Below are positions 1 to 64,000 of a DNA stretch of 64,000 bases, in pieces (position 1 is the first letter of the stretch; every line of letters starts with the position of its first letter). A program made the position numbers and the translations under genes. Below the pieces are notes generated by a model. That model saw only the letters and a program-made list of their open reading frames with translations, was not told the origin of the DNA and ran no database searches. The DNA is from Escherichia phage FH3. The stretch lies in the sequence record OR886155.1, one strand, 5' to 3'.

Positions 1-56
1 TCCATGTCATCATCGTCATCTACTTCACCGCCACCAAAACAACTCATACAGGCTCC

Positions 57-278
57 TTAGTAAACTAAACCTATAGCCTTTGCATCGGGCTGAGGGACTA
101 CCTTTGCGCTAGGGCGATAGCCATCCACTGAACCATTCCAAAGGTTGACACAGGTAATATACCCATCGTCTATGATGTCTGTTTTAATCCAGAAGTGTTT
201 ATCATGACCAAAAACACTTCCGTTTGGCAGCGTGGACAGTTCAGCGGTTTTAAGTGACTGCTTAGAGTCTAGTTTCAT
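57..278 (-). CDS. small early protein, member 1 of a five-copy paralog family
   Basis: ORF track; shares ...G(S/D)VF...FW(I/L)...D...RPS..V(V/M)P(Q/R)PD with ORF 3307-3525 and the G-x-VF core with ORFs 3526-4293. Confidence 0.4.
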   Translation of the reverse strand: MKLDSKQSLKTAELSTLPNGSVFGHDKHFWIKTDIIDDGYITCVNLWNGSVDGYRPSAKVVPQPDAKAIGLVY

Positions 279-535
279 AATAACCTCAATTATCGTAGCA
301 TGTATTCCAATACATGTAGTTAACGTACGTTCTCGGTTTGATTCCGTACATGATGAAGTGAGTCTTCTTGATCCTTTCCTTCAGCGTGTAATAAAGGCCA
401 TCACTGAAGTTACCAATCTTTACTTGGAAGCGTAAGGAGCGAGCATCCATTCGAAGCATGGAGATTAGCTGTACCCTACTACCTCCAGCCATCTCTTCAA
501 GAAGCTTCTTTGTATTCCAATAATGAGCTGTCATA

Positions 536-817
536 TTACCACTCCTTACCGGTTGTTGTTACAGAACCACCACACCACTGTGCATCTGACAAGGTTTTAG
601 TTTCCTCATCTACTGCTGCACCGTTCAGGCATGAGATACCACTGTAACGCATATCAATTTCACCAGAAGGAACCTTCTCACCTTTGTGCCAGCGAGAAAC
701 ACAAACACCTTCCACTGCTACTGCACACCATCCATCAGGACGGCTCTGTACGCAGCCTGTAAGGGCTATGCAGACAAGGAAGATACATATTAAGGATATT
801 ACACCACCCCATGACAT
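536..817 (-). CDS. small lipoprotein (possible superinfection-exclusion type)
   Basis: Internal Met of ORF 536-874 begins MSWGGVISLICIFLVCIALTGC: hydrophobic signal peptide ending in lipobox L-T-G-C; GGAGGTG 7 nt upstream of this ATG; listed start at 874 is probably too far upstream. Confidence 0.45.
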   Translation of the reverse strand: MSWGGVISLICIFLVCIALTGCVQSRPDGWCAVAVEGVCVSRWHKGEKVPSGEIDMRYSGISCLNGAAVDEETKTLSDAQWCGGSVTTTGKEW

Positions 818-837
818 AACACACCTCCAAGAGCCTC

Positions 838-926
838 TAGCGAGGATGACAGGGTTCGAACCTGCATACTCCAATTACTTCTTTAACGACCGCTTAGAAG
901 GCGGGGAAGATACATCCTCGCTAGAA
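838..926 (-). other. tRNA-like structured element (not a canonical tRNA)
   Basis: Minus strand: 9-bp helix GCGAGGATG/CATCCTCGC closing a GCAGG-TTCGAAC-CCTGT T-arm-like hairpin and a CCGC-CTTCTAA-GCGG hairpin; no D-arm could be placed. Confidence 0.25.
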
Positions 927-930
927 GCTC

Positions 931-1371
931 TTATTTATTATTGAAACCCTTGCTCCAGTAATACTTACCGTTGCAAGACCTACTACAAAAATGGTTTTGG
1001 TTTTCTTTGTGGACCTTGTTACCCCTTCTCTCAAAAGATGTGCCACAATTACTACAAATCAAAGTAATGACCACACCCTTAGGTCTGTTCTCTAAGGTCT
1101 TCTTTAAGTGATCATTTGTGCTTAGAATCTGAAGGTTAGATATCTCATCATTGGTTGGATTTTGATCAACATGATCTACCTCTTCCTCCGCAGTAAGATA
1201 CCTCCCTACATGGCAAGACATTAAATACCTTGCATAAGAGATCGTAGTCCTATCTGTGTTAGAGTTGAATAGGTCAACACGCCTCCTCCCATCCTTACTT
1301 GTCCTTAAATACCCCAACCTCCAGTCATTGATGAAGGGGTATTCCAACTCTATTTTCAATACCACCTCCAT
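931..1371 (-). CDS. HNH-family endonuclease (putative homing endonuclease)
   Basis: HVDQNPTNDEISNLQILSTNDH motif plus C-terminal CSNCG...CSRSC zinc-finger-like cluster. Confidence 0.55.
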   Translation of the reverse strand: MEVVLKIELEYPFINDWRLGYLRTSKDGRRRVDLFNSNTDRTTISYARYLMSCHVGRYLTAEEEVDHVDQNPTNDEISNLQILSTNDHLKKTLENRPKGVVITLICSNCGTSFERRGNKVHKENQNHFCSRSCNGKYYWSKGFNNK

Positions 1372-1394
1372 TGAGCTAAGGGTGCTAGATTTGT

Positions 1395-1604
1395 TTAACT
1401 AAAGATACGAATGGCTACATCGTGACCAATATGACCGGGAACTTTATGCTGTTCTATTTTCAAACAGTGTTTACAGATACGAGATACACGAGATTCTTTT
1501 CTCTCGACCGGAGTGTCTTTAGCGTGGGTGATATGTAGGTTCTCAGTGATCACCCACTCGTGTTTACATCCAGAATCTTCGGGCTTTTTCTTACGAAAGA
1601 ACAT
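1395..1604 (-). CDS. small Cys/His-rich protein, Zn-ribbon paralog C
   Basis: Internal start MFFRKKK...; CKHEW...CKHC pattern related to the two upstream ORFs. Confidence 0.35.
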   Translation of the reverse strand: MFFRKKKPEDSGCKHEWVITENLHITHAKDTPVERKESRVSRICKHCLKIEQHKVPGHIGHDVAIRIFS

Positions 1605-1612
1605 AACACCCC

Positions 1613-1777
1613 TTAGATCAGATCTGTTTTCTTGTGCAGACCACACACTTTACAGCGAGAGTAGATACGCAACCCTTGTCGCTCTCTGTCAGTAAGTTTA
1701 TTTGTGATCGTCAGTTCATAAGTATGAAGATCTTCCCACTCATGGAAATGAAAGAAGCGTTTGAACCATTTGATCAT
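1613..1777 (-). CDS. small Cys/His-rich protein, Zn-ribbon paralog B (54 aa, below ORF-track cutoff)
   Basis: My translation: MIKWFKRFFHFHEWEDLHTYELTITNKLTDRERQGLRIYSRCKVCGLHKKTDLI; near-identical architecture to paralog A. Confidence 0.35.
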   Translation of the reverse strand: MIKWFKRFFHFHEWEDLHTYELTITNKLTDRERQGLRIYSRCKVCGLHKKTDLI

Positions 1778-1786
1778 AATGATTCC

Positions 1787-1948
1787 TTAGATTACATCAC
1801 GATGACTAACATCACCACACACCTTACACTGAATAACGTAACGTGTGCCCTTGTCGTTATTCCCATCTGAATCTGTATAGACCAGAGGGTGAGTATTAAT
1901 AATCTTCCAATCATGACAATGAAAGACACGCTTTAGCCACTTGAACAT
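1787..1948 (-). CDS. small Cys/His-rich protein, Zn-ribbon paralog A
   Basis: C-terminal part of ORF 1787-2122 from internal Met: MFKWLKRVFHCHDW...CKVCG. Confidence 0.35.
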   Translation of the reverse strand: MFKWLKRVFHCHDWKIINTHPLVYTDSDGNNDKGTRYVIQCKVCGDVSHRDVI

Positions 1949-1955
1949 ATTAACC

Positions 1956-2207
1956 TCAAGCACAAGCAGGGAGAGTGATGATTTTATACTGACCATCAAA
2001 CTCACTAAACAAACCCAAGAATGTAGGACTGTACGTACCAGTGCAAACAAACTCATCAAACAATGCGTTATAGCTAGGCTTAATCTTCCAAGCCCATACA
2101 TAACCCATCTTGTCAATTGCAATGTAACGAGTGTTCAGAGGAACAGTCATCATCACACCGTCAACTTCGATCACTTTAGTGATTGGTGCAGCTTGAAAGT
2201 TTTTCAT
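1956..2207 (-). CDS. hypothetical protein
   Basis: ORF track, 83 aa, same strand as flanking genes. Confidence 0.3.
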   Translation of the reverse strand: MKNFQAAPITKVIEVDGVMMTVPLNTRYIAIDKMGYVWAWKIKPSYNALFDEFVCTGTYSPTFLGLFSEFDGQYKIITLPACA

Positions 2208-2389
2208 ACTTTACCTTTGATAAAAATATCATTACCACAGACACAGCATGAACGAACAACAGTAGCGCCACGCTGAACGATACGAACCTCTTCCTTAACC
2301 AGATTAATACGAGCACCGCAGCAAGGGGAGTTGACATAAGAGTAACCAGCTTGCGTATGTTTTATTGTTTGCTTAGACATTTTATTCAA
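2204..2389 (-). CDS. small Cys-rich protein (CC...CC)
   Basis: ORF track; SPCCG...SCCVCG pattern. Confidence 0.3.
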   Translation of the reverse strand: MNKMSKQTIKHTQAGYSYVNSPCCGARINLVKEEVRIVQRGATVVRSCCVCGNDIFIKGKV

Positions 2390-2726
2390 GATCTCTCAGT
2401 TGTTCAGCCATTTGTTCGCATTCGTTGATGCAGAAAGCTTCTGTTCTTGGAACCCCGTTAGGGTTGAACCGTGTCTTATCACCTGCATGGGCACAATCAA
2501 ATCCGATTGTATTTAAACCACTCATCTCTTCAAGGGTGTCTTGCCATGTGACACCACCATGAACACTTACATAACAAACCTCTTCCTTTCCGTTATATCC
2601 GGTGAAGTTTTTATGTTTTAAGCTGTCTGGTAGCTCTACATATCCACAAAAATGGGAGTCGTTCATGTGCATAATCACAGCACGAAGACCTGATTTAGTG
2701 ACCCAATCTTTAACCATGCGTCTCAT
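2382..2726 (-). CDS. hypothetical protein
   Basis: ORF track; start moved to internal Met because the listed start overlaps a terminator hairpin. Confidence 0.35.
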   Translation of the reverse strand: MRRMVKDWVTKSGLRAVIMHMNDSHFCGYVELPDSLKHKNFTGYNGKEEVCYVSVHGGVTWQDTLEEMSGLNTIGFDCAHAGDKTRFNPNGVPRTEAFCINECEQMAEQLRDLE

Positions 2727-2770
2727 ATAAGCACCTCTTGTTAGTTTAAGTAAGAGTTGTCCCTTAATTA

Positions 2771-2798
2771 AAACAACAAAGGCCACCCGAAGGCAGCC
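2771..2798 (-). terminator. rho-independent terminator (minus strand)
   Basis: Minus-strand hairpin GGCTGCC-TTCG-GGTGGCC followed by U-rich tract; near-copy at 50101-50128. Confidence 0.4.
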
Positions 2799-3306
2799 TT
2801 TTATTTGTTAACTGTTATACGTCCAACCACCTTGCTTGTTACGAATGGCTGACATTGCATGAATCCAAAAGCCTTCCAGTTTCAGAGCACCGTTAGCTAC
2901 TGCATCCATACGTTCAGGGCGGTTCATACGTTTGGTTGATACTTTCATACCTATCTCTCTTTGTTAGTGGAGGCATTATTGCCAGTTGATATAAGGAATA
3001 GCCCTAGTCAGTAGACTAATCCTGACCGCGTACTCATTGCCGACCTTCTCTGCCTAAGAGTTCAGGTTCTAGAGCTATCTCTTATTCCAACTGGTGAAGA
3101 CTCCCTACCCCTAGGAAGTCTCCTGAATCCCAAACTAATACGTACCCCTACATATCAGAAAGTCTTTCGAAAATTAACAGGTTTTAGTCTAGCACCGGAT
3201 GTTCGAGCAAGCTCTCCCTAGCGGTGTGGCATATGCCTGAATTAATAAGTTAATGAGGAACACCCTCACATAGCCCTCTGATAAACACAAGGGCTATAAG
3301 TCGGTG

Positions 3307-3525
3307 TTACTTTTGAGTCAAATACAAATCAGGGCGAGGCATAACAGTGGTTGATGGATTGAAATTACCAACATAACCAGTGCTTAGATTGGCAGCCCTG
3401 CGTAGTCCATTAGAGAGATCATCATCTAGCATCAGCCAGAATTTTTGATCATAAGAGAAAACATCTCCCCCTTTAAGATCTTCCACATTTGCATATTTAG
3501 GAGTCTCAACTACTTTAATTTCCAT
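3307..3525 (-). CDS. small early protein, paralog family member 2
   Basis: VEDLKGGDVF...FWLMLDDD...PRPD; clear similarity to ORF 57-278. Confidence 0.45.
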   Translation of the reverse strand: MEIKVVETPKYANVEDLKGGDVFSYDQKFWLMLDDDLSNGLRRAANLSTGYVGNFNPSTTVMPRPDLYLTQK

Positions 3526-3783
3526 CTACTTACCCTTGTTGGTAATAATAACATCATGAAGAAGAACAATCTTGCTTTTCGAGCTAAGCTTAAGGACTTG
3601 CTTATTTGTCAGACTGAGGACGACACAACCACCATCAGAAGGCTTGGTCTCTTCAATCTGTGGGGTAAATAGCTGAACAACCATGTAGAAATCTGCTCGT
3701 GTTTCCCTGATTTGGAATACATCTCCAAGTTTGAGATCACCAACACACAAAGACGGTTCATTTACTTCAAGATTAATCTTCAT
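3526..3783 (-). CDS. small early protein, paralog family member 3
   Basis: VGDLKLGDVF core; abuts neighbours. Confidence 0.4.
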   Translation of the reverse strand: MKINLEVNEPSLCVGDLKLGDVFQIRETRADFYMVVQLFTPQIEETKPSDGGCVVLSLTNKQVLKLSSKSKIVLLHDVIITNKGK

Positions 3784-4009
3784 CTTTAGCCTCTATATTG
3801 GTTATGTGGAGATCGCTGCGTACTTGGCAAACTTCATCTCGTTTAAAAGGCATGAGCTTTCCAGTTACCACATCAACACAGTTGACATAGTTATCTGCGT
3901 ATAATGTGTCAGTTCTAATGTAAAGGGATTCTTTACGCTCAAACAGAACCCCCGGCTTCATGTTATTTAAGCGAAGCATTGTACGATCGGATTTAATATT
4001 AACTTTCAT
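3773..4009 (-). CDS. small early protein, paralog family member 4
   Basis: LNNMKPGVLF core; overlaps neighbour by a few nt. Confidence 0.4.
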   Translation of the reverse strand: MKVNIKSDRTMLRLNNMKPGVLFERKESLYIRTDTLYADNYVNCVDVVTGKLMPFKRDEVCQVRSDLHITNIEAKDED

Positions 4010-4011
4010 CT

Positions 4012-4293
4012 TTAATCCACCTTATTGGTAAGTCGAGCATTATCAACTACCTGAACAACAGTATCTTTTCTCAACATTGTTATTCTATCCGAAGTGAGAT
4101 CTACTACTACCCTTTCATCAGACTTCCAACTAGCTGAATAAACGGTTGAGGAATCTAGCTTTACTGTAAGATATAATTTATTTTTAGGTGGCACAGTTTC
4201 AAAAACACTTCCCACCTTCAGATCTTTCAGCTGCTTGACTACAGGGGCTGTATTAATATCATGCTTCATTGTTAATCTCCTGCTGCTTAGCAA
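4012..4293 (-). CDS. small early protein, paralog family member 5
   Basis: LKDLKVGSVF core. Confidence 0.4.
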   Translation of the reverse strand: MLSSRRLTMKHDINTAPVVKQLKDLKVGSVFETVPPKNKLYLTVKLDSSTVYSASWKSDERVVVDLTSDRITMLRKDTVVQVVDNARLTNKVD

Positions 4294-4555
4294 TAGCTAC
4301 TCGCAAGTCTTCATTAGCACGAGCAAGGCGTAATACTTCATTGTTGAGGCTCTGAAGACGCTTGTTTCTATCTTCAACTTGCATAATAAGATCATTAAGT
4401 ATTACTTTAACTTTCTCATTATACATCTCATCCACTCGGACTAGAGATTTATACATTCTTTCCCAGCTTGCTGCTTTGTTTCTGAGAACAATAAATCCTA
4501 TAACGCTGATAATTAAACAGCTTACAAAAAGGAATTTATATACTTCTAAAGTCAT
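4259..4555 (-). CDS. membrane-anchored coiled-coil protein
   Basis: N-terminal hydrophobic segment (FLFVSCLIISVIGFIVL) then heptad-like charged region. Confidence 0.35.
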   Translation of the reverse strand: MTLEVYKFLFVSCLIISVIGFIVLRNKAASWERMYKSLVRVDEMYNEKVKVILNDLIMQVEDRNKRLQSLNNEVLRLARANEDLRVAIAKQQEINNEA

Positions 4556-4755
4556 ATTATTTTACCCTTTATCAGAGATTAAAAGTAATATTATTTAAGT
4601 AAGTTATATTTAGTAAACTTATTTTCTAAGAAATTTTCAAAGGGTCTATATACAGAGCATTACTCATAGTCCCAGAATACTACCATCTTTTTCAATAAAT
4701 TTACTAAGTGGTTGGTTTATAAAGGAATTTAGTTTGTCAAATCTGGCACTAGTGA

Positions 4756-5145
4756 TTATTCCCTAGAGCTATTATCGAACACTAAATCACCACAATACAT
4801 AGGATTGGCATACCATTTTGGCACCCCTTCGCTCTTACTCTGAAAGTAAGTCCCACTATACAGCGGAACATAATTCTTCTTAAGGGCACGTTTAGCTAAC
4901 CGCTCGCTCTCTCCAATGGCTTGCTTAGTCATCGGATTTTTATCACGAAGCAGCTTTACATAACGTTTATAAGGTTTCTCCTGTTTTAATAGTACCGGAA
5001 TCCACTCAAACTGGTTCTTTTGTCTTATCACCTGTTCAGCGGTCAGTTTTCGTTGGGCCATTCTATTTATCACGGTATCCGCAACTAAAGCCTTACATGC
5101 GGTTGGCTGATTCCCTGCCTCATAATAAATAGTCAATGTCAACAT
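4756..5145 (-). CDS. hypothetical protein
   Basis: ORF track, 129 aa. Confidence 0.35.
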   Translation of the reverse strand: MLTLTIYYEAGNQPTACKALVADTVINRMAQRKLTAEQVIRQKNQFEWIPVLLKQEKPYKRYVKLLRDKNPMTKQAIGESERLAKRALKKNYVPLYSGTYFQSKSEGVPKWYANPMYCGDLVFDNSSRE

Positions 5146-5192
5146 TAGCTGGGCCGTTGTTATCAGAACTTGCTACCTCCTGTTTTACGGGC

Positions 5193-5220
5193 ATAAAAAA
5201 GCCCCAGCCGTAGCCGGGGC
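5193..5220 (-). terminator. candidate rho-independent terminator (minus strand)
   Basis: GCCCC...GGGGC hairpin (5201-5220) followed on minus strand by UUUUUU (plus-strand AAAAAA at 5195-5200). Confidence 0.35.
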
Positions 5221-5531
5221 AAACCTGAAAGCAACACATGACCGTTGCTATAAATACACTCGCAAATGCACTTACAGCAACGCAAAAAGCCGCTCAAAGG
5301 CGGCTATGCGGAAGCTTCAAATGGGGAGAGGGCACGACGCTACAGAAAGAGCGTCATAGTACTAAAAAGAGAGGCTATTGGAGAGGTTACTTATTGCCTT
5401 CCTTAATGCCTTGTTTTCTTGTTTAACCAATTCGTTTTCTTCTTGCAAGGATGCTACCAGATGGACCAGAACATCAACTACTGCATCACCTTGCCGCATC
5501 TCTCTGACTTTATTTAGAATCTCTGAATAAA

Positions 5532-5975
5532 TCATTTTACCCTCGCCTCTTTGATGGGGTCAATGTATTTCTCAACGCCCCATTTATGTTTACTATCTGC
5601 GTAGAAAACATCAGGCGCACACTGACTTGTCTTAGGGAATGCTTGCGGGTCTTTCGTGCTACCTTTAAACTTCTGCTTACCACGGGTGCGACCATTACAG
5701 AAGATTTCTAACTTCTTCTCTTCTTCTGTTTTAGCGCCCCCGCTCTGTAACAAAGAACGTTTATGATCGGCTAACAATAACGCATCAGCACGATGAACAC
5801 GATGGCCTACACGCTTTGCCACACTAGAAGGAATATGGGATTCAGCCTCAGCCTTTGCAGCACGACGTTTTAAACTACGCTTACTAACGTGATTAGTTGC
5901 CTTCGGTTTCTCTTTCTCCAGTTCAGAGATAGCAAAACAACGCCCGCCCTTCATGCTGATTTTAGATTTAGCCAC
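5532..5975 (-). CDS. basic hypothetical protein
   Basis: ORF track; K/R-rich, possibly nucleic-acid binding. Confidence 0.35.
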   Translation of the reverse strand: MAKSKISMKGGRCFAISELEKEKPKATNHVSKRSLKRRAAKAEAESHIPSSVAKRVGHRVHRADALLLADHKRSLLQSGGAKTEEEKKLEIFCNGRTRGKQKFKGSTKDPQAFPKTSQCAPDVFYADSKHKWGVEKYIDPIKEARVK

Positions 5976-6250
5976 AATCTTATTCCTTTTAGTGATAAAT
6001 TATATCGGGCAAGCCCATCAAGGTGACAGGCTTGAACAAATAACTTAATCGAGTAAACTAAATGACTTCCAACTGCGTAGCAGGATTGTACCATCATCCA
6101 TAGCCACGCATAACTTTAACAGCTTCTTGTTAGCACTACTCACCGTTGTAATTCGTCCGGTTGTACATTTACCTTTATTGCTATAAAGATAAACCACACG
6201 ACGGCCTAACAAACGAGATGGCGCTTCCTTAAATTCTGAAATGTTAGTGA

Positions 6251-6475
6251 TCATGATGCTTGATACCTTTGAATGTGTTCAATACGGGTTGATTGAGCAA
6301 ATGACGCTTTAACAGCCATTTTCCTAACTTCTTCTTTACGCTGGTTAGTGTGTACAGTATCCCAATGTTTGTTATCACGTTGGCGCTGTAATATCTTACT
6401 ACATTTGCGATGGTTTCCCGTGCTGCGATGTTTCTCACAAATAGGACACTTGCCAAAATTACTACTGAATATCAT
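6251..6475 (-). CDS. small basic Cys-containing protein
   Basis: ORF track; CPICEKH...HRKC cluster; the overlapping alternative frame 6244-6456 is judged less likely. Confidence 0.3.
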   Translation of the reverse strand: MIFSSNFGKCPICEKHRSTGNHRKCSKILQRQRDNKHWDTVHTNQRKEEVRKMAVKASFAQSTRIEHIQRYQAS

Positions 6476-6699
6476 TTTCTCAATCCCAGCTTTCTTAAGA
6501 TACGGCCTAACGTTGTTTCTTGCGTGATAATATAACTGATCGCTTCACGTTCCAGCGTTTCAATCTTCATTGGCGACGGATACCATTCACCGGTAATAAC
6601 ACATTTACATTCAACGCCATATTTTTTAGATAGGCGGTAATGTTGACCGTTGACAAGATTCCGATAAATCGTGGTATGCGTAATTAACATGATCATCAC
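6472..6699 (-). CDS. hypothetical small protein
   Basis: ORF track; abuts neighbours. Confidence 0.3.
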   Translation of the reverse strand: MMIMLITHTTIYRNLVNGQHYRLSKKYGVECKCVITGEWYPSPMKIETLEREAISYIITQETTLGRILRKLGLRK

Positions 6700-6801
6700 C
6701 TTTGATTAGATTCTTTGATTAATGCACTGAATCAATGCACTGATAAAAGAAAAGGCGCTACCCGTTAAGATAGCGCCTTATGTTTATTCGAATTGTCCTA
6801 C

Positions 6802-7710
6802 TTATGCCGCTTGGCGTGCTGCCATAATCTCAGCTGCCTTGCGCAATACTTCTTCCTCTTCTGCTTTCGCCGCTTGTTCGGTACGGGTAGCAACCGTTGA
6901 AGAGATACGACCTCGCAGACTTTCTAACTTCTCCTGCATAGCTGCAACAGTCTTTTCCATTTCATCAGCGTATGAATCGAGTGATTCTAATTCCTTGCTT
7001 GATGCGTTCATCAGATAATCATCTGAGATCGCTACCGTCGAGGCCGTTACTTTCTTGATGAGTGAATCAAAGGACTTTTTAACTTTGCCGACTTCTTCAC
7101 TCAAAGCAATGGTGTTATCACTGGTAGCGCCGTTGCGCTCATCAGCCAGTAATTTGGCTTCAATACGGATTGCATTCAAGCGTTCAACTAAAGCGTAAAT
7201 ATCCTGATTAAAATCTTCCTTGTTTTTCGCCGGAATTTGCAGGTGTGCCGCCACGTTGTCGTTGCAACCTTTGTAGAAGTTAGGATTATCCACTTCAATT
7301 GCACGACCTAAAGCAAAGTTTTCGAAAGCATTTGACCAGCGAGCACGATTTTGTTCCATTTTGGCCTTAATTTGCGCTTCTTTCGCGTCTTCTTTAGCTT
7401 TCGCCTCACCTTCCAGATTAATCCACTTTTTACGACCATTTGCCGCATCGGTGTTAAACTTGATAGGAGTTAAGAAAGTAATTGCAGTGGCAATCACATC
7501 CATATCACGAAAACGTTCGGTTAACAGAAAATCAACCGCCGACTGCAATACATCTAACTTCTTGCCGTTACTGCGGAAGTGCTGCAAGTGCCCTAACAGA
7601 AAATTAGAAACATCTTGTTTGATCGCCGCGTTATTGCTACGAATGTTGTTAGCCAGTGCGTTAAAACCAGATTCGTTAACCAGATTAAAGATCTTAGCCA
7701 TGATATTCAC
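6802..7710 (-). CDS. hypothetical early protein (coiled-coil C-terminus)
   Basis: 302-aa ORF, first gene downstream (minus sense) of the 1.8 kb non-coding region. Confidence 0.4.
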   Translation of the reverse strand: MNIMAKIFNLVNESGFNALANNIRSNNAAIKQDVSNFLLGHLQHFRSNGKKLDVLQSAVDFLLTERFRDMDVIATAITFLTPIKFNTDAANGRKKWINLEGEAKAKEDAKEAQIKAKMEQNRARWSNAFENFALGRAIEVDNPNFYKGCNDNVAAHLQIPAKNKEDFNQDIYALVERLNAIRIEAKLLADERNGATSDNTIALSEEVGKVKKSFDSLIKKVTASTVAISDDYLMNASSKELESLDSYADEMEKTVAAMQEKLESLRGRISSTVATRTEQAAKAEEEEVLRKAAEIMAARQAA

Positions 7711-9484
7711 CTTTCAATTGTAAGGGCGCTATTGCCCCGCTCTCTATGAGCTTGTTTAAGTCACTATTAACTTATCTCTAACCACTCACTTTTTAAGTAG
7801 TTACAGGTAAGTGAGGCGGTCTTATCAGGAGTTAACCTTGCCGCCTCCTTATCCGTGATGTTTCATCTGGTATCTTTAATTAGTCGCTATAAACGAAGCC
7901 GACCTGATAGCGATGATCAATCATCACAATAAGGCTATGCGTCCGACTCTATTTAATTACATTGCTGTAACCGTCGGCAATATCGTTTACTTTGTTTTCG
8001 CTCCCGCTTATCCTTTGTGCCAACTCCTGATCGCTAACCATCGCCCACTACGGGAGGCTATTGCGAAAAGGTCATTGACCGCCTAATATTCCGGCGTTTT
8101 ATATCTTTCAGCAGGTTTACTACATAAACCGACTATGTACTTTCGTCATAAGACGAATATCAAGCCGTTCACATCGTAAACGTTCGCATTAAACCTTATT
8201 GTTAAATAGCAATTTGCCACTTTTTAACCACTCCCCGCCGCCCTCAATTGGGCGTTAATTCTTCGGACTTGCCTACCCTGATTAACTTCTTTCACTGTAG
8301 CACCTTGTTAGCGATGACCGCCGCTACCCTTAACCGTGGGCGATTAGCTTAAGCCGTTGCGTGTACTCAATGAATCCGTTTATCAGTGGTGACTTTTCCA
8401 GTAAGGGAATGTAAGACTGTTTACCCTGATATTTTAGGGAGTCTTACACCGTTTTATCTGGTATGCTTTCCGATGGTTATTATCATCAAGCATATTCAAC
8501 CGATATATGGGAATGTTTAAATTATTAAAGAGCGGTAAATCTATCAGTGTGCTTTCTCACACTATGCAACTGTTAGCCGTTGTTACGCTTTTCACTGAAG
8601 CGATGATTTGCTTAGTGAGTGCTCATTATGAATCATGTTGTTTTCGCTGTCAACCGCTTTTTAATCTTTTTTCGTCGTTCCCGCTATTGGGAGGATATAT
8701 CAATCAGCTTTATTTGATTGAAGATTAAGCGGTGATGCTTAACTTATGATTCATATTGTTAAAGAGCGTTAGCCTTTTAGAGTGTCTGCTAATCACTGTC
8801 ACATTTAAGGCTTACTTATTCATTAACGGGCCGCCTACACCCGAACTACTCGCTGCACTATGTGCCACTTTTCCCGCGATACGTTGATTTGGGAACTTGT
8901 TAGCGGTGTATCTGCTAACTTGTGGTTAGTATGGACTACTTTAACCACGTTTGCAACTCTTTTTATCATCTTCTTTTAATTCCTTTCCCTTATCTCGCGT
9001 GAATCTATGCGAAAGGGCAAGATGATAAGTTTTTAAAGAGCGGGATTTTTTAAGTCATCGCTGACTATGCTCACTATATATCAGGCTGTTTTCGGTGTCA
9101 ATACTCTTTTTGAGAATATTTTCACTTTCTAACCTGATTTTTAAAGAGCGGGGCAATTTCTTGCCTTGTATGTTTTACATCGTACCCGATGAAATGAAGT
9201 ATACGCTAATCAGATGAGGTTGCAATAGGGTAAAGCAAATTATTTTAAACTTTTTCACTATAGGAAGGTAAAAGAGCAGGCGCACGCGATACATCATAGA
9301 AAACGGCTTGTAAAGCGATATTTAGCGGCCTAAAACGCATCACAACGAGCTAAAAGGGAGTAAGGCATACACTCACCTCATAAAAGAGAAAAGCCTCACT
9401 AGGAGGCTTACAGGAAGGATTAGAGAATCAGATAGATTATGACCATAGGCATGACTACGGCACAATACAGAAGAAAGATTAAGC
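7711..9484. repeat. 1.8 kb ORF-free region with reiterated motifs
   Basis: TTAAAGAGCG at 8525, 8759, 9033 and 9141; two hairpin + CCGT..TGTTT(C/T)ATCTGGTAT modules near 7820-7885 and 8400-8478; CACTATAGG at 9256-9264. Confidence 0.45.
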
Positions 9485-9850
9485 CTATGGATTTACACAT
9501 TGACCGTTACCGGATGCCATTTCATTCATAGACTCATCAAAGAGCGTCAACGATGAGCGCATCAAGTGATCGACCGTAATTTGCTTACCAGTGGTTTCAT
9601 TTACCAGTTGAATAGTTTTATCATATGATTGTACATGATCGAAATCATTTACATGTAAAATAATAACTTTAGGTGACTTTTTACCAGTGTCATAGTTTTC
9701 TACAATATAGGTGCACTGTAAACCGTCAACCGTAGCAGGGGAGAACGTTGCAGCCTTAACGCTACCCATAGCTGACAGCAGGACACCTAACAGGAGAACG
9801 ACAAGGAAGAAGCCTACAATCGTTTTAACGACGAATTTAATAAACCACAT
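9485..9850 (-). CDS. membrane-anchored or secreted protein
   Basis: N-terminal hydrophobic stretch FVVKTIVGFFLVVLLLGVLLSAMG. Confidence 0.4.
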   Translation of the reverse strand: MWFIKFVVKTIVGFFLVVLLLGVLLSAMGSVKAATFSPATVDGLQCTYIVENYDTGKKSPKVIILHVNDFDHVQSYDKTIQLVNETTGKQITVDHLMRSSLTLFDESMNEMASGNGQCVNP

Positions 9851-10038
9851 AGCAATTAACCTTTAATATTGAGATTAAGCAAATCGAGAGCGGCAACAAT
9901 CAGTAAATAGTTTAAAGAAATGAAGCCCACGACAAACAAAAACAAAAACAGCACAACAGACCTTAAAGAACGTAAGAATAAAGCATGTCAGCGACGAATA
10001 ACGCCACTGTAACAACGAACAAGCAACGCCAAAAATAA

Positions 10039-10311
10039 TCATTCTTCTTCATTGCTACCCTCGCCAAAAAATGCTACGCTGATTTGTTCCACTTCTTCCA
10101 GCGACAGAAGAATCCCACGTTGGGCTAGATACTTCCCAACAGTTAGATAATCTTGCACCAAGCAGACAATAGGAAAGCGTATGTTTTGTATCTCACCTTT
10201 AGAAAGAAAAGACAAATAACCAACGTCGGTTGACTCATCAAAGGACAATGTAACGCCACCGTAATTATGCGTGTCAATTAATGCAATAGTTTCATTTCCC
10301 ATCAGTATCAC
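10039..10311 (-). CDS. small protein, paralog trio member C
   Basis: THNYGG motif shared with ORF 10318-10476. Confidence 0.35.
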   Translation of the reverse strand: MILMGNETIALIDTHNYGGVTLSFDESTDVGYLSFLSKGEIQNIRFPIVCLVQDYLTVGKYLAQRGILLSLEEVEQISVAFFGEGSNEEE

Positions 10312-10317
10312 CCTTAA

Positions 10318-10476
10318 TTAGCCCATGATTGAGCAGGTTAGCCAGCGACAAGCCACCGTCTTAATATTATCGCCGACAATAAACAAGATTAGACACTTGT
10401 CAGAGTCATCAGTATATGAGAAATCAATCCCACCATAATTGTGAGTCGGAATAGTAAAGCTATGCTCTTTAGTCAT
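10318..10476 (-). pseudogene. small ORF, paralog trio member B, possibly frameshifted
   Basis: My translation MTKEHSFTIPTHNYGGIDFSY... (52 aa); the conserved C-terminal GGLSLANLL motif is encoded out of frame. Confidence 0.3.
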
Positions 10477-10720
10477 GTATCAATCTTTCACTTAACAGGT
10501 TAGCCAGTGACAAATCACCTTTGATATAGATGTCACGAAAATCAGCACGGGTAATTTCAAGGCCAGCAAATTTCAACCATTTTTTAGCTGACTGAAAATC
10601 CATTTTGCAAAAAGTGATAATAGGCACGATAAGCTGACCATCAAGCGTATTAAACATGATAGCAGTATCGCCAACAAAACAAGAAAAGTCGTTAGATAAT
10701 TCAACTTCTTTAATAGCCAT
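10469..10720 (-). CDS. small protein, paralog trio member A
   Basis: C-terminus GDLSLANLLSERLIHD; about 30 nt of its 3' end recurs at 10326-10355. Confidence 0.35.
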   Translation of the reverse strand: MAIKEVELSNDFSCFVGDTAIMFNTLDGQLIVPIITFCKMDFQSAKKWLKFAGLEITRADFRDIYIKGDLSLANLLSERLIHD

Positions 10721-10756
10721 TATTTATACTCCCAAAAGATTGGCAAATTAATTTAT

Positions 10757-11248
10757 TCACTTACTAGCCTTAATGCAGTTGGCTAAATTAACGTGAACAG
10801 TATAAACAGCGTTGTCAGCGTTATTGTAAACAGTTGTGGCGATCATCGACTCATTAACCGGACCATAACTCACAAGATTAGTAACGGCTTTAACGTCTTC
10901 ATAACGTTGTACAGTGCCAAATGTCACCATATCCATATCGTTATCGGTACGCTTAAGCACCAAATCACTGTTAGGCTGATTATCTAGCGTTTTAGATTGA
11001 AAGAGAACGCCATCATTAGTAACGTTGCTAAATTTCATCTTTAACACGATGGAAGTGCCATCACTATCAGCACCGTTACAAATCATCCAACCCTTATTGA
11101 TGGAACTAGAGAAGACACTAGCCGCATCAGTTGCAGGAGTAGGACTAGCGATAGCCTTATCAGAAAGAGATGTGACCAGTGCACTAACACCAATCGCTGC
11201 AACTAGTGCATAACTTGCCAGATTAACTACCTGCATTGCTTTAGCCAT
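10757..11248 (-). CDS. secreted protein with signal peptide
   Basis: N-terminus MQVVNLASYALVAAIGVSALVTSLS... typical cleavable signal peptide. Confidence 0.4.
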   Translation of the reverse strand: MAKAMQVVNLASYALVAAIGVSALVTSLSDKAIASPTPATDAASVFSSSINKGWMICNGADSDGTSIVLKMKFSNVTNDGVLFQSKTLDNQPNSDLVLKRTDNDMDMVTFGTVQRYEDVKAVTNLVSYGPVNESMIATTVYNNADNAVYTVHVNLANCIKASK

Positions 11249-12015
11249 TTCGTTACTCCTTAGATAGATTCAGTCAACTGTCATCAACTATATATTAAAG
11301 GAAAAGACTGTCAACCATCTATTTTCTAACTTTCTTGCATCCTACTGAAAACTAAAGGAATTTAATTTACTAAACTTTCCATACTCAGAGAATCAGCTTA
11401 CTTCTTATTGTTACTTTATAACACTACGGGTAACAGACCAACAGACCAGGACAAACGGGGATACAACAACCGCAGGACAGACCACGGGGAAACACAGCCA
11501 GATAGTGCGGTAGTAATATACCACTTAAATAATTGTATAACTCAAACATCAAAGACGTTCGCTACGCTCACAAAGGCACGCTGAAAAAGAAAGTAATAAA
11601 AGAAACAATTAAAAGAAATACAATCATCCACTTAATTAATACATACATCATTATTGCACTCATAATCATTACTATTGAAACTATTTACACTCAAACTATG
11701 GGGGATGGAACGGTAACAATACGGTATTATTAGACCTGTTATGATTGTGCCTGTACAGTGCTAGCCTTTCTCTCACTCTTTAAAGGGGTACTAAATAAAC
11801 GGGTAGGTAATGTATTGGGTAGTATACACGGGGGAATAATTACGGGGAGTAGGCACGGGGAAAGGTGGAACATGTAAAGGGAAGGTAAAGGCATTGCCAA
11901 TAACCCTTTTTTAAATGAGGACTCCCCCTTTTTAGGAAACGCGCGGGAAGCGGCTAGCCCCACTCGGTCAAATCAGAATTTTAAACTCTTATATATAAGC
12001 TTAAGAGAGGACTTA
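11249..12015. promoter_or_regulatory. divergent intergenic control region
   Basis: Lies between the minus-strand early block and plus-strand genes; ACGGGG-type motifs clustered at 11426-11490 and 11798-11862; AT-rich tract 11580-11740. Confidence 0.35.
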
Positions 12016-12177
12016 ATGAATCTAATTAAAGTATTTAGACGGATGAAGTGTAAGCACAATTACTATCTTCTTCGTAAAGCTTACGGGGATGAAAGAATAC
12101 ATGGTTTGTATCTATCAACATGGAAGTGTAAGGAATGTGGTAAGTTGAGATTCAGTACGTGGGTGGATAAGCCTTAA
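12016..12177 (+). CDS. small Zn-ribbon-like protein (53 aa, below ORF-track cutoff)
   Basis: My translation MNLIKVFRRMKCKHNYY...WKCKECGKLRF. Confidence 0.3.
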   Translation: MNLIKVFRRMKCKHNYYLLRKAYGDERIHGLYLSTWKCKECGKLRFSTWVDKP

Positions 12178-12391
12178 CGTGACATGGCCTTTATGGGGGT
12201 GCCTTAACATGAAGTCCCCTTTATGTCTTAACTTTATCAGAGGGATTTATGACTGAAGATGAATATGGTAGCTTCTCTGAAGAAGACTACGAAAATGAAT
12301 ACAGGTATGCTCGCGGGTGTCAATGTGAGGGTGCCTTTACGGGTAGGTCTTATGATGTGCCCTTTATACTCTTATTCAGAGGAGAAGAATT

Positions 12392-12658
12392 ATGAATTTA
12401 GTATTAGACTTTTTATCAGAGTTGATTCCACGGTTCAGAACGGAGAAATGTGCCTTCATTAAAGAATCCTCTGATAAGTATGGAGATGGTGAGATGATGG
12501 AACTCACTTGCATTGGTCGTCTGGTTGACTTAGGTGATGAAACAGATTTCGATGTTACGATGGATGTTAGCAGTTTAGGTTGGTTATTCTTCAGAGCATT
12601 CGTATCGTACAAATATGAAACATTTAAAGATTACAGCAAGGGAGGGACAGATGAATAA
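12392..12658 (+). CDS. hypothetical acidic protein
   Basis: ORF track. Confidence 0.35.
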   Translation: MNLVLDFLSELIPRFRTEKCAFIKESSDKYGDGEMMELTCIGRLVDLGDETDFDVTMDVSSLGWLFFRAFVSYKYETFKDYSKGGTDE

Positions 12659-13220
12659 TTTAATCAAAGCGATGGACCTTAACGAGTATAATTCACAGCT
12701 GTGTCGCTCTGGCTGTAGCTTACAACGTTTAGAAACTATGGGAAATGTTTCAGGATTGGCTGTACAAGATTTATATAGTGGAAGTATTCTTAAACCAAAT
12801 ATTACGGAGAACAAAAACATGTTAGATTTGATTCATACTACTCGCCCTAACTCTAAAACTAAATCAGCACCATCTACTCTGGAAGTAGTTGAGTATGAGT
12901 CTACTAAACATGATCACCTCCCTGACTATGCTCGTGCAATGATTGAGATGATTGAAGAAGCTGAATATGAAATGCTCCATGATTACATTACCTCCAAAGA
13001 TGAATGGCATCGTGATGTTCGAATCGAAGAAGATGGTACAGAAATAATTACGTGGATTCATAAGAGTGAGCTAGTAGACGACGCACTGCGAGACTACGAA
13101 AAATTTTTGGTCGACGGCTCTATTCTTTTAGAGGAAGAGAAGGGTGTAGAACTTCCGTGGGAAGGTGAGACGATTGCTCTAGGTAAGATGTTTAACCTGT
13201 CCGTTGGTGATTGTAAGTAA
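12615..13220 (+). CDS. hypothetical protein
   Basis: ORF track, 201 aa, followed by a terminator hairpin. Confidence 0.4.
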   Translation: MKHLKITAREGQMNNLIKAMDLNEYNSQLCRSGCSLQRLETMGNVSGLAVQDLYSGSILKPNITENKNMLDLIHTTRPNSKTKSAPSTLEVVEYESTKHDHLPDYARAMIEMIEEAEYEMLHDYITSKDEWHRDVRIEEDGTEIITWIHKSELVDDALRDYEKFLVDGSILLEEEKGVELPWEGETIALGKMFNLSVGDCK

Positions 13221-13225
13221 TATTT

Positions 13226-13248
13226 GCCTCCATTGGGAGGCTTTTTGT
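13226..13248 (+). terminator. rho-independent terminator
   Basis: GCCTCC-ATTG-GGAGGC followed by TTTTT. Confidence 0.45.
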
Positions 13249-13276
13249 GTTGTTGATAATGTAGAAGGAGTATAAA

Positions 13277-13750
13277 ATGTTTGGAGAAAACGGAGAACTC
13301 ACGCCTGCACAGGTAGCTGAGATTACAGGAAGATTACCCGGAGTAACGGAAGAACTTGAAGGCCGTGGTATGAACCCAAGCAATGGGAAGTTTCAAAAGG
13401 GAAATAAATTCGGACGACCCAGAGGTAGTAGAGGTAAACTGACACAATTAATGTTGGACCGTGTTGCTGCAAGTCATTTGTCTCCTGATGAAGTGTTAAT
13501 TCAAATTTACGAAGATCCTAATATTCCACCTGATCTTAGATTCAAGGCTGCATCAAAAGTTGCAGATCTGGTATATCCTAAGGCGGCCTCTGTTGAAGTT
13601 AAGATTGAGGAAGAGAATGTAATCAACGAAGAATCATTGAATGCACAAATCAAGGACTTCTTGACTGGAGCACTTGGTATCGACGTTATGCCTCCAGAAG
13701 AAGACAACTCTGAGGACGCTGAAAAGGGGGAGGAAGCGGACGAGAGTTAA
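13277..13750 (+). CDS. putative terminase small subunit
   Basis: Directly upstream of the large terminase; basic GRPRGSRG stretch and acidic C-terminus; assignment is positional. Confidence 0.4.
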   Translation: MFGENGELTPAQVAEITGRLPGVTEELEGRGMNPSNGKFQKGNKFGRPRGSRGKLTQLMLDRVAASHLSPDEVLIQIYEDPNIPPDLRFKAASKVADLVYPKAASVEVKIEEENVINEESLNAQIKDFLTGALGIDVMPPEEDNSEDAEKGEEADES

Positions 13751-13911
13751 GTAAAGGAAACAGGGAGCTGTCGAAGAACATCTGATTAGCAATCTGAGGA
13801 TTGTTATAGTTTTATTGCCACGATGTTCTTTTACAGTGTACCCTTGTAGTGGAGAGGGGAGGTTCTTTGACGAAGGGACTTTCCCTTTTCTATTTTTAAA
13901 CTGGAGGAAGT

Positions 13912-15453
13912 ATGTCATTAGATAAACAAATTTATGAAGCTCTAACTGGTAACAACCTTAGTGTAGAGGAAAAGAAAGCACTATTGAATATGTTGAAAGA
14001 GCGTGACCAATGGAGGAAGTATAATAAGATTTTGTCTTTCAAGGCGTATGACTTCCAAAAGAAATTTTATGCAGCAGGATTGAAGCATCGCTTTAGATTC
14101 TTGTGTGCAGCGAACCGTGTTGGTAAATCTTACAGCGAGGCATATGAGTTTGCTTGTCATGTCACAGGTCGCTACCCAACTTGGTGGACAGGATATAAAT
14201 TTAAAAGACCTATCTTAGCATGGGCAGTTGGTATTACAGGGGATTCCACAAGGAAAGTATTGCAAAAGGAATTGTTTGGTACACCTATCGGAAAGGATAC
14301 AAACTTATTGGGGACAGGTGTCATTCCTCGTGATGCTATCGTCATTGACACGATAGAACGAGATGGTAACAAACTTCAAATCGTACAAATTAAACATCAA
14401 AATGAGAGAGGAGAATTTGACGGTTTAAGTACATTAGAATTCCGTTCAACCCAACAGGGTGAACACACATTGATGGGTGCAACAGTTGACTACATTTGGT
14501 TAGACGAAGAAGATCCATACGAGTCTATGGCTATATTCGCACAGTGCGTCACACGTACACTCACAACTAAAGGTCTAGTTACAATTACAGCTACACCAGA
14601 GAACGGTTTAACTGAACTGGTAGATAAATTTATGAAAGGTGAAGGGGATGAGAACACAGGTTCTCTATATTTCCAGAATGCTTCTTGGTGGGATGCTCAT
14701 GCAGACCTAGGTGGACATATCACTGACCAAGATATAAAAGATATGACTGAAGGTATTCCAGCGTGGCAGTTAGAGATGCGTTCGAAAGGTATGCCATTGT
14801 TAGGAAGTGGTTTGATATATGATGTATCGGATGACACAATTAAATGTGAACCATTCGAAATTCCTGATACGTGGAAACGTGTCTGTGCAATTGATATTGG
14901 TATTGATCACCCAACTGCTGCTGTTTGGACAGCTTACGATGCAAACACGGATACTATCTATGTTTACGACTCATATAAAGAAGGTGGCTTTACTCCAGTG
15001 TATCATGCTCCAGCTATTAATGGTCGTGGTCAGTGGATTCCTGTCATCCTACCGCACGATGCGGACAATATTGAGAAAGGTAGTGGCTCATCTGTTGCTC
15101 AATTCTATAAGAATGCAGGGGTTAACGTACAGAGTGAGACCTTCTACAACAAAATTGGAATGGATGGTAAAAAGAACTTCTTTGTAGAACCGGGAATCAC
15201 AGATATCCGAGAAAGAATGATGAGTGGACGCTTTAAAATCTTTAACACAGCCGCTAACGCTAAGCTATTCGAAGAGAAAGCTAGATATCACCGTAAGGTT
15301 GGTAAGATTATTAAAGAACATGATGACTTAATGGATGCAATGCGCTATTCAGCGTGCTCTGTTACACATCGTGGTCGCTCTAAGCATGACGTTAGCTACG
15401 GAAGTGCTTCTCTGTATGAGGCAAACGTAAGCAGATGGAATCAGAGTTACTAA
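13912..15453 (+). CDS. terL: terminase large subunit
   Basis: 513 aa; Walker-A-like RVGKS, IWLDEEDP Walker B, C-terminal nuclease-like region; sits just upstream of portal. Confidence 0.85.
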   Translation: MSLDKQIYEALTGNNLSVEEKKALLNMLKERDQWRKYNKILSFKAYDFQKKFYAAGLKHRFRFLCAANRVGKSYSEAYEFACHVTGRYPTWWTGYKFKRPILAWAVGITGDSTRKVLQKELFGTPIGKDTNLLGTGVIPRDAIVIDTIERDGNKLQIVQIKHQNERGEFDGLSTLEFRSTQQGEHTLMGATVDYIWLDEEDPYESMAIFAQCVTRTLTTKGLVTITATPENGLTELVDKFMKGEGDENTGSLYFQNASWWDAHADLGGHITDQDIKDMTEGIPAWQLEMRSKGMPLLGSGLIYDVSDDTIKCEPFEIPDTWKRVCAIDIGIDHPTAAVWTAYDANTDTIYVYDSYKEGGFTPVYHAPAINGRGQWIPVILPHDADNIEKGSGSSVAQFYKNAGVNVQSETFYNKIGMDGKKNFFVEPGITDIRERMMSGRFKIFNTAANAKLFEEKARYHRKVGKIIKEHDDLMDAMRYSACSVTHRGRSKHDVSYGSASLYEANVSRWNQSY

Positions 15454-15623
15454 AATCCTAAGAGTTTCTAGAGAGGTTTAGGCCAGAGATTAGCCTTTCT
15501 AACACAGGGGGGGCAAGCATTCTGGCGGCTTGTTGGGGAGAGTAGGCTACGACCTCCCTTTTAGTCTTGTGGTTAAGAAATATAGGTGATTTGCTACCTT
15601 AAGTGCAGCTAGAAAGAAAAACA

Positions 15624-15654
15624 AGGGGGAGGTTTGTCCTCCCCTCTTTTATTT
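15624..15654 (+). terminator. rho-independent terminator
   Basis: GGGGGAGG-TTTGT-CCTCCCC followed by TCTTTTATTT. Confidence 0.45.
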
Positions 15655-15680
15655 AAGCTATCAACCGAGGGAGAGAATAG

Positions 15681-17924
15681 ATGGCTAAGCAAAAATATAG
15701 TGAAGAGGTGTTGGACGAGTTACGTGTTGACCTTCAACGTCGTTTTAATTACGCTCAAGGCTACGTGGACATGGCTGTTAAGGGCTATGCTCGTGAAGCT
15801 TGGGAATATTTCTATGGTAACTTACCTGCACCAGTAACTGCTGGCAGCTCTAGTTGGGTAGATCGTACTGTTTGGGAGTCTGTTAACGGTACATTGCAAG
15901 ATATTATTAACGTATTCTGTTCTGGTGATGAAGCAGTTACTTTCGTAGCTGACAACCAACAGGATTCTGATGCTGCCGATGTAGCAACTAAATTAGTTAA
16001 CCAAATTCTTCTGCGTGATAATCCGGGATACAATATTATCTCTTCTGCCGCACAAGAATGTCTGGTTACTCGTAACTCTTTTATCAAATACTATTGGGAT
16101 GAGCAAACTTCTACTCAAACTGAAGAAGCTGAAGGTGTACCACCGGAAGCATTAGCTGCATATGTTCAGGGATTAGAAGCTGGTGGACTCAAGAATCTGG
16201 AAATCTTCACTGAAGAAAATGAAGATGGTACAGTAGATGTTAAAGTTACTTACGAACAAACTGTTAAACGTGTGAAAGTTGAATACGTTCCTTCAGAGCA
16301 AATCTTTGTTGATGAACATGCTACCTCTTTTGCAGATGCACAATATTTCTGTCATCGTGTACGTCGTTCTAAAGAAGATCTGGTTGCTATGGGATTCCCT
16401 AAAGATGAGATTGAAGCATTCAACGACTGGACAGACACGATGGACACTACTCAATCTACAGTTGCTTGGTCTCGTACTGACTGGCGTCAGGACATTGATG
16501 CTGATATTGGTACAGATACCGAAGATATCGCTTCTATGGTTTGGGTTTATGAGCACTATATTCGTACTGGTGTTCTAGATAAGAATAAAGAGTCTAAACT
16601 CTATCAGGTTATCCAAGCTGGTGAGCATATCCTTCACACTGAAGAAGTAACTCACATTCCGTTTGTAACCTTCTGCCCATATCCTATTCCGGGTTCCTTC
16701 TATGGTCAATCAGTCTATGACATTACGAAAGATATTCAAGATTTACGTACCGCGTTAGTTCGTGGTTATATTGATAACGTCAACAATGCTAACTATGGTC
16801 GATACAAGGCTCTTGTTGGTGCATACGATCGTCGCTCTCTGCTTGATAACCGTCCCGGTGGAGTGGTTGAAATGGAACGTCAGGATGCTATTGACCTGTT
16901 CCCATACCATAACCTACCTCAAGGTATTGACGGCCTCCTAGGTATGTCTGAGGAGCTTAAAGAGACACGTACAGGTGTAACCAAACTAGGCATGGGTATC
17001 AACCCTGATGTGTTTAAGAATGATAACGCTTATGCAACTGTAGGCTTGATGATGAATGCTGCACAGAACCGTCTCCGTATGGTATGTCGTAACATTGCTC
17101 ACAATGGTATGGTTGAATTGATGCGTGGTATTTACAACCTTATCAGAGAAAATGGTGAAGTTCCTATTGAGGTACAAACCCCTCGTGGTATGATTCAGGT
17201 TAACCCTAAACAATTACCAGCTCGTCACAATCTTCAAGTTGTTGTAGCTATCTCTCCTAACGAGAAAGCAGAACGTGCACAGAAACTGATTAGCTTGAAA
17301 CAGCTGATTGCAGCAGATGCACAGTTAGCACCTCTCTTTGGTTTGGAGCAAGACCGTTACATGACTGCACAGATCTTTGAGTTGATGGGTATTAAAGACA
17401 CTCATAAATATCTTCTGCCTCTGGAACAGTATCAGCCTCCTGAACCTTCTCCGATGGAAATTCTCCAGCTTGAGATGACTAAAGCACAGGTTGAGAACGT
17501 ACAGGCTTCTTCTCAGAAGATGATTGCTGATGCATTCGACCAACGTGAACGTACTACATTCGAACAGCAGAAAGCTGCGGATGAATTAAGTCTGCGTCAG
17601 GAAGAGTTGCAGTTCAAGCAAGAAAATGCAGCAGATGCAATGACTCTGGAAAACCGTAAAGAAGATAACAATGCTACTCTGGAACAAGCTAAGCACAAGT
17701 TAGCTCTTATGCAACAGCAGGTCCGTCAGTATGAATCTGTACTGAAAGAATTGCAGATGGTTATGTCTCATCAGGTAGACCAAGAGAAGATTGTTCAGCA
17801 AGCTCGTGTTCAGGACAAAACTTTGGAACTCCAAAAGAAAGAAGTTAATGTAACTAAGAAAGAGCAACAAGCTTCTCTCAAAGATTCACGGATTCCAGGC
17901 AAACGTCTTGGAAGTAAAAACTAA
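15681..17924 (+). CDS. portal protein
   Basis: 747 aa, between terminase and scaffold/capsid genes; long C-terminal coiled-coil tail. Confidence 0.75.
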   Translation: MAKQKYSEEVLDELRVDLQRRFNYAQGYVDMAVKGYAREAWEYFYGNLPAPVTAGSSSWVDRTVWESVNGTLQDIINVFCSGDEAVTFVADNQQDSDAADVATKLVNQILLRDNPGYNIISSAAQECLVTRNSFIKYYWDEQTSTQTEEAEGVPPEALAAYVQGLEAGGLKNLEIFTEENEDGTVDVKVTYEQTVKRVKVEYVPSEQIFVDEHATSFADAQYFCHRVRRSKEDLVAMGFPKDEIEAFNDWTDTMDTTQSTVAWSRTDWRQDIDADIGTDTEDIASMVWVYEHYIRTGVLDKNKESKLYQVIQAGEHILHTEEVTHIPFVTFCPYPIPGSFYGQSVYDITKDIQDLRTALVRGYIDNVNNANYGRYKALVGAYDRRSLLDNRPGGVVEMERQDAIDLFPYHNLPQGIDGLLGMSEELKETRTGVTKLGMGINPDVFKNDNAYATVGLMMNAAQNRLRMVCRNIAHNGMVELMRGIYNLIRENGEVPIEVQTPRGMIQVNPKQLPARHNLQVVVAISPNEKAERAQKLISLKQLIAADAQLAPLFGLEQDRYMTAQIFELMGIKDTHKYLLPLEQYQPPEPSPMEILQLEMTKAQVENVQASSQKMIADAFDQRERTTFEQQKAADELSLRQEELQFKQENAADAMTLENRKEDNNATLEQAKHKLALMQQQVRQYESVLKELQMVMSHQVDQEKIVQQARVQDKTLELQKKEVNVTKKEQQASLKDSRIPGKRLGSKN

Positions 17925-17933
17925 GGACGTCGA

Positions 17934-18170
17934 ATGAACATTAGACATCAATTTAATAAAGAGCACGCCGCCGCTTTGGCGGCTCTCAACCTTAACGGCA
18001 GTCTTGACGCAGCATTAGAGGCATTGAAAGAAAGACTCATGACAGAGATAGTTCAAACAGAACCTCATGAGAATAAGAAACGCGAAGATTGTTATCAAAA
18101 GTATAAAATGGTTGGTAGCTTAAAAGAGGTCATAAAAGCTGCTATCAATAGTGCAGGAGATGTTTCATAA
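17934..18170 (+). CDS. small protein between portal and scaffold
   Basis: ORF track, 78 aa. Confidence 0.3.
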   Translation: MNIRHQFNKEHAAALAALNLNGSLDAALEALKERLMTEIVQTEPHENKKREDCYQKYKMVGSLKEVIKAAINSAGDVS

Positions 18171-19246
18171 TGCCACAAGATAATTATATTGACCCGAACG
18201 ATTTTAAATCTTTCCTCCAACTGGATGACCTGAAAGGTTCTTTCAAAGAAGAACTCGGTCGATTAGAATCTGAACAAGAACCAGAAGTGGACATTGACGA
18301 TGAGTTCCCGGAAAAAGACGGTGACGATTTCGACTTTGATACCGACCTTCTCGGTGAAAGCGATGAGCTTAAGTTCGAAGATGAAGATGGTTGGGAAGAT
18401 CGTGAAGAGGAAGGCGAAGTCGAAGAAGATGAAGATGAATCCTCTGAAGCAGAAGAACAAGAGGAAGAAGATTCAAGCGATGCAGAGTATGAAGATGATT
18501 CTGCTGACGGTGAAGGTGAAGTCTTTGATGTAGACTACGAAACCGTTATCACCCTTCCTGATGGACGTGAGATGACTATTGAAGAACTTTCTAATGGCTA
18601 TCTTACTGGTGCTGATATGACAGAACGAGAATCAACTCTTCAGCGTCATATGGAAGCATTCGAGGAACGTGTAGTAGGTTTGAAGGATGTATTAGAACTA
18701 GCGTCTTTAGAAGCAGACCGAGTAATTGAAGATTATAACGGTTTTGATTGGGACAAGCTTGCAGTAGAAGATCCTCAAGCATATGTTGAAAACAAACGTT
18801 TCCTAGAGAAGTACACAGCTCGCCGTCAACAGCTTGAACAGGCTCAGGTCCGTATTAAGCAGGAAGCAGCAGCTAAAGAGCAGGAAGCTTTCCAAGCCAA
18901 GAGTATTGAATGTGTTAATATTCTGAAACGTGAGATTCCAAATTGGGATGAAAACTTATATCAAAACTTAATGCAATACGCAATTGACTTAGGTGCTACT
19001 GAAGAAGAAGTATTGAAGGAAAACCGTCCGTCTATTTTCCTAGCTCTCCATAAAGCATACCAATTTGATAAAGGTAAGCAACAGGTGATGGCTAAGATTA
19101 AACGTCCCGGTGCTCCACGTAAGGTTGTGAAGTCTGATGCTGCAAAGTCTCGCACTTCCAATAAGCCCGACAACGCTAAGGTTGCCAAGGCATTCGCAGA
19201 GGGTCGCGTTAGTCACGAAGACGCATTCAAATTCCTCGTAGATTAA
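18170..19246 (+). CDS. scaffolding protein
   Basis: Immediately upstream of capsid gene; very acidic N-terminal half and helical C-terminal half. Confidence 0.6.
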   Translation: MPQDNYIDPNDFKSFLQLDDLKGSFKEELGRLESEQEPEVDIDDEFPEKDGDDFDFDTDLLGESDELKFEDEDGWEDREEEGEVEEDEDESSEAEEQEEEDSSDAEYEDDSADGEGEVFDVDYETVITLPDGREMTIEELSNGYLTGADMTERESTLQRHMEAFEERVVGLKDVLELASLEADRVIEDYNGFDWDKLAVEDPQAYVENKRFLEKYTARRQQLEQAQVRIKQEAAAKEQEAFQAKSIECVNILKREIPNWDENLYQNLMQYAIDLGATEEEVLKENRPSIFLALHKAYQFDKGKQQVMAKIKRPGAPRKVVKSDAAKSRTSNKPDNAKVAKAFAEGRVSHEDAFKFLVD

Positions 19247-19287
19247 TCGACAAATTAAATTATTAATAGTATAGGAGCTAACATAAC

Positions 19288-20346
19288 ATGGCTAATCCAA
19301 CTTTATTTGTATCGTATGACCAGAATGGTAAAAAACTTTCTTTTGCTAACTGGATTTCTGTTCTGTCCCCTCAGGATACCCCGTTCGTATCTATGACCGG
19401 TAAAGAGTCTATCAACCAGACTATCTTTAGCTGGCAGACCGATGCACTGGCAAGCGTTGACGGTAATAACGCACACGTCGAAGGCTCTCGTGCTGAAGAC
19501 GGCGAAATGAAACCGACCGTTATCAAATCTAACGTTACTCAGATTCTGCGTAAGGTTGTTCGTGTTTCTGATACTGCTAACACCACCGCTAACTACGGTC
19601 GTGGTCGTGAACTGATGTATCAGCTGGAGAAGAAAGGTAAAGAGATCAAGCGTGACCTCGAGAAAATCCTTCTGTCCGGTCAGGCTCGTACCGACGTTCT
19701 GGCTGACCAGTATCTGACTAACTCTGCAACTGATCCTGCTGTTGTTGGTCTGAATGACACCCATGCAGCTCGTAAGACTGGTGCATTCCAGTTCCTGTGT
19801 GCTCACGGTGGTTTGTCTGGTGGCGTTGTTGACAAGACTAAGAATGGTCCTGCTGACCCGGATACTGGTGCAGTAACTGTTAAAGTTGCACAGAATGCTT
19901 CTAACCCGACCACTAACATTGGTTTTGATGAAGCTGATATCTTTGATATGACTCTGCAACTGTATACCGCTGGTTCTGAAGCAGATATCATCATGATTAA
20001 CCCGGCTCATGCTAAGATCTTCGCTGGTCTGCAAGAAAATACTCAGGGTTCACGTAAGCGTATCTTTGAGAACACCAAGCAGTTCATCTACGAAGTTAAC
20101 AGCATCACTGACCCGCTGGGCCAAAGCTACAAAATCATCGTTAACCGTTGGATGCCTACCGATGCAGTTTACTTCTTCCGTAGCGCTGACTGGACTCAGA
20201 TGGTTCTGCGTGCTCCGAAACGTACTGAACTGGCTAAAGACGGTTCTTACGAGAAGTGGATGATTGAAATGGAAGTTGGTCTGCGTCACCGCAACCCGTA
20301 TGCTTCCGGCGTTCTGTTCACTGCTGCGGGAAAGGTGGCGGCGTAA
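19288..20346 (+). CDS. major capsid protein (short form)
   Basis: 352 aa, position after scaffold, followed by a strong terminator. Confidence 0.8.
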   Translation: MANPTLFVSYDQNGKKLSFANWISVLSPQDTPFVSMTGKESINQTIFSWQTDALASVDGNNAHVEGSRAEDGEMKPTVIKSNVTQILRKVVRVSDTANTTANYGRGRELMYQLEKKGKEIKRDLEKILLSGQARTDVLADQYLTNSATDPAVVGLNDTHAARKTGAFQFLCAHGGLSGGVVDKTKNGPADPDTGAVTVKVAQNASNPTTNIGFDEADIFDMTLQLYTAGSEADIIMINPAHAKIFAGLQENTQGSRKRIFENTKQFIYEVNSITDPLGQSYKIIVNRWMPTDAVYFFRSADWTQMVLRAPKRTELAKDGSYEKWMIEMEVGLRHRNPYASGVLFTAAGKVAA

Positions 20347-20870
20347 CAGTAGACAGTGTGACTGTTAGCCCTGCGTCTTTAGCAAGTCTAGAGACAGGGG
20401 CTACTCGGCAGTTCACTGCAAGCGCGGAGAAAAGTGATAGTTCTACCGAAACAACTGGCTTTACTTGGTCAGTGACAGGAGGTGGTTCTATCACTCAGTC
20501 GGGTTTGTATACTGCTCCGAGTGCGTCTCAATCCACTGATGTATCCATTACTGCAACTTTAGAAGGTGTTTCTGGTACGGCAACCATTTCCGAAATTGTT
20601 GCTCCTGCTCCTACTATTGTGAGTCGTGGGCCAATTACAGGTAAAGTAGGTGGTACTACCACTAACTTCAACACCATGTTTACTGTAACTAATTCTATTG
20701 CTGATGATTACACACTTGTTGTAACTCCCGCAGAAGCTGGTACAATAAGTGCTAATAATTCGTTAAAATTAGATGCTGCTGCAAGTGGCGAAGTTACTGT
20801 TCAAGCAAGTTTGACAGCCAACCCGTCTATCAATGCAACATGCACTTTTACTGGTGTAACACCTGCTTAA
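19288..20870 (+). CDS. major capsid protein long form with C-terminal Ig-like (BIG2-type) domain, predicted by -1 frameshift
   Basis: Downstream ORF has no ATG (GTG only) and encodes an Ig-like domain; predicted fusion about 527 aa. Confidence 0.5.
20328..20334 (+). promoter_or_regulatory. -1 programmed frameshift slippery heptamer G_GGA_AAG
   Basis: X_XXY_YYZ heptamer in capsid frame, 10 nt before the capsid stop; the -1 frame is open from 20268 and continues into ORF 20358-20870. Confidence 0.55.
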
Positions 20871-20875
20871 AATCA

Positions 20876-20908
20876 GACCCTGCCTTCGGGCGGGGTTTTT
20901 TCGTTTTA
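20876..20908 (+). terminator. rho-independent terminator after capsid gene
   Basis: CCTGCC-TTCG-GGCGGG followed by TTTTTT. Confidence 0.6.
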
Positions 20909-20971
20909 AGACCTATACAAGCCAGTGTGTAATGTATATTCTTTGTCTACATATAACAAGGAGGACAACCT

Positions 20972-21484
20972 ATGGCAATGCCAGATTTCAGAGAAGCTTT
21001 TACCTATGATCCAAATACAGGGCATCTTTTCTGGTCTATGAGTAACATCTTTAATAAGCAGAAAGGACAACGTGCCGGGTGTATTGGCGACAGAGGTTAT
21101 CGTAAAGTGACTTTTAAAAAGAAATCATATTTAGAGCATAGGGTCATAGCTGAACTCTTTCTTCCTAAGGTAGAAGGGAAGGACTGTGTCAACCATAAGA
21201 ATGGAATAAAAGACGATAACAGGATTGAGAATCTAGAGTGGTGTACTCAACAAGAAAATTGTACACATGCTTTTGAAACAGGCCTCTCAACACCTAGGAG
21301 TCTTGAGGATAACCCTAATTCCAAACTCACTAAAGAGCAAGTTCTCTTTTGTTTGGAGAACTACAAACCGAGAGATAGAGAGTTTGGAGCTAGAGCCTTA
21401 GCTAGAAAGTTTGGGGTCTCTAAAAGCACAATATCTCTCATTACTAAAGGCGTAAACTGGAAGGAGGTTTATTATGATGCCTGA
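20972..21484 (+). CDS. HNH homing endonuclease
   Basis: HRVIAELFLPK...VNHKNGIKDDNRIENLEW motif; inserted between capsid and tail genes. Confidence 0.75.
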   Translation: MAMPDFREAFTYDPNTGHLFWSMSNIFNKQKGQRAGCIGDRGYRKVTFKKKSYLEHRVIAELFLPKVEGKDCVNHKNGIKDDNRIENLEWCTQQENCTHAFETGLSTPRSLEDNPNSKLTKEQVLFCLENYKPRDREFGARALARKFGVSKSTISLITKGVNWKEVYYDA

Positions 21485-22223
21485 CGTCCAATATCCCATC
21501 AATACCTATGGGTGGCTAAAGAAAGCCGTGGCCCTCTGGGCAGATAGGGACGATGACGAATTTGTTAATCAAATTCCAAACTTTATTAATTTTGCAGAGA
21601 AAGAGATTTATCGCAACTTACGTATCCCTCCTCTGGAAAAGGAAGTGTATCTGAGTATCAAGAATGGTATAGCATTCATCCCACCGGACTACTTGCAAGC
21701 TCAATGGATAATGAGAGCTAAAGATGGAGCAATATTCCAAGTAACTTCCCCAGAAGAGATAAGCTATCGTAAACAGCATGGCACAATTAACCCCTCTCAC
21801 TGGAATAATCAACCTGTTAATTTTGCTCGTTTCGGAAGTCGTTTCTTGTTCTATCCACTGATTGATGCTGATACCCCTGTTTACCCTGAAGATGGAAGTC
21901 CTGCTATTCCAGCAGAGAACTCTGTAATTCTAAGCTATTATGCAGATCCTCCGGAGTTTCACGCAGACGAAGATACTAGTGCAATACTTACGATTGCTCC
22001 AGAACTTCTTCTATACTTTACCCTTAGGCATGCATGTCTTTTTGTTCAGGATGATAACGGTGTTCAAAAATGGTCTGCGTTAGGTAAGGCTATTCTTGAT
22101 GAGATGGTTGAGCAAGATAAGAAACAGGAGTACTCAGGTTCTCCTATTGCGATACCCAACAACATGACCAGACTTCAGAGTAGCCTGCCAGATATTTATG
22201 GAATACGTACCTCTAGAGTATAA
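21474..22223 (+). CDS. virion structural protein (possible head-tail adaptor)
   Basis: Position between capsid and tail fibre genes; no specific motif recognised. Confidence 0.35.
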   Translation: MMPDVQYPINTYGWLKKAVALWADRDDDEFVNQIPNFINFAEKEIYRNLRIPPLEKEVYLSIKNGIAFIPPDYLQAQWIMRAKDGAIFQVTSPEEISYRKQHGTINPSHWNNQPVNFARFGSRFLFYPLIDADTPVYPEDGSPAIPAENSVILSYYADPPEFHADEDTSAILTIAPELLLYFTLRHACLFVQDDNGVQKWSALGKAILDEMVEQDKKQEYSGSPIAIPNNMTRLQSSLPDIYGIRTSRV

Positions 22224-22232
22224 GGAGATTTT

Positions 22233-25200
22233 ATGATCAGTTACAACAACTCTGCACCTAATGCGGTTAACAACGTAGGCCAATTCGGTGCTACAGAAGG
22301 CTCTATCGGTGCTTACAAGTCAGCAGCTGAATACGCAGCTGATTCCAAGTATTGGGCGATGCTTTCTCAAAAGAACTACAACAGCATTGATGAAATTCTT
22401 AAGGAAGTAGAAAGACTCCATGCAGAAGGTAGTTTATTAAAAGAAGATATTGAACAACTCAAATTTGATTTTGAAAACCAAAACCAAATGCTTCTTGGTC
22501 TTATTCAACAAACAGGCGAAGCTATTGACAACACTAATATTGCTATTGGCGAAGCTGATGCAGCAACAGATCGAGCCAACCAAGCAGTGCAAGATGTTCT
22601 TACTCAATTAGATAAGATTTCTAATATGTCTGTTGTTGCCACAACCCTTCCTCCGGGAGCACCTGCAACGGGGAGTTTTGATAATAGTACAGGTGTTTTC
22701 TCCTTTGGTATCCCTGAAGGTCAACCCGGTAAAGATGGGAAGGATGGTACAGATGGTACAATCTCTGATATTGGGGATGTAGCTATAAGCACTCCTGTAG
22801 CTGATGATTATGGGTTCTTTGTGGACAAAGACAACGGCGGTTTGTATCGAACTCCAATGAGTGAGATTGCTAATCTTATTCCAGCAGTGGTTAGTTTCAA
22901 CGGTCGTACTGGTCCTGTTGTTCCAGCTGCTGGAGACTACACAGTAAGTCAAGTTACTGGCGCAGCTGCTTCTGGTATTAACAACGATATTAACCAGATT
23001 CGCGGGTTAACCACTGCCTTATCTGTAGCTCAAGGCGGTACGGGTGGTAAGACACCGTACGAAGCTAGAACCAACCTCCAGCTGGAAAGGTTCACCCAGA
23101 ATGATGCTAACACTACTTCAATGAAAGCTGGTGGTGATGGAAGGATTCGTCTTACAGTTAGCAAGTCCGCTGAAGGCTCTGGGTGGGGTTGCTTTAATGA
23201 CGACACTGGAGCATACATTCCTCTCGGAGTAGGTCAAGGTGGTACGGGGGCAACAACGGTGGCTGGTGTCAAAGAGAATCTCGGTATCAACCGCATAATA
23301 CAAGGTGGTAGTTATAGCGATTTCCTTACAGCCAACGGTTCCAACCGCTTGCGTATCCAAGATAACGGTGCATGGGGCAGCAGCACTGGAACAGGTTGGG
23401 TACCGTTAGGGGTCGGGCAGGGTGGTACTGGTGCAACAACAGCAGCTGGAGCTCGAGCTAACCTAAACTTGAATAGGTTTGGGGAAGTAGGTTCTGAGAC
23501 TCAAGTGTTTTCTCCTAACGGTAGTAAGAAAATCATTATTACTAATGACCGATGGGGAGCCTATGACATTGCTGCTTCCAAATACCTCCCTTTAGGTATT
23601 GATCAAGGTGGTACTGGGGCAAATACTGCTGATGCAGCGCGTATGTCTCTTGTTGCTGCTAAGAGTGGAGACAACTCTGATATAACCTCGATGACTAACA
23701 AGGTTACTTTCACGCAGTCTCCAGTGATTCCTGATGCAGTAGCTAACAACGAACCAGTAGCTCTTGGTCAACTGTCTACTGAAACTACATTACTTGAAAC
23801 GAAGATTAACGAAGCTAAAGATGCTGCTGCTGCTGCTAATACTAATGCGGATAGTCGTGTACCAACAGCTCAGCTTTCTAATACGTCTAACGTAGCTCAA
23901 GGTGATGCACTAATTGGGGTCAAGGCTCCTTTCGCTGGCGCTGCGGCTCGTACTCAGCATGACATAAATGCACAATTCAGTAGCATTCTTGACTTTCTTG
24001 GTGATAAATACAATGGCACTACGGATGCTGCAAGTTCCTTTATTTCTGCCAACACGCTTCTACCTAAAAGTCGTGAGATCATTGTTCCAAGCGGGACATA
24101 CCTCCTCAATAGTAATGTAGAATGTTATGGTCGCCGTTTCGTATTTGAAGAACCAGTGACATTTACTGGTGCTGGTAAATTCTATGGTGCTATTGTAAAT
24201 CGCATTATGTCGGATGGGACAACTAAAGTTTCCCAATGGGCTAAGCCAGGAACTACCGAGAGGATGACCACATCTGCTGTTTTCGGTGATAACGGAGTGA
24301 CGTCAACCGGAATTCAGATTGGTGGGGCTGTGCCATATAACGGTGCTGATGGTATTAGAATGTTTACCGATGGCAGTTCTGGGTGGTTAGGTGTTCGTGC
24401 ATCTAAATGGCCTCACCCTACAGAAATGGCGATATATCCAAGTTCTAAATCCGGGTCATGTCAGACAATCTCAGGCAGCAATGCTGTAAAAATCCTGTCT
24501 GGTGCTAGCATTACATCTGAAGCGATCGGTAAACCTATTGCTATCTATGATGCACTTTATACTGTAGCATCCGTAACAGCAGATGGTTTTACTGTTAAAA
24601 ATATCAATGGGTCACCTGTTACTTGGGGATCAAATGCAACCCACTCGTACAGCTTGTGTTACTACCACGGCAGTGGTGTATGCAGTGTATCCGGCACTAC
24701 TGTAACCCGCATTAGTGGTGATCCGTTTGTGATTCCCGACGCATCAGTACCTCAGACAATGACTATTAATGGTGTCGACTACCGTGTAGTGGCTTTTACA
24801 GACCCTCAGCATGTTACCCTTAGTTCTGCTCCGGGGGATTCAGCATCAACAGAATATAAATTCTGGGGTACAGTTAACAACCTCAACAGTGCACTTCGGG
24901 TTCATCGTATCAATGATGCTGGCTTTGAGGAAAATATTAGTCTCATTGCCAATAATAGTGGATATTACGCATTGCACGCTGCTGCTAGTAACCCAGCGAA
25001 TGAGCAGTATCCACTCTACATTGGATCTGGTTGGGAAGATAACGGGCAGATGCGAAGAAGCATTATCTCCGCAGCCAATGGAGATGTAACCCTCGGTGGT
25101 AACTACGGGAACGGGCCGTTATATGTACCCTATAGCCAAACCTCTAACCCACAAATCATGCTGGACAACAGGAATGGCAACGCCACCGTTACAGTCTCTG

Positions 25201-25943
25201 GTGGATCTACACCGGATGCGTCGTTAACTATTAAGTCTAAAGGTGCAGGTAAGGTTGTGTTCCACTCCGAGGTAGGTGTTAACGCCGCGATGTATCCATA
25301 TATAGATAACATCTATTCGTGTGGTAAGTCTGGGAATAGGTGGTCACAGATATGGGCATCGAACGCTACTATCCAGACTTCTGATGGGACGACAAAAACC
25401 GAAGTTCAAGGATCCAATCTATCTACAGACTTTATTCTGGGCCTAAACCCTGTTTCTTACAAAAACATTGTTGGTGGGAATGTTGTAGAAGAGATTGAAG
25501 ATGGTGTAGAGGAGATTGAACGTCAGGTGGTAGAAAAGGTTGTTTCAACTGAAGAAGTCCACGAACGTGTTGTTGATGGAGATGAAGTCTATTACGTCCG
25601 TAAGTTCGTTGACAAGGAAGTAGAGCGTCCAGTGTTCCATGAGGTTGATCTGCGTGATGAGCTAGGTAATGTCATTGGAACAATCAAAACACCGTTGATG
25701 GAGAAAGTAACCGTTCCTAAAACTCGCCAAGTTATTACGGAAGTACCGGGTAAACGTACGCACTATGGATTCATCGCACAGGAAGTTAAGGATCTCGTAG
25801 ACAAGTTGGGAATCTCCGACTTCGGTGGGTACGTTGAAGGTGAGGACGGTAAGCTTGGTCTTCGCTACGGTGAGTTCATCTCTCCGATAGTGTCTTGCTT
25901 GCAGGATATTATCAAGCGACTGGAACTGCTAGAGAAAAAATAA
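22233..25943 (+). CDS. tail fibre protein with collagen-like segment and C-terminal intramolecular chaperone (peptidase S74-like)
   Basis: GQPGKDGKDGTDGT Gly-X-Y run; four to five LG(V/I)(G/D)QGGTGA repeats; C-terminus ...GFIAQEVKDLVDKLG...LRYGEFISPIVSCLQDII. Confidence 0.8.
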   Translation: MISYNNSAPNAVNNVGQFGATEGSIGAYKSAAEYAADSKYWAMLSQKNYNSIDEILKEVERLHAEGSLLKEDIEQLKFDFENQNQMLLGLIQQTGEAIDNTNIAIGEADAATDRANQAVQDVLTQLDKISNMSVVATTLPPGAPATGSFDNSTGVFSFGIPEGQPGKDGKDGTDGTISDIGDVAISTPVADDYGFFVDKDNGGLYRTPMSEIANLIPAVVSFNGRTGPVVPAAGDYTVSQVTGAAASGINNDINQIRGLTTALSVAQGGTGGKTPYEARTNLQLERFTQNDANTTSMKAGGDGRIRLTVSKSAEGSGWGCFNDDTGAYIPLGVGQGGTGATTVAGVKENLGINRIIQGGSYSDFLTANGSNRLRIQDNGAWGSSTGTGWVPLGVGQGGTGATTAAGARANLNLNRFGEVGSETQVFSPNGSKKIIITNDRWGAYDIAASKYLPLGIDQGGTGANTADAARMSLVAAKSGDNSDITSMTNKVTFTQSPVIPDAVANNEPVALGQLSTETTLLETKINEAKDAAAAANTNADSRVPTAQLSNTSNVAQGDALIGVKAPFAGAAARTQHDINAQFSSILDFLGDKYNGTTDAASSFISANTLLPKSREIIVPSGTYLLNSNVECYGRRFVFEEPVTFTGAGKFYGAIVNRIMSDGTTKVSQWAKPGTTERMTTSAVFGDNGVTSTGIQIGGAVPYNGADGIRMFTDGSSGWLGVRASKWPHPTEMAIYPSSKSGSCQTISGSNAVKILSGASITSEAIGKPIAIYDALYTVASVTADGFTVKNINGSPVTWGSNATHSYSLCYYHGSGVCSVSGTTVTRISGDPFVIPDASVPQTMTINGVDYRVVAFTDPQHVTLSSAPGDSASTEYKFWGTVNNLNSALRVHRINDAGFEENISLIANNSGYYALHAAASNPANEQYPLYIGSGWEDNGQMRRSIISAANGDVTLGGNYGNGPLYVPYSQTSNPQIMLDNRNGNATVTVSGGSTPDASLTIKSKGAGKVVFHSEVGVNAAMYPYIDNIYSCGKSGNRWSQIWASNATIQTSDGTTKTEVQGSNLSTDFILGLNPVSYKNIVGGNVVEEIEDGVEEIERQVVEKVVSTEEVHERVVDGDEVYYVRKFVDKEVERPVFHEVDLRDELGNVIGTIKTPLMEKVTVPKTRQVITEVPGKRTHYGFIAQEVKDLVDKLGISDFGGYVEGEDGKLGLRYGEFISPIVSCLQDIIKRLELLEKK

Positions 25944-25994
25944 GTGGTCACTGTTTTTCTTGTGCAGTTGATGCATCTTATAGCTAAATCTAAT

Positions 25995-26016
25995 AACCCT
26001 CTTCGGAGGGTTTTAG
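25995..26016 (+). terminator. rho-independent terminator after tail fibre
   Basis: CCCTC-TTCG-GAGGG followed by TTTT. Confidence 0.5.
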
Positions 26017-26083
26017 TAGTATTTAGGTGAGACAGATAATGAATTCAATATGAATGAAAGGTTAATATATAGGAGACACTAAG

Positions 26084-26302
26084 ATGAAAATGATGAAACA
26101 AGCTGCATACGGTTTAGTTTGCTTAGGTGCTGGAGTTGTTGTATCAACAGCAGTTCCTGTTAATGCAGTCCACCCTTTAGTCACTACTCCTGCTCCAGTA
26201 GAGAAACTCAGTTCACAATGCAAGCAGCGAACCATTCAAAACAACTTGGTTGTTATTTGCCCTGATGCTGAATCTAACGCTCTGAGAAAGATACTACCTT
26301 AA
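26084..26302 (+). CDS. small protein with N-terminal signal/anchor (holin candidate or secreted protein)
   Basis: MKMMKQAAYGLVCLGAGVVVSTAVPVNA...; directly upstream of the lysozyme. Confidence 0.3.
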   Translation: MKMMKQAAYGLVCLGAGVVVSTAVPVNAVHPLVTTPAPVEKLSSQCKQRTIQNNLVVICPDAESNALRKILP

Positions 26303-26331
26303 TTTAAAGGGACCATGAAAGGAGGTTAGAA

Positions 26332-26823
26332 ATGGATAACGTCGCATTGCCACCTGTACAACTAAACTTAAGCCCAGCTGGAATGGAATTCATCATGAAG
26401 CATGAGGGTATGAGAACCAAAGCTTATAAAGATTCCGCAGGCATCTGGACGATTTGTGTAGGGGCTACGCGCGATATGAATGGTTATCCGGTTAGGCAAG
26501 GATTAACATATTCTATAGAGGATTGTCTAGCTCTGCTAGATAGAGACACACAAGACTCTGTTCGTGCTACTCAGAAGAACATAAAGGTTCCTTTGCTAGT
26601 TCATGAGTTCGATGCACTCACCTCTTTCAACTTCAATGTTGGTAGTGGGGCACTGAGCACATCTAAGCTAAGGAAAGTTATCAATGGAGAGGTTAAGGGT
26701 GATATATACTCAGAATTTCTACGTTGGGATAAAATTACGGTGAAGGGAGAGAAGCAGAGAAGTCAGGGTCTTCATAACAGAAGGGTTGCGGAAGCTGATC
26801 TTTATACCGAAGGTAAATATTAA
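26332..26823 (+). CDS. endolysin, GH24 lysozyme (muramidase)
   Basis: E...D...T catalytic spacing in MKHEGMRTKAYKDSAGIWTICVG; no signal-anchor. Confidence 0.85.
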   Translation: MDNVALPPVQLNLSPAGMEFIMKHEGMRTKAYKDSAGIWTICVGATRDMNGYPVRQGLTYSIEDCLALLDRDTQDSVRATQKNIKVPLLVHEFDALTSFNFNVGSGALSTSKLRKVINGEVKGDIYSEFLRWDKITVKGEKQRSQGLHNRRVAEADLYTEGKY

Positions 26824-26835
26824 TGGAGGTGCCTT

Positions 26836-27639
26836 TTGGCTATTGAAACTAATGCGGTCGTGATTACCGACCTGAACCCGCTCTATCCCAGAGATAGGGA
26901 TTATATCTACGAAGGGGCGGCCCAAATCCGCCTCATTAAACAAACACTAAAGAACACATTCCCTAATGTAACTGAGCCTGTTGAGATTGATTCTGATACC
27001 TTTAAGGTTATGTCAGAGAAACTTAAATTCACTGGTGATGCTATGGATGTTGGCGGTCTTATGATTAAGAACGCTGCTCCGGGAACTGGTGATAAGGATG
27101 TTGTCACTAAAGGCCAGATGGAAGCTTTTATGAACAACTGGATGCAGAATAAAATATTCCGTATTGGGTCTTACTATATCACTGAAGAGGACATCAACCC
27201 CGGAGACTCTATCTCTCTTGGGTTTGGCTCTTGGGCTAAAGTTACTGGTGTTATCATGGGTACTGGTGTGGTCAACCCTGATGGTACAGTTCCTAATGCC
27301 TCTAGGGTTGAGTTTACATCTGGAGCTACTGGTGGTAGGATTTTCAATACAGTCCAGACAGAGAACTTACCGTTGATAACTATTGATGGCTCTAGCTTCT
27401 CTGTTTCCAGTAACACCCATTCACACAATATCAACTTTGGTCGTGGGGATGCTAGTGGTCACAATAGTTCTCCTAACTGGTATAGTCCAGGTTCTGGGTT
27501 TACTCATAGAACAGAATCTGATACTCATACTCACACAATATCTGGTTCTGTTAGTTTTGGACGTGATGACATATCTCGTCAACCTATTAACACTTTGCCA
27601 CCATTCAGAGCGGCTCACATTTGGAGACGTATTAGCTAA
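26836..27639 (+). CDS. tail fibre-like protein with HxH repeats
   Basis: SNTHSHNINFG...SGHNSS...THTHTISGSVSFG resembles metal-binding HxH repeats of fibre tips. Confidence 0.45.
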   Translation: MAIETNAVVITDLNPLYPRDRDYIYEGAAQIRLIKQTLKNTFPNVTEPVEIDSDTFKVMSEKLKFTGDAMDVGGLMIKNAAPGTGDKDVVTKGQMEAFMNNWMQNKIFRIGSYYITEEDINPGDSISLGFGSWAKVTGVIMGTGVVNPDGTVPNASRVEFTSGATGGRIFNTVQTENLPLITIDGSSFSVSSNTHSHNINFGRGDASGHNSSPNWYSPGSGFTHRTESDTHTHTISGSVSFGRDDISRQPINTLPPFRAAHIWRRIS

Positions 27640-27648
27640 GGAGGAATT

Positions 27649-30600
27649 ATGGCGTTGTATCCAATAAAATCACTCGGTGCTGTCGGTGTTATTGCTGACC
27701 AAGCACCTACTGATTTAGCTCCTAACGCTTTCACTAACGCTATAAACGCTCGATTTGTTGAGCAGAGAGTTTTTAAGACGGGGGGCAATGCCCCTCTTTC
27801 TTACGTAGATGAAGATAAGGATCTAACCCCATTATCTTTCATATCTATGCCTTTCGATTACTATAGTGCAGGTAATAGCTTTCTTATTGTGGGAACCAAT
27901 AAGAAGTTATATAAACTAACAGATGAAAGCTTAACTGATATCAGCAGGAAAGTTGCTACGGTCACTAAAAAAGCTTCTGCTAATATCAAGATATACCCTG
28001 TAGTCTCTAGGATTACTCCTAAAGAGTCTACTATTTCTATGAACTTCAACCAAACTAAATCTCTAGAAGTTACAATCTCTCCAGAAGATGCTAATAACCC
28101 TGAACTTGTTTGGAGTGTTAGTAACTCTTCTTACGGTCAGATCACTGTAGACCCTACTGACTCTAAGAAAGCCTCTTTGACGTCTTTGAATAAAGAAGGT
28201 AATCTCGTAGTTACAGTTCAGACTAAAGATGAATCTGTATCAGCTCAGATTGCTGTCAATATTATTGACGGAGACTCAGGTATTTTCTTGAGTCAGGATA
28301 CTCTGACTGTCCGTAAAGGTGGAAATACTACCATAACTGCGGTGACTGGTAAAACTCCTGTAAGTTGGTCCACTACTAATGGCTCTATCATTTCTATAAC
28401 ACCTAATGCTAACACACTCACAGCAGTGCTTGTAGCTAATGGAGAAGGGACAGCAACTGTTACAGCAGACAATGGAACAAAAACTGCATCATGTATTGTT
28501 AATGTAATCCCACAGATTGATAGTATTACTCTGAGTCAAACAGATGTTACCATTAATAGAGGGGTTCAATATATTCTCACAGCTACAGTGTCTCCAACGA
28601 ATGCTCCTAATAAAAATATAACATGGACTTCCTCTAACCCGAATATTGCTACAGTGTCTGGTACGAGCACAGAGGCTACCATCACTGCAATTACAGCTGG
28701 ATTCACTGAGATTACTGCTACTACTCAAGAGGGCAACAGAACCGCTGTCTGTACAGTTCGTGTAGATTTGGCTGGAAGGATGATGAGAACCTCTCTTATG
28801 GCTGAGTCTTCTACTGAACCAGATGCTCCAGAAGTGGTTGAGGATGTAGTAGTTCCTGAATCAGAAGAGGTTTTATATTTTGCATCACCCTCCTCTGGGA
28901 TTGATACTACTGGAATGTCTGAAGGAAATAGCTTCTATGATTATTCAAACGTTGATGACATGGAAGGTTTTGCAAGAGCCTCTCTTTTTGCCACTCCTTT
29001 AGACTCTGTAACATTAGATGTAGTTAGTGCTTCTCTTGATGTAGGAGAGGAGATCGTTATTACAGCTACAGCGTCTCCAGAGGGTGACTACTCGTACTTA
29101 TGGTCTGTAGACAAAACTGGCTATGTCTCAACTACTTCAGTAACTGGTAAATCTATTAAACTTACAGCTCTTCGCAAAGGTGAGATTAACATAACATGTT
29201 CTGTCAGCCAAATGACACAAAGGGATTATGACGCGTTTGACGACTATCCTTGGTATCATGCTGTTATATCAAACTGTGCAGTTGCTACAACTCACTATGA
29301 AACACCACAAGTAAAAGAATTCGAATCTGAACATTTTACTGATCTTCCGGGGTGGGGAGAACAAACAGTGGTAGATAGTGATGGGAATCCTTCAGTTAAG
29401 AAGTTCAACTGGAAATGTGAAAGAGTTCGTTCTTTTAACAACAGGCTCTTTGCCCTGAATATGAGGGAATCAAATGCTTCTGGCGTTACAACTAACTACC
29501 CACTTCGTCTTCGTTGGTCTAATTTTGCTAATGAGAACAAAGCTCCTACACTATGGGATGACTTTGCCTATGATCGTTTAGTAACATCTGACTTAGCTTC
29601 GAACATAGTTGGGCAGACTGAGGCTCTGGAAAATGGTTATGCTGGTTACATTGATTTAGCAGACTCCAATGGCAGCTTGATTGATATCCTACCTCTTAAA
29701 GATTACTTGTTCGTTTACACGGAGTTTGAAACGTACATTGGTTCTCCGACTAATAACACGTATCAACCACTGATGTTCAAGAAACTCTTTAATGACTCTG
29801 GTATCCTTGCTCCTGAGTGTGCAGTTGAAGTAGAAGGTAGCCATTTCGTTGTTACTCAGAACGATGTGATCTTACATAACGGCGCAACTAAGAAGTCAAT
29901 CGCTTCCAACCGTGTCAAGAACATGCTGATTAATGAGATCTGTCTGGTCAACCCGTTAGCTACCAGAGTTCACTTACATCAAGATAAAAAGGAGGTTTGG
30001 ATTCTTTATGTAGGTCCGGGAGAGCCTAAGGAAAGTTATGCTTGTACTAAAGCTGCTGTATGGAATTACGAGTTTGATACTTGGTCTTTCCGTACTATCC
30101 CATATGCTCAGTGTATTGGTTTGGTTGATCCTCCTGTCCTTGAAAGGGGTCCAATTTGGGCTGACTTCCAAGAAATCACTTGGGATGACCCATCGATCAA
30201 AGAGCTTGTTTGGAGAAAGGATGCAACAAACTTCAGACAGAGGATTACGATAGTAGGTTCATTCTTGAGGGGATTCTACCAAGTGGATGTAGGCGCTCTT
30301 GACTATTTCTATGACAGATTAAATGATGCTGTTATAGAGAAGCCTCTGGAAATGAGGTTGGAGAGGACTGGTATAGATTTTGATAATGTGACGAATGAGT
30401 GGAATCAGAAGCATGTTAATAGATTCCGTCCTCAGACAACTGGCTCAGGCACCTATACCTTTGAAGCTGGAGGTAGTCAATTCTCAAATGAATATGGACA
30501 CCCACACACATCTAAGACTTATACAATCGGTGTTGACAGACATGTCTCGGTGAGACTGAACCATCCATACCTTTTCTATAATGTTATAGATAATGATGTT

Positions 30601-30660
30601 AACAGTAATGCTGCTATCAATGGGTTAACGATAGAGTTTGCTGTTGGCGGACGGAGATAA
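27649..30660 (+). CDS. large tail protein with tandem Ig-like (BIG2-type) domains
   Basis: 1003 aa; repeated TxxVxPxxA...W(S/T)SSN...ATV...G.ATITA modules in the N-terminal third. Confidence 0.5.
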   Translation: MALYPIKSLGAVGVIADQAPTDLAPNAFTNAINARFVEQRVFKTGGNAPLSYVDEDKDLTPLSFISMPFDYYSAGNSFLIVGTNKKLYKLTDESLTDISRKVATVTKKASANIKIYPVVSRITPKESTISMNFNQTKSLEVTISPEDANNPELVWSVSNSSYGQITVDPTDSKKASLTSLNKEGNLVVTVQTKDESVSAQIAVNIIDGDSGIFLSQDTLTVRKGGNTTITAVTGKTPVSWSTTNGSIISITPNANTLTAVLVANGEGTATVTADNGTKTASCIVNVIPQIDSITLSQTDVTINRGVQYILTATVSPTNAPNKNITWTSSNPNIATVSGTSTEATITAITAGFTEITATTQEGNRTAVCTVRVDLAGRMMRTSLMAESSTEPDAPEVVEDVVVPESEEVLYFASPSSGIDTTGMSEGNSFYDYSNVDDMEGFARASLFATPLDSVTLDVVSASLDVGEEIVITATASPEGDYSYLWSVDKTGYVSTTSVTGKSIKLTALRKGEINITCSVSQMTQRDYDAFDDYPWYHAVISNCAVATTHYETPQVKEFESEHFTDLPGWGEQTVVDSDGNPSVKKFNWKCERVRSFNNRLFALNMRESNASGVTTNYPLRLRWSNFANENKAPTLWDDFAYDRLVTSDLASNIVGQTEALENGYAGYIDLADSNGSLIDILPLKDYLFVYTEFETYIGSPTNNTYQPLMFKKLFNDSGILAPECAVEVEGSHFVVTQNDVILHNGATKKSIASNRVKNMLINEICLVNPLATRVHLHQDKKEVWILYVGPGEPKESYACTKAAVWNYEFDTWSFRTIPYAQCIGLVDPPVLERGPIWADFQEITWDDPSIKELVWRKDATNFRQRITIVGSFLRGFYQVDVGALDYFYDRLNDAVIEKPLEMRLERTGIDFDNVTNEWNQKHVNRFRPQTTGSGTYTFEAGGSQFSNEYGHPHTSKTYTIGVDRHVSVRLNHPYLFYNVIDNDVNSNAAINGLTIEFAVGGRR

Positions 30661-31672
30661 CAACAAGGGGCTTCGTGCCCCTTTTATTGTTTTGGAGGAA
30701 CTTATGGGTGCAGGTGGTTTTCGTAAGAACACTGGTCGTAATAACACCACACTCCCGTACAACGTTGGGTTTCTCAATAATGTACAGGACACAGAAACAT
30801 ATAACGTAGCCGTATATGACGAGCTACAGAAAGTTAGTACAGCTACTAACCAAATGTTCCAAGCTATTGATGAGATTCACGATGAGATTGATGTTCGTAT
30901 CAAAGCTCTTCATGCGATGAATCTACAATTTGATGAGCTTGAGAATAGAGTTACTACAGAGATAGAGACAGCTATTGCAGATATCCAAACTCAAATGGGG
31001 AACTTATCCACTGAAGATATTTGGGATAATTCTGTTCAACCTCCTGTAAAATTAGAAAGCACTGTATCTGGCTTTAAAACTAGTATTGAAGGTAACACAA
31101 CTAAGATTCAAACGGTAGAAGGGATTGTTAACGACCAAGGTCAAGAGATCGCTTTAGTTCAGACAGAGATTCAAAATATCAACGGAAGCCTTTCTCAGTA
31201 TATGAAACTCTCTGAGTATGAAGCTACGTGGGGTGTTAACTCTACAGTCAACGGAAAATATGCTGGGGTCAAGCTAACTAACAACGGAACAAACAGTCAA
31301 TTCCAAGTAACAGCTAACAAATTTATTGTTGGTGATGGCAGCTCCGGTAACACTCCTTTTGTTTTTGAAAACGGTAGAGCGAAGATGGAGTTTGCTGACA
31401 TAAAGAATGTCAACATTACAACTGCTATGATTGCTGACGCTAGGATACAGTGGGCACAAATTGATAATGTCAACATCACAAACGCACAGATTCAGAGTTT
31501 GTCTGCTAATAAAATTACCGCTGGTTCTATGAGTGGTACAAACTGGAGATTGACTGTTGGTGGTGATTTTGTTATGGGTGGTACTGGTGGTTCTCAGCTA
31601 TGGATGAATGGGAACAGGATAGATTTTTATGATGGAAGTGGTACACTCCGTATCAGAATAGGGAGTTGGTAA
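30638..31672 (+). CDS. tail fibre-like structural protein
   Basis: Coiled-coil N-terminus then ...NITTAMIADARIQWAQIDNVNITNAQIQSL... repeats; true start may be the internal Met near 30704. Confidence 0.4.
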   Translation: MLLADGDNNKGLRAPFIVLEELMGAGGFRKNTGRNNTTLPYNVGFLNNVQDTETYNVAVYDELQKVSTATNQMFQAIDEIHDEIDVRIKALHAMNLQFDELENRVTTEIETAIADIQTQMGNLSTEDIWDNSVQPPVKLESTVSGFKTSIEGNTTKIQTVEGIVNDQGQEIALVQTEIQNINGSLSQYMKLSEYEATWGVNSTVNGKYAGVKLTNNGTNSQFQVTANKFIVGDGSSGNTPFVFENGRAKMEFADIKNVNITTAMIADARIQWAQIDNVNITNAQIQSLSANKITAGSMSGTNWRLTVGGDFVMGGTGGSQLWMNGNRIDFYDGSGTLRIRIGSW

Positions 31673-31673
31673 T

Positions 31674-32708
31674 ATGGCATATGGAATATGGACAACGCCA
31701 GTTGGACCGGGACCAGCTTCTCCGGCTGAGATTTTTATTGATAGTAATTCCACTTTCCCTCAATTCAAGAATAGGGTCAGTGGTAATTACAACTTTAATG
31801 GAGGTAGTAGAGATTTCCCTATTTCTGGATGGGATGGCTCAGGCCAAATTGTTGTAGTCCCAACCGGCTCTTTGTGTTGGCAATGGGAAGTCCCTCCTAA
31901 CCTTGTCCCTGATGTGTATGTTGTAAATAACATAAGTATTGTGAATAACTCAACTTTTAGGGTTAGCATAAATATGAATCCCGGAAGTAACCCATTGTTT
32001 GACGTGGCTTTCAATGTATATCAAATATGGCCTAGAGCTAATAGAAACTACGGGATAACCTTTTCAAACACAGCTGATTACTTCTCTATATCAGATGCTG
32101 GGGTTGTTGGTCAATGTATTTGGGCTTGGGAAGGAAACATTAATGGTTCTATGCAAATACCAGCCATCAGTGGTTTTGATATGTCAAGAGCTTCTGTGTT
32201 TGCTAACTGGTCTGGAGGGCAAGGTTTACTGTACGATGCAGGGAGTCGTAATATCAGAGTTTATCAAAACAGAACATACGACAATGGAAACAACAACCAA
32301 ACAGGTACAATCAACAATGTGAGAGTTGCAGTGTTCTGTGATGGGGCTGGTGTTCCTACTCACAATGGTGGATTGAACATCTACTCACCTAATGGTTCTC
32401 AATGTGTATTCTCTACTTACAGAACACCTTTTATGGTTGATCGCTTTATGGCTATGAGTGGAGGAGACACTGGACTATCCTATCCTATGATTCCTCTGAC
32501 GAATGGGGCTGGTTCAATTAGAGGCCAAGCTGGTAGTTGGTATTTCCAACACGCAAGATCTCATATAATGAACGGGTCTTCTTTTGGCACAGGGTATGGT
32601 CGATATATGTTCCAGTGGAGTAGAAACTACGATATGGGTGGTGGTGGGGCTATCTCCCTTCAGGTTCCAGTACTAGATGCTAGGAAGATTTTTAGAAGCA
32701 TACAATAA
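31674..32708 (+). CDS. virion structural protein
   Basis: ORF track, 344 aa, in tail gene block. Confidence 0.35.
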   Translation: MAYGIWTTPVGPGPASPAEIFIDSNSTFPQFKNRVSGNYNFNGGSRDFPISGWDGSGQIVVVPTGSLCWQWEVPPNLVPDVYVVNNISIVNNSTFRVSINMNPGSNPLFDVAFNVYQIWPRANRNYGITFSNTADYFSISDAGVVGQCIWAWEGNINGSMQIPAISGFDMSRASVFANWSGGQGLLYDAGSRNIRVYQNRTYDNGNNNQTGTINNVRVAVFCDGAGVPTHNGGLNIYSPNGSQCVFSTYRTPFMVDRFMAMSGGDTGLSYPMIPLTNGAGSIRGQAGSWYFQHARSHIMNGSSFGTGYGRYMFQWSRNYDMGGGGAISLQVPVLDARKIFRSIQ

Positions 32709-32717
32709 GGAGAGCTT

Positions 32718-33500
32718 ATGGCAATTAGAATGGATATAGAAGAACTAGACCCGATGGTTCAACAGGCTTCAAAGAAGTATGGAATCCCAGCTGCTTTGAT
32801 TCATGCTGTAATCCAAAGAGAGTCTAGCGGACGTCCTAAGGTGGCTTCCGGAACTGGTCCTGTCGGTTTGATGCAGATCAGTAAAGGGTTAGCCAAAGAC
32901 TATGGTTACAAACTAGAAGATAGACTTGATCCAGCAAAGAATATCGACATGGGTGCTCGTTACATCAGAGACAACCTGAAAGCTTTTAATGGTGACGTTA
33001 AGAAGGCAATGGTCGGTTACTCAGAGGGAACTGGTGGTGCTAAGCAGATGTTCGCTGGTAAGAAAGGATTTACCCCTCAGGCTCTAGATTCAATGAACAA
33101 CAAACACTTTCTTCCTTTTTATGGTGATGCAGCTTCTCAGATTGCTAACCCTGTTGGAGCTTTGCAAGCTGTTCAACCAGTCAATCAGTTTAGTCCTGAC
33201 TTATTAGATAGAGAGAAGGCCGCACAAGCTCCGACTCAGGCAGAAATTGCTGCTTCTAAGACTGGTGCTTTAGGTGGCAATCCAGTAGAGTTTTACTCTG
33301 ATGAAGCACAAGAAGGGGAAGATCAGAAGCCTCAACAGAACTTTGGTAATGCAGTATTAGGGGTAGCTGCTATGCTTGCTGGTAAACCTCCTACTTCTCA
33401 AACAGTTCAGAGGGCAAGTGCACCACATGCGGCAGGTTCTCAGTACAGTCCACAAACACAAGCAGTGCTCAGACGTTTGGCTAGCATTGGTGTAAAGTAA
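32718..33500 (+). CDS. lytic transglycosylase (SLT domain), virion-associated
   Basis: ALIHAVIQRESSGRP...GLMQISKGLAKDYGY... catalytic E-S motif. Confidence 0.8.
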   Translation: MAIRMDIEELDPMVQQASKKYGIPAALIHAVIQRESSGRPKVASGTGPVGLMQISKGLAKDYGYKLEDRLDPAKNIDMGARYIRDNLKAFNGDVKKAMVGYSEGTGGAKQMFAGKKGFTPQALDSMNNKHFLPFYGDAASQIANPVGALQAVQPVNQFSPDLLDREKAAQAPTQAEIAASKTGALGGNPVEFYSDEAQEGEDQKPQQNFGNAVLGVAAMLAGKPPTSQTVQRASAPHAAGSQYSPQTQAVLRRLASIGVK

Positions 33501-33519
33501 TAATCTTTAAGGAGGACTT

Positions 33520-34572
33520 ATGTCTTTATTTGGAAAATCAGCTTCTAGCAAAATCACAGTGGCCCCTTCCTCTCAGGTTGATGCCCTGCTGAAGCAGATT
33601 GTTGCTAATGCTCAGAATATGCAGAACAACGATCCGGGATTCATCTCCCAACAACTGGCTGGGTTTAATGGCAACCAACAAGGTGCTCTGAATAACTTAG
33701 CAGCTTCTACTACTCAGAAGCAATTGGCTGATATGTACACACCTCGTACACAGCAAGGGTTGGACCAATTAAACTCTCTTGCACAGCAGTATCAGAATAT
33801 TGTCAACAGTGGTGGGGTTACAGCTGATGGTGTTAATAATTTTAGCAAAGGTTTGAACAATTCAGCTTTAGCTCAAGCTACTAGCAAAGCAGCTTCCAAC
33901 GTATCTCTCGGAAATGGTTCTGACTCAGGTTCTCTTCGTAGAGCTGCTGCTCAGGGTGCTGCTTTGAATGGTGCTAATACAAATCTATCTCGAACTATCA
34001 ATGGAAAGAATATGGGAATTAATGCCCTTCAACAAGACCAAAACTTCCAGAGAGGCTTACTTGGTGCTCAGTTGGGGTTAGCTGGACAGAACCTTAATCT
34101 TGGTGCACAAGGTGTTCAGGCAACCCAACAAGCTATCCAGAATCAACTCTTGGCTGGTAATTTACAACAGCGACAAGATCAAGCTCAAGCTGACATTAAT
34201 TGGCAGAATGCTATTGGCTCTAGGCAGTATGGGTGGAATCAGCTTAACAACCAGCTTAATGTATTAAACAGTGTAAGCCCAATGGCTGGGTACACAATTA
34301 AGAATGCCGCTCCGGGTATTAACACAGGACAGCAGATTCTCGGTGCTGGTATCACTGGATTAGGTATTGCAGGTCGTATGGGTGCTTTCTCTCCTAACCA
34401 ACAGACTCAGAATGCTTGGAGTTCCTATAACAACTCAGGTGGGCAATCTGGAATGGCTGGTCCTATGATTGGAGGTTCTAATCTTTCTCAACAGAAAGGT
34501 CAGTCTAACTGGTTATCCACAGCAGGTAGTAATATCTTAGGTGGTGTCTTAGGGGCATTCGGAGCAAACTAA
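33520..34572 (+). CDS. Q/N/G-rich virion protein (possible internal/ejection protein)
   Basis: Low-complexity Q/N/G/A composition; position in structural operon. Confidence 0.35.
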   Translation: MSLFGKSASSKITVAPSSQVDALLKQIVANAQNMQNNDPGFISQQLAGFNGNQQGALNNLAASTTQKQLADMYTPRTQQGLDQLNSLAQQYQNIVNSGGVTADGVNNFSKGLNNSALAQATSKAASNVSLGNGSDSGSLRRAAAQGAALNGANTNLSRTINGKNMGINALQQDQNFQRGLLGAQLGLAGQNLNLGAQGVQATQQAIQNQLLAGNLQQRQDQAQADINWQNAIGSRQYGWNQLNNQLNVLNSVSPMAGYTIKNAAPGINTGQQILGAGITGLGIAGRMGAFSPNQQTQNAWSSYNNSGGQSGMAGPMIGGSNLSQQKGQSNWLSTAGSNILGGVLGAFGAN

Positions 34573-34584
34573 AGGAGATTTAAT

Positions 34585-35553
34585 ATGGCTTTATTTGGAG
34601 GAGGGAATAGTAAAACTACTTCCCAAATGATTCGCCCTGAATACATTCAACAGTATATTGACCAGCTTAATAAGCAGATTGGTAATACCAGTTCAGGGGA
34701 TTATGTTTATCGAGATAATGTAGGGTTTAATAACAACCAGACGGAGGCACTTAATAACTTAGCACAATCTGGTGCTCTAGGAACTCTCTCACAGCAATAT
34801 ATGGATGCAGCAGGTCAAGGGTTAGGGTATCTGGATAATGCCTATAAAGGTTATCAGAGCCTCTCTGGACAAGGTGGGATTACTGGAGAACAGATCGGTG
34901 CTCTCGCTGGTCAACTGTATGATGACGATGCTGTGCAAGCAGCTATTACAGCTAATAATGAGCAGGTTCAACAGAACTTGGCACGTAATGCGCTTCCTCA
35001 GTTAGCTCAACAGTTTGCTGGTCAACAAGGCTCAGGTGCTCGTATGGCTAAGTCTTTTGCCCAAGGTGATGCTCTGAATCAGATGCAAGGGCAAGCAACA
35101 GACATTACCAATAGTGCCTATAACTCTGCTATTAGCCAAGCTGAAAGTATCCTCTCTGGTAATAGGCAGAATCAGGCAGCTGCTCTCTCAGGTCTTTCTA
35201 ATATTGGTTCTAACCTTTCTAACCTAGGTCAACAGGGTGCTAATTTGTCTCAACAGCAAATGATGAATCAATGGAATGCAGGGTTGCAGCAACAACAGCA
35301 ACAACAGAATGAATATGATAATGCCTACCAGAATGCTCAGAATGCAGCTAATTGGGGATGGCAGGATATCAACAACCAACTCGGTGCAGCAGGTGTACTT
35401 AACGGCGCTCTCGGACAAACTACAACTACTAAAACATCTGGTGGCAAAGGTGGTTTCCTTGGTGGAGCTATGAGTGGTGCAGCAGCAGGTTCTTCCTTTG
35501 GGCCTTGGGGTGCATTAGCTGGGGGTGTAATCGGTGGGTTGGCTAGTACTTAA
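34585..35553 (+). CDS. Q/N/G-rich virion protein, related in composition to the preceding gene
   Basis: N-terminus MALFGGGNSKT... parallels MSLFGKSASSK... of 33520-34572; poly-Q run. Confidence 0.35.
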   Translation: MALFGGGNSKTTSQMIRPEYIQQYIDQLNKQIGNTSSGDYVYRDNVGFNNNQTEALNNLAQSGALGTLSQQYMDAAGQGLGYLDNAYKGYQSLSGQGGITGEQIGALAGQLYDDDAVQAAITANNEQVQQNLARNALPQLAQQFAGQQGSGARMAKSFAQGDALNQMQGQATDITNSAYNSAISQAESILSGNRQNQAAALSGLSNIGSNLSNLGQQGANLSQQQMMNQWNAGLQQQQQQQNEYDNAYQNAQNAANWGWQDINNQLGAAGVLNGALGQTTTTKTSGGKGGFLGGAMSGAAAGSSFGPWGALAGGVIGGLAST

Positions 35554-35566
35554 TTAGGAGATAAAT

Positions 35567-37222
35567 ATGCAACAGACAACTTACGCTCAGGTTAGAAGTC
35601 GTGACCCGAGAAATACTTTCTATGGTGTTAATCCAGGAGCGGCTTCGGCCTCTCCTTATATGGCTAGACCGACTCAGACAGCAGACATTTCTATGTACCA
35701 ACGTCCTGCTGTACCTTCATCTCTTGCTGGTCTTATCTCTCAGGCAGAAGAAGATCAGAATGCTATGATTAATCCGGGATTCCAGCAACGCCTTATGGAA
35801 CAGCAGAATCAAGGAACCCCTACCAGTCTTCAGGGTATTGATATTGGAGCACCAGCCCCTGTAGCGGCTAATCCTAACCTATCCACTGATCAAGGTTTAC
35901 AAGATGCAGGGCTTATGCCTAGTGACCCTCTTCCGGTAACACCTCCCCCTAAACCACTAGAAGCCGGTCCTATGGAGTTTACTCCTTCTCAGGTGGAACA
36001 GGCACAAGGTGTGATTAACACTCTTGCTCAAGGACAAGACACTGGTGATGGGATGGCTGCTGCTACTCGTGCTAAAGATCAGGAACGTGTTAACAATGAT
36101 ATCTTGCAAGTTGCGAAAGCTAAAGACCCTTCTGAAGCTTGGAACAAACTACAGAAAGAACCGTTCTATCAGAACTCTAGTTTCTATACAGGTTTGATGG
36201 GTGTAGGTCTTTCAATCATGTCAGGTAAGTCTCCTATCGAAGCTTTCCAGATTGGTCAGGGAATGGCTAATCAGGATGAGACTAAGAAGCAACTGGAAGC
36301 TAACCGTGATGCCCTGATTGAACAAGGTTTCTCTCAAGACTCGATCGCAGCTGCTATTGCTAACGGAGATCCTTCTCTGCTGAAGATGAAAGCTGTGGAC
36401 CCTGCTCAGAAAGAAGCGTTGTATGCTGCTCGTGAAGAACGACAGAATGCTGAATGGGACAGACGTCAACAGATTCAAGAGCAGACTATGCGTGAGCGTG
36501 CTGAGGAAACTCGTCGAGCCGCTGAAGAAAGAGCTAATATGAACTTTGAACGTCAGAAAGAGTTAATTGGGTATCGTGATCAAGTTAAGGCTGAACGTGC
36601 TGAACAAGCTGCTCAGAGTTTTAACTTTAACCCGAAAGAAGTTCGTCTTGCTCAGAATACAGCTGAAGGTACGGTTGCTAAGCAGTGGGCAGAGAAAGGT
36701 GGTCTGTTTAACCAGTCCAACAAAGACTTGGATTTGGCTGATAAGGCTGTTAAGGATAAAGACTATCAGACAGCTCGTTCTGCTTACATGCAGGCTATCA
36801 TGAACTCCGCAAGGGCTGAAATCGGTGCTACTCGTTCTCTTACCGAAGAAGATTTGGGGCACTTTGCAGAAGACCCATCAATCTTCATTCGTGTTGGCAA
36901 CAAGTTTGCACTTAAATCTGGATGGCGTCCTACTGATTCTGCTCTTGCTTATGCTCGTAAGCAGGCTAACGTTGGTCACACCTCTGCAATGAAAGGTGTT
37001 GCTGATGCTAAGAGAGCTACGATTGAAGCTTACATCGGTTCTGGTATGGATAAGAAGAGAGCTACTGCATTGGTTAACCGTGCAATCCCTTCTGGCGGTT
37101 TCTACGATCCTCTAGGTGTTTTCTCTGAACAAGCGGAAGAAGCAGTTGGTGGTGCAGCAACCAATCCTAAGCTTAATGGTGCTTTATCGGCTGTAGAAGA
37201 TACTAGCTGGTTCACGCAATAA
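35567..37222 (+). CDS. virion protein (possible internal/ejection protein)
   Basis: 551 aa, in the same operon. Confidence 0.35.
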   Translation: MQQTTYAQVRSRDPRNTFYGVNPGAASASPYMARPTQTADISMYQRPAVPSSLAGLISQAEEDQNAMINPGFQQRLMEQQNQGTPTSLQGIDIGAPAPVAANPNLSTDQGLQDAGLMPSDPLPVTPPPKPLEAGPMEFTPSQVEQAQGVINTLAQGQDTGDGMAAATRAKDQERVNNDILQVAKAKDPSEAWNKLQKEPFYQNSSFYTGLMGVGLSIMSGKSPIEAFQIGQGMANQDETKKQLEANRDALIEQGFSQDSIAAAIANGDPSLLKMKAVDPAQKEALYAAREERQNAEWDRRQQIQEQTMRERAEETRRAAEERANMNFERQKELIGYRDQVKAERAEQAAQSFNFNPKEVRLAQNTAEGTVAKQWAEKGGLFNQSNKDLDLADKAVKDKDYQTARSAYMQAIMNSARAEIGATRSLTEEDLGHFAEDPSIFIRVGNKFALKSGWRPTDSALAYARKQANVGHTSAMKGVADAKRATIEAYIGSGMDKKRATALVNRAIPSGGFYDPLGVFSEQAEEAVGGAATNPKLNGALSAVEDTSWFTQ

Positions 37223-37289
37223 GACCTAAGTCCTGCCTTCTATAATGTATATAGGGGGTAGGACATTTTTATTTATAAAAGGAGACGTT

Positions 37290-40200
37290 ATGGCTAACAT
37301 TAAACCGTGGGAAGAAGCTTCCAAAGCTCCTGCGTATCTGAATGCCTCTCCGGAGCAACAAGCTCAAATGAGAGAACAATATAAGGCAGCAGGTGGCTCT
37401 ATTCCTGAGGAACAACCAGTAGCACAACCACAACAAGAAGAACGTGGTGCTATAGGTGAGTTTGCTCAAGGTGTGTCAAATGCTCTTCAATCTGGTGGTG
37501 CAAATATTGCAGCTAGTGCTGCTAAAGGTATTGGTGGTTTAGTTGAGATTGGTGAGAATCTAGCTGGAACACAAACTAGTTATGGTAAGCGTATCCAAGA
37601 GAACTCTCAGAACCTTCTGAAAGAACGTATGGATAAGATTGAGGATGGGATTGGTAAAACTGTTGGTCAGTATGCTGGCGTTGCTGGTGATATTGGTATG
37701 ACTGTTGCTAATCCATTGGCTGCTGCTGCTATCATCGCAGGTCGTGAGACAGGTCGTGCGTATGCAGACCAAACACCTGAAGAGGGAGAAGATAAATCTA
37801 TTCTAGATGCGGCCTTAGTTGGTGGTGCTAACTATGCGGCTCAGAGAATTCTTCCGGGCGCTGTTGGTACAGCTGAGTCCACACTTGGACGTATCGGTCA
37901 GAACGTTGCTAGTAACGCAGTGGCTGGTGCTAAAGGTGGCGCTCTTGTAGGTGCTGCTGAAGCTCAGAACAAGCATGGAGATGATACAACCTTTGCTAAT
38001 GTATTAGAGGGTGCTATCGAAGAAGGTGCTATGGGTGCTGCATTTGGTGGTGCAGTTGGTGGGGTTCATGGTTTGATTAGCCGTCCAGACTCTGCTGTCT
38101 TCAAGAATACTCCAGAGTATGCGAAGACTGATATTGCTGCTGATGACGAACTAATTCGCAGTGCTAAGAATATTGATGAATTGAAAGAAGCCTACTCTAA
38201 AGCTGAAACTGCTAACGCTGCTTCTGCTCTGAATCTTCTGGATGAGAATGGATTCCGTATTACAGATGCTGTTGCTGTAGATTCTCCTGCTGCTCAGCGT
38301 ATCCTCAATACTGACCAAGCTCGCGCTGAGAAAGCTGCTTCCGTTCAGAAAGAACATTCCAACATTCCGGGCCTTAACCCTTTAGCTTCTCCTGCTAAAA
38401 CTCGTGGTAAAGCATTCGCTGATAACGAGCACAACCAGAAGCAGGCTGTTGCTATGAAGGATGCAATGGCTGATTATACCAAAGACAACACGAAAGCTCT
38501 TACAGATGTTCTAGATAATCTAGACCGTGAATTAACATCTCTCCGAGCTTCTGGTGATTTTACTGGTAGTCCGATTGATATTAAGAATCGTACACAAGCT
38601 GACCGTGATTTCATTGATGCTTACAAGACTTTCTACAATGAAGCAAATCGATTCAAAGCTCGTGATGGTGAAGACTTTAATAACTTTGTAGAGAAAGCTG
38701 CTGAACTACAGAAGATGGCTGATAATGTTTCTCCAGAGATGAAGAAAGCTATCGGTGGGTTGAAGAAACTGAAAGGTATGCCTGAAGGTTTTAATCCTAT
38801 CCAAGATGCTTACACTCTGAACAATACAGCTAAGTTCATGAGCAATCAAGACCGTGGTTGGACTTCCCTGACTGATGATGGATTCCGTGAGGCTTCTTCA
38901 CCTAGTCTGGTAATGAATACTCTCGGTGCTGCTAAGTATGCTCTGAATCGCTTCTCTTCTCAGCGTGCTCGCTCTCAACGTGTTAAGCAACAAGAATCTA
39001 ACAGTGAAGCTATCCGCTCTCTTGCTCGTGGTGATTTGGAAGTTGCTCGTGCTAAATCTACTGCTGATGAAGCTCGTGCTAAGCTGGAAGAAGAACCAGT
39101 TGTTGATGACATTAAATTTAAGACGCAAAATGACGTGGAAACCGAACCGGTTCGGGAGTCTTCTTCTAGTACTGTGACAGAAGAAAATCCTCCTTCTTCT
39201 GCTCCTCAAGAAACTCCTCTTACAGCTCGTGATTTAGTTGCTCAAAGACGTGCTATCCGTCAGGCTGAACAGCGTCGTGCTGAAGAAGAGGCGTTAGCTG
39301 CTCAAGAAGCTCCGGTCGAACAAGCTCCACAGGCTGAACCTCTCCCTGCTCGCAACCCTTTAGAGGAGCGTCGTGCAATGGAACAGCAACGTGCTCAAGA
39401 AGAGGCCGCACAAGCTCCAGAACCAACCGTAGAGGAACCAACAGTCAAAGCTGAGCCATTACCTGCCCGTGCTCCTAAAGCTCCTAAGGAGGCTGTACAG
39501 GATGTTAAACCGGCAAGTGGTGTAGAACGTTTAGCTGCTATGTCTAGTGCTGCCCGTCAGGCTACTAAAGATCGTGCAGAACGTTTTGCTCGTTCTCTGT
39601 ACTCTAAGGCTGCTAAGGCTAAAGCTACCGCTGAAAACTTCTTGGCTTATAAAGGTGATCCTAAGGAATTGATGCGTCGTATTCGTCAGGAAGACAATGC
39701 TATCAACACTGAACGTCATGAAGAAATGGCTCGTAACCAGCTGGCTTCACAGCAAGGTATTGCTACTGCTAAGAACAACACTGTACGAACTAATTTTGCT
39801 GAATGGGTTAAGGAACGTGGTCTGCCAGAAGACATTGCTACTAAGGCATTACGTGCTGAAGAGAAAGGTTTAGGTGGGAACGTTACTAACTTGGATAGTC
39901 TGAAACGTCGTGCTGAAAGGTTGTATCAGAAGCAGCGTGAAGATGAGTTTGATAGATTGTATCAACAAGCTCTAGAAGAGAACAAAGCTTTCGATAATAA
40001 GAATGCTCCTAAACTGGTTGACCAGAAGAAAGAGCTTCAGTCTGAGATTGATGCTTTGATTGATTCAGAACCTTTACGTCCTGCTCAGAAAGATGCTATG
40101 CGCAAGTTGATGAATGACTTTGTAGATGGAAAGTTTAAATCTTCAGAGAAAGCTGGTAGGGAAGAGGCTTTGGAAGTTGGTCAGATGAAGGATATTTGGG

Positions 40201-41711
40201 ATGGGTTTATTAACACCTATAACAGAGAAGTGAATGCCTTCAACAAAGCCAACAAGAACTCTCAATACGAAGCTGCTGCTAAGCATTTACAGGCTCGTGA
40301 AGAACGTCTTGCTACCCTCAGGAAAAAGGCTCAGGCTCGTTCGGATGCTAAAGCTGCTGTTGAGAATGAACGTAAAACCCTAGAGGCTATTGCAGCTCAG
40401 AAGAGTGAGATTGAGAAGATGATGGAAGGTTTACCTAAACCTGTTCGTGAGGCTCAGGAATCTCGTACATTGAAACAGTTGGCTGCTCACCACGATAAGA
40501 ACTCTCCGGTTCCTCCAGAGAAGTTCCGTAGTTATATTGAACGTATTCACAACGCCGAGTCAGATTACCTTGATCGTCAGCGTCGTTTAACTGATGCAGA
40601 GGAAGATGCTCGTCAGGCTAAGTGGAATAAGATGTATGAGCAAGCGGAAGAGATGAACCGTAAGTTTGATGTGGACAAGAGAGTTAAGCGCAGTGAAGAG
40701 CTTAAAGCGGCCCAAGAGCGAGAGAATGACCTTATGGCAGTACAACGTCAACGTGATGACATTCATCGCCGTCTGATGCGTACTATGGAAGATAAGGGCA
40801 TATCTAGAGAGGATGCTGAAGCGTTTGCTGGTTCCTACATGGATAACCGTTATGCACTTCTCGAGAAGCCTATGACTCCAACTGAACATCAGAATGCTCG
40901 CTCTCGTATTGAGGCTGATGTTGAGAAGTTCGCTAAGAAGTACGAATCAATGACTCCTATCGAGAAAGAGATTGTTAAGGTTACTGGGGATACTGAAGGT
41001 AAGCTTGATAACTTGGATGCTGATACTAGGAAGGCTATTGAGGAGGCTCAGAAGGTTGACTCTGATATTAAGAAACTGCAAGAGGAAGAGTTGGAGATGG
41101 AGAAGATTCGTTCTGCTCTGCCTGACGATGAAAGATCTCAAGCAAATTCTGATATCTTGGAAAGCATTAAACAACAGGAAGAGGTCTTTGCTGATAAAGT
41201 AGAGAAAGCTTTCTTGAGTGGTAAAAGCTTGGATGAGTTGGCTAGTGTGGCTGAAGTTTTAGACAGGGTTCATGGTGCAGATAAGGCTGGTAACAACCGT
41301 CGCTTTGTACGTGCATTGCAGACTGCTGCTGAAAACAAGAAGAAGTATGGTGATAATCCAGTAGCTTGGTTTAGTGCTGATGATTATTCTGCTATTGCTA
41401 AACTTGGTGCTTCTTCCGCAGGTGGTAACAAATCCAGAGCACTGGAGAAGATCTTTGGTTCTACAGCTGAACAGGCTAAGAGTAAGTTGCTTGGTAGGGA
41501 TGATGTAGCGAAGATGAGACGTGTAATTGAAGAGAACCCTGATATTAAGATTCCTTCTTACAAGACAACGAACCGTACTGAGTACTTGAAGTTCTTGGAG
41601 AAGTTTAATGACGAAGGGAAGCCGAAGATTAAACGTGGCTCATTGTCAGAGAAGCTTGAACGCAGTAAGCGTCAATCGAGACTCCGTGTAAGAGTTCGAC
41701 CTAAGGAGTGA
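37290..41711 (+). CDS. very large coiled-coil virion protein (ejection protein or tape-measure-like)
   Basis: About 1470 aa from MANIKPWEEA (AAGGAG RBS); Gly/Ala-rich N-terminus then long charged helical region; listed start 37245 probably too early. Confidence 0.45.
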   Translation: MANIKPWEEASKAPAYLNASPEQQAQMREQYKAAGGSIPEEQPVAQPQQEERGAIGEFAQGVSNALQSGGANIAASAAKGIGGLVEIGENLAGTQTSYGKRIQENSQNLLKERMDKIEDGIGKTVGQYAGVAGDIGMTVANPLAAAAIIAGRETGRAYADQTPEEGEDKSILDAALVGGANYAAQRILPGAVGTAESTLGRIGQNVASNAVAGAKGGALVGAAEAQNKHGDDTTFANVLEGAIEEGAMGAAFGGAVGGVHGLISRPDSAVFKNTPEYAKTDIAADDELIRSAKNIDELKEAYSKAETANAASALNLLDENGFRITDAVAVDSPAAQRILNTDQARAEKAASVQKEHSNIPGLNPLASPAKTRGKAFADNEHNQKQAVAMKDAMADYTKDNTKALTDVLDNLDRELTSLRASGDFTGSPIDIKNRTQADRDFIDAYKTFYNEANRFKARDGEDFNNFVEKAAELQKMADNVSPEMKKAIGGLKKLKGMPEGFNPIQDAYTLNNTAKFMSNQDRGWTSLTDDGFREASSPSLVMNTLGAAKYALNRFSSQRARSQRVKQQESNSEAIRSLARGDLEVARAKSTADEARAKLEEEPVVDDIKFKTQNDVETEPVRESSSSTVTEENPPSSAPQETPLTARDLVAQRRAIRQAEQRRAEEEALAAQEAPVEQAPQAEPLPARNPLEERRAMEQQRAQEEAAQAPEPTVEEPTVKAEPLPARAPKAPKEAVQDVKPASGVERLAAMSSAARQATKDRAERFARSLYSKAAKAKATAENFLAYKGDPKELMRRIRQEDNAINTERHEEMARNQLASQQGIATAKNNTVRTNFAEWVKERGLPEDIATKALRAEEKGLGGNVTNLDSLKRRAERLYQKQREDEFDRLYQQALEENKAFDNKNAPKLVDQKKELQSEIDALIDSEPLRPAQKDAMRKLMNDFVDGKFKSSEKAGREEALEVGQMKDIWDGFINTYNREVNAFNKANKNSQYEAAAKHLQAREERLATLRKKAQARSDAKAAVENERKTLEAIAAQKSEIEKMMEGLPKPVREAQESRTLKQLAAHHDKNSPVPPEKFRSYIERIHNAESDYLDRQRRLTDAEEDARQAKWNKMYEQAEEMNRKFDVDKRVKRSEELKAAQERENDLMAVQRQRDDIHRRLMRTMEDKGISREDAEAFAGSYMDNRYALLEKPMTPTEHQNARSRIEADVEKFAKKYESMTPIEKEIVKVTGDTEGKLDNLDADTRKAIEEAQKVDSDIKKLQEEELEMEKIRSALPDDERSQANSDILESIKQQEEVFADKVEKAFLSGKSLDELASVAEVLDRVHGADKAGNNRRFVRALQTAAENKKKYGDNPVAWFSADDYSAIAKLGASSAGGNKSRALEKIFGSTAEQAKSKLLGRDDVAKMRRVIEENPDIKIPSYKTTNRTEYLKFLEKFNDEGKPKIKRGSLSEKLERSKRQSRLRVRVRPKE

Positions 41712-41719
41712 TAAAAGAA

Positions 41720-41760
41720 AAGCCCTCAAGGAGAAATCCAAGAGGGCTTTATTTGTTTCT
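41720..41760 (+). terminator. candidate terminator ending the plus-strand structural operon
   Basis: AAGCCCTC ... GAGGGCTT stem followed by TTATTTGTTT. Confidence 0.4.
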
Positions 41761-42074
41761 AAGTTTTAAAAACCATCAAATTCGTCATACATCCCAATTC
41801 TCTTCAGAAGTCTGGATGTTCATCTTCAAAGCATCCTGAGATGCCTCCGTAGAACCAATCTGATTTACTACCAAGAATAACAACTTCTTCATTCATATAA
41901 CCCCCTAGATTGTGTTTATAAAATTAATAAGCTTCTCTTCACTTTCATCAAAAGCTTTTCCAGCTGCTTCCATCTCCCAAGTGTCGGCGTTGTTGATAAA
42001 ACTCTGAGCTTCTAATAGGTCGTGGATTAAGTCGAAGAGTTTATTTTTATCTGCTTGTGTGATCATGTCAGTTC

Positions 42075-42302
42075 CTAGATTAAATCGTAATACTGAATAA
42101 TATCAGAGAGTTTGAACTCTCGAATCTCATCTTTCTCTACATCTATTGCTGTCATAATCCAACAAGGTTTGCCACCGTTATGAAAACGGGAGCTAGCAAC
42201 GGAGGTTCGGAGTGGAATAACGGACCGGTCAGCAACCTCGCCTCTCCAATTGCGATAGCGAAAGCGAAGCACTTGTTGCGTAGATTTTTGATCATCACTC
42301 AT
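42075..42302 (-). CDS. hypothetical protein
   Basis: C-terminal 75 codons of ORF 42075-42437 from internal Met MSDDQK... Confidence 0.3.
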   Translation of the reverse strand: MSDDQKSTQQVLRFRYRNWRGEVADRSVIPLRTSVASSRFHNGGKPCWIMTAIDVEKDEIREFKLSDIIQYYDLI

Positions 42303-42696
42303 TTCCTTTTTTGAATTGTTTTCTTGCATCATTCTCTTCTTTTGTTTTAATCTTATGACAAGGGTCTTTACATAGAACCTGAAAACCTTCTTTCTCACAC
42401 AGAGCACGAGAGATGATTTCATCCCAAGTTGCTTCATGATCTAAGGGAACTATAGGCTCTATGTGGTCAATAGCCATATCCTTTACAGGGTGGTCAGAAC
42501 CACACATGGCACATTTAAAGTGCATTGCCAGTCTTCCTGTCTTCGGATTAATCTTCTGCTCTGTCTTGGCGTCTGCTAGTGCATCGAACATGGGCTTCCA
42601 CTTTCTAGTCAGAGAACGAATCCCTGACTTGATGAAAGAGTTGTAACGAGCTTCAGTCCACATTCCACTACAGCGAGTCTTCTCAGACTTCGCCAT
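42295..42696 (-). CDS. HNH endonuclease
   Basis: CAMCGSDHPV...IDHIEPI...CKDPCH. Confidence 0.7.
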   Translation of the reverse strand: MAKSEKTRCSGMWTEARYNSFIKSGIRSLTRKWKPMFDALADAKTEQKINPKTGRLAMHFKCAMCGSDHPVKDMAIDHIEPIVPLDHEATWDEIISRALCEKEGFQVLCKDPCHKIKTKEENDARKQFKKGNE

Positions 42697-42875
42697 AATC
42701 AGCTTCTTCCCAAACTCGTTTGTTTACACGATGACTCACTTTGCCCTCACGAGGAATACGACCAGTTCGCTGATCAAACAGTTGATGTTTAATCTTTTGA
42801 TCTTTACGAGATTCACGATTGGATGAGTTTTCATCATATGAACGATAATCAAATTTACCCATTATAATATCCTTA

Positions 42876-43718
42876 TTACCAAGATTTATCTAACCATGTC
42901 CAGTCGAACAGGTCTTCCGGAGCCTGACCAACAAAGAGCAGCCGAGCATTCTCAAGCATCTTCTCTTCATCTTCAGTATCGAACTTCTTATAGTATTCCA
43001 TTCGTACTATATGATACATGGTCCACTTATCTGTAACACCAGCCAACAATTTAGCTGCTGCCTTCTTCCCTATTCCTTGACGTCGAAGCTGAAGCTTACC
43101 GCCCCACATAACTTCTTTACGTTCCCCACATCCGGGGATATTATCCGTACCATCTCCAATCAACATTTGATAGAAGAAGTTTTGCCATGAGACTAAATCG
43201 GATACATAGTGAGGAGGAACTTCTTTCTGTCTTTCTCCACAAGCCCAGCGATAATGCCATCCGGGAGTTATCAACAAATCCTTGTCTCTAGTACAGATGA
43301 TAGTATTCTTATCCCTACGTTGTCTTTCAGCTAGTGCATCATCAGCTTCTCTCCCAAAGACCTCAATGTATTCGTACTTGGCTTTAATGTAATCACCAAC
43401 GTTTTGCCAGTGAAAAGGTCTTTCTCCGGGAGGTCTGTTTGCCTTGTAGTCTTGCTGCTTAGCAACATCAAAACGGAAGTTACCGCCTTCGCTGAAGTAG
43501 AACACAACCTTACTGCAACCTGAGCGAGCAATGATTGTATCTATCTTGTACTGAAGTCGTTCAATCATGAAATTGTAATCAACTGGAACACGTCCTGTGT
43601 CAAGAAAGGGATGCTCCTGAGTAAGAGCACCCACTTCATATCGAAGAACGTCAGCATCCACTATAGCAACTTCAGGGAGCTTAACTTCTTCCATAAATAT
43701 CATCCTGAGCTTGAGCAA
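42876..43718 (-). CDS. 5'-3' exonuclease / flap endonuclease (FEN family)
   Basis: PIN-like N-terminus with acidic residues and H3TH-type GDGTDNIPG motif; true start may be an internal Met near 43694-43703. Confidence 0.75.
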   Translation of the reverse strand: MLKLRMIFMEEVKLPEVAIVDADVLRYEVGALTQEHPFLDTGRVPVDYNFMIERLQYKIDTIIARSGCSKVVFYFSEGGNFRFDVAKQQDYKANRPPGERPFHWQNVGDYIKAKYEYIEVFGREADDALAERQRRDKNTIICTRDKDLLITPGWHYRWACGERQKEVPPHYVSDLVSWQNFFYQMLIGDGTDNIPGCGERKEVMWGGKLQLRRQGIGKKAAAKLLAGVTDKWTMYHIVRMEYYKKFDTEDEEKMLENARLLFVGQAPEDLFDWTWLDKSW

Positions 43719-44570
43719 TAATCCAATCTAGATCTGAGACTGCTGATTCGATGGTTGAGTCATTAAACAGTAGATATGTTTTTCTCTGTTCGCCTTCAAT
43801 ATATGAACGAGAGTCTCCATCAAAAGAGCAACCATCTCTAAGAACTTGGACAACTTGGACATGGAAATTCTTTTCTAGTTCTCGTACCTCTGCATCAAAA
43901 CCTCCGTCAGTAAACACGACAATATCATCCTGACCTAGCCCTTCTTGTTTGATACTTTTTACAGCAAGATTCCCCATATGATTGTTGCCAAACATAGGTT
44001 TTAAGAAGTCTTCACTTGTAGAAATCATCAAATCTCTTACAGACTTCCCTCCCCATTCTGGTCTATGTTTTTCTTTCCATTCACGATCTTCATAGCGTGC
44101 TAGAAAATTTTCTAGAGGTATTCCTAGTGCAGCAGCAGCTACTCTGTACATTGGCTCCTTGAAGGATTTGGTTGAATATCCGTGGTGGTATGAATGGGCA
44201 TTGACCCAAGCATTGGCTATCGTATCTTTACCACAACCCGGAGGCCCATTAAGAATTACTACTAAAGGCTTATAGTGGGAATCTCCCACCATATTGGTCA
44301 GTGCTGGATTGCCTTGAGATTCCATTTCTAATTGCTCCGTGTGGTCATGTGAGTAATCTACTGGAGAAGTTTTGTTACCAGTAACTTTAGGTAAAATCGC
44401 TCTAGTTGTTTCTACGTATCTACCGCCATCAACATTGATTTGAAACTCTACAAGTTCATTCTGTAATTCATACCCTGATAAGTTGGATAGCTCCTCCAAC
44501 TCATCTCTGACGAAATTTAAATGTTTGATTTTAATTGCAAGAGCTTTCTTTAAAGCTTTTACCTCTTCAT

Positions 44571-44580
<10 letters not shown>
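43681..44580 (-). CDS. P-loop nucleotide kinase (dNMP kinase-like) with N-terminal extension
   Basis: NGPPGCGKDT P-loop and IVVFTDGG Walker-B-like segment. Confidence 0.55.
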
Positions 44581-46066
<1,486 letters not shown>

Positions 46067-46067
<1 letters not shown>

Positions 46068-46327
46068 TATTTTATTCCACGTTCTTTCAGAGCTTCTAAC
46101 AATCCATTGTGATTGGCAGCACATTCTGTGTACTGGTCCTGATACCACTCCAATGTAGTGGCTAGTGCTTTTCCTTGAGCACTCTCTAAAAGAGGTAGGT
46201 CAACCCTACATTCAGCTTTTAGGTTTGTTGGTAAGGGCATTGATTGCCTGCTGTTGTCGCTCATTGAACAAGCTGACATACTCATCACTAGCGCAGACAT
46301 TATAAAAAACTGGTTTAGTTTTCTCAT
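46067..46327 (-). CDS. candidate o-spanin (lipoprotein), overlapped-frame
   Basis: MRKLNQFFIMSALVMSMSAC signal plus lipobox-like Cys; starts inside 46212-46562 in another frame and extends past its end. Confidence 0.35.
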
Positions 46328-46562
46328 AATGCATCTCTTTATAAACGGTTTCCGTGTTCTTCTTCCAGTTAGATAAACCGGTAAGAACTCTCTGAGCAAC
46401 TTCATCAGCTGCTCTATTTCTTTCAATCTCTAACTCTTGTTGATGTTTCTCTTTATCCAGATTACTACTGTCTGTTTGGTACTCGTTAAACTTCATACCA
46501 CCAAAGAACACAAGAGCTGAGAAAACGATAAACCCTAAGTTATCACTTAATGTGTTTTGCAT
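46212..46562 (-). CDS. candidate i-spanin (N-terminal TM plus coiled coil)
   Basis: LGFIVFSALVFFGG TM segment then charged helical region; contains the o-spanin candidate start. Confidence 0.35.
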   Translation of the reverse strand: MQNTLSDNLGFIVFSALVFFGGMKFNEYQTDSSNLDKEKHQQELEIERNRAADEVAQRVLTGLSNWKKNTETVYKEMHYEKTKPVFYNVCASDEYVSLFNERQQQAINALTNKPKS

Positions 46563-46572
46563 GTTGTCTCCA

Positions 46573-46598
46573 ACGAAAAAAGCCACCCGGAGGTGGCT
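46573..46598 (-). terminator. rho-independent terminator (minus strand)
   Basis: Minus-strand AGCCACC-TCCG-GGTGGCT followed by UUUUUU. Confidence 0.45.
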
Positions 46599-46620
46599 AA
46601 GCTATAACAAGGAGAGTTAT

Positions 46621-47034
46621 TTATATGAATTTCTGCATACCTTTGATACGAGGGTTATCATCACCAACTCTCGATTTACAGTAAGCGATAAAAGATTCAG
46701 TATTGAGGTTATCTTTTTGGGAACCCCACTGAAGGTTGTCTGCTCTATTGTTGCTCGGATTATCATCCAGATGCATAACAACAGCGTTAGGAAAAGGTTT
46801 ATCACCGTGAAAAGTCTCACACACTAAGATATGAATCCTTTTCTTAAACTTTCTTTTCTTGTTTACAAACACCATTCTTCCATCTTTCTCTCTATATCCG
46901 CTATATGGTTTTCCTACGAAAAGCCTAACTCCACCATTATTCATTATGGCTGTGAAAGGCTTAATCTTAACTCTACCAAAAGATGATACGGAAAGGAAAT
47001 CATAATAGGGATGATCTTTCCAGACTTCTTCCAC
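46621..47034 (-). CDS. HNH homing endonuclease
   Basis: HLDDNPSNNRADNLQWGSQKDN motif. Confidence 0.8.
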   Translation of the reverse strand: MEEVWKDHPYYDFLSVSSFGRVKIKPFTAIMNNGGVRLFVGKPYSGYREKDGRMVFVNKKRKFKKRIHILVCETFHGDKPFPNAVVMHLDDNPSNNRADNLQWGSQKDNLNTESFIAYCKSRVGDDNPRIKGMQKFI

Positions 47035-47043
47035 TATTTATCC

Positions 47044-47790
47044 TCAAAATGGGCTATCGTTGTCGTCTTCATAAGTAGAAGCAGGCTCTTTATCAATCGT
47101 AGGGATTGAAGGAGTAGCTTCTTTCTGCTCTGTTTCAGAAGCACGAGTAATTTCACGACCAGCCAGAGGCATGTTCTTAGCGTCATTAGCTTGAGTAAGC
47201 AGGTTGCGCTGGAACGGGAACATCAGTTGATAGGATGCTACGTTCTCATCGGTTTCAGCATATGGTTCGAAGAATACCAGAGGACTACGAGCTTCACCAA
47301 CTGCTGCACGATATTTGGTTGGGATTGGAGAAATGGTCTTGATGGAGTTTTTAACTTCACCAGCTTTGTTAGTGTAAGAGTTAACCAGAATGTTAACAGG
47401 CTGACCTAACAGCACATCCTTGAACCAAGACAGATCACCTTTCAGTGCTTGAATACTTGGGTCAATCATCTTGCAAAGATCAAGAATACCAGAGTTCTTA
47501 GCTCGTGGGTTTACATCATAACTCTTGAACTGGCAAGCCGGACGTGGTTCTAATGCCTTACCATCGGAATCTTTACCAGTAGCATCAACACCAATCAGCT
47601 CGAAAGCTAAATCCATACGGAAAGCCGGATTCTTAGGAGTTACTGCTTTGGTCTTCGGGTCAATCCAAGGGTCACGATTGTGAACACCCAAACCTACTAC
47701 ACGAACGATACGTGCTTCGTACTCACCATCAGGGATTACATCGTAGTTGGATTTACGGGAAGCAGTTGCGATAGTTGGAATCATAGACAT
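47044..47790 (-). CDS. putative single-stranded DNA-binding protein
   Basis: 248 aa with acidic C-terminal tail ending ...YEDDNDSPF; first gene after an AT-rich promoter region. Confidence 0.4.
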   Translation of the reverse strand: MSMIPTIATASRKSNYDVIPDGEYEARIVRVVGLGVHNRDPWIDPKTKAVTPKNPAFRMDLAFELIGVDATGKDSDGKALEPRPACQFKSYDVNPRAKNSGILDLCKMIDPSIQALKGDLSWFKDVLLGQPVNILVNSYTNKAGEVKNSIKTISPIPTKYRAAVGEARSPLVFFEPYAETDENVASYQLMFPFQRNLLTQANDAKNMPLAGREITRASETEQKEATPSIPTIDKEPASTYEDDNDSPF

Positions 47791-48338
47791 ATTTTAATTT
47801 CCTTATTTAATTTGAAAGATTGTTGCTCTCTTTGAGCGGTTATGTATATTATACATTACGCTTATACCGATAAGAGTACTATATAATATAAGTATCTTTG
47901 GTAGTAGATATAACACACTAGTAATGTATATATTGTATAGCTGATAAAGTTATTGCAGGCTTGTATATTGGGCAATTCACAGAATCCCTTGCAAGTACCG
48001 AAGGGCAGGAGCCACCTGCGAGATAAAAATAGAGAATTAAGGAATCCTTGATTTAGGTTGTAGGGACTCCTAGGGACTTTGATTCTCTATTTAAAAGAAT
48101 ATTAAATACTTATTACCTAAATAATTAACTAATTTACTTAAAACCAATTCAAAAAGAGAGTAGCTAAAAGACCTATTCCTAAGAAAGCTAAGAAGTAAAT
48201 AATATAAGTTACCATTCAAATAAACCTTTAAAGTTAGTTTGTTCTACTATCCTCTGATAGTGAAGATTAGAATCAGCTTGTTTCTTTAACATCTCATTAT
48301 ATTGATCTCTGATAGAGTCTTTATATACCACAGGTTCT

Positions 48339-48842
48339 TTAAATAATGAGATCTTGTTCTTTTCTTCTTTCATCGAAAACCTTCCTAATCTCTTGCAGAG
48401 AAACAGCTTTATAGTTAATTTGCTCCATTGATGTACAGAAATATCTACAATCATCAATTACATGGTTATGAGTATGAGCATAAATATTAAACTTCCCTCT
48501 CATCTCATCAGTGTGAATAGGAATATGAGTTACCCAAAACTCTTTATATTTATAATCACCAGAGATTCTACGGAAGACTTTCATCATATCAGGGAGAAGT
48601 TCTAATCTGTCATGATTCCCTAAGACCAGATGCTTCTCTCCTTTTACTTCAGCGATGATATCAAGGGCATATTTTTCAAACACCCAATCACCAGTAAAGA
48701 AGACTTTATCACGTTCAGTTACATGATCAAAAGCGGCTAGAATTACTTTGTCATGCTCTTCAATGTTTTTAAATTGCTTACGAAAACTACAAATGTTGCG
48801 ATGGCCTAAGTGACCATCTCCTGCAAAATAGACTTCAGCCAT
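48339..48842 (-). CDS. calcineurin-like metallophosphoesterase
   Basis: GDGHLGH ... GDWV ... GNHD ... H.H metal-ligand motifs. Confidence 0.65.
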   Translation of the reverse strand: MAEVYFAGDGHLGHRNICSFRKQFKNIEEHDKVILAAFDHVTERDKVFFTGDWVFEKYALDIIAEVKGEKHLVLGNHDRLELLPDMMKVFRRISGDYKYKEFWVTHIPIHTDEMRGKFNIYAHTHNHVIDDCRYFCTSMEQINYKAVSLQEIRKVFDERRKEQDLII

Positions 48843-49560
48843 AAAGACCTCTTAAATTGTACACCCATCACAAGTTAAGTCACCTAGCAGTGACAGGGAA
48901 AGTAATCTGGATTGCTCATCGCTATACAGTTGATCAATCTCTTCTTTAAGTTTTGCCAACTCTATGAAATTGATAAGTTGACCATGTTCGAGGCAGTCTG
49001 TTTTTAGTACGAACAAAACTTCAGCGTCGGTTGAATCTTCACTTGAATATTTATCAATGTATTCCATTTTTTACTCCTATTAATTATGACCAAGATTTAG
49101 CTTTTACTTCGACGTATGTTTTAACCTCACCTTTCAAGACTTCCTGAGAAGCAATTGCACTTTCCTCAGAGTGATGTACAACGGTGATCTCTTTCTTCCC
49201 AATTCTGTAAGTGTGAATCCAAATCATACTTCTTCCTTATATTCCCAATTTCTTTCATAATACCCAGAGTTGTAGTTTAGGGCGCACTTCTCGGCCTCTT
49301 CTATGTCATCAGTGTTTAGAATATTTACCCACCCTCCAGCTTCATCAAAACCTTCTTCTTCCTCGTTAATCCATACACTATACTTTTTCATCGAGAAGTT
49401 CTTCCCCAATCTTTTACATAGCATCGACCGTTAACCCACTTCGTCTCTGACTTAAACTCTTGAGACAATCTCACTTCACAGTCTTCTCTACTGGCATCTC
49501 CTCCGATATCAATCAGATATAGGAATAGAGCTATACCTAAAGCCCAAAGAATTATCTTCT

Positions 49561-49953
49561 TCATCGAATCACCAAAGGCTCTTCAGAGTACACAGGAGCG
49601 GCTATTTCTACAGGAGGTGCTGCCCTAAGGTCATTAAGTCTTACACCCTTCAGCATACCGTCTAGGTGGTCCTTTTGGGGGATTCCAACAGGGAAGTCGT
49701 CAATCCAGATATCTACAAAGAAACCTAGCTGCCGACATACCTCATCCTTCTGGACACCATTGCAAAAGATGATAGGAATTTGCAAACACTCTGCATCAAT
49801 CTTAATATCGTGATTATCATACCCATTAGGCTCTGCAAAGCGATAAGTTACAAAACGTACATCATAGCCCTTTTCTTGCATTAAGGCCACCACAGAGCGC
49901 CACAGCTTTTTATCTGAGGTGTAAGTGTCATCGTAATCTAAACCAATATTCAT
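49561..49953 (-). CDS. hypothetical protein, possible HAD-like hydrolase
   Basis: N-terminal LDYDDT resembles HAD motif I (DxDxT); weak. Confidence 0.25.
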   Translation of the reverse strand: MNIGLDYDDTYTSDKKLWRSVVALMQEKGYDVRFVTYRFAEPNGYDNHDIKIDAECLQIPIIFCNGVQKDEVCRQLGFFVDIWIDDFPVGIPQKDHLDGMLKGVRLNDLRAAPPVEIAAPVYSEEPLVIR

Positions 49954-50100
49954 TCCCCTAGCTCCTCATGTTCATGACCACAAATAGGGCATTTGTATAA
50001 ATGGACAGGTGTTTCGAAGATCTCTGACCATTGAGTATCTATCCTTTTAGATACCGAGCCACATTTATCACATTCAGATTCTAACATCTCTAAATCCTTT

Positions 50101-50128
50101 AGACAAGAAAAGCCGCCCGAAGGCAGCT
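50101..50128 (-). terminator. rho-independent terminator (minus strand), near-copy of 2771-2798
   Basis: Minus-strand AGCTGCC-TTCG-GGCGGCT followed by UUUCUUGUCU. Confidence 0.4.
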
Positions 50129-50690
50129 TCTTATTTAACTGTTCACTTTAGCTTCAAGTGTTTCATTTTCAATACTCAAGTCAATCACTACACCCGTAAG
50201 CTCAACGACTGCTTGGCGAAGGGCATCTTTACCCATAGAGTGTACTTGAGATAAGAAGAAAGCTTTACCTTCTTCCGTGGATATGGTTTCTTTCAGTTCA
50301 GTTGCAGTCATTCTTTTCCTCTCTCTCTTTCCATAATTCAGCCAGTTCTAAATAATATTGTGCTTCATCAGCACGTCCTTGTTCACTACAGATGGCGCTT
50401 TGACGATAACACCAATCCGATGGCATCTCTTCCACTTCAATCTCCTTGTTACGAACCAATCAATAAGAATAGTTCATTCGTCTTATTTGTTCACTCTGCC
50501 AATGCAGGTATCTCTAATCTCTTAATTGTGAATGCTTTGTCTGGAAACTTTCGAACTAGCTCCGCTGCTTTGCTAATTGCTAAGTTCTCTGTTTCAAAGA
50601 TACAGAATTGACTATTCAGCGCGGTAATAGTGGAGCCACCACTGAAGATGGCCCAAGATTTATAATAATCACGAACACTCATAACCCACC

Positions 50691-50843
50691 TTAGTGCGTA
50701 TGCATCCAGTTAAGTCCAATCTGACAATCAGATGCCAGAGGACATTCCATGTTCAAGTACTCACCAGCTTTCTTAACGCAAAGCTCAGTGTGCTCTTTGA
50801 GTTTCTGTACATCGTTACGATTAACTGAGAACTGGCCCTCATC
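50691..50843 (-). CDS. DNA polymerase (family A), exon 2
   Basis: Encodes DEGQFSV...MECPLASDCQIGLNWMHTH*, matching the Pol A C-terminus after motif C; a stop lies immediately upstream in frame, so it cannot be an independent gene. Confidence 0.7.
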   Translation of the reverse strand, partial: DEGQFSVNRNDVQKLKEHTELCVKKAGEYLNMECPLASDCQIGLNWMHTH

Positions 50844-51441
50844 CATTTATGTTATTCCCAAATTACTTCGGGTATCGGACTATATCATAACAGCATAGCT
50901 AATTTGCTGTTGTTGGCGCTTCGAGGGTTTCCCTGTTAACCCCCTACTCCCGCAGGATAGTCTCTACACTTTCCACTTTCGAATCCATCTACAAGCGATT
51001 CCAAAGCTCACACCAAACCTTTCTGCAAGAGCAACACCAGTGCATTCATTGTTAAGCCAGAACTCTTTAGCAGCATTCTGTCTTTCTCTGTTTCTGCCAG
51101 TGTTTGACTCGATAGCATGTGCACTACCTTCTAAGATTTCTAGATGGTCAGTATTGCAACAAGCTCTATTCTTGCATTTATGGTTAACTTCATAACCGTC
51201 AGGGATGTTTCCAAATTTCTCTTCCATGACGTATCTGTGATACATGACCCATTTGCCATTTATCATTTTTCGAAAGTAACCATCTTTATTTAGTTTGTGT
51301 GAGATAGGGATGATACATCCTGTGCTAGTTGTTTCTAGCACTAGATCTTTCTTAGCCATATCACCTCCTAATAGCTTAGCTCGGTATTGCCCTCAACTTA
51401 ATGGTCGGGTTTCACCGAGTTCACCAACTTTTACATGCACA
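50844..51441 (-). mobile_element. group I intron in the DNA polymerase gene, carrying an HNH ORF
   Basis: 5' exon ends ...AUGCAU; intron nt 11-16 GUGCAU can form P1 with a U-G pair at the splice site; GACUA (50958-50963) and GAUAUAGUCC (50877-50886) match R/S (P7) elements; last intron nt is G; ligation restores ...IDMH-DEGQ... Confidence 0.7.
50964..51359 (-). CDS. intron-encoded HNH homing endonuclease
   Basis: YEVNHKCKNRACCNTDHLE motif; own RBS AGGAGGTGAT; entirely inside the predicted intron. Confidence 0.7.
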   Translation of the reverse strand: MAKKDLVLETTSTGCIIPISHKLNKDGYFRKMINGKWVMYHRYVMEEKFGNIPDGYEVNHKCKNRACCNTDHLEILEGSAHAIESNTGRNRERQNAAKEFWLNNECTGVALAERFGVSFGIACRWIRKWKV

Positions 51442-53142
51442 ATGAAGTTTATGCATATCAATTACCTTAGCACAACGAACCTTATCTTTCTCAATCCACT
51501 TGTTAAGGAACATCATAGCATATTTCATAACAACAGCACCAGCACATTGCAGGAGTGTGTTAAGGGCTTTATGAACCATAACTTTACCAGTGGCATCTCG
51601 TCTCATTGTAATCTTACGACCATCAACACCAATCAAGTATCCTTGAGCAGCTTTCTCTGTCATACGATCAATGAGGATTGCAATACATGGGTTCTCTGCC
51701 AAGAAACGTGCTCGCATCACTGAACCTTCGTCAGCCCCACCACCTACAATTGAACCAAGCTTAGCATCGCCAGCACCGTAGTTGAATGCATAGATAAACG
51801 TTTTAGCGTTGTCACGAGTAGGAAGACCAGCAAGTTTCTGGTTGTGGGAGTGGATATCACCTTCAAGGAGAATATCACGATACATAATAGCAGAAGCTAA
51901 ACCACGTTCTGCCAGAGCTTTCTTAGCTGGGTTGTTCTCTTCAATTGCCTCAGCAAGCATATCCCTACACTCTTTAATGAGGTAGTGAGCGAGCATACGA
52001 AGTTCAAGCCCAGAACCATCATACCCTAAGAATACTTCTTTACCAGCGGGTATGTAATATTTGTAAGCACCTACAGGTTTGTCTTTCTTCCCCGGTTTAC
52101 CTTTCTCATAAATTACGTTAGTACCTTTTCGTATATAACAACCATCAGGAACAACGTTAGTAATAACGAAAGGACGAGAATGATCACTGTCTGAGTTATA
52201 GTCAGACTCAAACAAACTGCGACACTCGTGACCAAACAAACCACGGGAGGGAATATTAACCACGATACGATGTTTGAATCGAAAAGTCGGCGTAGCGCAG
52301 CTGTTAGCTTCTGCCGAAAGTTTACCATCTTCGCGTTCCTTTGCTATGAGTCCACTGATAAGACCTAGCCTGTGAGCCGCTACAACGCGTCTCTTAAGCA
52401 AACTTCCGACACTCCCTAGCTCACCCCCTAACCCTTCTTCAAGAGTCTCCTCGAGGTTTGTAGGAGCTGTAGGCCACTTGTTTGAAGTGGCTAGTGCTTT
52501 CTTAATCTCATCAAACGTTACAGGATTACGTCGATTCGGGTTTAATCCCAAACCAAACACGTAAGCCTTCATATAGTTCTTAGTTTTAAACCTAAAATGC
52601 TTTTCTAAGAACTTCTTAATATCAGCGTCAACCATCTCGGCTGTCTGCTTCTGCTTAGCATTGCCTCGCATCCAAGCAGTATACCATGCTTGGTATGTTC
52701 CATACTTTCGCATGTCTTTCTTAATTTCGAAAGTATTCCAAGGTTTCTTAGATACGTTAAACTCTGGAGGAAGAAAGCCCTCATCCATAAGAGCTTCTTT
52801 AACTCGTGCATCTTTCGATGGGTCAAAGTCTACGTATTCGACACAGGTGAAAGCTCCACCAATATCTTCTCTCTTCAGCCCAACCCTATCACAATAGGCT
52901 TGAGGCCACTTCTGTAAAGCTCCAGACTTCTTAAACGGCTTCATGTAAGTAGAGCCATCTAATCTCATCTTAGGTAAGAGAGGAATCAACTCTCTGTCAA
53001 TATTAACAATAATCTCTTTAAGGAGGTGAATATACCACCGAGCATTTCTTCGGTTGAAACTCACTCCGTGCTTTGCTTGCTTAGAGATTATATCAGCGAC
53101 AGTCATCTCTGTCAAAAATGGAAGAGCGTCCGGGTTGCTCAC
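51442..53142 (-). CDS. DNA polymerase (family A), exon 1
   Basis: Motif A GYDGSGLELRMLAHY and motif B RDNAKTFIYAFNYGAGDAKLG present; motif C absent from this ORF; the last 9 codons of the listed ORF are intron sequence. Confidence 0.85.
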
Positions 53143-53158
53143 TTTATACTCCTTTAAA

Positions 53159-53581
53159 TTATTGGTAAAGTAAATCTGTAAATGCTTGGTTATCTTCTAC
53201 TACATTCAACATGGTAGCTTCATCACTATAAGCCCTAACCGTCCCGTTGACAACTGTCCAAGGAGGAGGTGGAGGTGGTGCATGGTTAGCCCTAGCTTCA
53301 CGAGGTTGCTCTCGTACTAAATGAGCCACAACCCTTTGGTTAGCGACTTCTTCTCTTTCTCGGATAGCTCTTTGGATGTAAGCCAGCTTCATACCCCAAG
53401 CTTCTTCAAACTCTTGAGGGTGTTTATCACTGATAACCACATATTGACGTTCAGGAATACCAGATCGAATCTCCGATAATAATTCATGGAACAGATCTAG
53501 TTCGTGCTCAGTGAGATTCATTTCGATATCATCCCACTTAAGAACTAAGAAACGGTTTTGGTGTCTAGCTGGTAATGGCAT
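53159..53581 (-). CDS. hypothetical protein with poly-Pro stretch
   Basis: ORF track, 140 aa. Confidence 0.35.
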   Translation of the reverse strand: MPLPARHQNRFLVLKWDDIEMNLTEHELDLFHELLSEIRSGIPERQYVVISDKHPQEFEEAWGMKLAYIQRAIREREEVANQRVVAHLVREQPREARANHAPPPPPPWTVVNGTVRAYSDEATMLNVVEDNQAFTDLLYQ

Positions 53582-53584
53582 AAC

Positions 53585-53869
53585 TCAACCTTTTGGGAAT
53601 GGCATTAAAGATTCCATAGCAGATTTAATTTCGTTATTGATTCGTGAGTCACGATAAGAGATAAACTTACCTTTGCTATCACGTAACATCACATGGGTTC
53701 TGGCTGTTTTGTGAGGGAGCAATGTGATACTAGTTGGAATAGCATCAATCCCTACAGCGTATTTGTCAATAGTCTTACTTTCAGCCAACAGATAAGACCA
53801 AGTACGCGGTTTCTGCTCCGGGCGGTTAGGGTATGTGTCTCGAATCTGTACCATAGCTAACTTATTCAT
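53585..53869 (-). CDS. small protein, paralog pair member 1
   Basis: ...KTARTHVMLRDSKGKFISYRDS...LMPFPKG. Confidence 0.4.
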   Translation of the reverse strand: MNKLAMVQIRDTYPNRPEQKPRTWSYLLAESKTIDKYAVGIDAIPTSITLLPHKTARTHVMLRDSKGKFISYRDSRINNEIKSAMESLMPFPKG

Positions 53870-53870
53870 G

Positions 53871-54128
53871 TTAAACTCCTTTAGGGAATGGGATGAGGTT
53901 TTCTACTGCAACACGATATTCTTTCTCTACATCTTTATTCTTATAAGAAATGAATTTCCCATCAGCCCCACGGAGGATTACATTAGTACGAGCTGTTTTT
54001 GGATTATGACCAATCTGGTTTGCAATTAGGCTGATGTTGTGTTTGACATCATGGTTATTAGTGAATTTCCACTTAGCCAGACGGTTAGTCCAAACATCAA
54101 TGATAGTTACGGTTTTTACAATAGACAT
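53871..54128 (-). CDS. small protein, paralog pair member 2
   Basis: ...KTARTNVILRGADGKFISYKNK...LIPFPKGV. Confidence 0.4.
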   Translation of the reverse strand: MSIVKTVTIIDVWTNRLAKWKFTNNHDVKHNISLIANQIGHNPKTARTNVILRGADGKFISYKNKDVEKEYRVAVENLIPFPKGV

Positions 54129-54197
54129 AATTATTACCTAAGAAGTTTAATTTGGTTTATATAAAAGAAAAGGCCACCTGATTAGGCAGCCTTTGTT

Positions 54198-54491
54198 CTA
54201 GAGACGAAGCCAAGTTTGATAGTCAGCTTCAGTGTAATGGTTGTTTCGAGAGTTGTTTTTCATTCCCTTGAGAGTAGCTCTCAGGTCAATGTTATGCTCT
54301 CTCCTTGTTCTATTCGGGTCTGTATCTTCTAATAGATGGGAGTGATCACTACAAGAGTAGTGCTTATAGTGGTCCCTGTATCCTCTACTTGGAGAATACT
54401 TGGTCATTAAAGTTGCAACTCTTTTTACACCCTCTGCTTTACAGAATTTACAATAAGTGTGAATGGTACATCTTTTTGTTTCTGCTGACAC
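54198..54491 (-). CDS. hypothetical Cys/His-rich protein
   Basis: ORF track. Confidence 0.3.
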   Translation of the reverse strand: MSAETKRCTIHTYCKFCKAEGVKRVATLMTKYSPSRGYRDHYKHYSCSDHSHLLEDTDPNRTRREHNIDLRATLKGMKNNSRNNHYTEADYQTWLRL

Positions 54492-54509
54492 TATAACCTC
54501 TTTATGAGC

Positions 54510-54788
54510 TTAAAGCTCCTTTGCGTGCTCCAGCTGCTTTTCCAGCTCGATCACCACTTTTGCCGCCGTTTGAACGGTTTGAGCTGACTGATTCAACACG
54601 TAAGTTGCTTGACGCATTAGAGCCTCCAGACTTGACAGCTCGTTTGTGTCCAACGTCTTTACCTCTGACAGCAGCTTTTCCATCGCGCTTTTCAACGATG
54701 CGACGTGCACGGTGGCGCTGAGCATCTCCGCTCTTGCTCCCAATTCCCGTTTCACCGCGCTTGATCGCAGTCCTTCTTTCTTGTGCAT
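54510..54788 (-). CDS. hypothetical coiled-coil protein (one of two overlapping frames)
   Basis: ORF track; the alternative frame 54502-54816 encodes a basic low-complexity product. Confidence 0.25.
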   Translation of the reverse strand: MHKKEGLRSSAVKRELGARAEMLSATVHVASLKSAMEKLLSEVKTLDTNELSSLEALMRQATYVLNQSAQTVQTAAKVVIELEKQLEHAKEL

Positions 54789-54815
54789 AATCTCTTTTTC
54801 CTACATGATCTGCCA

Positions 54816-55145
54816 TTAGATTTCTCCTGATTCTCTTTGATTAAAGGTGTGGATGGCGTGGCAATTAGCACACAATATCCTGCACTTCCTCATCTCTTCT
54901 TTTACTTGAGATAAAGATCTGGTGTGCCCTTTGGAGAGTTCGAATGACTTAGTTAATGGATTTAAATGATCAAACTGAAGAGCAGATGCGTGGCCCTTAA
55001 AGCCACACTCAGAGCATCCATAGAATGTTTTAACTCTACGAATAAAAGCTAGTTGCCTAACTCTTCTTCTCTCGTTATCTGCCTTTCTCTTATCTCTATT
55101 TCCTGGGTCGGCCCATCTACACGAGTCATTGCAAAACCTCTGCAT
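54816..55145 (-). CDS. HNH endonuclease
   Basis: CSECG...FDHLNP...CANCH. Confidence 0.7.
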   Translation of the reverse strand: MQRFCNDSCRWADPGNRDKRKADNERRRVRQLAFIRRVKTFYGCSECGFKGHASALQFDHLNPLTKSFELSKGHTRSLSQVKEEMRKCRILCANCHAIHTFNQRESGEI

Positions 55146-55439
55146 TATATACTTCGTTACAAATGGTACCTTACAGGTTTCACATTCCTTGTGGTAGGTT
55201 GCTATTTGGACCTCCTACTCAGTGTAAATAAAACCCTCTTCTATCATTGACTTTTGAGTACTAATCACTCCACCCTCCCGGTGGTTCAAAATTTTCTTGA
55301 ACATCCAGAACCTCTACATCATCACTCAGGTAGGTACTCTTGCCAAAACCTAAAAGCCAGCGAGCTTTATCAATATCTTTATAAAAATTAAGAGCTGCAC
55401 TACCATCATAACACTCACGAACTATAATACCGATTTTCA

Positions 55440-56180
55440 TTAACTGTTTACCTTTTCCATTGCTTTAACAATCGCCTTACAGAAACCAGAACGAACAATA
55501 TCATCTGACTCACCGTCTACAATCTCAGCGAACTCATACAGATCATGTTCATCAATAAAATTAGTAGCCCAAGTTAGGCCACTCTCACGACCACGCATAT
55601 CATGCTGGTTAGTATCACCCATGCAGAACAGCTGAGAGGTTTCTCCCAATCGAGTCATGATTGAGAAGGCTTCATCTTTAGTGGTGTTCTGGAACTCATC
55701 AACAATAACAATAGCATCATTGAAAGAACGACCACGGAGATATTCCAGAGGTACAAATTCAATGTTACCATTTCCGATTTGGCATTCATAGAATCCCTTA
55801 CCGTATCGCTGAGTAATAACATCAATGATAGGCATCAGGTAGGGTTCAAACTTCTCGCGCATTCCTCCCGGAAGTAACCCAAGAGAGTTACCCATGCCGA
55901 CCGAAGGGCGACTCAGAATGATCTTCTGAATCTTACCGCTTTTCAGTGCATCAATAACCGTGGAAGTGATTACAAAGGTCTTACCACAGCCCGCAGGAGC
56001 ATCTGTGAACACAACTTGTTTAGTCTTGATAGCATTGAGTAGCTCAGACTGAAACTGGTTCTGAGGGACTACAGGCTTTGCTAAAACCACCTCTTCATAC
56101 TCTCGCTTACCTTTACGAGTAACAAGTGCTTCTCGACGAAGGTCTTTCCGTGATTCTTTCCGTGATTGACGACGACTCAT
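55440..56180 (-). CDS. phoH: PhoH-like ATPase
   Basis: Walker A DAPAGCGKTF and overall PhoH-like layout. Confidence 0.8.
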   Translation of the reverse strand: MSRRQSRKESRKDLRREALVTRKGKREYEEVVLAKPVVPQNQFQSELLNAIKTKQVVFTDAPAGCGKTFVITSTVIDALKSGKIQKIILSRPSVGMGNSLGLLPGGMREKFEPYLMPIIDVITQRYGKGFYECQIGNGNIEFVPLEYLRGRSFNDAIVIVDEFQNTTKDEAFSIMTRLGETSQLFCMGDTNQHDMRGRESGLTWATNFIDEHDLYEFAEIVDGESDDIVRSGFCKAIVKAMEKVNS

Positions 56181-56362
56181 TTACGCTCTCCAATTTCTTC
56201 GTAATGACACTCAGTAGTTAAGCAGTCTTTACAGATTGCTGTATAAACCCTGACGTTAGTAAATCGTTTGTTCTTCCCTTTGGTTGGAGAGCCTTTGGCA
56301 AGCTCTCTGATAACCTTGTTACTTAAATGAAGGTTTGTTCCTTCACATTTAGAGCACTTCAT
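56177..56362 (-). CDS. small Zn-ribbon protein
   Basis: CSKCEG...CKDCLTTECH. Confidence 0.3.
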   Translation of the reverse strand: MKCSKCEGTNLHLSNKVIRELAKGSPTKGKNKRFTNVRVYTAICKDCLTTECHYEEIGERK

Positions 56363-57605
56363 TGTTTACCTCAGAAATTATAAGGGTCATAATCAAGAGA
56401 ATCAAACCCATAATCTGAGCTATTAAGGTATCGGCGCTTTAATCCGAAATCTTCGTAGTGAGGTTTTCCAGGAACAGTTTTGCCTTTGGTTATGTTCGTT
56501 ACTTGACTAGAAGAGAAAAGGTGAACCCCTTCAGAAGTCCTAGCAGAAGATTTTTCTCCTTTCTTAACCACTTTTCCTTTTTTGGCCCATCCTTCGAATG
56601 TTCTATATTGCATCAAAACTCCTTACCACAATGTCCATTCAGTAAGGGACCACAGAGAGTCCCCTATGTGGGTGTTGTCATGTCGGATGAGATCTTTGAT
56701 TTTATCAACATCAGTCAAGTGAGTTACATTCAAGATATCCTCAACATCTGGAACATGTTTGAATATGGCAACAATGTTATTACCATCATCAGAAAACTCC
56801 TCAAGCACATAAACTACACTCATGCGACATTAGCCTCTTTATGAAGTCTGTAAATAGCTGTCGCCATGCAAGCAACAGCCTCGTTGTGTGGGAGGTGCAT
56901 CCCTGTAGAACCATCCCAATCTTTGAACTCACTGTCAAAGACTCCGGTAGGCTCTGGATACAGAGCTTGCAGCTCCACTAGATCGTTAGCAACTTGTTGC
57001 CATTTATCGTCAGACCAGATAGGGTCATCCAACCAGTAATACAAATAGGAATGGATGATCAATTGCCTTCTGTGCCGATTAATTACTTCAGCGGGACTTA
57101 TCTCACTTCCATTTGAAGTCCTAAATGTATTACTGTCAATCATTACGAAAATTCCCGTTCTGTTAAAGAGTGCTGAACTTCATTATCCGGAGACCAAACC
57201 TTTTCTCCATTTACCAATTTCTTAGCATCTTCATCTGAAGCACAATCTAAAGCAGGATTATCAGGTGTTGGCTTCTTTGGAAATCTTTTCCAAGTCCAAA
57301 AATATCCGTCATCGTCTTGGCAACCAAGAGTCCACAAAGTTTTCATTTCACAACCTTAAATTTAAATGTTGTTGGGTGAGAATAATTCCACACAGTCAAG
57401 CATGTAGTAGGAGTAACCAAAGGGTTTGGCTGTTAAGTTGGAAACCATTTTATCAAAAAGGGATTGAGAAACATCCTCTTCTACTCCAACATCCTCAAGC
57501 TGCTGCTTTGTAGGATAGTCAGTGAAAGAGCAAAGAATTTCTGTATCCTCTCCTCTGTCTGCATCCTCAACACGACTCAGAATCCAAATATTCTTCCTAA
57601 CCATT

Positions 57606-58262
57606 TTAATTCTCCAAAGTTTTCTTCAGAGCTGCCCACGAGATTGGGTAGAGCTTAGCCATCTCTTCATCTACGGATTTAGCAAACACTCGAACTTCAT
57701 ATTGAGCGTGAGAGGATAGTCGCTGACGGCACAACTCAAACCAGCCATACAAAGAACCAGTCCACACCCACTCAGTGATCATCCCCTGAGGAAGAACAAA
57801 TCGAGCTTGCTCTGGTGCAATAAATTCAATCAACTTATCATATGCTGCTAAAGAAGCTTCATATGCATCGTTAATCAACATTAATGCTTCAGCTCGCTCT
57901 CCGTCGATGAGTTGAATCCCTGAACCTGCATGGAGGTCCGAAGGTCTCGCAAAAATCTCTTTAGGGATGAAGACTTCAACTGCTCCATCTTTATACCGCC
58001 GGGACATTTCGTTCCACGAGAATCCAACCTGATGCTTTCCCAGCTGTCTCGCAATTGCGATAGGTGCTTTGCATCGGAAACTGACTTGCGGGTGTCGGAA
58101 TGGAGTACAGTGTTTTTCCCGTGCAAGGAAGTTGATAAGTTTTGTGTCTCTCTCATTTAAGTCACCTTCTCGAACAACACCGAAAGATACTCTAGCTGCA
58201 TTGACTACAGATTTGTCACTTCCCATTGCTTCAATCAGTGTTGCTTGTAGTTGTTCGTTCAA
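57606..58262 (-). CDS. thyX: ThyX-like flavin-dependent thymidylate synthase homolog with atypical signature motif
   Basis: HCTPFRH...KAPIAIARQL...SWNEMSRRY fits ThyX; the position where I expect the RHR motif reads K-H-Q. Confidence 0.7.
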   Translation of the reverse strand: MNEQLQATLIEAMGSDKSVVNAARVSFGVVREGDLNERDTKLINFLAREKHCTPFRHPQVSFRCKAPIAIARQLGKHQVGFSWNEMSRRYKDGAVEVFIPKEIFARPSDLHAGSGIQLIDGERAEALMLINDAYEASLAAYDKLIEFIAPEQARFVLPQGMITEWVWTGSLYGWFELCRQRLSSHAQYEVRVFAKSVDEEMAKLYPISWAALKKTLEN

Positions 58263-58701
58263 TTAAAAGTTCCTTTTTTCGATTCATGTAAACTTGATGA
58301 GCTTCTTCGGCAGTTCCATACATACCTAGATGTATATCTACTTTATCAATACAAATAACAGCCCTATATCTGATAGTGCCTGATCTGTATTTGACAACCT
58401 TAACACCTTGAAGCCCTGTTTCCTTGTTTGATACTCTAGCCCCGAACTGGTTGTGGCAGTTTGTCGAGGTGTCCACCAATCTCAAGTTCTGTATTGAGTT
58501 GTTCTTCTTATTTCTATCGATATGGTCTATCTGAGAAGAAGGCCATTCTCCATAGTAAAAGAACCATGCCACTTTATGAGCTTTGTGTACTTTCCCTTTA
58601 AACCGCAGGGTTATGTACTTACTTCGAGTTCCTCCTAATTTCTTACCTTTTCGAAAGAACTCTCCAGTTTCAGGGATATACTCTAAATCATCGATTACCA
58701 T
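58231..58701 (-). CDS. HNH homing endonuclease with AP2-like DNA-binding domain
   Basis: SQIDHIDRNKKNNSIQNLRLV motif; C-terminal ...HLGMYGTAEEAHQVY. Confidence 0.7.
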   Translation of the reverse strand: MVIDDLEYIPETGEFFRKGKKLGGTRSKYITLRFKGKVHKAHKVAWFFYYGEWPSSQIDHIDRNKKNNSIQNLRLVDTSTNCHNQFGARVSNKETGLQGVKVVKYRSGTIRYRAVICIDKVDIHLGMYGTAEEAHQVYMNRKKELLIERTTTSNTD

Positions 58702-58966
58702 TCAGAGCTGTATCCAAAAAAGCTTTCAGGTTTGCTTCAGTCTGCATACCAGAAATGCTGTAGTGTGCACCACTATTACGGTCAGGCACAATGAAAGCAG
58801 GGATGCTTCGTACACCATACTTAACAGCTTGTTCACGACCATCACCTTCAAGGATGTTAATCTCTTCCACTTCTACATCAAACTCCTTAACAACCTTCTC
58901 AAAGGTAGGAGCCATTGCTTTACATGGAGCACATTGATCACTATAAAACTTAATTACTTTAGACAT
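58688..58966 (-). CDS. thioredoxin
   Basis: 92 aa, FYSDQCAPCK active-site CxxC, thioredoxin-length. Confidence 0.75.
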   Translation of the reverse strand: MSKVIKFYSDQCAPCKAMAPTFEKVVKEFDVEVEEINILEGDGREQAVKYGVRSIPAFIVPDRNSGAHYSISGMQTEANLKAFLDTALNGNR

Positions 58967-58974
58967 GTAAATCC

Positions 58975-59154
58975 TTATGCAGTCAGGAGGTGAAGCAGGA
59001 ATGGGATAACAACAGCTATGATAACCATGATGGTTGATGCTGTTTGAATCTCACCTTTCTTATCAGGGGTTTCTTCAATAAGCTTCCCAGAAGCCCAATA
59101 AATACCACCACCAATAAAGATAGCCCAAATACCCCATACGATTGCTGATAACAT
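58975..59154 (-). CDS. small two-TM membrane protein (59 aa, below ORF-track cutoff)
   Basis: My translation MLSAIVWGIWAIFIGGGIYWASGKLIEETPDKKGEIQTASTIMVIIAVVIPFLLHLLTA. Confidence 0.3.
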   Translation of the reverse strand: MLSAIVWGIWAIFIGGGIYWASGKLIEETPDKKGEIQTASTIMVIIAVVIPFLLHLLTA

Positions 59155-59214
59155 ATATCTATATCCTTATAAATAAGTTCGCCCCACCTCGGGTTAGGAG
59201 ACAGGGCGGAGGTT

Positions 59215-59793
59215 TTAGTAAGACACATCACCACTTGAATGGGACATGTTGCTCTTGACGAAGTAGCAATACTTGCCAAGACCTTCATTAATTTCTTGAA
59301 GCATACTCTGATCGACAGGGTAGGTGGCTAAATCACCATCAAACTCATCCATCTTCTCAATAATACACATCAAGGTCATGCACATATCAGAGAGCATACC
59401 GTCCATGTCTAGATCAGCATTACCCTCTGAGAACCAAGCATGAGAGAGGTAGTTAGCTGCTGTAGCATCCACTTTAACACAGTGGTAACGCATACGTTCA
59501 GCAATACGATCTCCTACCTGTCGTGCGTAATCTTCCAGCTCATCAAACATACCATGAACACCTTGAAATCCTGCACCAGAGACGTTCCAGTGGTAGTTTT
59601 TAGCTTTGATATGCAAGAGTTCCATGTTAGCTTGTAAGCAGCTCAGGATGTGTTCTAGGCTGTTTCCACTAATCATACCCTGCATTGTTTCAAGGCGAGA
59701 GATTGATAGGTCGGACCGGTCTAACATGCTATAACTGTCACGACCGATCTCAGGTAAATCAAAAACATTCTTATGCATTTGGGTTTTCTCCAT
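59215..59793 (-). CDS. Dps/ferritin-like protein
   Basis: LQANMELLHIKAKNYHWNVSGAGFQGVHGMFDELEDYARQVGDRIAERM resembles the Dps four-helix ferroxidase region. Confidence 0.5.
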   Translation of the reverse strand: MEKTQMHKNVFDLPEIGRDSYSMLDRSDLSISRLETMQGMISGNSLEHILSCLQANMELLHIKAKNYHWNVSGAGFQGVHGMFDELEDYARQVGDRIAERMRYHCVKVDATAANYLSHAWFSEGNADLDMDGMLSDMCMTLMCIIEKMDEFDGDLATYPVDQSMLQEINEGLGKYCYFVKSNMSHSSGDVSY

Positions 59794-60100
59794 CCAGTTC
59801 AACTGAGTTAGCAACATTACGTGCGATATTATCCATTACCTGCTGAGTAATTACGATGCAGTTCTGTGGGTCTACTGACTTAGAACGCCCCATTTCAGGG
59901 TCATACACCTTAACTCGCTTAGCAGTTGAACCTGTAACCTGAAGAACCTTCAACAGATATCCCTGATTACCAATAGACCAAGCAACAACATCACGATTCT
60001 TGATAAAGCGACCAAGCATATCACGATGATAAAACTGTTGCATCACCTTGGATTTTGTAATCTCTTCAGTGGGCGGGGCCACTTTACTCAAATCTAACAT
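59771..60100 (-). CDS. hypothetical protein
   Basis: ORF track. Confidence 0.3.
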   Translation of the reverse strand: MLDLSKVAPPTEEITKSKVMQQFYHRDMLGRFIKNRDVVAWSIGNQGYLLKVLQVTGSTAKRVKVYDPEMGRSKSVDPQNCIVITQQVMDNIARNVANSVELDGENPNA

Positions 60101-60172
60101 AACTCTCTCCTGTAAAATACAAATTCTTGTTGTACTCTATATACATTTGAGAGTTACCATATCTACTACCAA

Positions 60173-60382
60173 TCAGTAATAAATTACTTTAGACATAAAA
60201 GAACCCGAGTTAGGGTCTTCGTACCAGCGATGAATGTCAGCACTTTTAACTGTTCCAATTAAAGTTTTCATCTTCTTCTTAGCAATACGAGCATCTTTAC
60301 GGGTGTCAAATAATTTGATATTATCTTTACCTAGATGGTGTCCATCTTCCCAAACAACACGAACAGCCCATATCTTTTTCAT
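60173..60382 (-). CDS. small basic protein, paralog pair member 1
   Basis: MKKIWAVRVVW...; adjacent to a similar ORF. Confidence 0.35.
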   Translation of the reverse strand: MKKIWAVRVVWEDGHHLGKDNIKLFDTRKDARIAKKKMKTLIGTVKSADIHRWYEDPNSGSFMSKVIYY

Positions 60383-60576
60383 TAGTAATGTACCTTTCCG
60401 CTGATATAAACACGACCAGAGGAATACTCTCTGGCCTTATGAATGCTAATACTCTTAGTTAAGTCCATATTGAACATAGACTTTTTAAACTCTCGAGCTT
60501 GTTGGCGGGTAGGTAGTGCAGTCATAGTCATACCACCTGATGCCCACTTAATCTTCGCTAACCAGAATTGTCTCAT
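60382..60576 (-). CDS. small basic protein, paralog pair member 2
   Basis: MRQFWLAKIKW... Confidence 0.35.
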   Translation of the reverse strand: MRQFWLAKIKWASGGMTMTALPTRQQAREFKKSMFNMDLTKSISIHKAREYSSGRVYISGKVHY

Positions 60577-60629
60577 TTATCTTTCATCCACATTAAAGGA
60601 GAGATGAAGTCTACTTCTCATAGACTTCG

Positions 60630-61100
60630 CTAGGAGTTTTGCCTCTTCAAGAGTTTTACTCCATACACAGACTCACGTTTACCATCTTTTTGAACAGATA
60701 CACAGAACGTCCCGCCCTTCTCTTGGTAGACATTCTTAACTCCTAGCTTGTTATCAACCCTTGTCTTAGCATTCTGACTGTTCTCAGAGTGAGAGCACTT
60801 TCTCAGGTTAGTTTCTTCTAGGTTTTCTCTGTTACCATCGGCATGATCTATTTGATATTCATCCGATAAATCCTCACCAGTATAAAGAACAAAAAGAATC
60901 CTATGATTATGGACACGAACTCCTCCTAAGGGAATTTGATAATACCCATCTTTTGTGAGCTTGCCATCAGGTTTACCTACTATATCATTAGCAAACTTAC
61001 TAGGCTTCCTTTTCCAAGAAAGCCCTGAAGGGGATGACATGTCTATATTAAAGAGATCAACTACTTCATCATAGCATATCAGCATGATTTGTTCCACCAA
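60630..61100 (-). CDS. HNH homing endonuclease
   Basis: YQIDHADGNRENLEETNLRKCSHSEN motif. Confidence 0.7.
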   Translation of the reverse strand: MVEQIMLICYDEVVDLFNIDMSSPSGLSWKRKPSKFANDIVGKPDGKLTKDGYYQIPLGGVRVHNHRILFVLYTGEDLSDEYQIDHADGNRENLEETNLRKCSHSENSQNAKTRVDNKLGVKNVYQEKGGTFCVSVQKDGKRESVYGVKLLKRQNS

Positions 61101-61623
61101 AAGCTTTTGTTGGCCCTTGTTGGTTATTGTATGAACCTTTAGTTGCGTAGCTATCCTCTTCCGAGGATGAGTGTTTAAAGAATTCCATCTGACCGATACG
61201 CATTCCCGGCTTGATCAGCAGAGAGTGGTGCTGTAGGACGTTCTTGAATTCCATAGTTAACTGACTGCCATGCCAACCACCGTCAGCATGACCAGCGTGC
61301 ATGTGCTCTAAGAAGCAACGACCGACAGTAGATCGTAGCATGAAGTCACAGCTAATGTTGTCTGGAAGGTTGAATGTCTCCACTGTATGAGCTAAGAAAC
61401 ACTCACCCGGTTTGATCACCAACCCTTCCTCTGGAATCATAACCTCATTGAAATTAGGGGATTCTTTAGCAGAGATATCAACAACCCCATTAGCTGCACC
61501 TTCCATCAGAACACGATCTCCAATACGAACATCAATGCTGGAGGAATTAACAGCTGAGTGTGGTGCATCAATAACACCATCATCAATTAATTTATGTAAC
61601 TCTGGGCTTCCTAGTAAACTCAT
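61069..61623 (-). CDS. dCTP deaminase/dUTPase-superfamily enzyme (Dcd-like)
   Basis: IDVRIG, RSTVGR, GWHG...LEF.N, KPGMRIGQ and YNNQQG segments match the Dcd layout. Confidence 0.75.
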   Translation of the reverse strand: MSLLGSPELHKLIDDGVIDAPHSAVNSSSIDVRIGDRVLMEGAANGVVDISAKESPNFNEVMIPEEGLVIKPGECFLAHTVETFNLPDNISCDFMLRSTVGRCFLEHMHAGHADGGWHGSQLTMEFKNVLQHHSLLIKPGMRIGQMEFFKHSSSEEDSYATKGSYNNQQGPTKAFGGTNHADML

Positions 61624-61632
61624 TCTTATTCC

Positions 61633-62946
61633 TTAGTTATTTGTTTCCATGTCAAAAGAGATTCCACGACCCGCTTCATCGGCAAACCGAACTGTACGGG
61701 TTTGAGGTTCTAATACTTCAGGGTTGTTGGCAATAAAGCGATCAGCGAGATTATCTACCACATCTTGGGCCACACCTTCATCAGTCCACACAGCCCTAAC
61801 AGGTGCGTTGATATCACCAACAGCAAAACCCTGACCAGAGAACTGGTGACGGCTAACAGTCAAGCCGTTTGATCGACCACGAGAAGGACTAGACATCCAT
61901 TGCTCCATAGAATCACTTGTAATACCAAGAGCTTCTTCAAAAGATGTTCTACGAGAAGAGCTTAGATTTCGTGCTTCATTTGCTCGACGTCTTGTAGGGG
62001 CTACAAACACCCCTTCAATTGCATTGTGTCGGTTAGGTTCGTCTTCTCTACCAAGCAGATCACCACCTGTATTAGTTGTTAAATTTGTCAACCCTTCAGA
62101 CCAATACGCATGAATCTGACCGGAACCGTGAAGACTAGACATAATCTGAATCTCTTCATAAGGGATTCCAAAAAATCGACTCATGTCTCGGTTAACACAA
62201 TATAGAGCACTTGTTGTATCCTCAATAAGAGCAACCTGACCTATTTCATTAACAAGATGACTGACTGGCTGAGGTGTAGGAAGGTATCGAGTTTGGGCCA
62301 TATATTGATATGCAACAGATGGGGCTGAGAATCTTAACACTTGTGAATTAGGCCACTTTTTGTGAACGTATCTGATTTCACGACTAGAAACAACCACAGG
62401 GCAAGGGGCGGTCATAGCTAAATACCCATGAGGGGTCATGAATAAGTTGTCAAGAGTCATCGCACCACGGCACATCATAGGAAAGTTATCCAATACCTCT
62501 TCGATAGAAGTAGGATAATTAAACATGAATTGGATACGAACCCCATTCCACTGAAACTCAATAATATCAGTGAATGTTAATTGAGAACCCCCAGCATAGG
62601 ATTCGTTTGTAGCTTCAGCAAGAAGAGATGAATACTCAATATCTTGAGACTCAAGCCACTCTTTAACGTTACTTTCAACTTCTCGTCCGAGATCTTGCCA
62701 CTGCTCATGACGGATGAAAGTATTTCGAGTTCTTGGGGCCTGTCCTCTGACAATAAAGATATCAATGTCATGCGGAGCTGTGTTATTAAGCACAGCATCA
62801 CGAATAGCCCCACCAGTGATGATAGGACAAATACAGTCTGGAATCAAGTTGTTGTTAATCAGCTGTTCAATGAAGTGACGACCAACAGTGATATCCGGTT
62901 GTTGAGCAACCTTATCTTCAATTCGGTTAATCGGGATAACAATCAT
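61633..62946 (-). CDS. nucleotidyltransferase with CCA-adding-enzyme/poly(A)-polymerase-type head motif
   Basis: ITGGAIRDAVLNNTAPHDIDIFIV corresponds to the G-G-A-V-R-D ... D-x-D head signature; the remaining ~380 aa not recognised. Confidence 0.5.
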   Translation of the reverse strand: MIVIPINRIEDKVAQQPDITVGRHFIEQLINNNLIPDCICPIITGGAIRDAVLNNTAPHDIDIFIVRGQAPRTRNTFIRHEQWQDLGREVESNVKEWLESQDIEYSSLLAEATNESYAGGSQLTFTDIIEFQWNGVRIQFMFNYPTSIEEVLDNFPMMCRGAMTLDNLFMTPHGYLAMTAPCPVVVSSREIRYVHKKWPNSQVLRFSAPSVAYQYMAQTRYLPTPQPVSHLVNEIGQVALIEDTTSALYCVNRDMSRFFGIPYEEIQIMSSLHGSGQIHAYWSEGLTNLTTNTGGDLLGREDEPNRHNAIEGVFVAPTRRRANEARNLSSSRRTSFEEALGITSDSMEQWMSSPSRGRSNGLTVSRHQFSGQGFAVGDINAPVRAVWTDEGVAQDVVDNLADRFIANNPEVLEPQTRTVRFADEAGRGISFDMETNN

Positions 62947-62947
62947 T

Positions 62948-63505
62948 TTACATTTTCCAATATAATGAAGGTGGGTCGTAAGGGTCAAATCCTGTGATTT
63001 CACACAAGAAAAGATAAACCTTAACAGTTAAGTTAACGTCCTGTTCACAATAAGTAAACATATCTTCAGTGAAAGCATCCCATGCTTCCTCTTGCTCACC
63101 ATAATCGCCCTTAAGTTCTCCTAAGAACTCACCCCACTGCTTCAAACCATGACCCCTTGGGCCACGTCTAGGGTCGCCTTTCGGATACTCAGGACTGTCA
63201 CCAATACGGTCAGGTTTAAGATATCGACTAAGACATAAAGTGTCAAAGACGTTAAAATTATATTTAATCAAAGAGGGATACATCTTCTTCAGAGCAGGTA
63301 AGTCGAAGTCAATAATATTATGACCCACGAGCACATCTGCTTCTGTCAGTTTACGAATCCCGTCTTCGATTTGGTGAGGCCGATAGCCCCACCTTTCACC
63401 AGTTTCAACATCGAAGATATAAATACACCATACTTTAGTTATGTCATCGTACAGTGCATTACTCTCGATATCGAATGCAAACACTTTCTTCTTTTTCTTT
63501 ACCAC
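62948..63505 (-). CDS. stand-alone 3'-5' proofreading exonuclease (DnaQ/Pol A exo-like)
   Basis: Exo I FAFDIESN, Exo [15 protein letters not shown], Exo [11 protein letters not shown]. Confidence 0.7.
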
Positions 63506-64000
63506 GGTGAAGCTCCATCTGCTTGGTTGACGAGAGAAGCTGCATCCTCTCCATTAGTTAAAACGAATGGATTATCTTCATCAACTTCAAAGTCTTCCCT
63601 CTCTACAAGTCTACCGGTTTCACTGATATACTTAGTATAACAGACACCTGTCTGACCGTAGTTGCGTTCTTTCAGTAATCGAATGACTGAGAGGTTCTTA
63701 GCTAAGCCGTCAGCTTGCTTGTCACGCTCAAAACCAATGATACACTGACACCAACGCATAAGAGAACGAGAGCCAGTGAACTGCACTTCACGTACCTGTC
63801 CACCTTCTTCATGAGGAGCACCACCTGCCGGAGCATTAAGGTGAGATAACACGAAAGCGGTAAAGTCTAGTTCTTTACACATACCAGCAAGCTCGGAAGC
63901 AATCTTACTGATTTCAGTGTTAATCTCTGAAGGGGTTAAATGAGACACCAGAGCGGTAATGTTATCAAGGATGATGAACTTACACTGGTTTTCAACTACC
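63499..64000 (-). CDS. DnaB-like replicative helicase, C-terminal part (gene continues past window edge)
   Basis: Frame open to position 64000; ...[11 protein letters not shown]... and ...[12 protein letters not shown]... match helicase motifs; listed start is an internal GTG. Confidence 0.7.

What the first reader, a model, noticed from the sequence alone, without database searches (positions are those of the whole stretch)
62948..63505. Proofreading exonuclease encoded separately from the polymerase
A 185-aa ORF has all three Exo motifs of a DnaQ/Pol A 3'-5' exonuclease but lies about 10 kb from the Pol A gene, next to the helicase. The polymerase gene seems to lack a clear exo domain, so proofreading may be supplied in trans; this is an unusual split.
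Basis: partly seen in the sequence, partly recalled or inferred. Interest (0 to 1): 0.4.

Follow-up and report, generated by a model that had tools for sequence, protein, structure and literature searches.

The report
Separately encoded proofreading subunit, phiEco32-type phage

Summary
ORF 62948..63505 (-) encodes a 185-aa homologue of the T7 gp5 3'-5' exonuclease domain. All catalytic residues are present: D12/E14, N63/D68, H119, Y152/D156. The predicted fold (pLDDT 94.6) matches T7 DNA polymerase best.

Its start overlaps the stop of the primase/helicase gene. The family-A polymerase gene starts 9,805 nt downstream and lacks an exonuclease domain. Exo and pol joined end to end align colinearly with intact T7-type polymerases, with the break at the inter-domain linker.

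The split is not new. The window is a Kuravirus, 99.4% identical to Escherichia phage 1-6af. RefSeq and PHROGs already call the orthologues "DNA polymerase exonuclease subunit". Papers describe the separation for phiEco32, the LUZ24 group, all Kuravirus-like phages, 7-11, Privateer and Vp_R1. An adjacent-gene version is described in S-SBP1 cyanophages.

The most likely mechanism, which is inferred and not shown, is a non-covalent exo-pol complex that reconstitutes a T7-gp5-like proofreading polymerase.

One addition: in this phage the pol gene is itself interrupted. A 607-nt group I intron carrying an HNH endonuclease gene sits between the His and Asp codons of motif C. This is the same site and intron family as in T7-like phages. 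Kuravirus-group records annotate it as separate genes.

The parts
62948..63505 (-). Gene for the stand-alone 3'-5' exonuclease (proofreading) subunit, 185 aa. GTG start; stop TAA at 62950..62948.
   Evidence: It has the DEDDy motifs, an AlphaFold2 pLDDT of 94.6, best fold matches to the T7 gp5 exo domain, and a PHROG assignment of 'DNA polymerase exonuclease subunit'.
63513..63516 (-). GGAG Shine-Dalgarno sequence, 7 nt upstream of the exo GTG. It lies inside the 3' end of the primase/helicase ORF, an arrangement that suggests translational coupling.
   Evidence: Sequence read.
63499..64000 (-). 3' end of the T7-gp4-like primase/helicase gene. The gene runs off the end of the window.
   Evidence: The SU10 and ES17 orthologues are annotated as DNA primase/helicase. 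The SU10 protein hits Pfam DnaB_C.
53143..62947 (-). The 9.8-kb interval between exo and pol, holding about 25 same-strand ORFs. Identified products: nucleotidyltransferase, dCTP deaminase, ferritin-like protein, thioredoxin, ThyX, ligase Ia-domain protein, PhoH, and three free-standing HNH endonucleases.
   Evidence: Gene content is as in SU10 and ES17.
51451..53142 (-). Family-A DNA polymerase, exon 1 (codons 1-564). It encodes the polymerase domain only. Motif A is D375; motif B is R443/K447/Y451. It ends with His564 of motif C.
50844..51450 (-). Group I intron (IA-like), 607 nt. A U precedes the 5' splice site and the intron ends in G.
   Evidence: The intron is absent from the SU10 and ES17 pol genes. 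Helices P1, P10, P3, P4, P5, P7, P7.1, P8 and P9 are present, five of them with compensatory changes. It sits at the same site as the annotated intron of phage 13a.
50964..51359 (-). HNH homing-endonuclease ORF (131 aa) inside the intron.
   Evidence: Pfam HNH_3, E 7e-12. Homologous ORFs are annotated as HNH or homing endonuclease in 13a, SU7 and Vp_R1.
50691..50843 (-). DNA polymerase exon 2 (codons 565-614). It carries the catalytic D565-E566 of motif C and the T7-like C-terminus ...NWMHTH.
58688..58966 (-). Phage-encoded thioredoxin (92 aa). It is a possible processivity partner of the polymerase, by analogy with T7 gp5 and host thioredoxin.
   Evidence: Pfam Thioredoxin, E 1.5e-13. The hypothesis is stated for phage Privateer in PMC7881722.
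42876..43718 (-). Separately encoded putative 5'-3' exonuclease (flap endonuclease type), 280 aa.
   Evidence: Pfam 5_3_exonuc_N at 29.8 bits, below the cut-off of 34.3. PMC9965538 reports a separately encoded 5'-3' exonuclease in Kuravirus-like phages.

Best explanation
The ORF encodes the proofreading (3'-5' exonuclease) subunit of a T7-type family-A DNA polymerase that underwent an ancient gene fission at the exo/pol linker.

Proposed expression and assembly: the exo gene stayed directly downstream of the primase/helicase gene, and its start overlaps that gene's stop, which suggests translational coupling. The polymerase-domain gene was pushed 9.8 kb away by accumulated nucleotide-metabolism genes and homing endonucleases. 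The 185-aa protein is proposed to dock non-covalently on the 614-aa polymerase and rebuild a gp5-like two-domain enzyme.

Proposed chemistry: mismatched primer 3' ends are transferred to the exo site and hydrolysed by two-metal-ion catalysis. D12, E14, D68 and D156 would bind the metals, and Y152 (with H119) would position the nucleophile.

What is shown here: homology, fold, intact and invariant catalytic residues, colinearity with fused enzymes, and conserved synteny.

What is inferred: physical association with the polymerase, exonuclease activity, and a role in fidelity.

In this particular phage an active polymerase additionally requires splicing of a group I intron, because the catalytic Asp565 of motif C lies on exon 2.
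For: 1. Sequence and fold. Pfam DNA_pol_A_exo1 scores above its cut-off. T7 gp5 is the only PDB sequence hit, at E 2e-12. The AlphaFold2 model has pLDDT 94.6, and its top 27 Foldseek hits are all T7 DNA polymerase.

2. Catalytic residues. They align with T7 D5/E7/D65/H123/Y170/D174. Across 41 stand-alone homologues, down to 33% identity, D12, E14, H62, N63, D68 and D156 are invariant. Y152 and H119 are conserved in at least 90%.

3. Colinearity. Exo and pol joined end to end align along the whole length of T7 gp5 and of the Vibrio phage JSF31 polymerase. The break lies at about T7 residue 195-205. In PHROG profile 17, exo occupies positions 667-826 and pol positions 836-1185.

4. The pol protein has motifs A, B and C but no exo domain.

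5. The order helicase, exo, cargo, pol is conserved:
- Kuravirus SU10 and ES17
- Salmonella phage 7-11, gap 6.7 kb
- a LUZ24-like Pseudomonas phage, gap 1.9 kb
In metagenomic relatives the exo gene follows a Toprim-DnaB primase/helicase gene, directly in P0025 and after one small ORF in P0065. The pol gene was not seen within the sequence held for those contigs.

6. All 65 database homologues found are short (101-247 aa), so they are stand-alone proteins.

7. Literature. PMC9965538 describes separately encoded 3'-5' and 5'-3' exonuclease subunits, 'common to all group members'. PMC3517423 reports the LUZ24 group and phiEco32. PMC10201439 reports that AlphaFold2 predicts a complex of the split S-SBP1 exo and pol that superposes on an intact polymerase.
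Against: - There is no biochemical or genetic evidence for this protein or any orthologue in the papers I could read. Complex formation is inferred by analogy only.
- The two genes are far apart, and I did not establish whether they share a transcript, so co-expression and stoichiometry are unknown.
- I could not model the complex, because the structure tool takes one chain.
- The split-clade polymerases carry large insertions relative to T7, so the docking surface may differ.
Confidence: 0.85

Rival explanations
1. The protein is an independent DEDD exonuclease that does not work with the polymerase. Possible roles include host-DNA degradation, recombination or end processing, or an RNase T/Orn-like RNA or nanoRNA nuclease.
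For: It is a free-standing protein whose gene is 9.8 kb from pol. It gives a weak secondary Pfam hit to the generic RNase_H_2 family. Distant fold matches include ExoI, TREX and diDNase at about E 1e-5.
Against: - Its closest relatives by sequence and fold are polymerase-fused exo domains, by 5-6 orders of magnitude in E-value.
- Exo III is Yx3D, not the Hx4D of RNase T, Orn and epsilon.
- The protein ends exactly where the pol protein begins in the fused-enzyme alignment.
- It occurs together with a pol-only gene in every lineage examined.
Confidence: 0.08
2. The protein is a structural remnant. It stabilises the polymerase fold, as exo domains do in some family-A enzymes, but no longer proofreads.
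For: PMC10201439 notes that family-A polymerases need the exo domain for stability even when it is inactive.
Against: All four acidic metal ligands are invariant across 41 diverged homologues, and Y152 and H119 are conserved in at least 90%. That pattern indicates selection on catalysis.
Confidence: 0.04
3. The split is not real. It would be an assembly or annotation artefact, or the two parts would be joined at the RNA or protein level by trans-splicing, a split intein or ribosome hopping.
For: The same pol gene does contain a genuine intron, so RNA processing does occur at this locus.
Against: - The arrangement recurs, with about 25 functional-looking genes in between, in about 90 independently sequenced genomes and in three phage lineages.
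- The exo ORF has its own Shine-Dalgarno sequence, start and stop. The pol ORF has its own AAGGAG sequence and GTG start.
- Pfam found no intein-related family in the exo or pol products, and no intron-like element was seen at the exo 3' end or the pol 5' end.
Confidence: 0.02

Closest known systems
The 'DNA polymerase exonuclease subunit' of phiEco32-like phages (Kuravirus SU10 gp075, ES17 gp074, YF01 gp70) and of Salmonella phage 7-11 (gp082); PHROG 403 and 38876
   Same: These are orthologues. The Kuravirus proteins are 80-99% identical and the 7-11 protein is 49% identical. They have the same length, the same position after the primase/helicase gene, and the same distant pol-only gene.
   Different: There is essentially no difference. 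The gap is 6.7 kb in 7-11 and 9.8 kb here. This phage and a few relatives additionally carry an intron in pol.
Split polymerase of the LUZ24/PaP3/tf group (Bruynoghevirus)
   Same: Exo (169 aa) and pol (545 aa) are separate genes. The exo gene overlaps the helicase stop. The pol protein is 39% identical over 99% of its length. The split was noted in print in 2012 (PMC3517423). LUZ24 also has an intron in its pol gene.
   Different: The gap is only about 1.9 kb (7 small genes). The exo protein is only about 33% identical.
T7 gp5 DNA polymerase (fused exo and pol; PDB 1T7P, 6N7W, 6P7E)
   Same: The exo fold and catalytic residues, pol motifs A, B and C, and the C-terminal ...NW..H are all shared. 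The domain order is colinear, and the genes follow a gp4-like primase/helicase gene.
   Different: T7 gp5 is a single polypeptide. In the window's pol the segment aligned with the T7 region containing the thioredoxin-binding loop is about 21 residues shorter. The pol also has several long insertions. The phage encodes its own thioredoxin.
S-SBP1-like cyanophage split family-A polymerase (Czernecki et al., NAR 2023, PMC10201439)
   Same: A T7-like polymerase is split into exo and pol genes at the domain boundary. AlphaFold2 predicts that the two products reassemble.
   Different: That is a recent fission caused by a frameshift, and the genes remain adjacent and overlapping. It is probably an independent event. 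Here the fission is ancient and the genes are 9.8 kb apart.
E. coli DNA polymerase III, epsilon (DnaQ) and alpha subunits
   Same: Functional analogy: proofreading is supplied by a separate DEDD-family subunit bound to the polymerase subunit.
   Different: Epsilon is of the DEDDh type and its partner is a family-C polymerase. There is no specific homology beyond the DEDD superfamily.
Group I intron with HNH endonuclease I-TslI in gene 5 of T7-like phages PhiI, W31 and 13a (Bonocora & Shub 2004, cited in PMC3428280)
   Same: This comparison concerns the intron found in passing. The insertion site is the same, after the His codon of motif C. The sequences are about 66% identical at the nucleotide level. 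The helices and the HNH ORF position are the same.
   Different: The host gene belongs to another phage group (Gordonclarkvirinae). The P1 and P10 guide sequences are adapted to the different exon sequence. Kuravirus-group records do not annotate it as an intron.

Membership tests
DEDDy 3'-5' exonuclease domain of family-A DNA polymerases (Pfam PF01612, T7 gp5 type) | Exo I motif DxE | tested here: met
   D12-I-E14 aligns with T7 D5-I-E7. Both residues are invariant in 41 homologues.
DEDDy 3'-5' exonuclease domain of family-A DNA polymerases (Pfam PF01612, T7 gp5 type) | Exo II motif Nx2-3(F/Y)D | tested here: met
   H62-N63-I-I-D-F-D68 aligns with T7 H59-N60..Y64-D65. H62, N63 and D68 are invariant.
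DEDDy 3'-5' exonuclease domain of family-A DNA polymerases (Pfam PF01612, T7 gp5 type) | Exo III motif Yx3D (the 'y' subtype) | tested here: met
   Y152-C-E-Q-D156 aligns with T7 Y170..D174. D156 is invariant and Y152 is conserved in at least 90%.
DEDDy 3'-5' exonuclease domain of family-A DNA polymerases (Pfam PF01612, T7 gp5 type) | Profile score above the curated threshold, and an RNase-H-like fold that superposes on a polymerase exo domain | tested here: met
   Pfam scores 35.4 bits against a cut-off of 23.6. The AlphaFold2 model has pLDDT 94.6. Foldseek against the PDB gives T7 DNA polymerase for ranks 1-27, with E down to 2.4e-11 and query TM-score 0.60-0.73.
DEDDy 3'-5' exonuclease domain of family-A DNA polymerases (Pfam PF01612, T7 gp5 type) | Mg2+-dependent 3'-5' exonuclease activity on DNA | not testable with these tools
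   This needs an enzyme assay.
Stand-alone exonuclease subunit of split T7-like family-A polymerases (phiEco32/LUZ24 type; PHROG 403) | A free-standing ORF of about 165-190 aa that consists of the exo domain only | tested here: met
   The ORF is 185 aa with its own Shine-Dalgarno sequence, start and stop. It matches PHROG 403 at E 1.4e-38 and PHROG 38876 at E 1e-76. All 65 database homologues are 101-247 aa.
Stand-alone exonuclease subunit of split T7-like family-A polymerases (phiEco32/LUZ24 type; PHROG 403) | A partner pol-only gene in the same genome, with the two products colinear with a fused polymerase | tested here: met
   The pol ORF lacks an exo domain. The concatenated proteins align end to end with T7 gp5 and the JSF31 polymerase. 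The two proteins occupy consecutive positions in PHROG profile 17.
Stand-alone exonuclease subunit of split T7-like family-A polymerases (phiEco32/LUZ24 type; PHROG 403) | Gene located downstream of the primase/helicase gene | tested here: met
   The genes overlap by 7 nt here. The same arrangement is seen in SU10, ES17, a LUZ24-like phage and metagenomic contigs. In 7-11 one endonuclease VII gene is inserted between them.
Stand-alone exonuclease subunit of split T7-like family-A polymerases (phiEco32/LUZ24 type; PHROG 403) | A physical complex with the polymerase subunit | not testable with these tools
   The structure tool predicts single chains only. The only support is by analogy, from the AlphaFold2 complex of the S-SBP1 exo and pol in PMC10201439.
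RNase T / oligoribonuclease / DnaQ-epsilon (DEDDh, Pfam RNase_T) | Exo III motif Hx4D, and a match to the RNase_T profile | tested here: not met
   Exo III is Yx3D. No RNase_T hit appeared among Pfam families with E <= 0.01. Stand-alone DEDD nucleases (TREX, ExoI, diDNase) rank below all T7 polymerase chains, at about E 1e-5.
Group I self-splicing intron with an HNH homing endonuclease (T7-like gene 5 / I-TslI type); this tests the feature found in passing | U.G pair at the 5' splice site in P1, a terminal G, P10, and core helices P3-P9 | tested here: met
   The exon ends in U, which pairs with G of the guide GUGCAU. The intron ends in G. P1, P10, P3, P4, P5, P7, P7.1, P8 and P9 were found in the canonical order. 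Compensatory changes occur in P1, P10, P3, P8 and P9 across the window, 13a and Vp_R1.
Group I self-splicing intron with an HNH homing endonuclease (T7-like gene 5 / I-TslI type); this tests the feature found in passing | Rfam RF00028 score at or above the gathering threshold | tested here: not met
   The score is 26.2 bits against a threshold of 50, with E 3e-4 in a 1.4-kb search. There was no hit at the gathering threshold. The ORF splits the core, so the model aligns only the 3' part.
Group I self-splicing intron with an HNH homing endonuclease (T7-like gene 5 / I-TslI type); this tests the feature found in passing | Splicing that restores the reading frame, and self-splicing in vitro | tested here: inconclusive
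   In-silico removal of 50844..51450 restores a 614-aa ORF. Its translation matches the intron-less SU10 polymerase across the splice junction and through to the shared C-terminus. Actual splicing was not tested.

The most novel reading that the evidence does not exclude
The fission may not be neutral. The exo gene is always kept downstream of, and usually overlapping, the primase/helicase gene, while the pol gene drifts 2 to more than 10 kb away. The exo subunit could therefore be made in step with the helicase and recruited to the replisome through it, rather than being permanently docked on the polymerase. That would give these phages a proofreading activity whose level is set independently of polymerase level, and so a tunable fidelity.
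Probability: 0.07. Interest if true: 0.5.

Novelty: already known. Interest (0 to 1): 0.15.

Why it matters
For the finding as given, it matters little. It correctly recognises a real and somewhat unusual arrangement: a family-A replicase whose proofreading domain is a separate subunit. That arrangement has been noted for phiEco32 since 2008, as cited in PMC3517423. It is stated explicitly for Kuravirus-like phages in 2023, and it is encoded in RefSeq and PHROG annotation.

The remaining open question is biochemical. Nobody appears to have shown that the two proteins associate, or that fidelity depends on the small subunit. These phages would be a convenient natural system for studying a non-covalent exo-pol family-A enzyme.

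The by-product is a modest annotation correction. It is also an example of one intron family occupying the same polymerase codon in three phage groups, with its guide sequences adapted to each exon. In this phage and a handful of relatives the polymerase is thus encoded in three pieces: the exo gene, exon 1 and exon 2.

Tried and rejected
- Rfam at gathering thresholds over the whole window found only a borderline tRNA-like hit and no intron. The intron appeared only in an E-value search of 1.4 kb, at 26 bits. I therefore verified it by comparison with intron-less relatives and by explicit helix checks.
- A MAFFT alignment of ORF-deleted introns (A2) misaligned the P7.2-P3'-P8 region between lineages. 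I did not use the count of structure pairs on it, and checked each helix per sequence by script instead.
- ARAGORN found no tRNA, so the Rfam tRNA hit at 841-919 stays unexplained.
- Savalia et al. 2008 (phiEco32) and Bonocora & Shub 2004 are not held in the library. Both are cited only through papers that cite them.
- I did not attempt an exo-pol complex model. The structure tool takes one chain and only window or database sequences. A single-sequence fusion of about 800 aa would not have been informative.
- Hidden exo motifs in the pol N-terminus: rejected.
- An RNase T/Orn-type nuclease: rejected.
- An assembly or annotation artefact, or an intein: rejected.
- Two other phage groups with T7-like exo hits were inspected. 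A Stephanstirmvirinae phage has a fused 860-aa protein. A phiCbK-like Caulobacter phage has a polymerase region fragmented into several annotated ORFs. I did not pursue these further.

Full report
**What the window is.** Region 50900-64000 is 99.4% identical to Escherichia phage 1-6af. It is 92-98% identical to other Kuravirus genomes (Gordonclarkvirinae, the phiEco32 group), including ES17, SU10 and EcoN5. All genes in the region lie on the minus strand.

**Check of the observation.** ORF 62948..63505 (-) exists and encodes 185 aa.
- It starts with GTG at 63505, preceded by GGAG at a 7-nt spacing. The start overlaps the TAA stop of the upstream primase/helicase ORF (63499-63501). The ORF ends with TAA one base before the ATG of the next gene.
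- It scores above the Pfam cut-off for DNA_pol_A_exo1 (35.4 bits against 23.6).
- Against all PDB sequences it hits only T7 DNA polymerase, residues 3-178, at E 2e-12.
- The catalytic residues map as follows: D12/E14 = T7 D5/E7; N63..D68 = T7 N60..D65; H119 = T7 H123; Y152..D156 = T7 Y170..D174.
- An AlphaFold2 model built on 41 homologues has mean pLDDT 94.6. Its 27 best PDB matches are all T7 DNA polymerase chains, at E 2e-11 to 8e-9. Stand-alone DEDD nucleases (ExoI, TREX1/2, diDNase) appear only at about 1e-5.

**The polymerase lacks an exo domain.** The polymerase gene begins at 53142, which is 9,805 nt downstream. Its product hits only Pfam DNA_pol_A. It aligns with T7 gp5 only from about residue 200 onward. 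It contains motif A (D375), motif B (R443, K447, Y451) and motif C (H564-D565-E566).

When exo and pol are joined end to end, they align along the full length of T7 gp5 and of the fused polymerase of Vibrio phage JSF31. The break falls in the exo/pol linker, at about T7 residue 195-205. Independently, in PHROG profile 17 ('DNA polymerase'), the exo protein occupies positions 667-826 and the pol protein positions 836-1185.

**How general the split is.**
- SU10 and ES17 have the same layout. RefSeq calls SU10 gp075 'DNA polymerase exonuclease subunit'.
- Salmonella phage 7-11 (Grimontviridae) has helicase, endonuclease VII, exo, a 6.7-kb gap, then pol.
- A LUZ24-like Pseudomonas phage (Bruynoghevirus) has a helicase gene overlapping exo (169 aa), then 1.9 kb of small genes, then pol (545 aa).
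- Only these lineages match the pol protein over its full length, at 46% and 39% identity. Fused T7-like polymerases match only its C-terminal 56% or so. The three lineages also share insertions that T7 lacks. This argues for one ancient fission, followed by growth of the intervening cargo.
- In the 5.8-billion-protein collection, all 65 homologues found are 101-247 aa. The four acidic ligands are invariant among 41 of them, down to 33% identity.
- In metagenomic contigs the gene again follows a Toprim-DnaB primase/helicase gene, directly in P0025 and after one small ORF in P0065. I did not see the pol gene within the downstream sequence held: 10 kb for the contig of P0025, and 2.8 kb for that of P0065.

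**Literature.**
[quoted passage not shown] - PMC3517423 (2012) says that polymerase and proofreading exonuclease are separate genes in all LUZ24-group phages. It says a similar organisation was reported for phiEco32, citing Savalia et al. 2008.
- PMC10201439 (NAR 2023) describes an adjacent-gene exo/pol fission in S-SBP1-like cyanophages. AlphaFold2 predicts that those two products reassemble like an intact polymerase.

The finding is therefore already known.

**Mechanism.** The best-supported reading (confidence 0.85) is a non-covalent exo-pol holoenzyme equivalent to T7 gp5, with two-metal-ion hydrolysis of mismatched primer ends in the small subunit.
- Shown: homology, fold, conserved catalytic residues, colinearity and synteny.
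- Inferred: binding, activity and effect on fidelity.

The rivals are disfavoured by the evidence above. They are an independent nuclease, an inactive structural remnant, and an artefact or a fusion made after transcription.

**Found in passing: the pol gene is interrupted.** In SU10 and ES17 the polymerase is 614 aa, with the sequence ...VIDMHDEGQFSV.... In the window the ORF stops after ...VIDMH + KLHCACKSW. A 51-codon ORF at 50691..50846 carries DEGQFSV...NWMHTH. The intervening 607 nt (51450..50844) contain an HNH endonuclease ORF.

Evidence that this element is a group I intron:
- The exon ends in U and the element ends in G.
- A local Rfam search gives Intron_gpI at 26 bits, E 3e-4, which is below the gathering score.
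- The element is about 66% identical to the intron of T7-like phages such as 13a, whose gene 5 is annotated as a two-piece join.
- It sits at exactly the same position, after the His codon of motif C.
- I identified P1, P10, P3, P4, J4/5, P5, P7, P7.1, P8 and P9 in canonical order.
- Compensatory changes occur among the window, 13a and Vibrio phage Vp_R1 in P1, P10, P3, P8 and P9. These include guide-sequence changes that track each host's exon sequence.

Removing the element restores the 614-aa ORF. The catalytic Asp565 lies on exon 2, so splicing is required for an active polymerase.

Among the hits listed (40 of 58 matching records), the element occurs in only some Kuravirus-like phages: 1-6af, 1-6bf, PE006, pEC-N1203-2Af.1, PAS59, ECBP2 and SU7. 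It also occurs in Vp_R1. In those records it is annotated as separate 'DNA polymerase / HNH endonuclease / DNA polymerase' or hypothetical CDSs, not as an intron. The Kuravirus papers I could read do not mention an intron. It is a new member of a known intron family (Bonocora & Shub 2004, cited in PMC3428280).

**Verdict.** Interest is low, at 0.15.

Noticed in passing
window 50844-51450 (-), with HNH ORF 50964-51359; pol exon 2 at 50691-50843: A 607-nt group I intron carrying an HNH homing endonuclease splits the polymerase gene between the His564 and Asp565 codons of motif C. It is the same site and intron family as in T7-like phages (13a, PhiI/W31). The P1 and P10 guide sequences are adapted to the Kuravirus exons. 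Related Kuravirus-group records annotate the pieces as separate genes rather than as an intron.
   Followed up: yes
window 53087-53115 (-): A perfect sigma-70 consensus promoter, TTGACA-17-TATAAT with an extended -10 TG, lies inside codons 10-19 of the polymerase ORF. It is identical in SU10 and ES17 and is the only 12/12 match in the 64-kb window. A transcript starting there would lack the pol start codon. Its function is unknown.
   Followed up: partly
window 58688-58966 (-), and pol residues about 55-110: A phage-encoded thioredoxin lies between exo and pol. It is conserved in 7-11 and in metagenomic relatives. The pol keeps a shortened version (about 21 residues fewer) of the T7 gp5 segment that contains the thioredoxin-binding loop. 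A role as processivity factor has been proposed for phage Privateer (PMC7881722) but is untested.
   Followed up: partly
window 60630-61100, 58231-58701, 54816-55145 and 46621-47034 (all -): Four further free-standing HNH endonuclease genes are present. The first three lie in the exo-pol interval. At least two of them, those next to the dCTP deaminase and ThyX genes, are absent from SU10 but present in ES17. They look like mobile homing-endonuclease genes that help inflate the interval.
   Followed up: partly
window 61633-63003 (-): The nucleotidyltransferase ORF has a weak PolyA_pol/CCA-adding head-domain hit and matches PHROG 12715. Its mechanical 456-aa ORF overlaps the exo gene by 56 nt. 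The likely true start is the ATG at 62946 (437 aa, as in ES17), one base after the exo stop codon. Its function in the phage is unknown.
   Followed up: partly
window 56820-57143 (-): A 107-aa protein consists only of the NAD+-dependent DNA ligase N-terminal Ia domain (Pfam Nlig-Ia, E 4e-35). SU10 annotates its orthologue as 'DNA ligase'. It is a stand-alone adenylation-cofactor domain with no ligase body nearby.
   Followed up: no
window 42876-43718 (-): A separately encoded putative 5'-3' exonuclease or flap endonuclease. The Pfam 5_3_exonuc_N hit is below threshold (29.8 bits against 34.3). It is consistent with the separate 5'-3' exonuclease reported for Kuravirus-like phages.
   Followed up: partly
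window 841-919 (-): A borderline Rfam tRNA hit (29.7 bits against a gathering score of 29) with a 20-nt insertion in the variable region. ARAGORN finds no tRNA anywhere in the window.
   Followed up: partly
pol residues about 136-250, 339-368 and 392-420 (window 51451-53142, -): The polymerase has long insertions relative to T7 gp5 and the JSF31 polymerase. They are shared with 7-11 and partly with the LUZ24-like polymerase, so they mark the split-polymerase clade. Their role is unknown.
   Followed up: no
loci L018/L019 (metagenomic contigs of 94-105 kb), positions 8239-20528: These uncultured relatives have an exo protein 55% identical to the window's. They keep the helicase-exo overlap, and at least 10 kb of cargo follows the exo gene, including RtcB and anaerobic ribonucleotide reductase NrdD/NrdG. 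The pol gene was not seen within the sequence held.
   Followed up: no
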